This document shows positions 1 to 64,000 of a stretch of 64,000 nucleotides of DNA, piece after piece. The position numbers were made by a program, and so were the translations under genes. How positions within the stretch are numbered: position 1 is the stretch's first letter; every line of letters begins with the position of its first letter. Under the pieces are notes generated by a model, which was given only the letters and a program-made list of their open reading frames with translations, did no database searches and was not told where the DNA came from. The stretch spans positions 186,001 to 250,000 of the forward strand of contig NIVC01000108.1 in assembly GCA_002269645.1 (NCBI GenBank), in the 5' to 3' direction. Origin of the DNA: Macrostomum lignano (Eukaryota).

Positions 1-7
1 GCTTTAG

Positions 8-2013
<2,006 letters not shown>

Positions 2014-4437
2014 CAAATGACCCACAAATCGGTTCCGTGCATAGTCAAAGACTTTTTGTACTTTTCCTGAATGCTAAGATTTTTGCAGCTCTGGTTGCAT
2101 TTACTCTACTGAAGTCTTTGTATCAGCTGCTTGTGCTGCCAGTCAATGTCCAACTACAAGTCTATGTGCAACTAAAAATGATGTTGCGTGTTTACTCAGC
2201 AAGTCTGTGCTATATACGTGCTACTAATGGTGTTTCCTGTCTACTTAGTATAGGAAGTCTTTGTGCTGGCTACTCGTTTATGTTGTGTGTCCTTTTAGAA
2301 AGTTTTTGCACCATTCGAAGTCATGCAAGTTCACGTGATCTCATAAGGTCATGCAAGCTTTTGCGATCTCGCGCGGAGTCATCCAAGATCACGGAAGGTC
2401 GGTGTTGACCTTCCCATAAATCAAGACAGCCCGTGTTGAATTTCTTGAGATTGCTTTCCTTTGTCACAATTCTGTAATCCCGCATCCCGAGCTGAAGTGC
2501 TCAAGCATTTTCCTTGAGATTCCCCGCCTCTCTCCAGTCTCTCCGCCTCCCTAATCAATTTTCAGTTGCCAGCCTTCGCTTTTAATCCGGCTCAGCCGAG
2601 ACGCGAAGGATAATCCAGGTAAAACAAAAATGTAGCTTTCCAGGAATTCTCGCCCGGTCCAAAACCGGCGCTTTTTTGCGCTGCAGCCGCAGCCTCCGAA
2701 GCTTAAAAGCCCCCCTCTTCCTGTGTTGACTTCGGTTTCAAACTTGCCAAGGAAACCCAAACGGAATATGAGCGATCGAATGCCTGCAATTTCACCACTT
2801 GCTTTGGATACTGAACTAGCTCAATTCTGCTCCTTCATCTATTCATGCTAAAAGACTAAAGCTAGTAGTTGATTTTGACTCCCTTCCGTACACTTGGAAT
2901 GCTCCCTAAATAAGAGAGTTTTTATCTGTTTGGAATTAATAATTTACCGGAACCAAGTACAATACGATATCCATTCGTGACATATTGTAAATTTTGGGTA
3001 GCAAAACCTTGAACTATTTGTGGTCTTTCTGTGTTCCAAAACAGAAACTGCTTCAACTGACCTTCGCCTTGTACTCACTCTGTCGGGGCGGAGAGCAATG
3101 CAAGTCAGCAGCATTTGAGACCGCCGAGTTGTTCAACGAATCCTTCGAGAAGACCGGATTTTATGCAAAAAAATCTAGGATTTTTCACATTTAGTCTTTA
3201 CTGAATAACGGGTCCTCTCTTGAGTCCGCATGCGTGCGAATTTTGCTTCCAAAGCACCGGGGATTTACTTGCAGGGCTCTGCATGGAAAGAAATCTGGCC
3301 AAGACCAATGAGGTCCAACCTATACGATACCAGGAGTGCTCAGGACTGCTCAGGACTGCTTGTCCCGACGCTGGCACGGTCGGCTGTCGCTCCGAAATGC
3401 GGCAGAGACCAGAGCCGCATGCGAGCTGACTGGCGGGAAGATTTCAATCAAAGTGAAGCAACACTTCTACGTAACAACATCGAGCAACCCAAAGGAGAGC
3501 CTTTGAGTAATTTATTGAGGCTGCGCGAGCAGAGAAATCAGGAAATAGCGTCTCGTATTCGAATTTTCTTTCCACAGCGGTGTAGCCAAGCAAAGGCCGA
3601 CTTTCTTCCGACTTTGCCGGAAATTCGAATTCGAAGCTCCACAAGCGTCAAGTCCTGCGAGCAAATCAAAATGATACCGCTTTGATACATCTTCTCTCTC
3701 CCCCCGTTTCTTTAATTTTCCATTGCTACTGTGCTGCCGGCAAGGATAATTATCCTCAGATTATAATCTTCAGAGTGGCTCTGACGAAAGTAACATTCAA
3801 GGACAAATATTTCTTTTTAATATTCTAGCCCACAGAAAAATAATTCAGTACGTCACCGTGCAGACTCACGGCTGTACTTTTCAACTTTCGACATTTTCGC
3901 CTATTGAATATATAAACTATAGGGCTTCAGCAGCGTCTGTTTGGGCAGCAAAACACGGCGGGATTGATGTTGCCTGCCAGCTGGAGTCGCCAACGGCGGC
4001 GCGAAAGCCGTTGAAGGCGTCAAAACTTTCTATTCGAAGGAGTTCCAGCTGAATCTCAAGAAGGATGGAGCAGGACGATCTCGACCGCCTAGAGAACAAA
4101 ACGAGTCCATATGGACTATTTAGTGTTATGGGTAGGCTGAAGCACAGGGCTGCATCACGTCCGCGTATAAAGCTTGAAGCCTTCTTCTCCTGGTGGGTGG
4201 GGTAGAAAATCGGATTCAAAAAGTTTTACAGTTTCAGAATTAACCAGTGTTTCCCTGGCAATCAACACTAGAACCAGAGGAAGATATTAGCGGCTTAGAT
4301 AATGAGTGAGATTGAGTTTGTGCAGCAACTGGGACACCGTGATCCTGGTGAAGATGTTAATCAGTGGACTGGTCTGAGCGTAAGACAGCGCCGTCCTTGC
4401 ATGTTACTTTAGTCAGAGCTACTCAGAAGATTATCCG

Positions 4438-4613
4438 TGCAGGCAGTTGTCGCTGCAGGCAGTTGTCGCTGCAGGCAGTTGTCGCTGCAGGCAGTTGTCG
4501 CTGCAGGCAGTTGTCGCTGCAGGCAGTTGTCGCTGCAGGCAGTTGTCGCTGCAGGCAGTTGTCGCTGCAGGCAGTTGTCGCTGCAGGCAGTTGTCGCTGC
4601 AGGCAGTTGTCGC
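4438..4613. repeat. 16-bp tandem repeat GCAGGCAGTTGTCGCT, about 11 copies
   Basis: Direct reading. Confidence 0.95.
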
Positions 4614-5772
4614 TTGGCTCGTGTGCTTGGCTCTCGCAGAGAAATATGCTATGGAAAAAAGTGATCCTAGTTTACCCATGCTTAAATCAGTCGTGAGCAG
4701 ATTCGCTTTGACCTTAGACAGTGATGTCAGTGAATGGCAAACAAATGTAGGGCGTTTTAATCGCGTTGAATCACCAAAATCACCCTACTTTACACTGCAA
4801 ATCCTTTTTGTACTTCATGAAGCCAAGTCTCCAAACCAATGGACCCAAATTCTCAAATTGTTTGCTCTATAGACCCACATTTTGAGCCATAGCCAATGAA
4901 AAGCCATTCTTCAACTGCTTTATTCTCCCACACCAAGGATTGGATTGCCTGCTCTAAGGCTCAATTGGCTTGGAAAGTGCTTATGTTATGCTTGAAGCAC
5001 ACTGAAAACTATATATTTTCAAGAATAGGCCGTGAATTTCTCAAGATTCTACTGTGCAAAATACACAGTAGCCTGTTAAGCGCATACTCAGCAAAATTAG
5101 TCGGGCGGATAAAAGTCCACTGCTGCTGCCGTGCAAGGAGAATGGGGGCAGGGGTGGCGCCTGGAACCGGTTCCGAGCCGGTCCGGGGGGGGGGGCTGAG
5201 TACGCTGTCGAAGGCCCGCGCGCAGAGAGGGAGGGGGTGGTCGGCCAAAGCCAGTCGGGGCCGGTCCGGGGCCGCCCCCACCCCCCAAAATCTTATTTAG
5301 GAAGGCGGCGCCCCACCCCCTCGCGCCCGGGAGGGAGAGAGCGAGAGGGCGTACAAGCGAGGCCAGCACGACACGAGGCATTAGAGAACGCTGGCCAACC
5401 AAAATTCCCTGCATAGTGTAAGTTGCACGCAATGCATCCTGTTGTTACCGATTCAATCTGATCACATTTTTTTATTATTAATTCAATTTTTAATCAAATT
5501 TATGCATGACTAAGGCACCTTTATATTATGACCCGTAATTTAGTATTAAATATTTGTACGTTTTATTATGAAGCGATTATTAATAATTAATCAGCATAAA
5601 AATTGTTCACTTTTCTTTTATAATGCTTTAATAATGACACCAAGGCATTGTTGCACTTGAAAACAGACTTTAAACAGCATTACGAGTTACTCGCATCCCC
5701 TGCCGCCTGCATCGCTGACTCCCAAAGACGCCAAAATAATCCCCAAGCACCGCCGCTCCGCAGCCGCTGACC

Positions 5773-7170
5773 ATGGCGCTGCTCCCAGACCTCCGCTCCG
5801 GCCCGCTGCTGGACGGCGAGGAATTTCAAATTGACAGCGACAGCGAGAACGGCGACGCCGACATCCCGACGCCCTGCGCGACGCCCACCGGGGAGGAGGG
5901 CGAGGCGGCAGCTGAGCCTCGCCGAGGCCTCCTGGGCCGCATCGCCTTCCTGGAGGCGGAGGCCGAGAAGCTCATTGAGCACAGCCGCGGCTGCCGCGGC
6001 CACGCTGATGAGATGCAGTCCCTGCTGGCCCGGCTGCACGACCAGAAGGCCGCCCTGCAGCGCCTGCTGGGAGCCGGCGACGCTGGTCCCGAGCTCGATT
6101 CCTGGGAGGAACCCTGCGACCTGACCGAGCACACGGCTCGGGCCTACCTGCAGTGGCTGCGCCGCCTGCTGCACGACCTGTCGCAGGCGGTGGACCAGGC
6201 GGCCAGCGGGGCCGTCCTCGCTTCCGCCAGTGCCGCAGGCGCCACCGCGCCCCGCCTGAGCGGCCGGCGTCGGCGAGACGCGCCCAGCCGGATCTTCCCG
6301 AACCTCGAGGCGCTGGACATCGCCGCTGTTGACAATGGATCCGGCGACGTCTTTCATCAGCCTGGCGAGGCCGGCGACTTGCGCGACTCGCCGGGCGAGG
6401 GCGGCACCGGCTGGGAGCCGCTGCCCCGCCAGGCGCTCTACTGTGTGGTTGGCGACGCCCGCCGCGTCACCGTCGTGGGCCTGGGTGGGCAGCTGCTAGC
6501 GCGGACGCGGCTGCGCGGCGGCGGCTGCGACGAGCAGGAGGCGGAGGCGGGCAGCAACCTGGAGCGGATCAACTATCTGCGCTGCTCCGGCCGGCTGCTC
6601 CTGTCGGACAACCAGAGCCTGTACATCTGCGACCGCTGCTGCCGCGTGCTCCGCTGCCTGCACGGCTTCAGCTGGGTTGTTGGGCACTGCGTTGACGAGC
6701 CGGCCGACCGGCTGTACATCGTGGACCGCGTCAACGAGTTCTTGTCCGTGTACGGCCTGGCCAGACTTGGGGAGCTCGACCGCCTCGCTCACCGCGACTT
6801 CACCGACGGCATCAGCTCGGTGACGGCCCTGGCCCGCACTCTGTTCGTTGCCGATCGCGGCGCCAACGCCATCTTCGCCTTCGAGACCGAGTCGCTGCAG
6901 CTGGCCTTCCGGGTGCCGCTGCGAAGCCCGCTGTTCATCACTTCAGACTGGCGCGGCGGCTGCCTCTACGTCACCGTGGGCGGCCGGGACAACACCGTGC
7001 GGATGCTGGACGGCCAGGGCCAGCTGCGCCGCTCCCTGTCCGGCGGCCGCGGCTCGCAGCCCGGACAGTTCGGCTCGCCTGGTGGCCTCACCGTCTCTCT
7101 GGACGGCACGGAGCTGTTCGTGTGCGACCTGGACAACCGGAGGGTGCAGGTGTTCGGGCTGGGGGGCTGA
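5773..7170 (+). CDS. Intronless NHL-repeat (beta-propeller) protein with an N-terminal acidic and coiled-coil region, 465 aa
   Basis: accATGG start, GC3-rich codons, NHL signature GQFGSPGGLTVSLDGTELFVCDLDNRRVQVF plus degenerate repeats (LYIVD, LFVAD, LYVT). No RING or B-box seen. Confidence 0.85.
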   Translation: MALLPDLRSGPLLDGEEFQIDSDSENGDADIPTPCATPTGEEGEAAAEPRRGLLGRIAFLEAEAEKLIEHSRGCRGHADEMQSLLARLHDQKAALQRLLGAGDAGPELDSWEEPCDLTEHTARAYLQWLRRLLHDLSQAVDQAASGAVLASASAAGATAPRLSGRRRRDAPSRIFPNLEALDIAAVDNGSGDVFHQPGEAGDLRDSPGEGGTGWEPLPRQALYCVVGDARRVTVVGLGGQLLARTRLRGGGCDEQEAEAGSNLERINYLRCSGRLLLSDNQSLYICDRCCRVLRCLHGFSWVVGHCVDEPADRLYIVDRVNEFLSVYGLARLGELDRLAHRDFTDGISSVTALARTLFVADRGANAIFAFETESLQLAFRVPLRSPLFITSDWRGGCLYVTVGGRDNTVRMLDGQGQLRRSLSGGRGSQPGQFGSPGGLTVSLDGTELFVCDLDNRRVQVFGLGG

Positions 7171-7250
7171 GCTGATCGCGTGCGACCTGAGGCTGGGTCT
7201 GTGTGCGACTGGCTTGTGGGACTGGGAATTCGTTCAGTTCCTGTAGATTG

Positions 7251-7627
7251 TCTAGATTAGCAATCCATTCTATTCCTGCACCCATGATAGGCTAGATTAG
7301 CAATCCATTCTATTCCTGCATCCATGATAGGCTAGATTAGCAATCCATCCTATTCCTGCACCCATGACAGGCTAGATTAGCAATCCATTCTATTCCTGCA
7401 TCCATGATAGGCTAGATTAGCAATCCATTCTATTCCTGCATCCATGATAGGCTAGATTAGCAATCCATTCTATTCCTGCATCCATGATAGGCTAGATTAG
7501 CAATCCATTCTATTCCTGCACCCATGATAGGCTAGATTAGCAATCCATCCTACTCCTGCATCCATGATAGGCTAGATTAGCAATCCATTCTATTCCTGCA
7601 TCCATGATAGGCTAGATTAGCAATCCA
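7251..7627. repeat. 40-bp satellite, locus 1 of 3 (CCATGATAGGCTAGATTAGCAATCCATTCTATTCCTGCA[C/T]), about 9 copies
   Basis: Same unit at 22106-23749 and 53515-53845. Confidence 0.97.
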
Positions 7628-7997
7628 CCAATCCCAGTCGCACGCAGGCTCTGCTTGAATGCTAGAATATGAGTGATTGCACGTTGCAGGGCAGTTCCCA
7701 AGTCCCAAGCCTCCGCAGCCCGATCCCTTCTCAATCCAAATCGAGCGCATTTGTTTAATCTGCGGCAATGCAGAGCGTAGCTGCATTCGCATTCGCAATA
7801 GCGCCATTGTTGTACAACCCAGGGTCGCACGGAGCAACTTCAACTATGAACCCCATTTTTATGCTTTTCATGCGCGAGTATTGTGTTGCTAGGGCCGTTG
7901 GCTTAATGACATCGGTTACATAACAGATTTAAGATCATAGGGGTCCTTCAGGCTGAGTTAGGGTCAAAGGCGGGCTAAGAGTGTTGAGTTTTGCATT

Positions 7998-9476
7998 TTT
8001 TAGGGTCATTGAGATTGGTTCTGTCAGATTTAGGGTCATTGGCATTGATTCTGTCAGCTTTAGGGTCATTGGCATTGATTCTGTCAGATTTAGGGTCATT
8101 GACATTGGTTCTGTCAGATTTAGGGTCATTGACATTGGTTCTGTCAGATTTAGGGTCATTGGCATTGATTCTGTCAGCTTTAGGGTCATTGACATTGATT
8201 CTGTCAGCTTTAAGGTCATTGACATTGATTCTGTCAGCTTTAGGGTCATTGACATTGGTTCTGTCAGATTTAGGGTCATTGGCATTGATTCTGTCAGCTT
8301 TAAGGTCATTGACATTGACTCTGTCAGCTTTAGGGTCATTGACATTGATTCTGTCAGCTTTAGGGTCATTGACATTGATTCTGTCAGCTTTAGGGTCATT
8401 GACATTGACTCTGTCAGATTTAGGGTCATTGACATTGGTTCTGTCAGATTTAAGGTCATTGACATTGGTTCTGTCAGCTTTAGGGTCATTGGCATTGATT
8501 CTGTCAGCTTTAGGGTCATTGGCATTGATTCTGTCAGATTTAGGGTCATTGACATTGGTTCTGTCAGATTTAGGGTCATTGACATTGGTTCTGTCAGATT
8601 TAAGGTCATTAACATTGGTTCTGTCAGCTTTAGGGTCATTGGCATTGATTCTGTCAGCTTTAGGGTCATTGGCATTGATTCTGTCAGCTTTAGGGTCATT
8701 GACATTGACTCTGTCAGCTTTAGGGTCATTGACATTGATTCTGTCAGCTTTAGGGTCATTGACATTGACTCTGTCAGCTTTAGGGTCATTGGCATTGATT
8801 CTGTCAGATTTAGGGTCATTGACATTGGTTCTGTCAGATTTAGGGTCATTGACATTGGTTCTGTCAGATTTAAGGTCATTGACATTGGTTCTGTCAGCTT
8901 TAGGGTCATTGACATTGATTCTGTCAGATTTAAGGTCATTGACATTGATTCTGTCAGATTTAGGGTCATTGGCATTGATTCTGTCAGATTTAAGGTCATT
9001 GACATTGATTCTGTCAGATTTAGGGTCATTGGCATTGATTCTGTCAGCTTTAGGGTCATTGGCATTGATTCTGTCAGCTTTAGGGTCATTGACATTGATT
9101 CTGTCAGCTTTAGGGTCATTGACATTGACTCTGTCAGCTTTAGGGTCATTGACATTGATTCTGTCAGCTTTAGGGTCATTGACATTGACTCTGTCAGCTT
9201 TAGGGTCATTGACATTGGTTCTGTCAGATTTAGGGTCATTGACATTGGTTCTGTCAGATTTAGGGTCATTGACATTGGTTCTGTCAGATTTAAGGTCATT
9301 GACATTGGTTCTGTCAGCTTTAGGGTCATTGACATTGATTCTGTCAGATTTAAGGTCATTGACATTGATTCTGTCAGCTTTAGGGTCATTGACATTGATT
9401 CTGTCAGATTTAAGGTCATTGACATTGACACTGGCTCTGTCAGATTTAAGGTCATTGACATTGGTTCTGTCAGAAT
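7998..9476. repeat. 30-bp minisatellite containing TTAGGG (TTTAGGGTCATTGACATTGATTCTGTCAGA), about 49 copies
   Basis: Direct reading; accounts for ORFs 7935-9507. Confidence 0.97.
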
Positions 9477-9803
9477 TAGTTTCTTTGACACTGGATTAAG
9501 GCGTTAGTGTACTTTTTCATCTTTGCTATCGATTTAGTCAGATTTTGATTGCACTCATTTGCTTCTGTAGTTGAATATCTGTAGTATTAAATTGCTGTAA
9601 TTACTTTTCCTGTCTGTGCTTTACTAATAACTATGCTAGAAGATCATTATGTACAGTTAATGCACCGCTGTCAGTTGGTCAGCTCTGCAAGCTACTGCTG
9701 CTAGTTAGCTAATGCCTGGCTGATTTCACTCAAGCCTGGAACTGGAAGGCTGGCAAAATGTTTATTGTTTTCCTATTTTCCAACCTCTGATCTTTTGGTC
9801 ATA

Positions 9804-10510
9804 CTTTAGGCGGATTCCGTGGCCATAGACACCAGTTTAGGCAGATTCTGTGGCCATAGACAACAGTTTAGGCAGATTCCGTGGCCATAGACACCAGTTT
9901 AGGCAGATCCTGTGGCCATAGACACCAGTTTAGGCAGATCCTGTGGCCATAGACACCAGTTTAGGCAGATTCTGTGGCCATAGACACCAGTTTAGGCAGA
10001 TTCTGTGGCCATAGACACCAGTTTAGGCAGATTCTGTGGCCATAGACACCAGTTTAGGCAGATTCCGTGGCCATAGACACCAGTTTAGGCAGATTCCGTG
10101 GCCATAGACACCAGTTTAGGCAGATTCTGTGGCCATAGACACCAGTTTAGGGAGATTCCGTGGCCATAGACACCAGTTTAGGCGGATTCCGTGGCCATAG
10201 ACACCAGTTTAGGCAGATTCTGTGGCCATAGACACCAGTTTAGGCAGATTCTGTGGCCATAGACACCAGTTTAGGCAGATTCCGTGGCCATAGACACCAG
10301 TTTAGGCAGATCCTGTGGCCATAGACACCAGTTTAGGCAGATTCTGTGGCCATAGACACCAGTTTAGGCAGATTCCGTGGCCATAGACACCAGTTTAGGC
10401 AGATCCTGTGGCCATAGACACCAGTTTAGGCAGATTCTGTGGCCATAGACACCAGTTTAGGCAGATTCCGTGGCCATAGACACTGCAGTTTAGGCAGATT
10501 CTGTGGCCAA
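9804..10510. repeat. 31-bp minisatellite GTGGCCATAGACACCAGTTTAGGCAGATTCT, about 22 copies
   Basis: Direct reading. Confidence 0.97.
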
Positions 10511-11343
10511 GGACAGGTTTTGTTTTGTCCTGACTTTAGCCAGGAAGTTCTCCAAGTACTTAATGCGTTCGATAACAATGTCGATACAGTGAATTAAAAC
10601 AAATTTTCGAGTACGCAAAATACGCTAAGTGGTTGCTTATTGCGCCCAGAGCCTCAGTGAGATTGCATTGTGTTTTAAGCCGCTTTTTCGTGCTCCCCGG
10701 TTGCCCCAGAGGGCGGCACGCTCCTGATTTATTACTGTCTGCAAGTCGCTCTTATCAAAGCAGAGAGCCGGCCAGCTCAGGCTCATCGAGTGGACTTTCC
10801 GATTTCTTTGCCGGCTGAGATTTCCAGAAATTTCTAACTGGCACCCGCCTGTCCTCATTTAGTGAAGTTGCAATGCAAATACCGACTGAATGTTTTAAAC
10901 ACGCTACTGACACTGCTTATAGCGCGAGTAGGAAATCGGAACATTTGTTGATATTTCTTATCAGAAATTAATATTCTGACATTAGAAATAGGAGTAAAAA
11001 TAGAATTCAGGGTAGGATAATAACAGTATTTATAACTTAGACGATAGCAGGGGCAAAGAGCTGAAGGCATTATAAGAACTGCATGTGTTGGCAGGAAACG
11101 CTGGTGCAGTCATGTAGGCGCATGTACATGTAATTCTCTATAATCCTTTAACTAGTTGGTGCATGCTGGTCTCGGAGATCGGCAGGATTACCGTTCCCTG
11201 TACAAGCTGTGCGGAACGAATTCTGGTGCGCGCAGATCCGTGACAGTTCAGGCTAGCAACCCAGACAGCTGTTTTAGCGATTTTCGTGCCTGAAACCCGT
11301 GAGCATGGTGCATTGTACGGTTGTACACAGCAGCCCTTCCATC

Positions 11344-11610
11344 GACAGTTGTACATGCACATGTACATGCACACAGCAGCCTCTTTATGGACAGTTGTAC
11401 ATGCACACAGCAGCCTCTTTATGGACAGTTGTACATGCACACAGCAACCCATTCATGGACAGTTGTACATGCACACAGCAGCCCATTCACGGACAGTTGT
11501 ACATGCACATAGCAACCCCTTCATGGACAGTTGTACATGCACATAGCAACCCCTTCATGGACAGTTGTACATGCACACAGCAGCCCATTCATGGACAGTT
11601 GTACATGCAC
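11344..11610. repeat. About 34-bp minisatellite GGACAGTTGTACATGCACACAGCAGCCTCTTTAT, downstream of the copine stop (probable 3' UTR)
   Basis: Direct reading. Confidence 0.92.
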
Positions 11611-11778
11611 ATGTGCCTCTCGGATCCATGGACATGCTTACCATCAAGAACGATCAAGGACCCCAAGGATTTCAGCGGCAAAGGATCGAAGTCAATCAAA
11701 AAAGCAACAAGAGGGAAAAGTGACCATTGCCGCATATTCAGTAAAACAGTTTTCAAACGAGGCTCCTCCAGTGACGGC

Positions 11779-25298
<13,520 letters not shown>

Positions 25299-25409
25299 CT
25301 TGCCTTCCACCGCGGTCTGCGCCACCGCCGGGCCGGGCCTGCCGGGCTCCAGACTGTCCGGCACTGCGCGTCCTTTGTTAATTTCCTTGTCTGTTTCCCT
25401 CTGTTCTTG

Positions 25410-25602
25410 TCTCTCCCGTCTGTCCTGTCCTGTCTGTCCTGTCTGTCCTGTCTGTCCTGTCTGTCCTGTCTGTCTTGTCTGTCCTGTCTGTCCTGTCTGT
25501 CCTGTCTGTCCTGTCCTGTCCTGTCTGTCCTATCTGTCCTGTTTGTCCTGTCTGTCCTGTCTGTCCTGTCTGTCTTGTCCTGCCTGTCCTGCCTGTCCTG
25601 TC
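25410..25602. repeat. TGTCC / TGTCCTGTC simple repeat
   Basis: Direct reading. Confidence 0.9.
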
Positions 25603-26127
25603 TACGCTGCCTCGTCAGCTCCGTCCAGCCCTCACCTCAGTTCAGTGCTCAGCTTTTTGACTGCAAGCTGGGCGCCCCCCAGAGCTCTGTCCCCATTGGT
25701 TGGCCTCATTCCCCAGCTTCCGGGAGCGTACAGATATCCCTCACTGGGATCTTTTTACAGCGCTTGCATTGACTCTCCAGCTTAAATAGGCAGGAATCGC
25801 CCCGGGGGATCAGTCAGCAGGATAGGCCAAGTTTCAAGCTATTTTCATGACATTTACAGCGTCCTCTCTTGTCTTTGAATTTTGAATTGTAGAAAGACTG
25901 TAATGGCTCGTACCATATACGAGTTAAATTTTCAATTCCTGGAATTGAATCGACGTTTTCATGTTACGCGTAATCAAAGTGGGAATGCGAGTAACTACAT
26001 TTATGCTGCTTAAAGGGAAAAAGCAGCAGAGAAGCGGAGACGAGTCCCAGCCAATCAGTGAACCGCTGGGGCAGAAAGACACTAAACGGAGAGAAGACCC
26101 TAAATTGAAAGAGGGAGAGAACTGGGG

Positions 26128-26330
26128 TCGGGTCCCAGGCAATCAGGAGCCTTCTGGGACAGAAAGGCACTAAAGGGAGAGAGAGAGGGAGATGACCAGA
26201 GCCGGGTCCCAGCCAATCAGGAGCCTTCTGGGACAGAAAGGCACTAAAGGGAGAGAGAGAGGGAGATGACCAGAGCCGGGTCCCAGCCAATCAGGGGCCT
26301 TCTGGGACAGAAAGGCACTAAATGGAGAGA
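26128..26330. repeat. About 72-bp repeat, about 2.7 copies, each carrying (C)CAATCAG
   Basis: GGGTCCCAGCCAATCAGGAGCCTTCTGGGACAGAAAGGCACTAAAGGGAGAG... Confidence 0.88.
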
Positions 26331-26939
26331 GAGGAAGAGAACCGGGACGGTGTCGCTGCCAGAAGCCGAAAAAGTCGAAAGAAAAGCATGAGTAAAAGAA
26401 GTCATTAGAGCGAATATCAGGCTTGTGACTTAAATTCAGTTTAACAGTGGCTTGATTTCCATAACATTTAATAGTATTTTGCTCGAAGCTGTTTCATGAA
26501 TTACTACATAGAGAAGGGGAATAGAAGTTGCTAACCAAAGCACTGAAGGCGGGTTAAAGTGCAAATTCAGGTTTTTCTACTTTCCGCTCGCTCCAGCTGC
26601 CCCTCTCATAGTCTGCGCGAGGCCATTGTTGCCATGCTCCTCCATCGCGAGCAACAATGCTCCAGGTAGTGGGGGAGATATTTCTGCGGAAATCCCCGTT
26701 CCCATTCAGGCCCGGCCGAAATGCAAATCTCCGGCCAGACTCCCCCCACCAATTTCCTGCGGGAGTCTCCAGCAGCCGGCTCTGCGTAGCCCAAGTTTTT
26801 CTACCCAGGGGGATGGCGAGCTCAGGTGCTGCCTGGCTTTGCAGTGGAAAAGTTTTGGAGAAATATCCCAGTTTGCTGACTTTTCTGCTTTACAATGCCT
26901 TTTCTGTTCATGTCAGTTTCTATCCGCTCCTTCAGGTGT

Positions 26940-27728
26940 TCTTGTCTGTTCCTGTCTGCTCCTGTCTGTTCCTGTCTGTTCCTGTCTGTTCCTGTCTGCT
27001 CCTATCCGCTCTTTCTGTTCCTGTCGGCTCCTATCCGCTCCTTCTGTTCCTGTCTGCTTTTGTCTGTTCCTGTCTGTTCCTGTCTGTTCCTGTCTGTTCC
27101 TGTCTGTTCCTGTCTGTTCCTGTCTGTTCCTGTCTGTTCCTGTCTGTTCCTGTCTGTTCCTGTCTGTTCCTGTCTGTTCCTGTCTGTTCCTGTCTGTTCC
27201 TCTCTGCTCCTGTCTGTTCCTGTCTGTTCCTGTCTGTTCCTGTCTGTTCCTGTCTGTTCCTGTCTGTTCCTGTCTGTTCCTGTCTGTTCCTGTCTGTTCC
27301 TGTCTGTTCCTGTCTGTTCCTCTCTGCTCCTGTCTGTTCCTGTCTGTTCCTGTCTGTTCCTCTCTGCTCCTGTCTGTTCCTGTCTGTTCCTGTCTGTTCC
27401 TGTCTGTTCCTGTCTGTTCCTGTCTGTTCCTGTCTGTTCCTGTCTGTTCCTCTCTGTTCCTGTCTGTTCCTGTCTGTTCCTGTCTGTTCCTGTCTGTTCC
27501 TGTCTGTTCCTGTCTGTTCCTCTCTGTTCCTGTCTGTTCCTGTCTGTTCCTCTCTGTTCCTGTCTGTTCCTGTCTGTTCCTGTCTGTTCCTCTCTGTTCC
27601 TGTCTGTTCCTGTCTGTTCCTGTCTGTTCCTGTCTGTTCCTGTCTGTTCCTGTCTGTTCCTCTCTGTTCCTGTCTGTTCCTGTCTGTTCCTCTCTGTTCC
27701 GGTCTGTTCATGTCTGTTCCTGTCTGCT
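26940..27728. repeat. 10-bp repeat TGTCTGTTCC
   Basis: Direct reading; accounts for ORFs 26626-27754. Confidence 0.97.
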
Positions 27729-27988
27729 CAAAAATGTCTGTTAATATAAGATAAAGCTGAGCACTGCTGCACCAAAGTGAAATGAGAGAATTGTAAAAAT
27801 TTGATTCTCTTAAGCTGAGAAAATAATAGCAAAATCAGGAGACTTTATATTTAGGTGAGACAACACCAGTGTGTGTTGTATGTGCTTATTTAAATTACAA
27901 AATTTACCTTTCAGTTTAACCATAAAACAACAAAATTCAATACTGAATCACTACTCATCAATGAACTTCTCCATAAGTACCTAAACGG

Positions 27989-28326
27989 CTGACCCCCAAG
28001 TCAGCAGCTCCGGTCAGGCCCTGACCCCCAAGTCAGCAGCTCCGGTCAGGCCCTGACCCCCAAGTCAGCAGCTCCGGTCAGGCCCTGACCCCCAAGTCAG
28101 CAGCTCCGGTCAGGCCCTGACCCCCAAGTCAGCAGCTCCGGTCAGGCCCTGACCCCCAAGTCAGCAGCTCCGGTCAGGCCCTGACCCCCAAGTCAGCAGC
28201 TCCGGTCAGGCCCTGACCCCCAAGTCAGCAGCTCCGGTCAGGCCCTGACCCCCAAGTCAGCAGCTCCGGTCAGGCCCTGACCCCCAAGTCAGCAGCTCCG
28301 GTCAGGCCCTGACCCCCAAGTCAGCG
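27989..28326. repeat. 32-bp repeat CTGACCCCCAAGTCAGCAGCTCCGGTCAGGCC, about 10 copies, overlapping the TRP stop codon
   Basis: Direct reading. Confidence 0.96.
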
Positions 28327-31300
28327 GCGGCAGGCCGGACATCCCCAGCCAGAAGACGCATCCGCAGCCGCTGCCTGGCGGTGCTGAGCACGGCTCCGTA
28401 CTCCAGCTGGGTTCGCCGCCGCAGGTAGCTGACGGGGACTTCGGCCGGGCCGTCCCGCATAGCGCGGCTGATTGCGTCCCACAGCAGCAGGGTCAGCAGG
28501 TGCAGCGGCCACAGCAGGTTGAATGGCACCGGCAGGTCCGGCCCGACCTGCAGGTACTTGATCTTCGTCAGCGATGCCCGGTACAGCCAGTCGGACTCGC
28601 GCACCGCGGACAGCTGGGCGAAGGTCTCGGACATCATGGCCACCAGCAGGTTGATCAGCACAACTGCGCCGACTATCACGAAGGAGATGTGCGCCAGGAA
28701 GCCCAGCAGCTCCAGGGTCTTCAGGCTGACGTGGCCGGAGGCGCCAGACTGCAGCAGGTGGTCTTCCCGGGCCGACATTGTCAGCAGCGACCAGAACAGC
28801 GTCTGGAACACCGTCCCGTCAGACTGGAAGTAGGCGCTGGCGCAGGACACCACGCGGTACAGGGTGATCAGCAGGCAGGTCCAGGCGCTCAGCACCACCA
28901 GGAGGATCGCGGCAAAGTTCAGCACGTCCTTCAGCACCCGGCTCAGCGAGACCACCAGGGTGCCCACGTGCCTGCGATGGGGAATCAGTCAGGTGGGGAA
29001 TCAGTCAGGTGGGGAATCAGTCAGGTAGGGAATCAGTCAGGTGGGGAATCAGTCAGGTGGGGAACCAGTCACGTAGGGAATCAGTCAGGTGGGGAATCAG
29101 TCAGGTGGGGAATCAGTCAGGTGGGGAATCAGTCAGGTGGGGAATCAGTCAGGTGGGGAATCAGTCAGGTGGGGAATCAGTCAGGTGGGGAATCAGTCAG
29201 GTGGGGAATCAGTCAGGTGGGGAATCAGTCAGGTGGGGAATCAGTCAGGTGGGGAATCAGTCAGGTGGGGAATCAGTCAGGTGGGAATCAGTCAGGTGGG
29301 GAATCAGTCAGGTAGGGAATCAGTCAGGTGGGGAATCAGTCAGGTGGGGAATCAGTCAGGTGGGGAATCAGTCAGGTGGGGAATCAGTCAGGTGGGGAAT
29401 CAGTCAGGTGGGGAATCAGTCAGGTGGGGAATCAGTCAGGTGGGGAATCAGTCAGGTGGGAATCAGTCAGGTGGGGAATCAGTCAGGTAGGGAATCAGTC
29501 AGGTGGGGAATCAGTCAGGTGGGGAATCAGTCAGGTAGGGAATCAGTCAGGTAGGGAATCAGTCAGGTGGGAATCAGTCAGGTGGGGAATCAGTCAGGTG
29601 GGGAATCAGTCAGGTGGGGAATCAGTCAGGTGGGGAATCAGTCAGGTGGGGAATCAGTCAGGTGGGGAATCAGTCAGGTGGGGAATCAGTCAGGTGGGGA
29701 ATCAGTCAGGTGGGGAATCAGTCAGGTGAATATCAGTCAGGGTGCTACCTCTGCAGCGCAGCCATGGAGAAGATGCTCAGCAGGGTGAAGGCGTGCCCGA
29801 AGCCCATGGCAACGCTGCCGGCCAGGTGAGGCTCCAGGCCATCCAGCAGGAGGGCGGAGAAGGCAGCGGTGAAGTTGCCGAGGCCGGGGCAGGCGAGGCT
29901 GGCGGGCTGCGAGCAGACCAGAGCGGACACGTTGAGGCCGGCGGCGCACACGCAGGCGCGGATGTCGGTGCCGTTCGGCAGGCCGGCCAGCAGCCGCTCA
30001 CTGGAGGCGCGGAGGCGGGAGGCCCAGATGAAGGTCAGCGGCAGGCCGGCCAGATAGCAGGCAACGGCAAGGTGGTGCAGCAGCCCGAAGAAGCCGGTGA
30101 CCAGGGCCAATCGGCGAGGCCCCAGCAGGCACAGGTGGTGCACATTCTTCACCAGGTAGGCGAACATGAAGATGAGGAACAGAGCCTGCAGCGCCAGCTG
30201 GCCTCCGCCAATCCAGGCGGTGCCGGACGCGCCGCAGACGGCCGACTTGGCGACGCTGTCGCCGAGGTCGCGGGCGGAGGAGACCCAGGAGGCCAGCAGG
30301 GCGAGGCTGACGGCGAAGGCGACGGTGTCGAGGGCGTGGCAGAAGCGGGCGCTCTGGCACAGCGGGCGGAGGCGCGGGTGCGGGAACAGCAGGTAGACGG
30401 GAGACAGGGCGTAGCCAGCGGTAGCGGCGAGTGCCAGGCCCGAGCTCGAGCTGCCTGCGGGGTCGGCGGGGCCAAGGATCCGGATTCAAATCCCTTTTGA
30501 ACCTCACAAAACTACAACCGAACGCTAAATCCCAAGTCCCAATCCCAAGTCCCAAGTCCCAACCCCAGATCCAAAGTCCCAGTCCCAAATCCCAAGTCCC
30601 AATCCCAAATCCCATGTCCCAACCCCAACTCCCAAGTCCCAATCCCAAATCCCATGTCCCAACCCCAACTCCCAAGTCCCAATCCCAACTCCCAAGTCCC
30701 AATCCCAACTCCCAAGTCCCAATCCCAACTCCCATGTCCCAACCCCAACTCCCAAGTCCCAATCCCAACTCCCATGTCCCAATCCCAAATCCCAAGTCTC
30801 GACCCCAACTCCCAAGTCCCAACCCCAAATCCCAACCCGAATCGCCGCCAGCTCTCACCCGGCAGACCCTGCGGCAGCCGCTCCTCAGGCCAGCGGCAGC
30901 CGTGCTCCCAGGCCCTGTCCAGCACGAGCTGAGCGGCCTGGTGCGCCAGCGGCTCCCGCAGTTCCAGGTCGGCGAAGTGCTTCAGCCGGCCCAGCCGATC
31001 CTCTGGCGCGAAGGCGTCCAGCAGCAGCGCGAAGGCCTCCTCGCTAGTCCAGCAGCCGTCCAGCAGCAGCACCAGCGAGCGGCAGCCCCCGAGGCGGACC
31101 GGCAGCAGGAGCTCCCGCGGCAGCAGCGGCTCCAGGTGGCCCAGCCGGCGCATCAGGTTGAGGCCCTGCTGAAGGACGTCCTCGCCGGACGCCCTGAATG
31201 CCTGGTAGAGCGGCGAGACCAGCGCCGGCAGGAGGCGCTCGGCGTACAGCCGGCGCAGGCGCGGGTCCTGGCGCAGCGCTCGGCACAGCGAGCAGCCGCA

Positions 31301-31570
31301 GGCGGCCAGGCGGTGCGGGAACGGCAGCCGCTCGCTTCGCTCCCGCACCAAGTAGCCCACCAGCTCGGCGTGGCCGCCCAGCACCGCCCACGCCAGCGGA
31401 GACTGCACGACCAAGGCGGGCGGCAGCGACTCCACGTGCTGGGCTGCGCACCACGGCGACTCGTAGGAGGCCTTGAGGGTGGCGAGGTCGCCACGGAGCA
31501 CCGCCTCCAGCTGCTTCTCCCGCCAGCGCTCCACGGCCAGGATGGACAGGTCGATGCCTTCGCCTGACAT
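28302..31570 (-). CDS. Divergent TRPC-like (canonical TRP family) cation channel, 3 exons, about 695 aa
   Basis: Exons 30859-31570, 29749-30454, 28302-28971 (phases 1 and 2 chain; 2088 nt). Ankyrin-like [22 protein letters not shown] zinc motif [14 protein letters not shown]4-S5 linker [18 protein letters not shown] (cf. LGPLQISLGRM..DI), pore helix FQTLFWSL, S6 [17 protein letters not shown]-box-like DWLYRA. An extra upstream exon cannot be excluded. Confidence 0.88.
28979..29740. repeat. 16-bp minisatellite GGGGAATCAGTCAGGT filling TRP intron 2
   Basis: Occupies nearly all of intron 28972-29748. Confidence 0.97.
30531..30835. repeat. CCCAA[A/C]T / CCCAAGT 6-7-mer composite repeat in TRP intron 1
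   Basis: Direct reading. Confidence 0.92.
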
Positions 31571-31575
31571 TGGCC

Positions 31576-32124
<549 letters not shown>

Positions 32125-32520
32125 CTAGTAAAACAGGCTCACTTGAGTGTCCAAAACAAAAGTTCGCACAAGCAGTTTGAGTCTCTGTTCTCCTGTTATG
32201 TTTCAAACCCGGCAGCTTGGCTTTGAATTTTAACTTCCCAAGCCCTCATTGCAATTCCAATATCTGCATATGTCTCACACCCCCTCTGCCCATGTCCCGC
32301 TCACGAGGATCCCAGCCCGAGTTCGGCCCTCGCCTGTTGGGTGTCGATCGATACGGGAAGCCCGACACCCTCGCCACCGACTCTGGGGCGAGTCCGTGAC
32401 TCAGCGAGTGAGCAGTGGGGCGCAACTGTCCGTGGGCGGCTCCTTGAACTGAGTGGTTTGTGCGGAGAATTTGATAATTGCCACACTTTGTATGCAGCAT
32501 TTGCAGCAAGCAGTTTCTGT

Positions 32521-32840
32521 GAGGGATGAGGGGAGCTGTGGGGATGAGGGGAGCTGTTGAGATGAGGAGGAGCTGTGGGGATGAGGAGGAGCTGTGGGGA
32601 TGAGGGGAGCTGTGGGGATGAGGAGAAGCTGTTGAGATGAGGAGAAGCTGTGGGGATGAGGAGGAGCTGTGGGGGTGAGGAGAAGCTGTGGGGATGAGGG
32701 GGGCTGTGGGGGTGAGGGGAGCTGTGGGGTGAGGGGAGCTGTTGAGATGAGGAGGAGCTGTGGGGATGAGGGGAGCTGTGGGGATGAGGGGAGCTGTGGG
32801 GATGAGGAGAAGCTGTGGGGGTGAGGGGGGCTGTGGGAGA
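32521..32840. repeat. 18-19-bp G-rich repeat GATGAGG(A)GGAGCTGTGGG
   Basis: Direct reading. Confidence 0.92.
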
Positions 32841-33032
32841 TGCAGGCCGCTAATACGGCATGGTTAGTGCCATAGACTACGAAGTGTTTCTGCATTCGCG
32901 ACGGGCATACTAGAAGGTAAATGAAAAATAATGTTGATGGGGCACAACTCAGCGTCTCTGCAGTGTTATTTCAAATGACAGTCTGAGCTGCGCACTTCAC
33001 TGTTTGATTCAGTCGCTTGCCATAACTGGAGA

Positions 33033-34788
33033 ATGCGGCGCTCAGTCTCTGGCTGCCTCCTCTTCATCAGCCTGGTTCAGCAGCTGCCAACAGCTCAAAG
33101 CAACTTTGGTAAGCATGGCTGACTGCGTGTCCGCGGGAAGCTCCCTATTCTAGAGTCTGATCTCAGGGAGAGATCCTAATCTTGGAGAATCCAATCTCAA
33201 AAAGAGATCCTAATCTTGGAGAATCCAATCTCGGGAGAGATCCTAATCTTGGAGAATCCAATCTCAAAAAGAGATCCTAATCTTGGAGAATCCAATCTCG
33301 GGAGAGATCCTAATCTTGGAGAATCCAATCTCAGGGAGAGATCCTAATCTTGGAGAATCCAATCTCAGGGAGAGATCCTAATCTTGGAGAATCCAATCTC
33401 AGGAAGAGATCATAATCTTGGAGAATCCAATCTCAGGGAGAGATCCTAATCTTGGAGAATCCAATCTCAGGGAGAGATCCTAATCTTGGAGAATCCAATC
33501 TCAGGAAGAGATCATAATCTTGGAGAATCCAATCTCAGGAAGAGATCCCAATCTTGGAGAATCCAATCTCAGGGAGAGATCCTAATCTTGGAGAATCCAA
33601 TCTAAAAAGAGATCCCAATCTTGGAGAATCCAATCTCAAAAAGTGATCCCAATCTTGGAGAATCCAATCTCAGGGAGAGATCCTAATCTTGGAGAATCCA
33701 ATCTCAGGGAGAGATCCTAATCTTGGAGAATCCAATCTCAGGGAGAGATCCTAATCTTGAAGAATCCAATCTCAGGAAGAGATCCCAATCTTGGAGAATC
33801 CAATCTCAAAAAGAGATCCCAATCTTGGAGAATCCAATCTCAGGGAGAGATCCTAATCTTGGAGAATCCAATCTCAGGAAGAGACCCCAATCTTGGAGAA
33901 TCCAATCTCAAACAGAGATCCCAATCTTGGAGAATCCAATCTCAGGAAGAGATCATAATCTTGGAGAATCCAATCTCAGGAAGAGATCCTAATCTTGGAG
34001 AATCCAATCTCAAAAAGAGATCCCAATCTTGGAGAATCCAATCTCAAAAAGAGATCCCAATCTTGGAGAATCCAATCTCAAAAAGAGATCCCAATCTTGG
34101 AGAATCCAATCTCAGGGAGAGATCCCAATCTTGGAGAATCCAATCTCAGGGAGAGATCATAATCTTGGAGAATCCAATCTCAGGAAGAGATCCTAATCTT
34201 GGAGAATCCAATCTCAAAAAGAGATCCCAATCTTGGAGAATCCAATCTCAAAAGAGATCCCAATCTTGGAGAATCCAATCTCAGGAAGAGATCCTAATCT
34301 TGGAGAATCCAATCTCAGGGAGAGATCAATAATCCAATCTCAGGAGAATCCATATCCCACTTATTGAAACCAATCTCTCGAAAAATCCTGATCATTAATT
34401 AGCATAATTAGCATAATTAGCATACTACAAAAAAATGAAAAGCTGAAGCTCCGCAACTGCAGTCAGAAACGCCCCCTGCGGCGAGGTGGACCTGCAGGAC
34501 CAGTACCGCAGCCTGAGTTACGCCCGCCTGACCAGCCTCTGTCCGGCCAAGCAGTTCTGCTGCTACCCGGCCGGAGGCAGCCAGGTGGCCACCTGCTGCG
34601 ACGATTGCACCCGGGAGGTGGACTTCAACCCCACGGTGCAGCCGAGCGACTGTCTGAGTGGCCAGCGGAAATGGTCGATGGTGCTGATCACCCTGCTGCC
34701 GGTGCTCACCGCCCTGCTGCCCGGCATGGTGGCAGTGACTGCCGTGCTCATTCTGAGCATGGTCAGCAGGAACAGGGTGGACCTTTGA
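33033..34788 (+). CDS. Small Cys-rich single-pass (type I) membrane protein, 2 exons (33033-33108, 34463-34788), 133 aa
   Basis: Exon 1 encodes the signal-peptide-like MRRSVSGCLLFISLVQQLPTAQSNF with donor G|GTAAGC (phase 1). Acceptor CTGCAG|TC gives in-frame VRNAPCGEVDLQ... GC3-rich codons, 8 ectodomain Cys (C..C..CC..CC..C..C), hydrophobic segment MVLITLLPVLTALLPGMVAVTAVLILSMV, tail SRNRVDL. Confidence 0.75.
33157..34345. repeat. 34-bp minisatellite AATCTTGGAGAATCCAATCTCAGGGAGAGATCCT filling the intron of the small membrane-protein gene
   Basis: Direct reading. Confidence 0.96.
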
Positions 34789-35783
34789 GCTGGCGAGTTC
34801 GTCTGGCATCTGAAATTGCACTCGTGATTTAAAATAATTCGATTTCCACAGTTTTCAATCACATACCGATTATCGCTGTTTTTGCTAATATCTCTACTCA
34901 TAGTAAAGTAGTTTGCGTTCACCGACGCTTCACGATTCTGCGAGTGCGGCCATATTTATTACATGCAGAGGAAGCAGGCAGGCAGAGGCAGGAAAAGCGG
35001 CAGAGTGTCGGCGTAGCGGGCTGTGGGACAAGTTAATTAATAATTCATCTCATTATTTTAGCATACCGACATTTGACACGTGTGTGATATGGGGTTCTCG
35101 CATGGCCGGCCGCCAGCAATTTCTGGAAAAGCAATCTGCTTCTGCAATTGCATTACATATGCACTTGGAGTGCTAATTCATTAATGAGAGACATGGCCGT
35201 TAATCAGATTCAGAGTTGAGTCTGAACTTTAACAATCAACTTACGAATCGATCAGTTGGATTAGGGGAGCCCTACATTTAAACACATTACATGTACAATG
35301 TAGGCACCCAAATGTGTATAGAATTAACGCATTCACTATATTAAGTTACCGTGCCGTTATAAAATGCATAGAATGGTTTCTTTGAAGGCAATTGCATCGC
35401 TAATATAAATACACGTAAACAAGCGCCCGTGTTGCGCCCTGATATACACAGTAAAATTTTAATGCTGCTTGGAACATTTAATCTGAACAGAAGCTATGTG
35501 CATCTAAATTGACGTAAAACAATTTTTACGTAAAAAGACGTAAAACTTGCGCCCCTCACAAGCCTTTCTGTCCGGCCTTCCGCCGGTCCCCTCAAGGGAG
35601 TGTCTATTCTTGTTATTTAAATTCTCAAATAAATTTAGCAATACAATGCAATAGACATCTACGTAGGATTATTGCAGACTTAGCACACTGACTTTAAAAG
35701 TACAGATCGACGATTCTTTTAACCTGTCCTTATAACTTCGAAAAGTACATTATCCTATCTACGATGAACAGCAAGCGAAATAC

Positions 35784-36398
35784 TATACTGTCCGTCAAAA
35801 GTTCCGGAACCCTTAATTGCTACGATGTCTTCTAGCGGACATAATTTCAGTCCGTTTCAATTGTAACTTGATTCAAATGAAAGCTGCGGATCTCAGCTCC
35901 ATGATGTGGTCAAGAAAAAGTTTATTCGAAGGAGCGCGTGTGAACAGGCCAGTGTTATGTACATAAAGGTTAGAGAAAAAAAGTGAGGAAAAGACAAACA
36001 AGCAATTGTTTTTTACTCTTTTTTACTCTCCCATGAAAGCTGACTGCACAAGAATCCATAAGAGCCTGTTGATTTCAACACAAGTTTTGGCCATAGACTA
36101 ATGTTAGCCAGGCTGAACACTGCGCGCAAACCGATTCCTTCCCATGTGTGTTTGCTCCATAGACTCAGCAACCATAGACAATTGCTTGTTTGTCTTTTCC
36201 TCACTTTTTTTCTCTAACCTTTATGTACATAACACTGGCCTGTTCACACGCGCTCCTTCGAATAAACTTTTTCTTGACCACATCATGGAGCTGAGATCCG
36301 CAGCTTTCATTTGAATCAAGTTACAATTGAAACGGACTGAAATTATGTCCGCTGAAGACATCGTAGCAAGGGTTCCGGAACTTTTGACGGACAGTATA
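35784..36398. mobile_element. Non-autonomous foldback DNA transposon (MITE), Tc1/mariner-type
   Basis: Inverted arms 35784-36009 and 36178-36398 (TATACTGTCCGTCAAAAGTTCCGGAAC... / ...GTTCCGGAACTTTTGACGGACAGTATA), differing only by a 4-bp and a 1-bp indel as read. TA at both ends, consistent with a TA target-site duplication. About 170-bp spacer, no transposase. Confidence 0.9.
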
Positions 36399-36567
36399 CA
36401 TGCATGTTCACTGAATTGTTGACGCACAACAAATAATTAAAAAAATCATTTAAATATTGTTATTCACAGCAAGAATTGTATCGAATGGGGCTTACATGTA
36501 ACATGTGCCAGAAGTAATTTTCATTCAAAAAGTCCATTTTGCATGCATCGATCATGTAACTGTACAC

Positions 36568-36960
36568 TAGTAGTAGTAGTAGCTCGTACGTTTTTATTCA
36601 AACAAACAAAAACGTGTATGACGGAAGCTTTATTAAACAAGTCCCCTCAAGGGGGCCAAGAGCTAGTCAATATACTAAAATGATTCAAAACCTAACCTAA
36701 CAGAATATCCACAACTTTGACGCATTCCGTCCTCTTACTTAGCATTGACCCAATTTCTATACCAATCTCTCCAATGTAAAAAATAAAAAACCACTGCACT
36801 GCTGCCTTGCCTTGGATTGCGAACTTTGGTGAATCGAAGAAGCCTCCATTTGCTTCCATGCCAGAAGGCAATCTGCTTTCGGACTCCCCCCGATTGAGCC
36901 CGTATGATTGCATTAGGACTGATAAGGGAGTGGCTATGCTGACAAGCCGCTGCAGCCATA
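36568..36960 (-). mobile_element. Possible 3' remnant of a non-LTR retrotransposon
   Basis: Minus strand: short ORF end, then stem-loop CCCCTTGAGGGG, AATAAA twice and a (CTA)5 tail. No RT motif visible. Confidence 0.25.
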
Positions 36961-38208
36961 AAACTGCAGAATGCAGACTAACTGAGCTGCATATCTAATC
37001 AGCGGGCTTAGAGGGCCGACAGAGTTGAAAAATAAACGGAGTCCACGTAGCAAAGGCGGCTGTCCCGGCGGCGGTGTCTTGCAATATAAAATCGGCCCGA
37101 TAAAAGGTATTCGAGAGCGGCTCGCCCGCGCGCCTCCCCCCTGACAGAGGGGGACGCCGGGCGGCCCCGGCCTGCGGCAGTTTGTGGTTCAATATTTTTG
37201 TTGTATTTTTCTGGCCACACCAGCAGCGAGCCGGCGCGGCAATTCTGCCGATGAAATCTCAAATTAAAAACGCGACAGTGCAGAACAGCGGGGGCTGGGT
37301 GGGGGCTGCAGTTGTGTTAGCATTTGGTCTACAGACAAAGGCAGTTAGATTACGGACTAATCCTTGACTGCTTAGCGCGAATAACAGTAGCTATAGCAGT
37401 AGAATAATAATAGTAGTAAAACTCGCTAAGCCGGGGCTCTACAGTCTAGTCTGAAAAAATGACCAACGTGAGCAAAAAGGGGGGTTCCAGAGGCCGGTGG
37501 ACTCGCAGAATGTGTCTTCTTGCTTTAAAACAAGCCGCACACAAACAATGTATTGCAACGCAGAGAGATGAAGGAAAAAAAGACAAACTGCATCTAAACA
37601 AAAGATGGACTAAAAATAAACAAGTGTGTATATATTATTGCCAATGCGGACTGCTCCATTGCACAGTAAATATTAACTTAGATTTCGCTAGATGATGGCC
37701 AATATAGAGAGCTAAGGTGAAACACGACTAAAGATAATAAAAATCTATGCAGCCTACAGCTTGATTTAAAAATCGGCTAAGGATAAGAGAGAGAGGGGGG
37801 GGGAGACAGCCGGGCGGCGGCCTCCCTGGCGGGGACGCTGAGGCACAACACAACAATCAAACACAAAAATGGATAGAGCAAGCAGACAGGCGGGATTAGA
37901 GCTACAGTAGTAATAGTAACAATAGTAGTAGTAATTATAAGTTGAATTATTGCAAAAACGAGTTTATTATTCCCAGTAGAGTTTGAGCCGGTCAGGTGTG
38001 AGACCCGATGGGGGAACAGCTTATATATATGCATATAAAAGACGATCAGTGCCAATGTTTTCCAAGTTCCTGCATCAGTTCAGCTTGTAATTAACGTAAA
38101 AGAAAATTTATTCTAATGATTTCTATGATTGCTAAATCCGTCCGCCAGCTCAGCTGCTAAGCGCAGGAGGTGCTCAAGCACGGGGGCTCAGCGCCAGGCA
38201 TTCGCTGC

Positions 38209-41200
38209 TCAGTAGTAGGTCTCCCTCTCCAGCCAGTTGCCGGGCGGCAGGCGGCGCAGCAGAGTCTTGCGAATCTCGTCATAGGTGAAGATGGCCACCG
38301 AGAAGGGCAGGGCGGGCAGCCACCAGGTGAAGCGCATGGGCTGCATGCGCAGGGCCTTGTCCAGGCCGGGGCAGTAGGACATGAAGGCGGCCAGGGTGGT
38401 CTCGAAGAACAGGCCGAAGGTCATGTGGTGATTCCACATGCCCTGCTGGAAGATGGAGTTCTTGCGGGTCTTGCAGATCAGCAGGTCGGTCCACTGCACG
38501 ATCACGATGCTGGCGAAGAAGGCCGTGTGGCAGGTGTACTCCAGGCGCTTGCGCTGGGCGTAGGTCTGCGGGCGGGATGGGGCTCTGTGAGACAGACAGA
38601 CAGACAGACAGACAGATAGACAGACACAGACGAACAGGCTAGCGCAGACAGGCCAGCGCAGACAGACAAGCGCAGACAGGCACTAACCCATTCCTGTCCA
38701 TAGCTGTCCTCCAAGTCGTTGACCCCCTCGCTGTCCCACTCCTTGCGCAGGCCGAGCAGGCGGGAGGGCAGGAAGCCGTTCTCGGCCAGGATGACAAAGT
38801 ACACGAAGAAGCCGCCGCTGGCCTGGATCATGCCGATCTGGCCGTAGGCCATGCTGATGAGGCGCTCGTTAACCAGATTGTCGTGCTGCGGGTCGCGCGG
38901 CCTCCTCTTCATGATGTCGCTCTCGGCCTCCTCGTAGGCCAGGGAGATGGCGGGCACCATGTCGGTGCCGAGGTCGATGCACAGGATGGTGATGGTGCCG
39001 AGAGGCAGTGGCACGTCGGCCAGGATGAACAGCAGGAAGGGCGAGATCTCCGGGATGTTGGAGGTCAGCGTGTAGGCGATGGACTTCTTCAGGTTGTCGA
39101 AGATGATGCGGCCCTCCTCTACGCCGGTAACAATGGACGCGAAGTTGTCGTCAAGGAGAATCATGTCGGCGGCCTGCTTGCTGACGTCGCTGCCGGCGAT
39201 GCCCATGGCGACGCCGATGTCGGCCTTCTTTAGCGCCGGGGAGTCGTTGACACCGTCGCCCGTGACGGCCACGATGGCGCCCTGGCGCTGGCAGCCCTCC
39301 ACGATGATGAGCTTCTGCTGCGGGCTGGTGCGGGCGAACACGATCTCCACGTGGTGGCGCAGGATTTCGTCAATCTGGGCCGGGGTCATGTCGCGCAGGT
39401 CGCTGCCGTGGACAACGCAGGCCTGGGCCTCGCGGGGGTTCACCATGGACGGGTCCATGTTGCGATCCTTGGCGATGTCCTCGACGGTCTTGTTGGTCGG
39501 GCTGATGATGCCGACGCCCTTGGCGATGGCCTTGGCGGTGATCGGGTGGTCGCCAGTCACCATGATGACCTGCGGCGGGCGGAGAGTCGGTGAGCCGTCA
39601 TCAGCGAAGTACGAGATTCAGGAGTTGATGAGTCATCGGGATTCACGGGTCAGACGTCCCGAGTCCTGGGTCAGGATCCAAGAGTCGTGGGTCTCCAGGA
39701 TCCAAGGGTCAGGATCCACGAGTCACGGGTCAGCAGAATTTAAGGGTCAGGATTCAAGAGTCGCGGGTCAGCAGGATTCAAGAGTCACGGGTCAGCAGGA
39801 TTCAAGAGTCGCGGGTCAGCAGGATTCAAGAGTCACGGGTCAGCAGGATTCAAGAGTCGCGGGTCAGCAGGATTCAAGGGTCAGGATACAAGTCACGGGT
39901 CAGCAGAATTCAAGGGTCAGGATTCAAGAGTCACGGGTCAGCAGGATTCAAGAGTCGCGGGTCAGCAGGATTCAAGGGTCAGGATTCAGGGGTCAGGATA
40001 CAAGTCGCGGGTCAGCAGGATTCAAGGGCCAGGATACAAGTCGCGGGTCAGCAGGATTCAAGGGTCAGGATACAAGTCGCGGGTCAGCAGGATTCAAGAG
40101 TCGCGGGTCAGCAGGATTCAAGGGTCAGGATACAAGTCGCGGGTCAGCAGGATTCAAGGGCCAGGATACAAGTCGCGGGTCAGCAGGATTCAAGAGTCGC
40201 GGGTCAGCAGGATTCAAGGGTCAGGATACAAGTCGCGGGTCAGCAGGATTCAAGGGTCAGGATACAAGTCGCAGGTCAGCAGGATTCAAGGGCCAGGATA
40301 CAAGAGTCGCGGATCAGGTATAGTGGGCCCAGCTTGACCCACCTTGATACCGGCGGAGCGGCACTTCTCCACAGCGTCGGGCACGGCGGCACGGGGCGGG
40401 TCGATCATGGACATGAGGCCCACGAAGCGCAGGTTCATGAGCGGGAAGTTCTGCTCCTCGGGGTCGAAGGCGTATCCGTCAGCGTACTCCTCAGCGGGCA
40501 GGCGGAAGTCGCAGAATCCCAGCACCCGCTCGCCCATGCCGCCGAGCTCCTCGTAGGCGGTATTGAAGGCGCTCTTCCACTCGTCGTCCATGACGACGTC
40601 CTTGCCGTTGATGAGGATGTGTGAGCAGCGGTCCAGGATGCGCTCGGGGGCGCCCTTCATCACCAGCAGGAAACGCTTGTCTCCATCGTCAGTCTTGTGG
40701 ATGGACACCTGGTACTTGTTGGTGCTGTTGAAGGGCACTTCGCACACCTTGGTGTTCTTCTTGCGGTACTCGCTGACCCCGCCGATGCTGAGCTCCACGC
40801 ACTTGAGCAGGGCGCTCTCGGAAGCGTCGCCGTTGCACTCGCGCTTGAGCACGGGCTTGGACTCCTCGCCGGCCTTGAACTCGGCGCGGTTGCACAGCAT
40901 GGCGCAGCGGCTCAGGGCGATCCACTCTGGCGATGACTTGTTGTACTCGGCCGTGTTCTGCTCTTCAGAGGTGTCCGCCTCCAGGATGCGATTGTTGCAC
41001 CACATGTGGGCCACGGTCATGCGGTTCTGCGTCAGGGTGCCTGGGTGAGGGAATGCGCGGGTTGGGCTCTGTGATGCTACTGTGAGTAGTGCAGGTCAAT
41101 AGCTCAGCTTCAATACTGCAGCCAGGTGAGGTGATAATGGTGTCTAAAGCCGGGGAAAAGGAGTTGGCAATCCAGAATCTGGTGCTGGGTCTCCATGGCT

Positions 41201-44200
41201 GAGGCGAACTAAAAAGGACACATGCGAGCCATCTGGCAAAACTCCCACACTAGCAAAACTATAATGCGGGCCTGAGTAGCCTCTCTCTTCTCCAGTGAGC
41301 AGCTTGTTAGCTCGTTATCGGAGGCCTCCGGGCCGGCGGTCGATGCCCAGGGAAGCCCGGCTCCCCTGCCGCACTTGCCGGCCAGGAGTCCCCCCAGCTA
41401 CCAACTCAGGCTGGAGTAGGGAGGGGGAATGGATAGATGGAATTAATCATGACATGGACTCGCCTGACTGACTGACACCCTGCAAGTGCGGAATCAGATA
41501 ATCACCTCATTGACCTGCGCTCCCTCATCTGAGTCTCGCCTGACCACCGATTGAAAAAACCTGAGAAATCCTCATGACTACAAATCCTGACACCCTCTTG
41601 ACTGCAAATCCTGACACCCTCTTGACTGCAAATCCTGACACCCTCTTGACTGCAAATCCTGACACCCTCTTGACTGCAAATCCTGACACCCTCTTGACTA
41701 CAAATCCTGACACCCTCTTGACTACAAATCCTGACACCCTCTTGACTACAAATCCTGACATCCTCTTGACTACAAATCCTGACACCCTCTTGACTACAAA
41801 TCCTGACACCCTCTTGACTACAAATCCTGACATCCTCTTGACTACAAATCCTGACATCCTCTTGACCACAAATCCTGACACCCTCTTGACTACAAATCCT
41901 GACACCCTCTTGACTACAAATCCTGACACCCTCTTGACTAAAAATCCTGACCGGACACAGTTTAGCTGACAAGCTGACAACCCTGACTGACTGTCTGACA
42001 GCCCTAACACGCTTGCATACCAGTCTTGTCGGAGCAGATGGTGCTGGTCGATCCCAGAGTCTCCACAGCCTCCAGGTTCTTCACCAGGCAGTTCTTGGAC
42101 GCCATCCGCTTGGCGGTGAGGGTCAGGCAGACGGTGACGGTGGCCAGGAGGCCCTCGGGCACGTTGGCCACGATGATGCCGATGAGGAAGATGACGGCCT
42201 CCAGCCAGTTGTACTGCAGGATGAAGGCGATGATGAAGAAGGACACGCCGAGGAAGACGGCCACCCCGGTGATGATGTGGATGAAGTGCTGGATCTCCCT
42301 GGCGATGGGGGTCTCGCCCATCTCCAGGCCCGATGCCAGGTTGGCGATGCGGCCCATAACGGTGTGGTCTCCGGTGCAGATCACGATGCCCGTGCAGGCG
42401 CCTGGGCGGGGAGGGGCAGGGTGCGCGTTGACAGCACGGCTAGTATGCGAATCTGCTACAGAACCTGCCAGTCAGACTACAGTACAGAATCTGCCAGACT
42501 ACAGTACAGAATCTGCCAGTCAGACTACAGTACAGAATCTGCCAGACTACAGTACAGAATCTGCCAGACTACAGTACAGAATCTGCCAGACTACAGTACA
42601 GAATCTGCCAGACTACAGTACAGAATCTGCCAGACTACAGTACAGAATCTGCCAGACTACAGTACAGAATCTGCCAGACTACAGTACAGAATCTGCCAGT
42701 CAGACTACAGTACAGAATCTGCCAGACTACAGTACAGAATCTGCCAGTCAGACTACAGTACAGAATCTGCCAAACTACAGTACAGAATCTGCCAGTCAGA
42801 CTACAGTACAGAATCTGCCAGTCAGACTACAGTACAGAATCTGCCAGACTACAGTACAGAATCTGCCAGACTACAGTACATAATCTGCCAGACTACAGTA
42901 CAGAATCTGCCAGACTACAGTACAGAATCTGCCAGACTACAGTACAGAATCTGCCAGACTACAGTTCAGAATCTGCCAGACTACAGTACAGAATCTGCCA
43001 GACTACAGTACAGAATCTGCCAGACTACAGTACAGAATCTGCCAGACTACAGTACAGAATCTGCCAGACTACAGTACAGAATCTGCCAGACTACAGTACA
43101 GAATCTGCCAGACTACAGTTCAGAATCTGCCAGACTACAGCACAGCTCAATACACGAATGACCAATACAATTTGCCAGACTCCAATCTCTCTAAAAGTCA
43201 TTAAGGAGAAAAGTCATCAGAGATGCTAACAACACACTGCCTGTTCCAAGGCTACTTAGCCGGATTGCATTGAGGCCCCAGTGAGAAACACGGGCAAAGC
43301 CAAGCCTTGAAAATTACTCAGCAAAGCATTGCTTCGCCGGTTGTGAGAGGGAAGAATGCTGGAAGAGGAAGAATGCTTTTCTTCGCGGCACAATAGCATT
43401 ACTGCCGTCTACTCAGGATGCAGTAGACTGGGAGGCATCTCACATCCTGAGTGTACAGCAGTGAGCAGCAGCGCAGAGCGGCAGTAGGAGAGGCACAAGG
43501 ACAGACAGGGAGGCCGCTCTCCTCACTGTCAGATGGAATCGATTGAGCCGTGTGGGGCAGGGGGGGGGGGGGGGCAGGCCGCATCCCCATTGATCAATTT
43601 ATCCCCGCCACACAGTTCACAGCGGGAGACGGGACCGATTTTGGGATGCAGAGCCCGTGTGTGTGGAGGGAGAGCAGGCCTAGCAAGTACGCGAATTTTC
43701 TCGGCTCCAGCCGCGGCAAGGGCTGGCAAAGCTTCTCCTCTTCAAGCCCAGCCACTCTTTAAAGCCCCTCTTAGAAATCCCCCTTCTCTCTCTCGCCTCC
43801 CCACGGCTGCCCGGCCGGGGATCCAGGGGGATCTCTTCCCCCTTGCCATTGCAAGTCAAGAAAGAGCCCCAAGCGACAGTCAATCGATATTCTTCCCCAT
43901 TGCATGTCCAGGCTGGGGCAGGGGAGACCGGAGGGCGGCGGGAACGGAGGGCAGAGCAGCTAAAAATAGGCGGCCGGTTGGGGGGGGGGGGCACTCAACA
44001 CAAATGCGAAGCTCCAAGGCCAAGCGAAGGTTCTGCTTGTCCTTCCTTCCCAATTGCAAGGGCCTCTGCAGTCCTGCTCCCCGGAGAGAGAGGGAAGAGA
44101 GAGAGGGAAAGAAGGGACTCTCTGGGTCTTCTTTCTTCTCCGTCCTGCCCGCGCAAGCCCGATGGGACACCCAGCGAGAAAGAACTGGAATCAGAGAAGC

Positions 44201-47200
44201 ACTGAGCCCCGCAAATGCGCAGTGGTTTTGCCAGCACAGAGAGCAGGTATTGATGAGACTCGTGCAACCCGAGCCACCCGTTCGCCCAGGCCCCCGCTCC
44301 GCTCAATGCATTTAACAGCAACTTTCAGTAAGCCAGTAAGCCTAAGATAAGGCTGCGAACGCAGTGCAGAGATACTAGCAGATAGGATAGGAAACACGAT
44401 ACGGGGGGGGGGGGCTGCCTGGGGACTCCGATACGGGGGCTGCAACTCTAACTAATGTATTCTTGTTTATCAGTACAGAAAGCCCAGCAACAGTTACACA
44501 AGGGTCACACAGGGCAGGCCCAAGCCGTTGCAATCCAGTGCAGGCCCGACTGACCCGCATTCCAGTCGGTAAACTGTGTTAACACTGCAAATTCTAATGC
44601 TGGGTGCCAAGTGCGCCCGGTGCGTTAACTTTCAAACTCGTCACCAAGCAACTGCTTTGCTCTTCAGCCAGTCCGAGGGCAATGAAAGGCTTAGGCGGGC
44701 GGTCAGTTCACGGGGCAAACTCGTGTGCACTAGCTGGCTTGAGAGCGACCGACAGCTTTTGCACTTGAAAGCACGCGATAGCTTGCATTATTGACAAGTG
44801 ATGACAGCTCCATCCAGTCTTTGTTCTCTCCGCATTATAACAAAATTGAGCTTTTTCAATAATCAAACTGACCCCCCGGGAAGGCTGCACAATGGCCGTG
44901 CGTGAATGAGCGCGGCCCCCTGACCCTGACCGGACAGAATCGGGCCTGCTAAGCCAGTGCAACAAGAACCAGAGGCCGACCAGCTGACTGACTGGCAGGA
45001 AGGGGGCCGGAACAAACTAGGAGAGATTTGCGCCGCCAGTTCAGTCCAGACTTCAGCTGGTGCGTGAATGGCTGCAGGAGGTGCCCTGGAGCCAGTGCCA
45101 GTTCAGCAGCCCCCCAGGCCCGAACAGTGCAAACAAAGAACAGGCCGGCTGCCTTGAAGAGTGTGCCAAGTTGAAAACAACAAGTCCAAAGCACAAAAGT
45201 AACCAATGTCACCCTTGCTGCCTTGATTTGGTTCAGCTTGGGGGGAATGCAGGATTTTCCACTCTGCACAGCCCTGCCGCCAGCTAATTCTGTTCTGCCT
45301 CTCTCAAAACTGCCTGAAACCGTCTGCTGGATACATTATTAAACATGCGCATTTGCTCGCCAGGCTGGTAGCTAAAATAATGCAAAAAACATTAATCAAC
45401 TGCTAGGCCAGCCAAGCTAACACATTTCATTTAACAGTCATCCTTACTGTACTGGTACTGCCTGTCTAGGCTTATAATCTATTTCATTTTTTGTACATTG
45501 GAAGAGCTATAGTCAACTAAATTACTGCAGTATGCCTGCAATAGGATGCCCTGCTCAACAGAGATTTTGTACCCGCTGGAATCTCAACAGAGATTTTGTA
45601 CCCGCTGGAATCTCAACAGAGATTTTGCATCCGCGGGAATCTCAACAGAGATTTTGCATCCGCGGGAATCTCAACAGAGATTTTGCATCCGCGGGAATCT
45701 CAACAGAGATTTTGCATCCGCGGGAATCTCAACAGAGATTTTGCATCCGCGGGAATCTCAACAGAGATTTTGTACCCGCTGGAATCTCAACAGAGATTTT
45801 GTACCCGCTGGAATCTCAACAGAGATTTTGCATCCGCGGGAATCTCAATAGAGATTTTGCATCAGCTGGAATCTCAACAGAGATTTTGCATCCGCTGGAA
45901 TCTCAACAGAGATTTTGTACCCGCTGGAATCTCAACAGAGATTTTGCATCCGCTGGAATCTCAACAGAGATTTTGTACCCGCTGGAATCTCAACAGAGAT
46001 TTTGTACCCGCTGGAATCTCAATAAGAGATTTTGCACCCGCTGGAATTTCAACAGAGATTTTGTATCCGCGGGAATCCCAAACCTCGCCACTAGCCATAC
46101 GATCTCACCTTCCACAGCATTAGTGGAGAAAAAGGCCAGGTTCTTGGTCTCGAGCGGGTTCTCGTTGGTGTACTCCGGAGTGCGGGACTGCGCCTCGGAC
46201 TCGCCAGTCAGGCAGGAGTTGTCCACCTTGAATCCGTGCGAGGTGATGATTCGAATGTCAGCTGGGATGCGGTCGCCGAGTTTCACTTCAACGATATCGC
46301 CGATGACGAGCTCTTCGGAGGGCACATTGAGCTTCTGGCCGCCGCGGAGGGCCATGGCGTGCTGGGGCACCATTTTCTTGAAGCTCTCCATGATCTTGGC
46401 GGACTTGGCCTCCTGATAGTAGGAGAACACGCCGGTGACCACCACTACGAAGGTGAGCACAATGCCCAGGTACAGGTTGTCTCCTGGCGGATTCTCGTAG
46501 GCTCCAGTCTGCAGGATTCGGCAGATTAACGCACGGATTATGGATTAGCCAGCAGAATAGGAGAGATAGGACTCAATTAAACACATATCTAGCCAGCAGC
46601 ATAGGAGAGATAGGACTCAATTAAACACATATCTAGCCAGCAGCATAGGAGAGATAGGACTCAATTAAACACATATCTAGCCAGCAGCATAGGAGAGATA
46701 GGACTCAATTAAACACATATCTAGCCAGCAGCATAGGAGAGATAGGACTCAATTAAAAACACCTAAGCCTGAGAATACAACAACACTATGCCATGCCATC
46801 ACTGTGGCACAGCACTAGACAGCTGTTTTGGAGTTCCAACTGACCTGGATACTGTAGGCAAAAAAGCACAGGACAGCTCCAATCCATAGCAGTAGAGAGA
46901 AGCCGCCAAACAGGGTCTTGCAGAACTTCACCCACTCTGGGGTAGTCTTAGGTGGTGTCAGCTCATTGCGGCCATACTTGGCCAGCCTCTGAGCTGCATC
47001 CTCGACAGTTAGGCCAGAGGTGGGGTTGGTCTCCAGGCGGCTGTACAGCTCTTGGATGTCAATGCGATGCTCATCCATGTCAAGCTCCTGCTTGAGATCA
47101 TCGAGCTTGGCCTTGCCGGCTTTCTTGTCATTTTTTTTCTAAATAGGTGAGAAAAGATAAACAACATATTTGCAACATACTGTACTAATATAACAAAATT

Positions 47201-48435
47201 TTGAATTAGAAAAGATAAATTTTATATTAAGTAATTTACAAATAATACTCTTTAAGTGCAAGATTTAAAAAATGTTATAGTCAAAATAAAAAACATAAGC
47301 CTTGGGCTTGGCTATAACAATATATTGACCCTAATATAAACAAAAAATAACAAACTAGATATTAAAGGGTCAAGAACTAAAGGACACAAGGTACTTAATG
47401 TATTTTAGCAAAAAGTCAAATAGTTTTATCTAATAATTTCTGTAAGTTAAGATTAATTTCTTATTTTTATAGGTATTAGATACCAATTTTTATCTTTATA
47501 ATTATATTACTAATATAATGTGAGATTCCTATCTATGAAAATGTCTTTTTATAAGTATATATAAAGTACTATACAATAAAATAGCTTAAATTAAAAAAAT
47601 TAAAAAACAAAATGCTATTTCTATTGAGGATAAAAATTTAGAGTCTTTCATCATAATTTGTTTTTACGACTTAAAATATAAATCTTAATTAGTCTAAAAT
47701 ATTAATATCAATGACAATCAAAAACATTATTATTTTTTATCAATTGAGCAAATGTAACAATTAATATTAATGATAAAAAGTTATTAAAAAGATAAAATTA
47801 TCTTATACAAATAAATATTTTTAAAATATAAAATAAATTGTAAACTAGGCATAGGTCTATATTTAAACAATTTTAAAATTTAATAGACTTATCTTTAAAC
47901 ATAAGACTTTCACTTTTTATAAAACTAATGTTATAATATAATAATACAAAATGTACTTTAATCTTATTTTCTAAAAATAAAACTCTAGTTTGATAAATTA
48001 TTAAACATTTTATCATTATTATAACAATGCAATCAAATATACTTTCAGCCAGAAAAAAACTTTCTCACAGCTTATGGCACACTAACTTTAAGTTTAAGTA
48101 GGGGCCTACAAAAATTATATACATTGTCCTAACTAATGCATGGCTATGACCTGCTAGAGGCAGTAAACTTGAAGAAGTCAGATATGAATCATATCTGAAT
48201 CATACCATAACCCATGCTAAAATATAGTTTAGAATGTCTACAGAAAACGAAAGATAAGTTTCAAATGATTTACGATCAAAGAAAATTGGTCCCTAGAGGC
48301 GATTTTCCATAGGAACTGCACTTCGCCGAAAAAATAAAATGAAAGTCTCATTTGGAATTTAAGGCAACTAAAAGTTGAGTATTTTGATGAATAGTGTTAG
48401 ATCAAAGGTAATAAATAACTTACCTCATCAGCCAT
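38209..48435 (-). CDS. ATP1A: Na+/K+-ATPase alpha subunit (P2C P-type ATPase), complete, 7 exons, 1007 aa
   Basis: Exons 48424-48435 (MADE), 46845-47138, 46109-46508, 42021-42401, 40343-41040, 38688-39569, 38209-38565 (3024 nt, all phases chain). Motifs [56 protein letters not shown]-terminal RETYY. AATAAA on the minus strand at about 38106-38111. Confidence 0.98.
38588..38680. repeat. Short degenerate (AGAC)n in Na/K-ATPase intron 6
   Basis: Direct reading. Confidence 0.8.
39650..40312. repeat. Composite minisatellite (24-bp GGGTCAGCAGGATTCAAGAGTCGC plus 14-bp GGGTCAGGATACAA variants) in Na/K-ATPase intron 5
   Basis: Direct reading. Confidence 0.93.
41572..41950. repeat. 24-bp minisatellite CAAATCCTGACACCCTCTTGACTA in Na/K-ATPase intron 4
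   Basis: Direct reading. Confidence 0.96.
42466..43140. repeat. 22-bp minisatellite CAGACTACAGTACAGAATCTGC (some units carry a 4-bp insertion) in Na/K-ATPase intron 3
   Basis: Direct reading. Confidence 0.96.
45557..46078. repeat. 29-bp minisatellite GGAATCTCAACAGAGATTTTGCATCCGCG in Na/K-ATPase intron 3
   Basis: Direct reading; internal hairpin AATCTC-AACA-GAGATT. Confidence 0.96.
46548..46755. repeat. 44-bp repeat, about 4.7 copies, in Na/K-ATPase intron 2
   Basis: CTAGCCAGCAGCATAGGAGAGATAGGACTCAATTAAACACATAT. Confidence 0.93.
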
Positions 48436-49396
48436 GGTGCCGAAATTGACAACTAACTCGTTTACTTTGAAACTTAGCAGCCGCTGCTCTGTTGACAAGT
48501 TAGAATTGTGAAAAATTAGTGGGTTTGTTTTTACAAGTTCGTAATCGCGCTCTCCCAATTAACGACCTAAAGTTGTGCTTTGCATCGTTAAAAAACCCGG
48601 AGAAAACCGGCTTTTCCAATCTCATTAAAATGCCAGTTTTTAGATTCTTTTTAGATCCTTCAATACCAAGGTGACAATTAATTGTTTTTCATAAATTTAA
48701 GTAAGTATTCTATGTCAGTCGAAAAATATCAAAATTCTCTATTATTTTACATTAGTTGTCTGTTCTTCTATGCGCCTGCACTGCCTGCATGGTTTTCATT
48801 AACATTGCTGAAGAGTTCACTGTTCCAAATATCTGAGCTTCAATCGTGCACTTTCAATACTTACTTTTCATTTTAGCTTCGTCATGCTCAACCCAAACTC
48901 GATCTAACCAATTGGGTTTGATACTTCTCTTCTTCTTCCATGTTGCTGCCTCAAGTCAAATTAAGCTAATTGCATGAATTGAAAAAAATGTTGTGCCAGG
49001 GTTTGCCTAATGTACATAACTGGCATTAAAAATCCGTGGCCAGTAAAACCACTACTCTTCCAGGACGCAAACTCAACGAAATGCGATGGTTGCTCCTACC
49101 GTGGCTTTTGCTCATTCAAAACTTCCTTTAAATTTATCGTCCGCTGGGACAACAATTGAATACATGTCATTGTAATCAGTAATTTTTTCATCCCTGGATG
49201 CCAAATAGAGGGCAAAATCGGTATAAAAAATGCTTTGATAAATCGGATATTTTTTATTGGACTTTGCTGAGGCTTAATTGTCAGCAGCGCGCTCAGTCCT
49301 GTTACCATACTCCAGCTCCCCCTTTTTTCCTATACTCATGGCATTTATCACCTTGAACCGCTTCTGAAACCAACCCAAATTGCTGGTCTGCCAGAA

Positions 49397-49661
<265 letters not shown>

Positions 49662-50262
49662 GCTCATGGAATAGACAGACAAAGAGCTACACAGCTCAGT
49701 GTGAGCTGGACAAACAGTCAAAAACTTCGAATCTCAACGACTATTCCTCAAGATCTCACCAATGTTAGTCAGGTAGATAATTCATTGGATTGAGCATCGT
49801 CGAGTGGCTACAGCGACTTCCAGCCTGTCCGTCTTCGCCGCAGGTCACGCAGCCTCAGAATCGACGCCACTGCAGTGACCCGAGCAGCTCTGATTCCGAG
49901 AAACAGCTCTCAGCGCTTGAAATCGATCGAGCGAGGCAATCGAGCTGGCTACTGTTTTAGCACGCTCTCTATCCACTTGCCTGGCATCGATCAGTCGCTT
50001 CCAACAATTGACGGACACCCCAAACCGCCTGTAAGTCAGATTTCTGCGCACTCAACCTGAGCTCAGCAGACCCTCAGGCTTCAGCCTTCGGACCCCCAGC
50101 GCTATGCTCAGACTCGGCAGGAGTAAACTCAAATGCAGCAGTGCCAGTCTATTTACAATGCGAAATGTTCTGTCAGCTCAGCAAAAGCGAATTCAAACTT
50201 TTCTACAGGAAAATATGTAAAAAGTTTCTAGAGAACTACTATGCAAGCAGATGACCCGGTTG

Positions 50263-52404
50263 CTATGGAAACCGGCACATCGCTGAAGCCTCCCTTCCGC
50301 CGATCCAGTCCGGGCAGTCGAAGGCGCGGCGGAACTCGATCAGGCCTGCCAGCGCCGCCTGCAGCACCGGCGCGCCATCGTCCACGCCTTCGCCGTCTGG
50401 CGAGCACAGCGACTGCGCCCAGTTGACGAAGAACAGTCGCAGCCGCGGCTCCACGGAGGCGCCGCCGTCTGACGCCGGCGTCGATGCGACATCGGCACCC
50501 AGCACTGCCAGGGCAGCTAGCAGGCCGATGCGTCGGGCAACGAGGGTGCCGACCAACCCGGCCGGACTGGCGGGCGGCAGAAGACCGGCAAAGCAGCGGT
50601 AGGCCTCCCCTGCCGCCTGCGCGCTCTTGGTGGAGTACACCCCGTCCAAGTTGGACGTCGGCGCCACAGCCCCGGCGAACAGGGACTCGGCGAGGCGCGC
50701 CCCGGCGAACGACAGCAGCGCCTCGGCCGGGTATCCCGCGTGCAGCAGCGGTGGCCGCATGACCACCGGCGGCACCACCACGGAGGCGTCGGCCGAGCGG
50801 AAACGAATGTCGCCGGCCACCGGCGCACCGGCTGGCTGGTCCAGACGGAGGCCGAGACCGGCCAGGCGGGCCAGCATGGCCAGTCGCGTGTGGCCGCTCA
50901 GGCGCGGCGCGGCCGCGTGCACCGCCGCCGCCAGCCGGCCGGACACGGCTTCAAAGACTCCGGACAGGCGGGCCCGCAGCGCCAGGTTCAGCAGGGCTGC
51001 CGATGACTGGTGTGGCCTGCCGAAGTCCTCGACTTCTTGCTCAGCGGCGATCGCCGCCAGGCTGCGGTTGCCCAGCCGGCCACAGGCGAAGGCGCGGAAG
51101 TTGCGGCAGGGGTCGGCGCTGACGTTGGCGACGGCGCGAAGACGTTTGAGGAGGCGGCGCCGCTCCGCTGCGAAGGCGACCTCGGAGTCGGCGGCGGCTG
51201 GGATCAGCGGCGGCGAAGCATCAGCGGCGGTGGCAGCGGCGGAGGCCATCGAGGTGGGCCGAGCGCCGGGGGCGGCAGCGGGCCGGGCGCTGGCGGCCAG
51301 GTGCAGCCCCAGCAGGACGGCGCCGACGGCGAGCAGCGAGCCGGCGACGCAGCAGAGGCCGACGCTGAGGCCCAGAAGCGGCAGGCAGGTGGCGGGTGCC
51401 GCCGTCCGACGAGGATCTCGCCGCTCCTCAAAGTGAGTGCCGTCGATCTCAGCGACGCCACTCCGGCTGAACTGGCGTTGAACCTGTGGCTGGCGGCCCG
51501 CCTGCGCCGCTGGAGAGGCGGTGGCTCCAACGGCGGTGACAGCTGCGTCCGGGTTGTGCAGAACCAGAGGAGTCTGCAGGAAAGGAAACGGTGCTTCAGC
51601 TGTTCAACTGGTGCGAAAAGAGAATGAGAGGAGAGGAGAGGAGAGGAGAGGAGAAGAGAAGAGAGTAGAGGAGAGGAGAGGAGAGGAGAAGAGAGTAGAG
51701 GAGAGGAGAGGAGAGGAGAAGAGAGTAGAGGAGAGGAGAGGAGAGGAGAGGAGAGGAGATGAGAGGAGAGGAGAGGAGAGGAGATGAGAGGAGAGGAGAG
51801 GAGAGGAGAGGAGAGGAGAGTAGAGGAGAGGAGAAGAGAGTAGAGGAGATGAGAGGAGAGGAGAGGAGAGGAGAGGAGAGGAGAGGAGAGGAGAGGAGAG
51901 GAGAGGAGAGGAGAGGAGAGGAGAGGAGAGGAGAGGAGAGGAGAGGAGAGGAGAGGAGAGGAGATGAGAGGAGAGGAGAGGAGAGGAGAAGAGAGGAGAG
52001 CAGGTCGAGCAGAAGGCTGTCTCAAGTGGGAGCCTCACAGAGCAGCGCTCCTGGTCGTGGAGCCGCAGGGTGCCGTGGCGGTAGGTAGCAGGGGGCGGCC
52101 CGAGCGGCAGCAGCACGTACGAGTTGCTGCAGTTTCCGCCGCCGCTGCAGCCACCGCCGCCGCTGTCGCCGCTCAGCTGCCGCCGCCAGCGGTGTGCGGA
52201 GTCGCCAAAAGTCGTCGAGGTCGACGCTCCAATCGGCGTTGATGGGAACCGTTGCAGCGGCTTGGCGACGCGGTTTGGCGACCACTGGCAGCAGGCGGTG
52301 GCGGCGGCCTCGGCGTCTGCCGCTGAGACGGCCACGTCTGCCTCGATCGGGAAGGACCGAGAGACGTCCAGGGCGCGGCACTCGGGGCAACAGCAGGACG
52401 ACAT
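50263..52404 (-). CDS. Neprilysin (M13)-like type II membrane protein, internally shortened and predicted inactive; 2 coding exons (52039-52404, 50263-51573), about 558 aa
   Basis: Donor TCT|GTGAGG and acceptor TTTCCTGCAG|ACT, phase 0 (an alternative in-frame acceptor is at 51483). TM segment CLPLLGLSVGLCCVAGSLLAVGAVLLGLHL, then DPCRNFRAFACG (cf. DPCxDFYxxACG), VVPPVVMRPP (cf. FPAGILQPP), FFVNWAQSLC, EFRRAFDCP and a terminal Cys. Confidence 0.8.
51627..52000. repeat. (GAGAG)n pentamer repeat in the neprilysin-like intron
   Basis: Direct reading; pyrimidine-rich on the sense strand. Confidence 0.97.
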
Positions 52405-52486
52405 TGTCGCTCACGACGTCTGATAGCTGGGCATGCGGATGAGTCAGTTATGGTTCTGGTTATTTATTTAATGCCCAGCAGCCAGC

Positions 52487-53118
52487 AGATTTATCCCCAG
52501 CATCCAGCAGATTTATCCCCAGTAGCCAGCAGATTTATCCCCAGCAGCCAGCAGATTTATCCCAGCAACCAGCAGATTTATCCCAGCAACCAACAGATTT
52601 ATCCCAGCAACCAGCAGATTTATCCCAGCAACCAACAGATTTATCCCAGCAGCTCAGCAGATTTATCCCCAGCAACCAGCAGATTTATCCCAGCAACCAG
52701 CAGATTTATCCCCAGCAACCAGCAGATTTACCCCAGCAACCAACAGATTTATCCCAGCAACCCAGCAGATTTATCCCCAGAAACCAGCAGATTTACCCCA
52801 GCAACCAGCAGATTTACCCCAGCAGCCCAGCAGATTTATCCCCAGCAACCAGCAGATTTATCCCCAGCAACCAACAGATTTATCCCAGCAGCCCAGCAGA
52901 TTTATCCCCAGCAACCAGCAGATTTACCCCAGCAACCAGCAGACTTACCCCAGCAGCCCAGCAGATTTATCCCCTGCAACCAGCAGATTTATCCCCTGCA
53001 ACCAGCAGATTTATCCCCTGCAACCAGCAGATTTATCCCCAGCAACCAGCAGATTTATCCCCAGCAGCTCAGCAGATTTATCCCCAGCAACCAGCAGATT
53101 TATCCCCAGCAACCAGCA
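52487..53118. repeat. 21-22-bp minisatellite CCAGCAGATTTATCCC(C)AGCAA
   Basis: Direct reading; accounts for ORF 52450-53187. Confidence 0.95.
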
Positions 53119-53514
53119 GCCCCGCACGGCATAGCAGTATGCATTCTGTTGTACTATGGACAAGCCCACTGCACAGTGCGGATTTGAACCCGCCCATCCC
53201 GCGGTGCCATCGCACTTGAACTCGGCGCATTCCCATCAGCAGACTGCATGCTATAGCGGAGTGATCCAGTGGTCTGAATAATTACAATGATGCAGAGCTG
53301 GGAGGCTGGGATCGGTAGCAGCTCCCCAAAACTCCTGCTGCAGTTTTCCTGTGGACTGCGAAAATAGAAATTTCAGTTGAGGGCACTTCCGCAGAGTGGG
53401 TACTGGGCTCATTAATAATTAATTAGCAGTTGGCATCACGCCTCGGATATGAATGGGGGTCATTTTAATGCTTGTGTTGTCTTGCTGAGAAACAGCCTAA
53501 AGCTGAGACCACTC

Positions 53515-53845
53515 TATTCCTGCACCCATGATAGGCTAGATTAGCAATCCATTCTATTCCTGCACCCATGATAGGCTAGATTAGCAATCCATTCTATTCC
53601 TGCACCCATGATAGGCTAGATTAGCAATCCATTCTATTACTGCACCCATGATAGGCTAGATTAGCAATCCATTCTTTTCCTGCATCCATGATAGGCTAGA
53701 TTAGCAATCCATTCTTTTCCTGCACCCATGATAGGCTAGATTAGCAATCCATTCTATTCCTGCATCCACGATAGGCTAGATTAGCAATCCATTCTATTCC
53801 TGCACCCATGATAGGCTAGATTAGCAATCCATTCTATTCCTGCAT
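53515..53845. repeat. 40-bp satellite, locus 3 of 3, about 8 copies
   Basis: Same unit and orientation as loci 1 and 2. Confidence 0.97.
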
Positions 53846-53863
53846 CCAATAATACACCCATAA

Positions 53864-54383
53864 AAATCTGAGTGACAAGACCAAAATCTGAGGGACAAGA
53901 CCAAAATCTGAGTGAAGAAGACCAAAATCTGAGTGACAAGACCAAAATCTGAGTGACAAGACCAAAATCTGAGTGACAAGACCAAAATCTGAGTGACAAG
54001 ACCAAAATCTGAGTGACAAGACCAAAATCTGAGTGACAAGACCAAAATCTGAGTGACAAGACCAAAATCTGAGTGACAAGACCAAAATCTGAGGGACAAG
54101 ACCAAAATCTGAGGCACAAGACCAAAATCTGAGTGAAAAAGACCAAAATCTGAGGCACAAGACCAAAATCTGAGTGACAAGACCAAAATCTGAGTGACAA
54201 GACCAAAATCTGAGTGACAAGACCAAAATCTGAGTGACAAGACCAAAATCTGAGTGACAAGACTATAATCTGAGTGACAAGACCAAAATCTGAGTGACAA
54301 TACCAAAATCTGAGTGACAAGACCAAAATCTGAGTGACAAGACCAAAATCTGAGTGACAAGACCAAAATCTGAGTGACAAGAC
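53864..54383. repeat. 20-bp minisatellite AAATCTGAGTGACAAGACCA, about 26 copies
   Basis: Direct reading. Confidence 0.97.
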
Positions 54384-54404
54384 TCAAACCCAGCAAGCCG
54401 CTTA

Positions 54405-54640
54405 CCTTGCTTGTCGCGCACAACTCCAAGATGCGGTCTCAGTTTTCTGCCTCGAACCGGGGCAGCCGAATATTCAGTCCCAGGCATCGCCCAGACCAAA
54501 TCCTGCGCCTCAGCCACTGGCCGCAGCGGCTCAGCCAATCACGTGACCGCGCCCCGATCTCCGCGGCAGGAATACCAGCCCGCAAACAATAAATTACTGC
54601 CGGCCAATTGGGCGGCCTGGCAATTATTGGCCAGAGAGGC
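54405..54640 (-). promoter_or_regulatory. Candidate promoter and first (5' UTR) exon of the neprilysin-like gene
   Basis: Strong minus-strand donor AAG|GTAAGC at about 54405. CAGCCAATCACGTGACC (CCAAT plus E-box) at about 54531-54547 and further CCAAT/ATTGG motifs up to about 54632. Matching acceptor CCCAG| at 52426/52427. Confidence 0.4.
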
Positions 54641-54814
54641 TTTTAGCATTTTCAATGGATCCAGCGGGCTGCACCACCCCCTGTTCCGGTGTAGCAACGT
54701 TATGGAACCTGCACTTTTGCTTTATGTCCCCAGCTTTGCTGACGGAAAAATGCTTTCACCTGCGGATGCCGGACCCCAACTAATTCTCGGAGCATTTGAA
54801 ATTTCACTGAGTGG

Positions 54815-55212
54815 GATTATTTAGTTCTGAGTGAGGATTGTTCAGGTCTGAGTGGGGATTCCTCAGCTCTGATTGGAGATTATTTAGTTCTGAGTGAGGA
54901 TTGTTCAGGTCTGAGTGGGGATTCCTCAGCTATGAGTGGGGACTGTTCAGTTCTGAGTGGGGACTGTTCAGCTCTGAGTGGGGACTGTTCAGGTATGATT
55001 GGGGATTGTTCAGCTCTGAGTAAGGATTTTTCAGCTCTGAGCGGGGATTGTTCAGCTCTGAGTGGGGATTGTTCAGCTCTGAGTGGGGATTGTTCAGCTC
55101 TGAGTGGGGATTGTTCAGCTCTGAGTGGGGACTGTTCAGCTCTGAGTGGGGATTGTTCAGCTCTGAGTGGGGATTGTTCAGCTCTGAGTGGGGATTTCTC
55201 ATCTCAGAGTGG
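54815..55212. repeat. 21-bp minisatellite TCTGAGTGGGGATTGTTCAGC
   Basis: Direct reading. Confidence 0.93.
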
Positions 55213-55570
55213 GGTTTTTAAATTTTAAAAGTCTGAATCTCGTGTGCTGCAGAAACAACAGAAGTCTCATTGTATTCATCAGAACTATAAGATTAATAAA
55301 CTTAAGCAGGTGTTACAAGACGGGGTCACCTTTCAGCATTGCTTTCAGATTCAATTAGCCCTCTGTCGCGTTTCTATAGGGAGGAATCTCAACTGCCTAC
55401 TCGTCAAAGTCAACCCAGCAACCCACGCACTCGCGCTGCTGCCTTCTGCCCCGATGAGACACCAGAGACTGGCTTGAGCTGGCTGTGGCTCAGCCGTGTG
55501 CAATCCGCAAGAATGCTGATCCTTTAATGCACCCGGCCCCCGCTCTGCGGCAGGGAGAGTAGGACAAGCG

Positions 55571-56140
<570 letters not shown>

Positions 56141-56459
56141 AACACACAAACAAAAAAGCGTGTTGTCAGGCACATCATTACTGTGTACATGTACGCTGGT
56201 ATACACAATGGCAACTGGTGCGAATCTTCAGAGGCTGAATGTATGGCCAATGCGGGCCAGGCAGGCAGGCCGCAGCCCGTATTGTCTACCCACCAGTCAG
56301 CGCAGCGCAGCTCCCATTGTCCATGGCGGCCGTCTTGCACGCACGCAGCACAATGGAATCGCCACGCGCCCACCCCATAGAGAGGCTTTCAATGAGAGTC
56401 CGGCTCTTTCGAAGCATCTTCGAAATTCTCCACTTGCTCAGTCCTTCGCAAGCAGTAGA

Positions 56460-58562
56460 ATGAGTCAGCTCGGTGCCCGGCCTCTGCTGCTGCTCAGCGG
56501 CCTGCTGGCGGCTCTGGCGGGTCCCGGCGACGCCCTGCTGGCGGCCATCTACAGGGGCGAGGAGGCCGGCACGGGGAGCCGCTTTTTAAGTGACCACGCG
56601 TTCTGCGTCAGGAGGAACAGAGTGGGTGAGTTTGGGACGGAGCAGTCAGGGATGAGCAGTCAGGGATGAGCAGTCAGGGATGAGCAGTCAGGGATGAGCA
56701 GTCAGGGATGAGCAGTCAGGGATGAGCAGTCAGGGATGAGCAGTCAGGGATGAGCAGTCAGGGATGAGCAGTCAGGGATGAGCAGTCAGGGATGAGCAGT
56801 CAGGGATGAGCAGTCAGGGATGAGCAGTCAGGGATGAGCAGTCAGGGATGAGCAGTCAGGGATGAGCAGTCAGGGATGAGCAGTCAGGGATGAGCAGTCA
56901 GGGATGAGCAGTCAGGGATGAGCAGTCAGGGATGAGCAGTCAGGGATGAGCAGTCAGGGATGAGCAGTCAGTCTAAATGCAAAGCCAGACTGAGAAGCAA
57001 GCAATTACCGTTGCTCGTACACTGCCTGAATCAGATTCACAGCAGAGCAACAGGGTCAAGCTGGGACAGGACTTTTATCAGATTAAGAACGTTTGCTCAG
57101 TGTCGGATTGCTTTCAATCAGAGGTCTCGAGAATTAAACTTGGAGGAGCTCCGCTAGTGAAAATCAGAATTGGACTGAATCCCAGTCATCAGGATCGCCT
57201 CTTCCACATGCCCCTTCCCCACAATCCTCTGGATCCCCTCTCCGACATGCCGCTTCCCCACAATCCTCTGGATTCCCTCTCCGACATGCCGCTTCCCCAC
57301 AATCCTCTGGATCCCCTCTCCGACATGCCGCTTTCTCACAATCCTCTGGATTCCCTCTCCGACATGCCGCTTCCCCACAATCCTCTTTATCCCCTCTCCG
57401 ACATGCCGCTAATCCCGCAGTCCCTGCCGTGATGCTGCAGTACGAAGACGGGTTTCATCAGGCGCAACATCAAGCGACCTTTTTTGAAGCGGCTTCAAAG
57501 CTTCGCGCCGTCATCCTGCCCGCCGAGGATGAGACTCTACTGCGGGACTTCGCCGAGGTTTTCAAAACTGCCGACCAGGCGAGCCGCCGGCGCGTGTTCA
57601 TCGGCGTCAGCCTGCGCCACTCCACCAAGCGCTTCACCGGCCAGCGCTTCCTCCGCATCCTGCAGCTGCTGGGCACCGCCTACTTGGACCTGCTGCTCGT
57701 CTCCGGCCGGCCGTGCGGCCACTCGCAGCGCGACCGGCTGGCCTGCGGGATGAACCGCCTGACGCCCGCCTTCCTGCGCAACTGGCGCACACTGCTGCGC
57801 CTGGCCAAGAAGCGCCGCATTCTCAACCTGGGCGTCCGCAACTACCCGCTGCCGGCGGTGGCGCAGCTGCACCGGATGTCCACTCCGGAGTGCCTCGACT
57901 TCCCCGGCCGGTCGGGCTGTCGCGCGCTGCTTCAGTTCGTTCGTCGGAAAGGCGAAAAGCCGACGGCGAAGGCTGCCAAGAAGAACAAGAAGATGCAGAA
58001 GAAAAAGACGCAGAAGAAGAAGACGCAGAAGAAGAAGACGCAGAAGAAGAAGACGCAGACGCAGACGAAGAAGCAGAAGCCGCGTAGAACTGGGAAGGGT
58101 CCGGTCAGCATGCACACCGCCTACTCCATGCGCCGCGCTGCCGGCAACGTCAACTTCCTGACTGTCATTCAGGCGGCGTTCAACCCGCATCACCGGCACC
58201 GGGTGCTGCGCCGTTGGTGCCACCAGCACTCGGTGGTTCTCCTGGCTGACGAAGCCCTTGGCGGGCCGCACGCACAGGAGCTGCTGACCGATGCCCGTCT
58301 GGTGCTGGCCGCTGCCGACGCCAGGCTGCCGATTCGAACCGCGATTTTGCACTGGGCACTGAAGAAACGAGTCGCCCTGGCCATCGCACCCGATGTGGCC
58401 CCCGAGTTTATCAGCGAAATGGGCGGTTTGGTGGGGGCTACGCAGCACTTAGCCGGAATCGATCGAATCGTCGAAAACGACATTGAAACGCGCTACTTCC
58501 TAGCATCGACAAGAGCTCGTACGCTGACGAAGGCCAGTCGTTGGGAGCACAACGAGCTTTAG
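56460..58562 (+). CDS. Aldo-keto-reductase-fold protein with a predicted signal peptide and a Lys-rich insertion, probably non-catalytic; 2 exons (56460-56625, 57421-58562), 435 aa
   Basis: Donor G|GTGAGT and acceptor CCCGCAG|TC, both phase 1. AKR landmarks SRRRVFIGVS (R..LFITTK), LQLLGTAYLDLLLV (L.RLG.DYLDLYLIH), WRTLLRLAKKRRILNLGVRNY (W.AME.LV..GK...IGVSNF), FNPHHRHRVLRRWC, ILHWALKKRV. Confidence 0.8.
56641..56968. repeat. 14-bp repeat GAGCAGTCAGGGAT, about 23 copies, in the AKR-like intron
   Basis: Direct reading. Confidence 0.97.
57204..57410. repeat. 39-bp repeat, about 5 copies, running into the AKR-like splice acceptor
   Basis: GACATGCCGCTTCCCCACAATCCTCTGGATTCCCTCTCC. Confidence 0.93.
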
Positions 58563-61175
58563 GAACTGTGGGCTACGCTATACTTTGATGACATTCTCGC
58601 CATGAAGAAACTCTTAGTCTTCGTTGCAAAAGCACATGTTGAAACAGCTTTCGTAGATTACCAGCGGGTTTCATTTACATCCTGTATGTACATGTGCATT
58701 CATTCGTGAACCTTTTGACAATTTGTGAGAAATTGCAAAATAAATGTGCCACAAAGCGTACTGAAAAGACTTGTGTTGCTACAAATTTTCAGTTGGTTTA
58801 ACTGTGCATATTTCTTTACTTACATTTTGGTTCAGCGCGGCGCTCTTACATGTGTGCCAATAGGTCATATGGAGACTCGATTCCTGCGATTCCTCGACTC
58901 CGATTATTAATTTGGGGCCTAATTGGAATCTCAGCTTGGGTCTGCTCGTACAATGGCTTTGATGGCCATCCCCAATTTAAGGCACTTTGAAGTATACATG
59001 TCCAACTAAAAAGTTAGGGTCGCTGTACACTCCTGTGCACGTGAGCTCGAGTGTGTGCCTAGCTTTAATTTAACTGCGTACGTATAATCCATTGCGATTG
59101 CATGTGCATGTACGTGCTTCGCTTGAGGGGGAGTCGGCGGAATAGGCAGTAATGCATCTCACTGGTTGTTTTAAAATGTCGCCTTAAAGGGTGCGCCAGA
59201 ATGTACATATGTACACAGCAGCTCCCATGCCTTCAACTAAAAAACCCATCGAGACTTATTGTACACTGAACCTGGAAGACTTTTACATTGCATGTATTTC
59301 GTCATACAATGGGTACGAAATTCAGCTCTGTGTTAATTCTAGGTAAATTCTAGTTACATTGACAAAAATCTCAGAAACTGAAATGTCCTGGTATGCTAGT
59401 ACTGTTTATAGTTTTATACAAACCTACGAGTTTTTAATGCAACCGTCAACAAGATACTATTGTTGCTCATGTCTTCCATTCTTATAAATTTCTTTTTTGT
59501 CTAATTTTACTTACTATTTTTACAAAGCGACTTTTAAAATTGAGCAGCGTACATGTGAAAATTACGCAGTTTATTTTACTGCTTAAAAAATTGTTCAAAT
59601 CTAACGCTATAACGAAAAAATATTTAAATGAAACAAAACCTTAATATAAAAAATTTTCTTTGTTTGTTCCACCCTCAGGAAGTCTGACTGTTTGCCTGTG
59701 CATGACTCGGACTGTATGCAACATTAATAGCCTTTCCATGCTAATGACAAGTTGACGTAAAGCCCTGCCCTAGGCCTGCTTAAACGAAGGTTAAACAAAT
59801 TGAGATTGAAATCATAATAGACCTAAATCTAAATTTTAATTTTTCTTTTCACTGTAAGAACGTTCGTTTCTGTTAAATTAACCACTAGGGCCTATGTCAA
59901 AATTCTGAGTTTTCTGTTAAGGCCCTCTTCATAAATGAGGCTAGGTCTAGGAGTAGGACTGACTAAAAACAAAGTTCTTAAAACAAAAATTTTCTTCAAA
60001 GGCTTATTTCAATGTGTTTAAAAAAAAACAGTTTTTAATGCATTGAAGCCCCTAACTATTGCTTATCAACATCCCCTTTAGGCAAATTGAAAAACAAAAA
60101 ATAAAGCCTCATATTCATGTAGATATCAGGCCTTTTAAGTTTTAGATTCTTTATCTAGTTATTATATTCAACATTTAATGGCTTTTTTCTTTCCTAATTA
60201 TTCTAAATTAATTATTATTATTAGATAATATAACACATTGTTTCTGTTGATAATCTTGAAAAAAATATATTGTACATTTTTTATTTTAATAAAAGTTCTC
60301 AGCCTAGTCTAGTTTTTGCTTAGAACCTTTTTAGAAGGTTTTTTGTAACAAACTTATAATGTAGGCCCCTAATAAATAAAACAGTTTAAAACTTAAATTA
60401 ACTAAATAGTAATTATATTCAATTTATTAATAAAGGAAATTTGTCTTACTTTTTAAACATTTAAGACATTGAAAATAATTTATAATTGGTTATTATTTAA
60501 AAAATAATTTTGGATTTTGGATTTTTATAGACCTTATAATAAGGCTTATTAAATTAAATGTTTTTTAGAATTCTAAAAATTCTTAAAAGTTAGTTTTTAT
60601 ATATTATATTATCTTCTATACATAGACATCTTTCTTAATTTATAACAATTTTTATTAATATATAAGTTTTATTTTAGTTTTTAAGTAATTTATAACAAAT
60701 GTTTTTTTGTTTATTACATTATTTTTAGGAATCATAAGTTAGAACTTTAAATAATATTTTTTAAAAAGCATTTTACAACATTATCTAACTAATTATCCTT
60801 GTTTTAAATAGTATTAAATATGTACTAGAAGAGTATATAAGTTATAATAATGGAAATTATAACTTTTATAGTAATTTTTTTGCTAAATATTCTACAGACA
60901 TTTATAGTAACATAGTTAAAATCATATGATTCAAGATAAATTTTTGGCAATAGAAACATACAATAGGCAAGTGCAAATTATATTGATATGGCAAAAATAA
61001 AATATATTTGAAATTGAATGAATGTGAAAAAATTCTCAATTTATTATTTCTAGATAATTTTGTTCCTAGTGTTTTTGTTTAAAATAGCTTTATTAATTGT
61101 AACACAAATTATATTTAAAAAAATTAAGTCAGAACAATTGTCAAATGTCCAACTCTTCATTGTGCATGCTCCGAG

Positions 61176-62369
61176 ATGGAGAAAGTGCCGATTGATGCCT
61201 CTGAGATCCTGATCCTGGCCTGTCCTCAGTGCCAGTTCATGACGCTGAAGGTGGCGTCTCTAGATGCCCACCTGAAGGAGCACAACTGCAGGATCCACGT
61301 GAAGCTGAACAAGTGCAAGCAGTGCGGCATGATCACCAACTCAGACAAGGTGATTGAGGAGCACTTGCAGATCTGGCACCCAAGCAAGGACGTGAAGGAA
61401 AACATTGCCATTGTGTTTGATGAGACTTACAACCAGGACAAGCCGGCTAGTGAGCCCAAGGCAGTGACGAATGCTGGTGGTGGTGGTGATGCTCAGAAGT
61501 CAGGAAAGTCGAGCATTGCTGGTCTGCCGCAGATCAATCTGCTGCAGCTGATGTACATGGCCCACGGACCTGTGGAGATCAACCTGCCTGGCAGTTACCA
61601 GCTGGACAGGACCAAGGACGGGGTGCACGCGTGCATCTCGTTCATGCCGAGCTTCTTGAACCGGACTGTCGGTGAGAACTTCATGGAGAGTCTGAAGCAG
61701 GATCTGTCGTGGAAGCAGCTGACTTTGACAACAAAGGACGGCAAGGAGCGTCAGGAGCCTCGCCTGACCTGCTATGTCGGTCCTGACTTTGAGTATTGTG
61801 GCAACAAGTTCGAGAACTGCAACGACTGGAACCCGAAGCTGAAGGATCTGAAGGAGATCGTAGAGAAGGCGGTTGGGCGGGAGTTCAACGCAGTGATTTG
61901 CTACATGTACCGCAACGGCAGGGACAGCCTTGGGTGGCACTGCGAGAAAGAGAAGCCGCTTGGTGAGCACCCGTACATTGCGGCTGTGAGTTTGGGCCAG
62001 GCCAGGTACTTGGAGTTCTCGAGAAAAGGGCGCGAGGATCGCTACGTGAGACTGCGCTCTGCTCACGGAGACCTGGTGGTCACGGAGGGCGCGATCGAGG
62101 ACCTGTACATCCACCGGATTCCCAAGGATCCGATGGCCCGTCGCACGAGCTACACGTTCTCATTCCGGTACATCAACCCGGTGAAGAAGGCGGAGGAGGT
62201 CCCGAAGGTCGCCGAGGCGCCGGCCAAGGCCGCCCCGGAGTCGTCGGAGAAGCTGGCCGAGGCTCCGAAGGCGGAGCCGGCTGCCACTGAGGAGACCTCC
62301 GCGACCCCGTCTGGCAAGAAGGGCAAGAGCCCCGGCCCGGTGGGCAGCGGCAAAGGCAAGAAGAAGTGA
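61176..62369 (+). CDS. Intronless fusion of two C2H2 zinc fingers and an ALKBH2/ALKBH3-type 2OG-Fe(II) oxygenase domain, with a Lys/Ala/Pro/Glu-rich tail, 397 aa
   Basis: CPQC-x12-HLKEH and CKQC-x12-HLQIWH. AlkB motifs QEPRLTCYVG, FNAVICYMYRNGRDSLGWHCE, IAAVSLG, HGDLVV, HRIPK, FSFR. GC3-rich codons. AATAAA at 62510. Confidence 0.92.
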   Translation: MEKVPIDASEILILACPQCQFMTLKVASLDAHLKEHNCRIHVKLNKCKQCGMITNSDKVIEEHLQIWHPSKDVKENIAIVFDETYNQDKPASEPKAVTNAGGGGDAQKSGKSSIAGLPQINLLQLMYMAHGPVEINLPGSYQLDRTKDGVHACISFMPSFLNRTVGENFMESLKQDLSWKQLTLTTKDGKERQEPRLTCYVGPDFEYCGNKFENCNDWNPKLKDLKEIVEKAVGREFNAVICYMYRNGRDSLGWHCEKEKPLGEHPYIAAVSLGQARYLEFSRKGREDRYVRLRSAHGDLVVTEGAIEDLYIHRIPKDPMARRTSYTFSFRYINPVKKAEEVPKVAEAPAKAAPESSEKLAEAPKAEPAATEETSATPSGKKGKSPGPVGSGKGKKK

Positions 62370-63258
62370 GCGGTGCCGGTCGGCCCTGCCGGATGCTGCG
62401 GACTGCTGAGCTGCCGGTGTGTTTTGTTAATTCGCTTGCTTGTTGTTTAAAGATAAGTTTTGACAGTCGAGCTAGTTGTTGAACAAAAGCATAAATCCTC
62501 AAAGTTATTAATAAAGTTTAAGCAATCTTCATTTTCTTTATACGCTTTTTTGTTAGCTCCATTTTCTGTTTTTCTATTGAATTACTTAGTAAGTTGGTTT
62601 GCGTCCTCTCATTGCCTTCAATATTACTAAGCAACAGGTCGCACGCTAGTCAAGAAGCAGGACTGTTCCTCCCTGGCCACCTTTATGAGTCGCTGCAACT
62701 ATCCATTCAATGTACTAAATTGTTTTTCCGTATTCAAAAATTCTCAGCTTTGTCGCTTTTTTATTTATCAATCGTAACTTTAAGGTTCGCTTTTGTTTGC
62801 TAGTGAGCTGGCCTGGTGGCTGACTCGGGTCTTGTTTTTTCTATGCAGGTCTGTTGCGCAATATTATCAATAAGAGACTAATAAATCAACCACAGCTGCA
62901 ATCAGCTTCCAGTACCCGTTTTGGGTCTGTTCTCTCTGCAATGTTTAGCTTGCTAAATTAAAGTACATTTGTGTGTAGTCGCGCGCTCCTACCCAGTCTC
63001 CGATCATTGCGATTGGGAGTTTTCTACTACTAAATAGTTTTTGTTCTAATAATATCCGCTGTAGCGGAGCCCGGCTCGTGTGAGACGCCGACCGCTTGGC
63101 GCCTCGCTAGGGCGCCATCGGTTTGCGCCTCAATTTATTAGCGTTGGCTCATTTTGGAATCGCTGTTTTGAAGCTGTTGGATCTTGCAATAAAATAGGAA
63201 ACAGTCCTGGTTTAAGCGCGTCGCATTTCTGTGTTGTTTATTTTGCGGTAGAACATGG

Positions 63259-63724
63259 TTCCATAAGCAGGACTCTGAAGTGTTATGCTGAGGCTGTAGC
63301 TAAGCAGGACCCTGAAGTGTTATGCAGAGGCTGTAGCTAAGCAGGACCCTGAAGTGTTATGCTGAGGCTGTAGCTAAGCAGGACCCTGAAGTGTTATGCA
63401 GAGGCTGTAGCTAAGCAGGACCCTGAAGTGTTATGCTGAGGCTGTAGCTAAGCAGGACCCTGAAGTGTTATGCTGAGGCTGTAGCTAAGCAGGACCCTGA
63501 AGTGTTATGCTGAGGCTGTAGCTAAGCAGGACCCTGAAGTGTTATGCTGAGGCTGTAGCTAAGCAGGACCCTGAAGTGTTATGCTGAGGCTGTAGCTAAG
63601 CAGGACCCTGAAGTGTTATGCTGAGGCTGTAGCTAAGCAGGACCCTGAAGTGTTATGCTGAGGCTGTAGCTAAGCAGGACCCTGAAGTGTTATGCTGAGG
63701 CTGTAGCTAAGCAGGACCCTGAAG
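63259..63724. repeat. 37-bp minisatellite GTGTTATGCTGAGGCTGTAGCTAAGCAGGACCCTGAA, about 12 copies
   Basis: Direct reading. Confidence 0.96.
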
Positions 63725-63817
63725 TTTAATAAAGTTTCTATGTCACAATGGCACAGGCTTTCGCATAACAACGCAGTAAGGTTATTTGCTTCATCCAATT
63801 ACAGATTCGACGTAAAG

Positions 63818-64000
63818 ATGGAGAAAGTCCCGATTGATGCCTCTGAGATCCTGATCCTGGCCTGTCCTCAGTGCCAGTTCATGACGCTGAAGGTGGCGTC
63901 TCTAGATGGCCACCTGAAGGAGCACAACTGCAGGATCCACGTGAAGCTGAACAAGTGCAAGCAGTGCGGCATGATCACCAACTCAGACAAGGTGATTGAG
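63818..64000 (+). CDS. Second tandem copy of the zinc finger-AlkB gene, truncated by the window end
   Basis: First 61 codons match 61176-61358 except GTG>GTC (silent) and GCC>GGC (Ala>Gly). Confidence 0.9.
   Translation, partial: MEKVPIDASEILILACPQCQFMTLKVASLDGHLKEHNCRIHVKLNKCKQCGMITNSDKVIE

Follow-up and report, generated by a model that had tools for sequence, protein, structure and literature searches.

The minus strand of positions 50263–52404 of the window, the 64-kb stretch of DNA that was analysed, carries an inferred two-exon gene, which yields a 558-aa protein once an intron is removed. This protein is very probably an M13-derived pseudopeptidase that has lost all zinc ligands and some 360 residues, the equivalent of the membrane-distal domain. 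According to the preferred reading, to which a probability of about 0.55 is assigned, the locus is a living gene of two exons whose product spans the membrane in type II orientation, carries what is left of an extremely diverged M13 catalytic domain and would be non-catalytic if made. The likeness to M13 consists in the type II topology, a PCxxFxxxACG block just outside the membrane, the six Cys positions of the catalytic domain, the V.P.....PP region, the motifs LFFxNxAQxxC and EFxxAFxC, and a Cys fourth from the C-terminus. The protein differs from M13 in that HExxH, ExxxD, the Asn of NAFY, the equivalent of His711 and the Trp of CxxW are all substituted, and in that its ectodomain comprises ~345 residues versus ~650–700, the membrane-distal domain and its Cys being absent. 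What can be observed directly on this DNA are its sequence features, a gene-like composition, the missing catalytic residues and the halved size; the half-size M13 reading is put forward as a hypothesis drawn from one locus.

Gene model and protein layout

The gene model is composed of two exons and an intron filled largely with a tandem repeat:

52039–52404, minus strand: exon 1, 122 codons, MSSCCCPEC...HDQERCS, opening part of the predicted cytoplasmic N-terminus
51574–52038, minus strand: inferred intron, 465 nt, from GT (52038–52037) to AG (51575–51574)
51626–52000, minus strand: (CTCTC)n tandem repeat (TRF: period 5, ~75 copies, 92% matches)
50263–51573, minus strand: exon 2, 436 codons plus the TAG stop (50265–50263)

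The first-pass annotation had described the open reading frame as intact, which does not hold for the DNA as written, since TGA at 51606–51604 lies in frame, and becomes correct only after removal of the 465-nt GT-AG intron. This TGA, the only in-frame stop of 52404–50263, is found inside the inferred intron; the intron call itself derives from the sequence alone, the frame being open only once the 465 nt are taken out. Exon 1 ends at a consensus donor (TCT/GTGAGG), the intron has a polypyrimidine tract and then CAG at its 3′ end (acceptor TTTCCTTTCCTGCAG/A), and the resulting junction joins phase 0 to phase 0. An alternative acceptor, GAACAG/C, was rejected as out of phase. The (CTCTC)n repeat occupies most of the intron, and an apparent 'LLSSP' protein repeat was likewise discarded, being the read-through of this intronic repeat. 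The ATG of exon 1 is located at 52404–52402 and has an A at −3. The open frame of this exon over 122 codons is by itself without significance. An upstream coding exon is needed, because exon 2, where the membrane anchor, the entire ectodomain and what remains of the cytoplasmic tail are encoded, has no in-frame ATG 5′ of the anchor.

Tandem repeats account for ~35% of the 64-kb window as a whole. A dispersed 40-bp minisatellite is also present in the window and had no match in the metagenomes scanned; rRNA, tRNA and Rfam families were not found within the window.

The 558-aa model consists of a ~184-residue cytoplasmic N-terminus (27 residues in NEP), one membrane anchor and a ~345-residue Ala-rich ectodomain. 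The N-terminus begins with MSSCCCPEC in the minus-strand model, as had been stated before, and palmitoylation of its Cys cluster may be considered as a speculation. The Kyte–Doolittle hydropathy of the anchor (19-residue window) peaks at 2.3 at residues 191–197. Since the anchor is preceded by an Arg-rich flank, EERRDPRR, the N-terminus is predicted to be cytoplasmic and the orientation type II, following the positive-inside rule. Under the spliced gene model, and only under it, the protein thus has the single-pass type II topology typical of most eukaryotic M13 members. A dibasic stretch, RRRLLKR (residues 260–266), is located between the anchor and the first Cys of the ectodomain, and N-glycosylation sequons are present at N272 and N290.

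Correspondence with neprilysin

The anchor and the blocks that correspond to neprilysin are distributed as follows:

51301–51387, minus strand: transmembrane anchor, residues ~185–213, CLPLLGLSVGLCCVAGSLLAVGAVLLGLH
51079–51126, minus strand: N-terminal M13 block, residues 272–287, NVSADPCRNFRAFACG, PCxxFxxFACG
50749–50811, minus strand: position of NAFY and IVFPAGILQPP, residues 377–397, DIRFRSADASVVVPPVVMRPP
50677–50691, minus strand: position of HExxH, residues 417–421, AESLF, both zinc His gone
50533–50550, minus strand: position of GENIAD, residues 464–469, GTLVAR, zinc-ligand Glu and Asp gone
50404–50436, minus strand: LFFVNWAQSLC, residues 502–512 (LFFLNFAQVWC in neprilysin), Cys512 equivalent to Cys695
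50266–50337, minus strand: C-terminal block, residues 535–558, EFRRAFDC...AMCRFP-stop (EFSEAFHC...KKCRVW-stop in neprilysin)

In the N-terminal block, Cys278 and Cys286 are eight residues apart, like Cys80 and Cys88 of neprilysin. Residues 377–397 are spaced residue for residue like neprilysin 543–563, where NAFY plus IVFPAGILQPP form the substrate-binding strand region; DIRF (377–380) stands at the position of NAFY, as proposed in the first-pass annotation, with the same spacing to the V.P.....PP block, and Asp takes the place of the substrate-binding Asn. The placement of AESLF at the HExxH position was also borne out, with a register uncertain by one residue (MAFFT gives ESLFA), and HExxH is absent from the entire 558-aa protein. 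GTLVAR is found at the GENIAD position by hhalign, as had been claimed, and the alternative offered by MAFFT is GADVAS (480–485); neither contains a Glu, so that the claimed loss of all zinc ligands is true under either alignment reading. The equivalent of His711 is substituted as well. At the C-terminus, Cys542 and Cys555 are the counterparts of neprilysin Cys735 and Cys747, respectively, and the terminal CRFP retains the Cys fourth from the end and the Arg of neprilysin CRVW, with Pro replacing the Trp of CxxW, a motif involved in the folding and maturation of M13 proteins. With substitutions at every position that ligates zinc or takes part in catalysis, the protein, if made, could not be a metallopeptidase: these substitutions predict that it can neither coordinate the catalytic zinc nor hydrolyse peptides.

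The interval between FACG (284–287) and VVPPVVMRPP (388–397) spans ~100 residues, in agreement with the earlier observation, versus ~464 residues in human neprilysin (YACG 86–89 to IVFP ~553). The related claim of a lid deletion stands insofar as the ectodomain is about half the M13 size; that the lid was precisely deleted is deduced from length, the middle 76 residues being unalignable. These residues, 294–369, which lie between the N and C blocks, align to nothing. The ~360 missing residues would correspond to the membrane-distal 'lid' domain together with linkers, and what the ectodomain keeps, the N segment and the C-terminal half, would derive from the membrane-proximal catalytic domain.

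All six ectodomain Cys align with catalytic-domain Cys of neprilysin (C80, C88, C621, C695, C735 and C747) and none with a lid Cys, in keeping with the structural Cys pattern reported earlier, and the four lid Cys of neprilysin are absent from the model, consistent with the deletion. In a global alignment to lid-deleted neprilysin, 6/6 Cys were paired, while shuffled sequences reached at most 3/6 (n = 1000); the overall score of this alignment was not significant (z = 0.85), the Cys pairing alone being informative. Unsupervised MAFFT alignment with full-length neprilysins likewise paired 6/6, shuffles pairing at most 5/6 (0/250 at 6). In neprilysin, the disulfides of the catalytic domain are C80–C735, C88–C695 and C621–C747, and those predicted here are C278–C542, C286–C512 and C449–C555. 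The six Cys would thus tie the N segment to the C-terminal half, as in neprilysin. Cys are broadly conserved across the M13 family (PMC2259306). The catalytic domain of M13 proteins is made up of non-consecutive segments, and most of the conserved disulfides are found in it (PMC11669894, PMC12686026); in M13 structures, the N-terminal segment and the C-terminal half form this domain jointly and are linked by such disulfides (PMC11669894).

Coding signals, similarity searches and alternative explanations

The GC contents at the three codon positions of exon 1 are 0.62/0.66/0.84 (GC1/GC2/GC3), and the GC3 of exon 2 is 0.82, so that the gene model, with 0.82–0.84, compares with 0.79–0.89 in the Pfam-supported genes of the window. 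The synonymous codon-usage score reaches 0.45 bit/codon in the proposed frame, whereas the other frames range from −0.18 to 0.21; real genes of the window score 0.04–0.64 bit/codon. Two plus-strand ORFs over the same DNA, 50627–51436 and 51010–51627, were rejected on account of poor codon scores. The proposed frame of exon 2 contains no stop, the other five frames containing 3–7, and the probability of a stop-free frame is 0.002 in mononucleotide and 0.009 in dinucleotide shuffles. The N and C motif blocks share one frame, and the stop falls exactly at the position of the M13 C-terminal end. Upstream of the ATG, the GC content decreases gradually from 0.68 (terminal 50 nt of the coding sequence) to 0.54 and 0.44 across the next 100 nt, and directly 3′ of the stop codon it falls sharply to 0.36–0.38. 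Neither AATAAA nor ATTAAA occurs in the 960 nt downstream of the coding sequence, and the composition of the protein is extreme, with 19.5% Ala and only 3 Lys.

Such properties may be weighed against the alternative that survives best, although it is rather unlikely, namely that the locus is a non-functional relic derived from M13, either a recently dead gene or a retrocopy or partial copy kept open by GC richness and luck. The divergence from M13 is nearly saturated, yet the frame has no stop (P = 0.002–0.009) and runs from the N to the C block without a frameshift; the six disulfide Cys are kept, the intact splice sites preserve the phase, and the gene-like codon usage is confined to this frame. 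A relic would fit the extreme Ala/Gly/Arg/Pro-rich composition, the missing poly(A) signal nearby, the low pLDDT of the AlphaFold models described below and the fact that no orthologue or paralogue was detected in the collections or the window, and a retrocopy would in addition explain an ectodomain encoded entirely in one exon; long spurious ORFs are also found on the opposite strand of the GC-rich block. However, the GC island ends near the borders of the coding sequence, with flanks of 36–54% GC, and long-dead DNA should relax toward its flanks. The locus resembles a living coding gene rather than a decayed pseudogene.

In the similarity searches, no Pfam family was matched at E ≤ 10 by the whole protein or by four sub-fragments (neither PF01431 nor PF05649), and NCBIfam and a phmmer search of the PDB gave no match at the same threshold. 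There were 0 homologues among 5.8 billion proteins, among 1.84 billion representatives (HMMER) and in JGI metagenome contigs, and neither the 328-aa ORF nor a neighbouring 397-aa ORF was found in exact-sequence look-ups. The Na/K-ATPase gene that adjoins the locus has a best protein match of only 89% (the annelid Ridgeia), with 83–86% for vertebrates and arthropods, and, in the absence of a near-identical match, the lineage is taken to be unsampled in the collections.

A search of a large protein set with neprilysin as query returned amniote neprilysins only, a poor base for a broad profile, and the diversity for the M13 profile was taken from bacterial M13 genes in genome contigs. With this home-made M13 HMM, the protein scored 2–6 bits at E = 7e-4 to 3e-3 (single test, Z = 1), the profile P-values being computed after the ORF had already been chosen for its M13 look; the score was reached by 0/3000 shuffles, and the gene model was the sole match among 1032 six-frame ORFs of the window. 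Two colinear matches were obtained with hhalign, one in the N block (P = 0.0035) and one between residues 463–542 and neprilysin 645–735 (P = 0.0021). The N block was further matched to neprilysin by BLASTP (E = 0.012) and as an HMM domain (E = 0.0045–0.0064), its Smith–Waterman score being equalled by 7/2000 shuffles, and LFFVNWAQSLC, also contained in the HMM and hhalign matches, by BLASTP at E = 0.11. Plain Smith–Waterman alignment with neprilysin recovered two short blocks only, and hmmalign to a lid-deleted profile aligned the N block alone. A local alignment in which long gaps cost almost nothing (z = 3.9, 2/1000 shuffles) was set aside as too permissive, since it wandered. The outcome of MAFFT depends on the query: starting from residue 231 the N block is misplaced by a chance likeness of EVAFAAERRR to neprilysin EAAFAGESKH, whereas starting from residue 258 it is placed correctly. 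There is moderate support in these alignments for an M13 similarity beyond chance; the putative M13 homology lies below detection by Pfam, HMMER and PDB searches and rests on the motifs and the Cys pattern.

The pLDDT of the AlphaFold2 models was 41.2 when the sequence was modelled alone and 39.5 when 19 neprilysin rows were added, a low confidence in both cases, and a Foldseek search of both low-confidence models against the PDB gave no match at E ≤ 0.001 and none to M13. Both models contain a beta hairpin at residues 377–397.

For the locus to be unrelated to M13, whether it encodes an orphan type II protein confined to its lineage or is a non-coding ORF of GC-rich DNA whose motifs arose by chance, the type II anchor, PCxxFxxxACG, V.P.....PP, LFFxNxAQxxC, EFxxAFxC and the terminal Cys-Arg, which are partly independent, would have to agree in order and position by coincidence, with all six Cys falling on the catalytic-domain set and none on lid Cys. 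This is improbable, the more so as the HMM score was reached by 0/3000 shuffles and the HMM picked a sole ORF of the window; on the other side stand the uniformly negative curated and large-scale searches, best profile E-values of ~1e-3 for one hypothesis picked post hoc, a MAFFT alignment that pairs up to five Cys in shuffles too, the non-significant global score and the lack of support from structure prediction. Hardly credible, finally, is an assembly or annotation artefact in which a full-length M13 gene had its lid-coding part collapsed or placed in exons elsewhere: assemblies easily go wrong in tandem repeats, which make up ~35% of the window, but the stretch from FACG to VVPP is uninterrupted, repeat-free, in-frame and GC-rich, the M13 HMM detected no second M13-like ORF in the 64 kb, and a collapse would need an in-frame event without a repeat scar.

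Relation to known M13 proteins

The M13 family includes NEP, ECE-1/2, PHEX, KELL, ECEL1 and MMEL1 as well as the bacterial PepO and Zmp1. Catalytically dead members are common in insects and nematodes, such as Goe, which acts in germ-cell control, and Nepl15, which acts in nutrient storage, and Nepl proteins are mostly secreted. To our knowledge, the described dead M13 proteins all seem to retain the two-domain cage. The Nepl proteins that we are aware of are full length (Nepl15 has 686 aa, implying both domains), whereas in the present protein the second domain is absent, and its entire ectodomain, as a further difference from M13 genes, is encoded in one exon.

In Drosophila, there are 21 Nepl genes, all of them expressed, and the Nepl proteins have significant primary-structure similarity to neprilysins (PMC8223033). 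Goe is a type II pseudopeptidase in which each key active-site position is replaced (PMC11266112). The protein described here, as judged from its sequence, would share with Goe, Frma and Nepl15 the M13 origin, the loss of the catalytic motifs and a non-catalytic action (PMC11266112, PMC8223033, PMC7822871). It differs from them in being unrecognisable to profile searches; its motif loss is complete, and its likeness comes from motifs and Cys. By analogy with the other M13 pseudopeptidases, the protein, if made, is most likely non-catalytic.

Thermolysin is a structural relative of neprilysin domain 1 (PMC4121237). An M13 protein without domain 2 would keep the open, uncapped architecture of this M4 gluzincin, which is an architectural analogy only; the present protein has neither sequence similarity to thermolysin nor a zinc site. 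Another parallel is provided by SEP/NL1 (MMEL1), which is made soluble by cleavage at a dibasic convertase-type site. The RRRLLKR between the anchor and the first Cys could free the ectodomain in a similar manner, such cleavage being pure inference, whereas SEP/NL1 itself is a full-length active enzyme. Soluble forms of M13 proteins have been noted (PMC2259306).

Returning to the living-gene reading, the product would be a disulfide-braced surface module binding a partner, either presented at the membrane or freed at RRRLLKR, and the long cytoplasmic tail may represent a second functional part. We infer the M13 descent, the disulfide-stabilised fold, the expression and the binding function assumed in this proposal. 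The idea, raised in the first-pass annotation, that an open cleft serves as peptide receptor or scaffold is speculation. It is doubtful, and suggested only tentatively, that the locus encodes a living 'half-shell' M13 protein, the first to have shed both the membrane-distal domain and the zinc site; this disulfide-braced, thermolysin-like remnant, with its former substrate groove uncovered and a long Cys-rich cytoplasmic tail attached, would serve as ligand-binding receptor, decoy or scaffold.

Dead M13 proteins are already known, as in the case of Drosophila Nepl and Goe, and the new element is the truncation. The locus also calls for caution in annotation, as Pfam, HMMER and AlphaFold all fail to recognise its protein, whose origin is betrayed only by a skeleton of Cys and motifs. 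If the reading is true, the disulfide-tied catalytic half of an M13 protein can persist as an independent module, and it would offer a natural minimal scaffold for asking which partners M13 pseudopeptidases bind.

Gene model and coding character of the candidate

Translated in one frame from 52404 to 50263 on the minus strand, the candidate reads MSSCCCPEC..., an LLSSP-like repeat, a single stop and 446 open codons ending ...AMCRFP-stop; the reading frame that the first-pass annotation called intact is, as written, broken by a TGA. The elements of the locus are as follows.

52404-52039, minus: exon 1
52038-52037, minus: GT of a consensus splice donor (TCT/GTGAGG), just upstream of the repeat
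51626-52000, minus: (CTCTC)n array, source of the LLSSP-like repeat
51606-51604, minus: in-frame TGA of the one-frame translation
51575-51574, minus: AG of a textbook-type acceptor (TTTCCTTTCCTGCAG/ACT), just past the TGA
51573-50263, minus: exon 2

Excision of 465 nt would join the two exons, both in phase 0, into a 558-codon frame, to which residue numbers refer. Because the TGA lies inside this GT-AG intron, predicted from the DNA, the frame is intact only once spliced. Since no in-frame ATG precedes the hydrophobic anchor within exon 2, an upstream coding exon is needed for the anchor to be translated; the gene model requires the intron.

The frame of this gene-like two-exon locus is coding-like by several independent features. 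GC1/GC2/GC3 are 0.62/0.66/0.84 (exon 1) and 0.77/0.60/0.82 (exon 2), GC3 being 0.79–0.89 in window ORFs with Pfam domains (Na/K-ATPase, AlkB-like oxygenase, NHL protein). A synonymous-codon score trained on the Pfam-supported neighbour ORFs gave 0.45 bit/codon in the proposed frame versus -0.18 to 0.21 for the remaining five; the window's real genes scored 0.04–0.64 when each was left out in turn. Exon 2 has 0 stops in its own frame versus 3–7 in the others (P = 0.002 by mononucleotide and 0.009 by dinucleotide shuffling). GC falls from ~0.7 to 0.36–0.38 directly past the stop codon and declines more gradually 5' of the ATG (0.54, then 0.44). Two features speak against a gene: neither AATAAA nor ATTAAA occurs within 960 nt 3', and the protein composition is very skewed (19.5% Ala, 3 Lys). 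Antisense to exon 2, the plus-strand ORFs 50627-51436 (269 aa) and 51010-51627 (205 aa) were rejected as genes, having low codon-usage scores and the look of A/T-poor composition by-products.

Genomic surroundings

The window is eukaryotic, with GC-rich gene islands within DNA that is ~35% tandem repeat (~22 kb of 64 kb at TRF score >= 200), mostly 10-40-bp minisatellites plus tetranucleotide arrays (GCCT, CAGA, CTGT, GACA); many of these repeats create long spurious ORFs in several frames. One 40-bp minisatellite unit (…CCATGATAGGCTAGATTAGCAATCCATTCTATTCCTGCA…) recurs in three separate arrays (7252-7627, 22104-23751 and 53509-53848) and thus forms a dispersed repeat family; a search of JGI metagenome contigs for an exact 25-mer of the unit gave nothing.

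3-485, plus: ankyrin-repeat fragment, GC3-rich
5740-7167, plus: 476-aa ORF with an NHL repeat at its end, GC3-rich
28305-28988, minus: exon coding for half of an Ion_trans channel domain, the half with the pore region; GC3-rich
29748-30485, minus, and 34447-34785, plus: GC3-rich ORFs (0.87–0.91), no Pfam match
38212-46544, minus: Na+/K+-ATPase alpha-subunit gene, at least five large exons (exon ORFs 45993-46544, 42007-42471, 40289-41095, 38505-39617 and 38212-38682)
61176-62369, plus: 397-aa, apparently single-exon ORF with a 2OG-Fe(II) oxygenase (AlkB-like) domain

The Na/K-ATPase gene codes ~293 residues without interruption, over a stretch whose equivalent in vertebrate ATP1A holds several introns. 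The gap between two of its exon ORFs, presumably an intron, contains an imperfect 24/36-nt minisatellite (39668-40317) that reaches into the margin of the upstream ORF; on the opposite strand this minisatellite yields a false collagen-like ORF (39079-40323) with a Pfam Collagen match. Repeat-filled introns seem typical of the window, as in the candidate. The AlkB-like ORF has a Cys/His-rich N-terminus with a weak CEP104 zinc-finger match, and no exact match on record.

Putative relationship to the M13 family

Searches of Pfam, NCBIfam and PDB sequences with the candidate gave no match even at E <= 10, and no relatives emerged from a 5.8-billion protein search or an exhaustive search of 1.84 billion representatives. 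A profile match, three catalytic motifs (HExxH, GENIAD, NAFY) and the two-domain size by which membership of M13, the neprilysin family of zinc metallopeptidases, is judged are lacking, and a fourth motif, the folding motif CxxW, keeps its Cys but not its Trp. The missing relatives are less damning because the highly conserved Na/K-ATPase alpha next door likewise has no near-identical match (best named match 89%, annelid Ridgeia; vertebrates and arthropods 83–86%, vertebrates by themselves 84–86%), which marks the source as a bilaterian lineage that protein collections do not cover.

With home-made profiles of neprilysin, seven amniote neprilysins and 19 bacterial M13 genes from genome contigs, and all HMMER filters off, the candidate scored 2–6 bits (E = 7e-4 to 3e-3 per single comparison), a score that no composition-preserving shuffle out of 3000 reached. 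The candidate was the only match among 1032 six-frame window ORFs. Residues 274–288 aligned in hhalign with neprilysin 76–90 (P = 0.0035) and, colinearly, 463–542 with 645–735 (P = 0.0021); both regions reappeared in BLASTP against human neprilysin, as the anchors PCxNFxxFACG and LFFxNxAQxxC.

The most telling feature for the putative M13 link is the cysteine pattern. Human neprilysin has twelve cysteines, paired 57-62, 80-735, 88-695, 143-411, 234-242 and 621-747 in UniProt numbering (233-241 and 142-410 for two pairs in Bland et al., whose mature-protein numbering is one lower), and the candidate ectodomain exactly six (278, 286, 449, 512, 542, 555). Global alignment to neprilysin minus residues 106-454 placed all six on C80, C88, C621, C695, C735 and C747, whereas 715 of 1000 shuffles gave no such pair and none exceeded three. 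Run unsupervised against full-length neprilysins, MAFFT recovered the same six columns, all invariant, though its shuffle control (four cysteines in 15/250, five in 2/250, six in 0/250) marks it as generous toward cysteines. The structural pattern reported earlier was borne out by both alignments, so that the three disulfides that fasten the N-terminal segment onto the C-terminal half would be kept; the juxtamembrane pair and two pairs within the missing middle are gone. The catalytic, membrane-proximal M13 domain consists of non-consecutive segments and bears the majority of the conserved disulfides, the other lobe being a separate regulatory membrane-distal domain (PMC11669894, PMC12686026, PMC4121237).

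Positions agree as well. One strong hydrophobic anchor, flanked on its N-terminal side by an Arg-rich stretch, gives the spliced model type II orientation, EFxxAFxC is common to candidate and M13, the final Cys is fourth from the end and followed by Arg (CRFP vs CRVW), and the spacing from the NAFY position to V.P.....PP matches neprilysin residue for residue. Apart from the intact frame, the first-pass annotation is accurate, and its motifs lie at:

residues 284-287: FACG
residues 377-380: DIRF (NAFY position)
residues 388-397: VVPPVVMRPP
residues 417-421: AESLF (HExxH position)
residues 464-469: GTLVAR (GENIAD position)

HExxH reads AESLF, or ESLFA after a one-residue shift in MAFFT; GENIAD reads GTLVAR (hhalign, indel-free alignment) or GADVAS (one MAFFT run); NAFY reads DIRF, the DVHSP histidine region DDGAP, and the C-terminal CxxW has lost its Trp. 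Since both zinc-binding motifs are substituted under every register and the protein holds no alternative His-Glu-His arrangement, the proposed loss of zinc ligands stands, and the predicted protein cannot be a zinc peptidase. Its size is halved: FACG to VVPP spans ~100 residues, as claimed, versus ~464 in human neprilysin. Some 360 residues are absent between the segment around FACG and the C-terminal half, and the 76 left (294–369) align reliably to nothing; the proposed deletion of the lid, the membrane-distal domain, is thus what length and cysteine pattern naturally suggest, not a mapped deletion.

AlphaFold2 gave mean pLDDT of 41.2 (single-sequence input) and 39.5 (19 neprilysin rows added), and Foldseek of these models against the PDB returned noise only. 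Helices dominate both low-confidence models; each also has a beta hairpin (residues ~378-389), whose coincidence with the M13 NAFY and IVFP strands is only a hint.

The pseudopeptidase reading is reasonable, although its link to M13 is thin and motif-level; from the combined profile, cysteine and positional agreements we put descent from M13 at a probability of about 0.85. A recently dead M13 relic would explain the orphan status, odd composition and AlphaFold failure, but saturated divergence with no stop or frameshift, intact splice sites, six of six cysteines and gene-like codon usage fit it poorly and make it unlikely. Chance resemblance of an orphan ORF, consistent with the negative searches and post-hoc statistics, is less likely still, as several positional features agree in order. 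That the shortness is an assembly artefact is very improbable, given that the interval in question runs in frame without a break or a repeat and that the window holds no second M13-like ORF.

Possible role

If expressed, an M13 descendant of this kind would be a disulfide-braced remnant of domain 1, acting non-catalytically. The secreted M13 member SEP/NL1 is shed via a dibasic site placed between anchor and first Cys, and a site of proprotein-convertase type likewise placed may permit ectodomain shedding:

51144-51164, minus: RRRLLKR, residues 260-266, between anchor and first conserved Cys

The cytoplasmic tail (184 residues, MSSCCCPEC start) is far longer than that of neprilysin and could have a separate function; palmitoylation of its N-terminal cysteines, suggested earlier, is plausible chemistry and putative. 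Drosophila has 21 Nepl genes, inactive yet expressed (PMC8223033); Goe, a type II M13 pseudopeptidase with all active-site positions replaced, controls germ-cell differentiation (PMC11266112), and Nepl15 affects lipid and glycogen storage (PMC7822871). Dead M13 proteins are thus already known, and the new element would be the loss of the second domain.

Follow-up and report, generated by a model that had tools for sequence, protein, structure and literature searches.

What kind of protein does a locus encode when its product joins a secretory-type leader, the worn landmarks of an aldo-keto reductase (AKR) barrel and a long run of lysines? The gene in question is Mlig017362 of Macrostomum lignano, listed at NCBI as a "hypothetical protein". 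It occupies positions 56460-58562 of the window, the 64,000-nucleotide stretch of DNA analyzed here, and has two exons and 435 codons (Table 1). A first-pass annotation, made from the letters alone, took the product for a secreted AKR derivative repurposed as an extracellular polycation.

The two-exon structure is supported by transcripts. That exon 1 is joined across 56625/57421 is confirmed by three transcript-derived NCBI models from M. lignano (P0001, P0096 and P0097), which carry the identical junction ..NRV/VPAVML.. (slash, exon boundary) and are 95–100% identical to the window protein; the method behind this annotation is described in PMC5730564. A GG/GTGAGT donor at 56626 and a CCCGCAG/ acceptor at 57420 bound the intron, in which two tandem arrays occur (14 nt x 23.7 at 56640-56971 and 39 nt x 5.6 at 57192-57410). 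The mRNA has its first in-frame AUG at 56460, and the NCBI models are labeled 'partial' because the 5′ UTR lacks an upstream in-frame stop; P0097, which starts NESPALSKHLRNS.., and P0001, which starts KHLRNS.., both read through it. The stretch ..AFCVRRNRV in exon 1 is probably the counterpart of the AKR N-terminal hairpin. GC content at the three codon positions (GC1/GC2/GC3 of 0.65/0.46/0.81) resembles that of adjacent genes. The splice model of UniRef entry P0098 (..SRFL/IPAVML) was rejected, as its donor is weaker and unused by the transcript-based models. The UniRef names Peripla_BP_4 and Peripla_BP_6 on P0098 and P0099 are unsupported in this analysis and were disregarded, as was "DEAD/DEAH box helicase domain-containing" on P0002, an older, frameshift-ridden model from the same gene family.

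Table 1 Features of the Mlig017362 locus, in window coordinates.
Feature	Position	Strand	Remarks
5′ UTR	56391..56459	+	Transcript-model starts: copy g1 ~56391, copy g2 ~56412
Exon 1, coding part	56460..56625 (166 nt)	+	Residues 1-55 plus 1 nt; signal peptide and stretch ..AFCVRRNRV
Predicted cleavable signal peptide, residues 1-25	56460..56534	+	By inspection and hydropathy
Intron, GT..AG	56626..57420	+	CTAAT branch-like site 11 nt ahead of AG
Exon 2	57421..58562	+	Residues 56-435 and TAG stop; degenerate AKR (alpha/beta)8 barrel
Ser119, catalytic Lys position	57609..57611	+	FIGVSL vs F-L-x-T-K-L
Ser150, catalytic His position	57702..57704	+	LLLVSGRP vs LLLIHxP; HMM alignments
Cys154...Cys164	57714..57746	+	Loop after strand 4
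Insertion of ~90 residues (209-298)	57879..58148	+	Between helix 5 and strand 6; contains Cys213 and Cys222
Polybasic tract, residues 237-282, net +23	57963..58100	+	Includes (KKKTQ)4
HNEL and stop (CAC AAC GAG CTT TAG)	58548..58562	+	Protein end ...WEHNEL; match to KDEL-type ER-retrieval motif
Candidate polyadenylation signal AATAAA	58739..58744	+	Putative; AT-rich 3′ UTR, GC 0.38

Mlig017362 is present in at least three near-identical genomic copies, of which the window contains one; tblastn with the protein found no further copy within the 64-kb window. Compared with the homeologous locus L001, the coding part of exon 1 is 100% identical and the intron 98.2% identical, its 126 gap columns being repeat-number differences. 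Between these two copies there are only 8 substitutions, 5 nonsynonymous and 3 synonymous, too few for dN/dS among copies to be informative or to demonstrate recent purifying selection. The annotated copy g3 is frameshifted close to its C terminus. A tblastn search of the window with tandem-AKR relatives uncovered no second AKR domain hidden upstream, which rules out a truncated two-domain AKR. A scan of the window for bacterial promoters and terminators gave nothing, a result irrelevant to a eukaryotic gene.

The proposed link to the AKR barrel holds, but it takes methods deeper than Pfam to see it. The window protein is unmatched by PF00248 (Aldo_ket_red) even at E<=10 and so falls under the gathering score; the Pfam matches of exon 2 to PH_35, Piezo, Connexin and others (E>=0.04) were dismissed as low-complexity noise driven by the poly-K tract. 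An exhaustive phmmer search of 1.84e9 representative proteins returned five matches only and found no orthologue outside M. lignano. The three matches from other organisms are all AKR proteins (E 3.7e-5 to 6e-4) and themselves belong to PF00248 (Pfam E down to 1e-109). With the poly-K tract removed, a phmmer search of the PDB gave six matches, every one of them a collinear AKR. A custom AKR HMM scores the protein at 31.4 bits, against maxima of 7.0 on 2000 global shuffles and 7.3 on 2000 local ones. When guided by an AKR MSA, AlphaFold produces a core with pLDDT 80-93 and the strand and helix order of a TIM barrel, with seven confident strands; strand 1 and the N-terminal hairpin lie outside the model, and confidence is low for the N-terminal ~80 and the last ~25 residues. 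The best 50 Foldseek matches of this model in the PDB are all AKRs (E 5e-10 to 2e-8). AlphaFold run on six M. lignano copies alone, with no AKR rows, gave an unusable model (pLDDT 34); the structural match therefore cannot be counted as evidence separate from the sequence homology. We conclude that the remote AKR homology is real and the fold probably AKR-derived, although sequence identity to AKRs is down to about 20% in every case.

The protein probably shares the (alpha/beta)8 barrel order of the AKR superfamily and keeps the superfamily's scaffold motifs: YLDLLL in strand 4, W177 in helix 4, LGVxN in strand 5 (Asn196), Q306 in strand 6 and LxW367AL in helix 7. Its best matches among solved AKRs are 4fzi, 3wby and 4f40, which are AKR5-type prostaglandin F synthases or 2,5-diketo-D-gluconate reductases, together with the Giardia aldose reductase 3krb and AKR1B10 (4i5x).

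The catalytic machinery, by comparison, is gone. As first read from the letters, the landmark positions carry LPAED (88-92), GVSL (117-120) and VSGRP (149-153), and IPKS is absent. Alignment puts IAPD (377-380) in the place of IPKS. Ser119 stands in a column where all 51 ordinary AKRs have Lys, and Ser150 in one where 47 of the 51 have His. For the Asp/Tyr region of strand 2, two alternative alignments are given because the N-terminal ~80 residues resist alignment, even with the clade HMM described below; one pairs the region with L88 and deletes the Tyr, the other pairs it with Q71/F76, and neither yields Asp or Tyr. Sequence and model-based alignment thus agree with the initial claim that the tetrad is not intact. 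In the cofactor motif, Lys is replaced by Pro379, in a column that is K, G or R in the ordinary AKRs of the 51-AKR alignment, and Ser by Asp380. GVSNF has become GVRNY, with Arg195 where 48 of 51 AKRs have Ser, and SPLG reads EALG. Of the NAD(P)H-site residues, Asn196 and Gln306 are kept. With Lys, His and Asp/Tyr lost and the IPKS clamp for the NADPH 2′-phosphate eroded, the protein is, judged from these alignments, catalytically dead.

Residues 209-298 form a gap relative to all AKRs in two alignments and relative to the clade HMM, and global hmmalign is unable to span them. In the model, this insertion is placed on the barrel face opposite the usual active site. The polybasic tract that had been noted before, KAAKKNKKMQ(KKKTQ)4TQTKKQKPRRTGKG, is present, but it is only the center of this longer insertion. 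At the DNA level it is coded by a 15-nt tandem repeat, AGAAGAAGAAGACGC x 5.2, at 57982-58059. The number of KKKTQ units is 4 in the window copy and P0098, 3 in g1 and g3, and ~2.8 in g2, which has an 18-nt deletion; all of these length changes preserve the reading frame. Since its length differs between gene copies, the poly-K tract looks like a tolerated, (AAG)-rich coding microsatellite and not a tuned functional module. Nor is it the sole source of the basicity that had been attributed to it: the tract does contribute a net +23 to a whole-protein net charge of about +46, but the barrel without the insert is itself strongly basic (net +23, 44 Arg, pI 10.8).

The two ends of the protein bear on where it resides. 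The N terminus, MSQLGARPLLLLSGLLAALAGPGDA, has the predicted anatomy of a cleavable signal peptide, with an n-region MSQLGAR (+1), an h-region PLLLLSGLLAALA and a c-region GPGDA. Candidate cleavage sites follow ALA20 or GDA25, with small residues at -3 and -1, and the segment is the hydropathy peak of the whole protein (Kyte-Doolittle 11-mer mean of 2.6 at residue 9). To this extent the label "secreted-type" is borne out by inspection, but the C terminus favors the ER. The final HNEL fits the PROSITE ER-retrieval motif [KRHQSA]-[DENQ]-E-L (PS00014, quoted in PMC2140024), which is expected by chance at a rate of ~4e-4, or about 1 in 2300 C termini. In reporter data, His at -4 equals Lys in effect and -3 tolerates all residues but Pro (PMC2140024). 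Raykhel et al. report that some PROSITE-matching variants, such as SNEL, are poorly retained, and HNEL is absent from their text (PMC2140024); our literature search for HNEL found a poxvirus mention only.

A small set of AKRs resembles the window protein in these respects. Signal peptides are present in Branchiostoma XP_066296046.1 (P0003) and its paralogues P0008, P0010 and P0011, in Cymbomonas KAK3243914.1 (P0005), in P0004 and P0049, and in P0103 from Nematostella. The four amphioxus proteins share a layout of signal peptide, AKR domain(s), PQQ-like beta-propeller and KDEL. Cys154 and Cys164 fall in columns that are invariant across six amphioxus and algal AKR domains, and the pair is aligned by an HMM built from this clade; an equivalent pair occurs in just 1 of 51 other AKRs, P0049, which itself has a signal peptide. 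The two cysteines probably form a disulfide. The window protein also has, like these relatives, a predicted signal-type leader and the strand-6 pattern Q-x-x-F-[DN]-P, at an identity of about 20–22%, and its HNEL is matched by the KDEL-type C terminus of the amphioxus members.

Per-domain phmmer scores are 16.6-29.2 bits to the signal-peptide AKR domains and <=9.0 bits to 48 ordinary AKRs. The clade HMM gives 69.9 bits (shuffle maximum 7.5), compared with the 31.4 bits of the ordinary-AKR HMM, and part of this difference is a selection effect, as P0003-P0005 are the window protein's own best phmmer matches. An HMM from P0008, P0010, P0011 and P0049 alone, whose members lie outside those phmmer matches and of which three are paralogues of P0003, scores 28.6 bits and so does not surpass the ordinary-AKR HMM. 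We infer that the Mlig017362 protein belongs to, or adjoins, a small uncharacterized group of secretory-pathway AKRs. Our literature search for ER-lumenal AKRs found no paper on them and no description of AKRs with a signal peptide and Cys pair. The HNEL end, the signal-peptide relatives with their Cys pair and the basic core without the insert had been overlooked in the first-pass annotation.

The HNEL end and the KDEL of the closest amphioxus relatives make it most likely that the protein stays in the ER or early secretory pathway rather than being exported. We consider, with moderate confidence, that the Mlig017362 product is an ER-lumenal pseudo-AKR, and the assignment as an extracellular polycation is not upheld: an HNEL-stop arises by chance in roughly one of 2300 proteins, and the amphioxus relatives pair a signal peptide with KDEL. 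Export from gland cells, with the protein acting as an extracellular polycation in mucus, adhesive, antimicrobial or seminal secretions, is unlikely in our judgment. It would account for the signal-peptide-like N terminus and the extreme positive charge. KDEL-type proteins partly escape saturated receptors and PROSITE-matching variants vary in retention (PMC2140024), and M. lignano has many fast-evolving, lineage-restricted secreted reproductive proteins. Against export, besides the HNEL end and the KDEL-bearing relatives, the 435-aa protein is devoid of N-glycosylation sequons, and the full text and supplements of the M. lignano papers searched contain no expression or proteomic evidence for Mlig017362. 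A nuclear or nucleolar role has also been weighed, in which the N terminus goes unused as a signal peptide and the Lys-rich tract directs a basic nucleic-acid-binding protein to the nucleus. The KKKTQ repeats do resemble classical basic nuclear localization signals, and nucleolar or ribosome-associated proteins typically have a pI as high as 11. We regard this as very improbable given the full n/h/c anatomy of the leader, which is the protein's most hydrophobic segment, the Cys pair common to the signal-peptide relatives and the C-terminal ER-retrieval motif.

On another reading there is no function to place, the locus being a transcribed relic: an AKR duplicate decaying within a neopolyploid genome, whose frame persists by chance and GC-rich composition and whose poly-K tract is unconstrained repeat expansion. 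The absence of an orthologue among 1.84e9 representative proteins, the five nonsynonymous against three synonymous changes between copies, with a marginal difference between exon and intron divergence (Fisher p=0.06), the frameshift in g3, the unstable repeat number and the long ORFs that the opposite strand of the GC-rich exon also holds would all fit such decay. Against it, the 435-codon frame is intact over a spliced junction in several copies, every repeat-length change is in frame, and GC3 greatly exceeds GC2, the pattern of genuine genes. Despite the drop in identity to AKRs to ~20%, the protein has moreover kept the core residues of the barrel, the Cys pair, the predicted signal peptide and the retrieval signal at its C terminus, a combination that points to selection on fold and targeting after catalysis was lost. 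On balance, we find a functionless relic quite unlikely.

For the ER-lumenal pseudo-AKR, the following course can be proposed. The N-terminal signal peptide would bring the chain into the ER and then be cleaved, and the barrel would fold there, probably with the Cys154-Cys164 disulfide. Molecules that escape would be returned from the Golgi when the KDEL receptor reads HNEL, giving residence in the ER lumen or early secretory pathway. The poly-K stretch would form part of an extended loop, on the barrel face away from the active site, that tolerates changes in length. The role would probably be one of binding and not catalysis, with the net charge of ~+46 suggesting acidic or polyanionic partners in the secretory pathway. 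More specifically, the protein may be a dead flatworm member of an unrecognized, ancient ER-lumenal AKR group, its barrel converted to a polycationic binder that stays in the ER and helps to fold, neutralize or package polyanionic cargo, such as adhesive, rhabdite or mucus components, before export, although we hold this full scenario to be distinctly improbable.

Ordinary AKRs are cytosolic NADPH enzymes; unlike them, the window protein has a predicted signal peptide, a 90-residue insertion with poly-K, an HNEL end and a pI of 11. With soluble ER proteins retrieved by the KDEL receptor it shares a predicted signal peptide and the [KRHQSA]-[DENQ]-E-L end, a targeting class and not a homologous family. 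Other departures from KDEL among retrieval signals include the RNEL of calreticulin-3, and HxEL ends are found on liver carboxylesterases. Typical soluble ER residents are acidic chaperones and enzymes, whereas the window protein is a polycation; as most residents of the ER lumen are acidic, one with a pI of 11 would be unusual. Non-catalytic uses of the AKR barrel are known from the Kv-beta channel subunits (AKR6) and from mouse RECON/AKR1C13, which binds cyclic dinucleotides and whose structures 5uxf and 6m7k are among the best 50 Foldseek matches. The role proposed here would likewise make the barrel a binding or regulatory module. Kv-beta and RECON are cytosolic and keep the catalytic tetrad and NADPH site; the window protein has lost both, and its predicted targeting is to the secretory pathway.

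These results assign a fold to a flatworm "hypothetical protein" beyond the reach of Pfam and provide a clear case for a pseudoenzyme, with catalytic and cofactor residues lost and the core of the barrel kept. They also draw attention to a handful of AKRs, from amphioxus, a cnidarian, green algae and M. lignano, that combine a signal peptide, in M. lignano a predicted one, with a conserved Cys pair. The ER lumen has its own NADPH pool, so intact members of the group could be real lumenal reductases, with Mlig017362 as their dead derivative. The practical value depends on finding a function and is otherwise modest; M. lignano offers transgenesis and RNAi. The locus is, in addition, a clean example of a coding microsatellite through which, in a neopolyploid genome, a polybasic loop differs in length from copy to copy. 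Within the group, the amphioxus AKR domains keep Asp-Tyr-Lys-His and are fused to other domains, whereas the protein of M. lignano consists of one dead domain that carries a polybasic insertion. The algal second domains are also partly dead: domain 2 of P0005 reads DLPAND, TAR and LLLISAPC, a flatworm-like pattern whose resemblance may be convergent.

The product of Mlig017362 is best described as a pseudo-AKR (aldo-keto reductase) from a subgroup marked by a signal peptide and a Cys pair. Mlig017362 is transcribed and spliced, and the first-pass annotation was exact for its ATG, both exons, the splice sites and the product length. The predicted protein (435 aa, pI 11.1) is 95-100% identical to PAA90534.1, PAA59264.1 and PAA79603.1, the NCBI models of genomic copies g1, g2 and g3, all called "hypothetical protein, partial". 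The word "partial" reflects nothing more than a 5′ UTR that lacks an in-frame stop; MSQLG.. starts at the mRNA's first in-frame AUG. M. lignano annotation is based on RNA-seq-guided transcripts, with no ab initio prediction (PMC5730564), and the junction ..NRV/VPAVML.. is identical in 3/3 of these models, so exon 1 is joined to exon 2, as had been proposed. GC by codon position (0.65/0.46/0.81) is like that of neighbouring genes. An upstream ORF of 23 codons (MRVRLFRSIFEILHLLSPSQAVE, window 56392-56463) stops at a TGA sharing bases with the main start codon (ATGA). In the longest transcript model the AUG of this ORF is 1 nt away from the 5′ end, so it is probably unused.

We compared the window with the homeologous locus on NIVC01002283.1, which is syntenic because the same ATPase neighbour lies upstream of both gene copies. 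Identity is 100% in exon 1, 98.2% in the intron and 99.3% in exon 2, where there are 8 substitutions (5 nonsynonymous), and an in-frame 18-nt deletion within the lysine repeat distinguishes the two. In P0096 (PAA79603.1, copy g3) the C-terminus is frameshifted (..APDVAPSLSAKW..WWGLRST) and lacks HNEL; P0099, the UniRef model of the same copy, is intact. The frameshift reflects an assembly error or else a true disabling mutation in one homeolog.

A Pfam search did not detect the protein as an AKR, and phmmer against the PDB gave only weak matches (E 0.055-1.2). Once the poly-K tract had been taken out, 6/6 matches were AKRs with collinear alignments. Exhaustive phmmer against 1.84 billion representative proteins returned five matches, two of them M. 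lignano models and three strong PF00248 proteins (whole-library E 3.7e-5, 5.3e-5 and 6e-4). A custom HMM built from 49 ordinary AKRs scored the protein at 31.4 bits, compared with shuffle maxima of 7.0 (2000 global) and 7.3 (2000 local). At the level of sequence, AKR descent is established. AlphaFold2 with a 53-row AKR alignment predicted a core of pLDDT 80-93 with barrel strands 2 to 8 in the correct order (AVILP, FIGVSLR, LLLVS, LGVR, LTVIQAA, VLLAD, ALAI). Residues 1-77 and 410-435 lie outside the modelled part. A Foldseek search of the PDB with this model ranked only AKRs among its best 50 matches (TM-score 0.5-0.7, normalised to the target; E 5e-10 to 2e-8). Six M. lignano copies alone gave a pLDDT of 34, and the structural result is thus alignment-dependent; an (alpha/beta)8-type barrel is very likely from modelling that is not independent of the AKR alignment.

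Catalytic and cofactor residues are absent from this predicted AKR-derived barrel. Among 51 aligned AKRs, the catalytic Lys (51/51) corresponds to Ser119 (FIGVSL), the catalytic His (47/51) to Ser150 (LLLVSGRP) and the Ser of GVSNF (48/51) to Arg195, while IPKS, where AKRs carry Lys/Gly/Arg and Ser/Thr, reads IAPD (Pro379, Asp380). The conserved Asn of GVSN (Asn196), strand-6 Gln (Gln306) and Trp of LRW (Trp367) are kept. The Asp/Tyr region is too divergent for a single alignment: MAFFT places Gln71 and Phe76 on the Asp and Tyr positions, whereas the AlphaFold2 secondary structure (helix 69-83, strand 85-89) favours the earlier register of ILPAED against IDTAxxYxNE, with Leu88 at the Asp position and the Tyr loop deleted. 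Neither Asp nor Tyr is present under either alignment, and the pseudoenzyme call of the first-pass annotation holds up; the protein is very probably an AKR pseudoenzyme. It belongs to the superfamily by descent but fails its functional definition (tetrad, cofactor site, even Pfam threshold).

At the N-terminus, a short n-region with positive charge precedes a 13-residue Leu/Ala core, the most hydrophobic segment of the protein, which is followed by a c-region with Gly/Pro and small residues at -3 and -1. The C-terminus, previously overlooked, ends ...WEHNEL-stop, and HNEL matches the PROSITE ER-retrieval motif [KRHQSA]-[DENQ]-E-L, an ending expected by chance in ~1 in 2300 C-termini at average amino-acid frequencies. 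Raykhel et al. found His at -4 as effective as Lys, all residues but Pro accepted at -3, RNEL of calreticulin-3 to be an ER signal, and poor retention for some motif-matching variants (PMC2140024). The protein thus combines a signal-type N-terminus with a KDEL-type C-terminus. Entry into the secretory pathway is likely, and retention in the ER is slightly favoured over export.

Its nearest relatives point the same way as HNEL, to an ER/secretory location. In amphioxus, P0003, P0008, P0010 and P0011 each combine AKR domain(s) and a PQQ-like beta-propeller with a signal-type leader and a C-terminal KDEL; protist P0049 and alga-like P0004 also have signal-type leaders. Common to the flatworm protein and these relatives are two Cys (C154, C164) flanking the loop after strand 4, invariant in their alignment and found among 51 other AKRs in P0049 only, and a strand-6 motif of the form Q-x-x-F-[DN]-P. 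Per-domain phmmer scores were 16.6-29.2 bits against the group and <=9.0 bits against 48 ordinary AKRs. A group HMM gave 69.9 bits (shuffle maximum 7.5), an excess owed in part to selection, as three members had been the best matches of the query itself; an HMM from members outside those picks gave 28.6 bits, and on this basis we grade group membership as probable, not proven. The independent evidence for membership is that leader, Cys pair and a KDEL-type end occur together. AKR domains with leader and Cys pair occur in P0003, P0008, P0010, P0011, P0103 (Nematostella), P0102, P0049, P0004 and P0005 (Cymbomonas), a set on which no literature was found. One amphioxus member has an N-terminal cupin/JmjC-like domain, and the second AKR domains of the tandem-AKR proteins P0005 and P0004 have partly lost the tetrad. 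The searchable literature yielded no paper on Mlig017362 and none on natural AKRs of the ER lumen that have KDEL-type ends, which is not proof of novelty.

Residues 209-298, an insertion of ~90 residues relative to every AKR compared, separate helix 5 from strand 6 and form a polybasic loop of variable length. In TIM barrels, a loop at this position and the active site are on opposite faces. Its centre (residues 237-282, net +23) includes (KKKTQ)4; the coding DNA here is a tandem repeat of 15 nt, AGAAGAAGAAGACGC x 5.2. Copies and assemblies vary in unit number, with 4 units in the window and UniRef A0A1I8H5F1, 3 in g1 and g3, and ~2.8 in g2, in frame throughout; (KKKTQ)n behaves as a coding microsatellite that a surface loop can tolerate. 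The positive charge is not solely repeat-derived, because the protein minus the insert is itself very basic (44 Arg, net +23, pI 10.8).

We propose that the protein would enter the ER co-translationally, with its leader cleaved near residue 20-25, and that C154 and C164 may form a disulfide. KDEL-receptor retrieval would place it in the ER or early secretory pathway, where it could bind acidic or polyanionic partners non-catalytically, although we have low confidence in any specific binding function. Export as an extracellular polycation, the role first suggested for this lysine-rich protein, seems unlikely. Somewhat less probable again is that the gene is a relic in a neopolyploid genome, expressed but without function: no orthologue turned up among the 1.84 billion representative proteins, nonsynonymous to synonymous changes stand at 5:3 and one copy is frameshifted, but the fold core, the Cys pair and both targeting signals are retained. 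A basic protein of the nucleus or nucleolus is very improbable. The protein is of moderate interest, and would be of more should the group of ER-lumenal AKRs turn out to exist and to have a function.

Features of Mlig017362 and its surroundings (window positions)
Feature	Position	Strand	Remarks
Start codon ATG	56460	+	sequence
Exon 1	56460-56625	+	donor GG/GTGAGT
Intron	between exons 1 and 2 (795 nt)	+	two tandem arrays; acceptor CCCGCAG/ at 57420
Exon 2	57421-58562	+	sequence
20-nt x 19 array	54000-54388		
21-nt x 19.5 array	54807-55214		
(GACA)142	55571-56138		just upstream of transcript start
14-nt x 23.7 array	56640-56971		intron; perfectly homogeneous
39-nt x 5.6 array	57192-57410		intron
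P-type cation-transporting ATPase exons	38505-39563 and 47494-49171	-	Pfam Cation_ATPase_C, HAD hydrolase
397-codon ORF, 2OG-Fe(II) oxygenase (AlkB-like)	61176-62366	+	PF13532, E 1.8e-13; downstream neighbour
Long ORFs in GC-rich repeat-like sequence	205-2010, 5773-7167, 39079-40320	+	weak Pfam matches

Short tandem arrays densely surround and invade the gene (window 54000-56138 and 56640-57410), and their unit numbers differ from those at the homeologous locus. The weak Pfam matches of the three long ORFs are to the C_tripleX Cys-rich repeat, the NHL repeat and the collagen triple helix; the collagen-like frame, opposite an ATPase exon, may be spurious.

What the first reader, a model, noticed from the sequence alone, without database searches (positions are those of the whole stretch)
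61176..62369. Zinc finger-AlkB fusion with a rewired 2OG/Fe site
Seen: two spaced C2H2 fingers precede an ALKBH2/3-type domain. HxD reads H-C-E, the NxY position reads CYMY, the distal His is kept (HRIPK), and RxxxxxR reads SYTFSFR with the first Arg lost. The tail is histone-H1-like with a terminal KGKKK. Established: ALKBH2/3 are DNA/RNA N1-meA and N3-meC demethylases without C2H2 fingers, and these residues bind Fe(II) and 2-oxoglutarate. Inference: a nucleic-acid-targeted reader of methylated bases, or an oxygenase with a changed co-substrate; a candidate undescribed epigenetic or RNA-modification factor, present in at least two copies.
Basis: partly seen in the sequence, partly recalled or inferred. 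Interest (0 to 1): 0.82.

Follow-up and report, generated by a model that had tools for sequence, protein, structure and literature searches.

The report
Flatworm zinc-finger ALKBH3 with altered cofactor pocket
A flatworm (Macrostomum lignano) gene joins two zinc fingers to a DNA/RNA-demethylase-like (ALKBH3) domain that has lost the arginine that normally holds its co-substrate yet is strongly conserved, so it is a real, undescribed variant of a known repair enzyme and is either no longer an ordinary enzyme or works in a changed way.

Summary
Window 61176..62369 (+) is an intact, intronless 397-aa ORF with two C2H2 fingers, a disordered linker, an ALKBH3-type domain and a disordered charged tail. 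The domain matches human ALKBH3 by sequence (E 2e-29) and by predicted fold (TM 0.94). Mapped on human ALKBH3, the site reads N179Y, Y181 kept, H191 kept, D193E, H257 kept, R269S, N271T, R275 kept.

The window is Macrostomum lignano contig NIVC01000108.1. The gene is a tandem pair, one long-tail and one short-tail copy, present at three loci. All six ORFs are intact and carry the same variant site.

Selection is strongly purifying. dN/dS is 0.03-0.11 among the copies. An older paralogue (P0003) is 94% identical in protein while its synonymous sites are saturated.

The finger-ALKBH3 architecture is a small clade: three M. lignano gene families plus two unidentified ENA organisms. The non-lignano relatives and one lignano paralogue keep the canonical HxD/H/RxxxxxR, so the altered pocket is derived and lineage-specific. 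It is unique among the 150 nearest representatives of 1.84 billion proteins.

I found no literature on it. The function is inferred: most likely a finger-guided binder of single-stranded nucleic acid that keeps its metal site but not canonical 2OG turnover. An oxygenase with a different way of holding its co-substrate remains a serious rival. The "histone-H1-like" tail is compositional only.

The parts
61176..62369 (+). Complete intronless CDS (397 aa plus stop) of the long-tail finger-ALKBH3 paralogue
   Evidence: 100% identical to NIVC01000108.1 of M. lignano Mlig_3_7. GC3 is 79%.
61221..61283 (+). C2H2 finger 1 (C16, C19, H32, H36)
   Evidence: Canonical Cx2Cx12Hx3H spacing. Ligands invariant in 4 homologues. 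Profile hit to the BCL11A finger pair. Strand/helix elements at 14-15, 22-23 and 26-35 in the model.
61314..61379 (+). C2H2 finger 2 (C47, C50, H63, H68)
   Evidence: Cx2Cx12Hx4H spacing. Ligands invariant. Helix 57-67 in the model.
61419..61505 (+). Disordered linker (aa 82-110) holding the conserved YNxDKP motif. The relatives in L001 and L003 carry a third C2H2 finger in this stretch, which is absent here.
   Evidence: pLDDT below 50 for aa 82-110. Alignment A2. L003 reading frame.
61563..62183 (+). ALKBH3-type double-stranded beta-helix domain (aa 130-336)
   Evidence: PDB ALKBH3 E 2e-29. pLDDT block means 92-98 for aa 131-330. Foldseek 8jnk_A TM(target) 0.94, rmsd 1.7 A.
61902..61910 (+). 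Y243-M244-Y245, the NxY position. N179 equivalent is Y; the 2OG-binding Tyr is kept.
   Evidence: Asn193/Tyr195 of ALKBH5 line the 2OG pocket (PMC3985658).
61938..61952 (+). H255-C256-E257-K258-E259. The metal ligands read HxE instead of HxD. The acidic residue equivalent to ALKBH3 E195 is kept.
62112..62114 (+). H313, the distal metal-binding His (HRIPK)
62148..62168 (+). S325-Y-T327-F-S-F-R331, the RxxxxxR motif. The first Arg (the 2OG C5-carboxylate anchor) is replaced by Ser and the Asn by Thr. The second Arg is kept.
   Evidence: Roles of the two arginines from PMC3985658 and PMC544882.
62184..62366 (+). Disordered A/K/E/P-rich tail ending in KGKKK
   Evidence: Composition and net charge +4. 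pLDDT block means 52-70. Not shared with the tandem copy.
62510..62515 (+). AATAAA, a candidate polyadenylation signal 141 nt after the stop
   Evidence: Read directly from the sequence. Inference only.
63190..63818 (.). 37-nt minisatellite that separates the two tandem gene copies
63818..64000 (+). First 61 codons of the tandem second copy (the short-tail, 353-aa form), cut off by the window end
   Evidence: 99% identical to 61174-61358. One synonymous and one A31G difference. Full copy seen in L006 at 5634 onward.

Best explanation
Shown:
- This is a Macrostomum lignano gene of a small, undescribed family that fuses an N-terminal pair (ancestrally a trio) of C2H2 zinc fingers to an ALKBH3-type Fe(II)/2-oxoglutarate dioxygenase domain.
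- In one M. lignano subfamily (this tandem gene pair at three loci, plus paralogue P0003) the cofactor pocket has been remodelled: D193E, R269S, N271T/A, Q308E and W311Y, on top of the clade-wide loss of N179.
- The metal ligands (H, E, H), the Fe-proximal Arg (R275 equivalent), the 2OG-contacting Tyr (Y181) and the nucleic-acid-contacting residues (R131, Y143 and E195 equivalents) are all kept.
- The whole domain is under strong purifying selection.

Inferred:
- Canonical enzymes remain in the same genome (P0005/P0156 without fingers, P0006 with fingers).
- The arginine that anchors the C5 carboxylate of 2OG throughout the superfamily is gone, and the pocket has become more acidic.
- The protein therefore most likely no longer turns over 2OG in the canonical way.
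- It would act as a metal-containing, zinc-finger-guided binder of single-stranded DNA or RNA through the retained ALKBH3 base-flipping cleft. That could mean recognising or shielding N1-meA/N3-meC-type or related bases, or competing with or partnering the active paralogues.
- The disordered charged tail would add non-specific nucleic-acid or nuclear-targeting affinity.
For: Identity and fold.

Residue mapping and rarity. The combined Y-Y-H-E-H-S-T/A-R signature occurs only in this gene and P0003 among the 150 best of 4193 hits.

Derived state: the nearest relative L001/P0002 groups with this gene at 100% bootstrap and has HSDDE, HRVPK and RCRINFTFR. P0004/L003 and P0006 are also canonical.

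Function retained:
- Six intact ORFs at three loci.
- dN/dS 0.03-0.11 among the copies.
- Against P0003, 94% amino-acid identity but 76% nucleotide identity, pS 0.86, dN 0.068.

Role of the lost Arg: it binds the 2OG C5 carboxylate. The second Arg sits next to Fe, and substituting it abolishes ALKBH3 activity (PMC3985658; PMC544882).

Retained substrate-side residues: R196 = R131, Y207 = Y143 and E259 = E195, from the alignment. R131A is inactive and E195 is the conserved active-site acid.

Precedent in the same subfamily for loss of catalysis: P0003 carries an additional AlkB-like domain with every catalytic residue gone.
Against: - Keeping all three metal ligands, with Asp changed to the only other carboxylate residue, plus the Fe-proximal Arg and the 2OG Tyr over a long divergence, is what one expects if metal chemistry still matters. 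A pure binder might be expected to lose them, as the dead domain of P0003 did.
- An Arg two residues upstream of the lost one (R323, also present in L001) lies on the same face of the strand and might reach the C5 carboxylate.
- No binding, activity or expression data were accessible.
- The finger specificity (DNA, RNA or protein) is unknown.
Confidence: 0.45

Rival explanations
1. It is still an active Fe(II) oxygenase on nucleic acid with a changed way of holding its co-substrate. Either 2OG is anchored by another basic residue (for example R323), or a different, less acidic 2-oxoacid is used.
For: - HxE...H, the R275 equivalent and the Y181 equivalent are all retained under strong purifying selection.
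- HxE is a legitimate facial triad in other 2OG oxygenases such as the JmjC enzymes (my own knowledge).
- JmjC enzymes anchor 2OG with a Lys from a different strand (PMC3985658).
- From memory, the R258Q variant of deacetoxycephalosporin C synthase loses 2OG use but accepts aliphatic 2-oxoacids.
- One other representative (P0140) combines HxE with an intact Arg.
Against: - Loss of the C5-anchoring Arg/Lys is very rare among the closest relatives: 4 of 142 aligned, including this gene and P0003.
- I know of no natural AlkB-family enzyme that uses another 2-oxoacid.
- Three changes (R to S, Q to E, D to E) make the pocket less favourable for a dianion.
- Canonical paralogues exist in the same genome to supply the ordinary activity.
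Confidence: 0.3
2. It has moved to a different chemistry that does not need 2OG, for example a lyase-type or metal-only activity on nucleic acid, or a protein-directed activity.
For: ALKBH1 is reported to have an AP-lyase activity independent of Fe(II) and 2OG (cited in PMC3985658). The domain is highly constrained as a whole.
Against: No specific sequence feature supports it. The retained residues are exactly those of the oxygenase and base-flipping apparatus.
Confidence: 0.1
3. It is a decaying duplicate or annotation artefact with no function. The substitutions would simply be the first steps of pseudogenisation in a repeat-rich polyploid genome.
For: The window is 35% minisatellite, the genome is a neopolyploid (PMC10733133), and several annotated gene models at these loci are mis-spliced across the two copies.
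Against: - Six of six ORFs are intact.
- Synonymous changes outnumber non-synonymous ones 10:4, 8:1 and 5:1.
- There is 94% protein identity to a paralogue whose synonymous sites are saturated.
- The fold is predicted with pLDDT block means of 92-98 across the domain.
Confidence: 0.03

Closest known systems
Human ALKBH3 (ABH3/PCA-1), PDB 2IUW, 8JNK, 8JNR, 9NCZ
   Same: - Best sequence match (E 2e-29, about 31-32% identity over aa 130-336) and best fold match (TM 0.94, rmsd 1.7 A).
- Shares H191, H257, R275, Y181, E195, R131 and Y143.
   Different: - ALKBH3 has no C2H2 fingers.
- ALKBH3 has D193, R269, N271 and N179 where this protein has E, S, T and Y.
- This protein has a long disordered charged tail and an N-terminal extension (NLLQL...PVEINLPG) shared only with its flatworm-type relatives.
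M. lignano P0006 (BOX15_Mlig015948g2, UniRef A0A267FMZ1), ENA P0002/L001 and P0004/L003: canonical finger-ALKBH3 proteins
   Same: - Same architecture: a finger pair with all 8 ligands aligned, then an ALKBH3 domain and a charged tail in some members.
- Same clade-wide loss of N179 (I/T).
- L001 shares the YNxDKP and PVEINLPG.Y.LD.TKDGV motifs.
   Different: - They keep HxD, the distal His and RxNxTxR.
- L001 and L003 have a third finger.
- Their genes have introns (L001 at least 3, P0006 2), whereas this gene has none.
- None has been characterised.
M. lignano P0003 (BOX15_Mlig021122g3, PAA82062.1)
   Same: Its C-terminal AlkB domain is 94% identical in the core (89% over the full 241-aa BLASTP alignment) and has the same HCE / CYMY / S-x-A-x-x-x-R pocket.
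   Different: - 708-aa model: two fingers, a fully degenerate AlkB-like domain, then the variant domain.
- A retroelement (RT/RNase H ORFs) sits inside the annotated intron.
- GC3 is 50% against 79% here.
Non-catalytic members of other Fe/2OG oxygenase families (the pseudo-enzyme concept; recalled from general knowledge, not tested here)
   Same: An oxygenase fold retained under selection while a cofactor-binding residue is lost.
   Different: Here the metal triad is retained and only the 2OG anchor is lost. I know of no described AlkB-family example.

Membership tests
AlkB / ALKBH3 subfamily of Fe(II)/2OG dioxygenases | Sequence membership of Pfam 2OG-FeII_Oxy_2 above the gathering score | tested here: met
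   51.6 bits against a cut-off of 31.2, E 1.8e-13. ALKBH3 E 2e-29, ALKBH2 8e-08.
AlkB / ALKBH3 subfamily of Fe(II)/2OG dioxygenases | Double-stranded beta-helix fold with nucleotide-recognition lid, superposable on ALKBH3 | tested here: met
   AF2 pLDDT block means 92-98 across the domain. Foldseek TM(target) 0.94, rmsd 1.7 A to 8jnk_A. The top 10 hits are all ALKBH3.
AlkB / ALKBH3 subfamily of Fe(II)/2OG dioxygenases | HxD...H Fe(II) facial triad | tested here: inconclusive
   H255 and H313 are present, but the Asp is Glu (E257). A carboxylate ligand is kept, but HxE occurs in only 3 of the 150 closest representatives.
AlkB / ALKBH3 subfamily of Fe(II)/2OG dioxygenases | RxxxxxR: first Arg anchors the 2OG C5 carboxylate, second Arg lies next to Fe | tested here: not met
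   First Arg is Ser (S325). The second Arg is kept (R331). R occupies this position in 138 of 142 aligned representatives. Roles from PMC3985658 and PMC544882.
AlkB / ALKBH3 subfamily of Fe(II)/2OG dioxygenases | NxY in strand beta-I lining the 2OG pocket | tested here: not met
   Asn is Tyr (Y243); the Tyr is kept (Y245). However, the Asn is also lost in the canonical members of the finger clade (I, T, I).
AlkB / ALKBH3 subfamily of Fe(II)/2OG dioxygenases | Substrate-side residues (ALKBH3 R131, Y143, E195) | tested here: met
   R196, Y207 and E259 align with them. Their importance is described in PMC3985658.
AlkB / ALKBH3 subfamily of Fe(II)/2OG dioxygenases | 2OG-dependent oxidative demethylation of m1A/m3C | not testable with these tools
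   Needs a biochemical assay.
Classical C2H2 zinc finger | Cx2-4Cx12Hx3-5H ligand spacing, conserved hydrophobic core position and beta-beta-alpha fold | tested here: met
   - Both fingers have the spacing.
- All 8 ligands are invariant in A3.
- The profile hits the BCL11A and CTCF fingers at E 1e-7 to 1e-5.
- Matching secondary structure in the model.
- Caveat: the single protein is below the Pfam cut-offs, although the L003 relative passes them.
Finger-ALKBH3 clade (undescribed; defined here) | N-terminal C2H2 pair joined to an ALKBH3-type domain, grouping together in a domain tree | tested here: met
   - Only 5 of the 150 best representatives carry fingers.
- NJ bootstrap: window + P0003 + L001 100%, with P0004 added 86%, with P0006 added only 40%.
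- P0006 is tied in mainly by the aligned finger pair.
Linker histone H1 C-terminal tail | Homology to H1, or a strongly basic K/A/P tail | tested here: not met
   No Pfam hit on the tail. 9 Glu in 61 residues, net charge only +4. Tail not conserved between tandem copies.

The most novel reading that the evidence does not exclude
A naturally evolved AlkB-family protein in which the 'eraser' fold has been converted, under strong selection, into something else. It could be a zinc-finger-targeted reader or protector of methylated or unpaired bases, or an Fe oxygenase that no longer depends on 2-oxoglutarate as ordinarily bound. Either would be the first such case in the AlkB family. It sits in a genetically tractable regenerating flatworm that also keeps the canonical paralogues for comparison.
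Probability: 0.35. Interest if true: 0.8.

Novelty: new variant of a known kind. Interest (0 to 1): 0.55.

Why it matters
AlkB-family proteins are the known erasers of m1A, m3C and m6A in DNA and RNA. All characterised members share HxD...H and the 2OG-anchoring Arg.

This gene is a selectively maintained member that keeps the metal site and the base-binding cleft but has lost the 2OG anchor, and it is fused to zinc fingers. It therefore offers a natural experiment on two questions:
- Whether an eraser fold can become a reader or regulator.
- How co-substrate dependence can change.

The same genome supplies the controls: a canonical finger-bearing paralogue and a canonical finger-less ALKBH3. 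M. lignano is amenable to RNAi and transgenesis.

It also records an undescribed domain architecture, C2H2 + ALKBH3, which suggests sequence- or structure-targeted demethylation in some flatworm-type animals. The practical reach is limited by the narrow taxonomic distribution.

Tried and rejected
1. A word-indexed homologue search with the whole protein found only 2 hits. The same search with the N-terminal finger profile found only the L001 exon-1 ORF, and with the reconstructed L001 protein it found no further finger-bearing members. The family is sparse in public data, or the index is insensitive.
3. The two ENA assemblies (ERZ25070786, ERZ3792534) could not be assigned to an organism: no paper cites them and their contigs carry only retroelement genes.
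4. The ALKBH3 structure paper under my recalled PMC id is not held. Two residue-name literature searches returned nothing. Residue roles were taken from the ALKBH5 structure paper and a 2005 AlkB survey instead.
5. Model coordinates are not exposed, so I could not measure whether R323 or another residue can replace the lost Arg.
6. An exact-sequence look-up of the 397-aa protein found no called gene, so I obtained no transcript-level contigs or expression evidence.
7. Transposon or viral origin of the AlkB domain was considered and rejected. There are no element genes next to the window copies, and the nearest relatives are animal-type ALKBH3.
8. The antisense 204-aa ORF at 61500..62114 was considered and rejected as a by-product of the GC3-rich sense frame. 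It was not tested separately.
9. A shared ancestral intron position between L001 and P0006, as support for retrogene origin, was checked. The positions differ, so this remains only a possibility.
Full report
**1. What is there**

Window 61176..62369 (+) is an uninterrupted 397-aa ORF. It is GC-rich (58% GC, 79% GC3) and sits between AT-rich flanks and minisatellites.

Pfam places aa 156-318 in 2OG-FeII_Oxy_2, at 51.6 bits against a cut-off of 31.2. Against all PDB sequences the best matches are four human ALKBH3 entries (E 2e-29 to 4e-28, aa 130-336). ALKBH2 is far weaker at 8e-08.

An AlphaFold2 model built on 150 homologues has pLDDT block means of 92-98 across aa 131-330. The two finger modules score 66-80. 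aa 82-110 and the C-terminal 60 residues are low-confidence. Foldseek against the PDB returns ALKBH3 chains as the top ten hits, with TM (target-normalised) 0.94 and rmsd 1.7 A for 8jnk_A.

**2. The fingers**

The fingers are C16-x2-C19-x12-H32-x3-H36 and C47-x2-C50-x12-H63-x4-H68.
- Alone they fall below the Pfam C2H2 cut-offs.
- Aligned with the N-termini of three homologues, all eight ligands are invariant.
- A profile of that alignment matches the BCL11A finger pair across both fingers at E 1.4e-7, and also CTCF and other classical fingers.
- The fingers of the L003 relative pass Pfam thresholds.
- The model places strand/helix elements where a beta-beta-alpha finger needs them.

**3. The active-site residues**

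I used the ALKBH3 alignment, where chain index +48 gives the UniProt number. This offset reproduces H191, D193, H257 and R275.

| Human ALKBH3 | This protein | State |
|---|---|---|
| N179 | Y243 | changed |
| Y181 | Y245 | kept |
| H191 | H255 | kept |
| D193 | E257 | changed |
| E195 | E259 | kept |
| H257 | H313 | kept |
| R269 | S325 | changed |
| N271 | T327 | changed |
| R275 | R331 | kept |
| R131 | R196 | kept |
| Y143 | Y207 | kept |

Residue roles come from the literature:
- The first Arg of RxxxxxR, with the beta-I Tyr, binds the C5 carboxylate of 2OG.
- The second Arg lies next to Fe, and substituting it abolishes ALKBH3 activity.
- An Asn two residues before that Tyr lines the 2OG cavity.
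- R131A of ALKBH3 is inactive.
- E195 is the conserved acidic residue at the active site (PMC3985658; PMC544882).

**4. How unusual the site is**

An exhaustive phmmer scan of 1.84 billion representatives gave 4193 hits, but only five below 1e-30. In an alignment of the best 150:
- Position 179 is N in 140.
- Position 193 is D in 145, and E in 3.
- Position 269 is R in 138 of 142, and S in 3.
- Position 275 is R in 141.

The combined signature Y-Y-H-E-H-S-T/A-R occurs only in this gene and in P0003.

Compared with the nearly invariant columns of that alignment, the protein also differs at Y205F, M303T and Q308E, and has W311Y. M303T and the loss of N179 are shared with all finger-bearing relatives. 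D193E, R269S, N271T/A, Q308E, W311Y and Y205F are specific to this M. lignano subfamily.

**5. Organism and copies**

The window is 100% identical to contig NIVC01000108.1 of assembly GCA_002269645.1. That assembly is Macrostomum lignano Mlig_3_7 (PMC10733133).

The gene is the first of a tandem pair.
- The second copy starts at 63818 and is cut by the window end.
- In the full contig it is an intact 353-aa form that diverges after about codon 343 into a short, unrelated tail.
- The same long + short pair is present at two further loci (NIVC01000625.1, NIVC01002283.1).
- All six ORFs are intact (397/397/398 and 353/353/355 aa) and all carry WHCEKE and SYTFSFR.

**6. Selection**
- Among copies, synonymous differences dominate: 10:4, 8:1 and 5:1. 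Nei-Gojobori dN/dS is 0.03-0.11.
- Against the older paralogue P0003, the 217-codon domain is 94% identical in protein but only 76% in DNA. The proportion of synonymous differences is 0.86, which is saturated and inflated by a codon-usage shift. dN is 0.068.
- The variant pocket has therefore been preserved for a long time. This excludes a decaying pseudogene.

**7. The family**

Only five clusters among the top 150 carry C2H2 fingers.

| Member | Source | Architecture | Catalytic motifs |
|---|---|---|---|
| This gene | M. lignano | 2 fingers + ALKBH3 domain + tail | variant |
| P0003 | M. lignano (Mlig021122) | 2 fingers + dead AlkB-like domain + variant domain | variant |
| P0006 | M. lignano (Mlig015948) | 2 fingers + ALKBH3 domain | canonical: HSD, H, RINLTFR |
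| P0002/L001 | ENA ERZ25070786 | 3 fingers; gene has introns | canonical: HSDDE, HRVPK, RCRINFTFR |
| P0004/L003 | ENA ERZ3792534 | 3 fingers; the real ORF starts at L003:80 | canonical |

M. lignano also has a finger-less canonical ALKBH3 (P0005/P0156, Mlig032459).

A neighbour-joining tree of the domain groups window + P0003 + L001 at 100% bootstrap. Adding P0004 gives 86%, and adding P0006 only 40%.

Because the sister L001 is canonical, the altered pocket is derived in the M. lignano lineage. The third finger of L001 and L003 corresponds to the disordered linker here.

**8. Mechanism**

*Shown:* an ALKBH3 fold; the metal triad kept as H/E/H; the Fe-proximal Arg, the 2OG Tyr and the substrate-side residues kept; the 2OG C5 anchor and two pocket Asn lost; the pocket made more acidic (R to S, Q to E); strong constraint; canonical paralogues present in the same genome.

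*Inferred:* canonical 2OG turnover is unlikely. I consider a finger-guided, metal-containing binder of single-stranded nucleic acid the most likely reading (0.45).

The main rival is an oxygenase that holds 2OG differently or uses another 2-oxoacid (0.30). R323, two residues upstream on the same strand face and also present in L001, is a candidate replacement anchor. This rival is favoured by the conservative D-to-E change and by the retention of every other piece of the catalytic apparatus.

A different chemistry (0.10) and a non-functional duplicate (0.03) are less likely.

**9. The tail**

The tail is A/K/E/P-rich: 13 K, 12 A, 9 E and 8 P in 61 residues, net charge +4. It is modelled at low confidence (block means 52-70), has no Pfam match, and is not conserved in the tandem copy. 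L003 has a comparable K/E/S-rich tail. 'Histone-H1-like' is a compositional resemblance only.

**10. Novelty**

I found no paper linking Macrostomum to ALKBH proteins or describing a C2H2-AlkB architecture. Database names for the paralogues are automatic: 'hypothetical protein', 'C2H2-type domain-containing protein' and 'Fe2OG dioxygenase domain-containing protein'.

I rate it a new variant of a known kind. The fold and family are known. The fusion and, above all, the selectively maintained loss of the 2OG anchor are not.

Interest is 0.55. It is surprising to a 2OG-oxygenase or epitranscriptomics specialist and directly testable, but it is taxonomically narrow and has no functional data.

Noticed in passing
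window 1-64000: About 35% of the window (22.5 kb, 42 arrays with TRF score of at least 200) is micro- or minisatellite, with periods of 4 to 132 nt. Many long 'ORFs' in the six-frame list are simply translated repeats.
   Followed up: partly
window 7252-7627, 22104-23751, 53509-53848: The same 40-nt minisatellite unit (CTAGATTAGCAATCCATTCTATTCCTGCA[TC]CCATGATAGG, in rotated register) forms three separate arrays tens of kb apart. A related pair of 30-nt G-rich arrays lies at 15362-16751 and 19398-20241.
   Followed up: no
window 61174 vs 63816; L002 10007 vs 13474: Similarity between the two tandem gene copies begins exactly at AG|ATG and ends inside the tail (about 62214). Their upstream and downstream flanks are unrelated. 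Within-locus copy identity (99.4%) exceeds between-locus identity of the same copy type (98.6-98.8%). This suggests gene conversion confined to the CDS, which might also explain the high GC3 (79% against 50% in paralogue P0003).
   Followed up: partly
L004 8010-12139 (NIVC01000499.1, gene of P0003): The annotated 708-aa paralogue consists of a two-finger exon, an 'intron' containing reverse-transcriptase/RNase H-like ORFs (a retroelement insertion), then one long exon. That exon encodes a fully degenerate AlkB-like domain (24% identity, all catalytic residues gone) followed by the variant AlkB domain. It looks like a fused former tandem pair.
   Followed up: partly
window 61176-62369 vs L001 2545-4275 and L005 5001-8148: The window gene is intronless, whereas its relatives have introns (L001 at least 3, P0006 2, at different positions). 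A retrogene origin for the M. lignano subfamily is possible but unproven.
   Followed up: partly
window 38505-39563 (-): ORF fragment with P-type ATPase domains (Cation_ATPase_C E 1e-18, HAD hydrolase). It is probably one exon of a cation-transporting ATPase gene and abuts a 24-132-nt minisatellite at 39668-40317.
   Followed up: no
window 5773-7167 (+): A 465-aa ORF with a weak NHL-repeat match at its C-terminus (E 5e-6). Not examined further.
   Followed up: no
window 61500-62114 (-): A 204-aa antisense ORF lies inside the gene and is also present in the other copies. It is most simply a by-product of the GC3-rich sense frame. Not tested.
   Followed up: no
L002 10001-14347, L006 3001-6695, L007 3001-6274: The public gene models at all three loci are spliced across the two tandem copies or are frameshifted (products of 292, 350 and 264 aa). 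The true 397-aa and 353-aa proteins are therefore not in the protein databases as such.
   Followed up: partly
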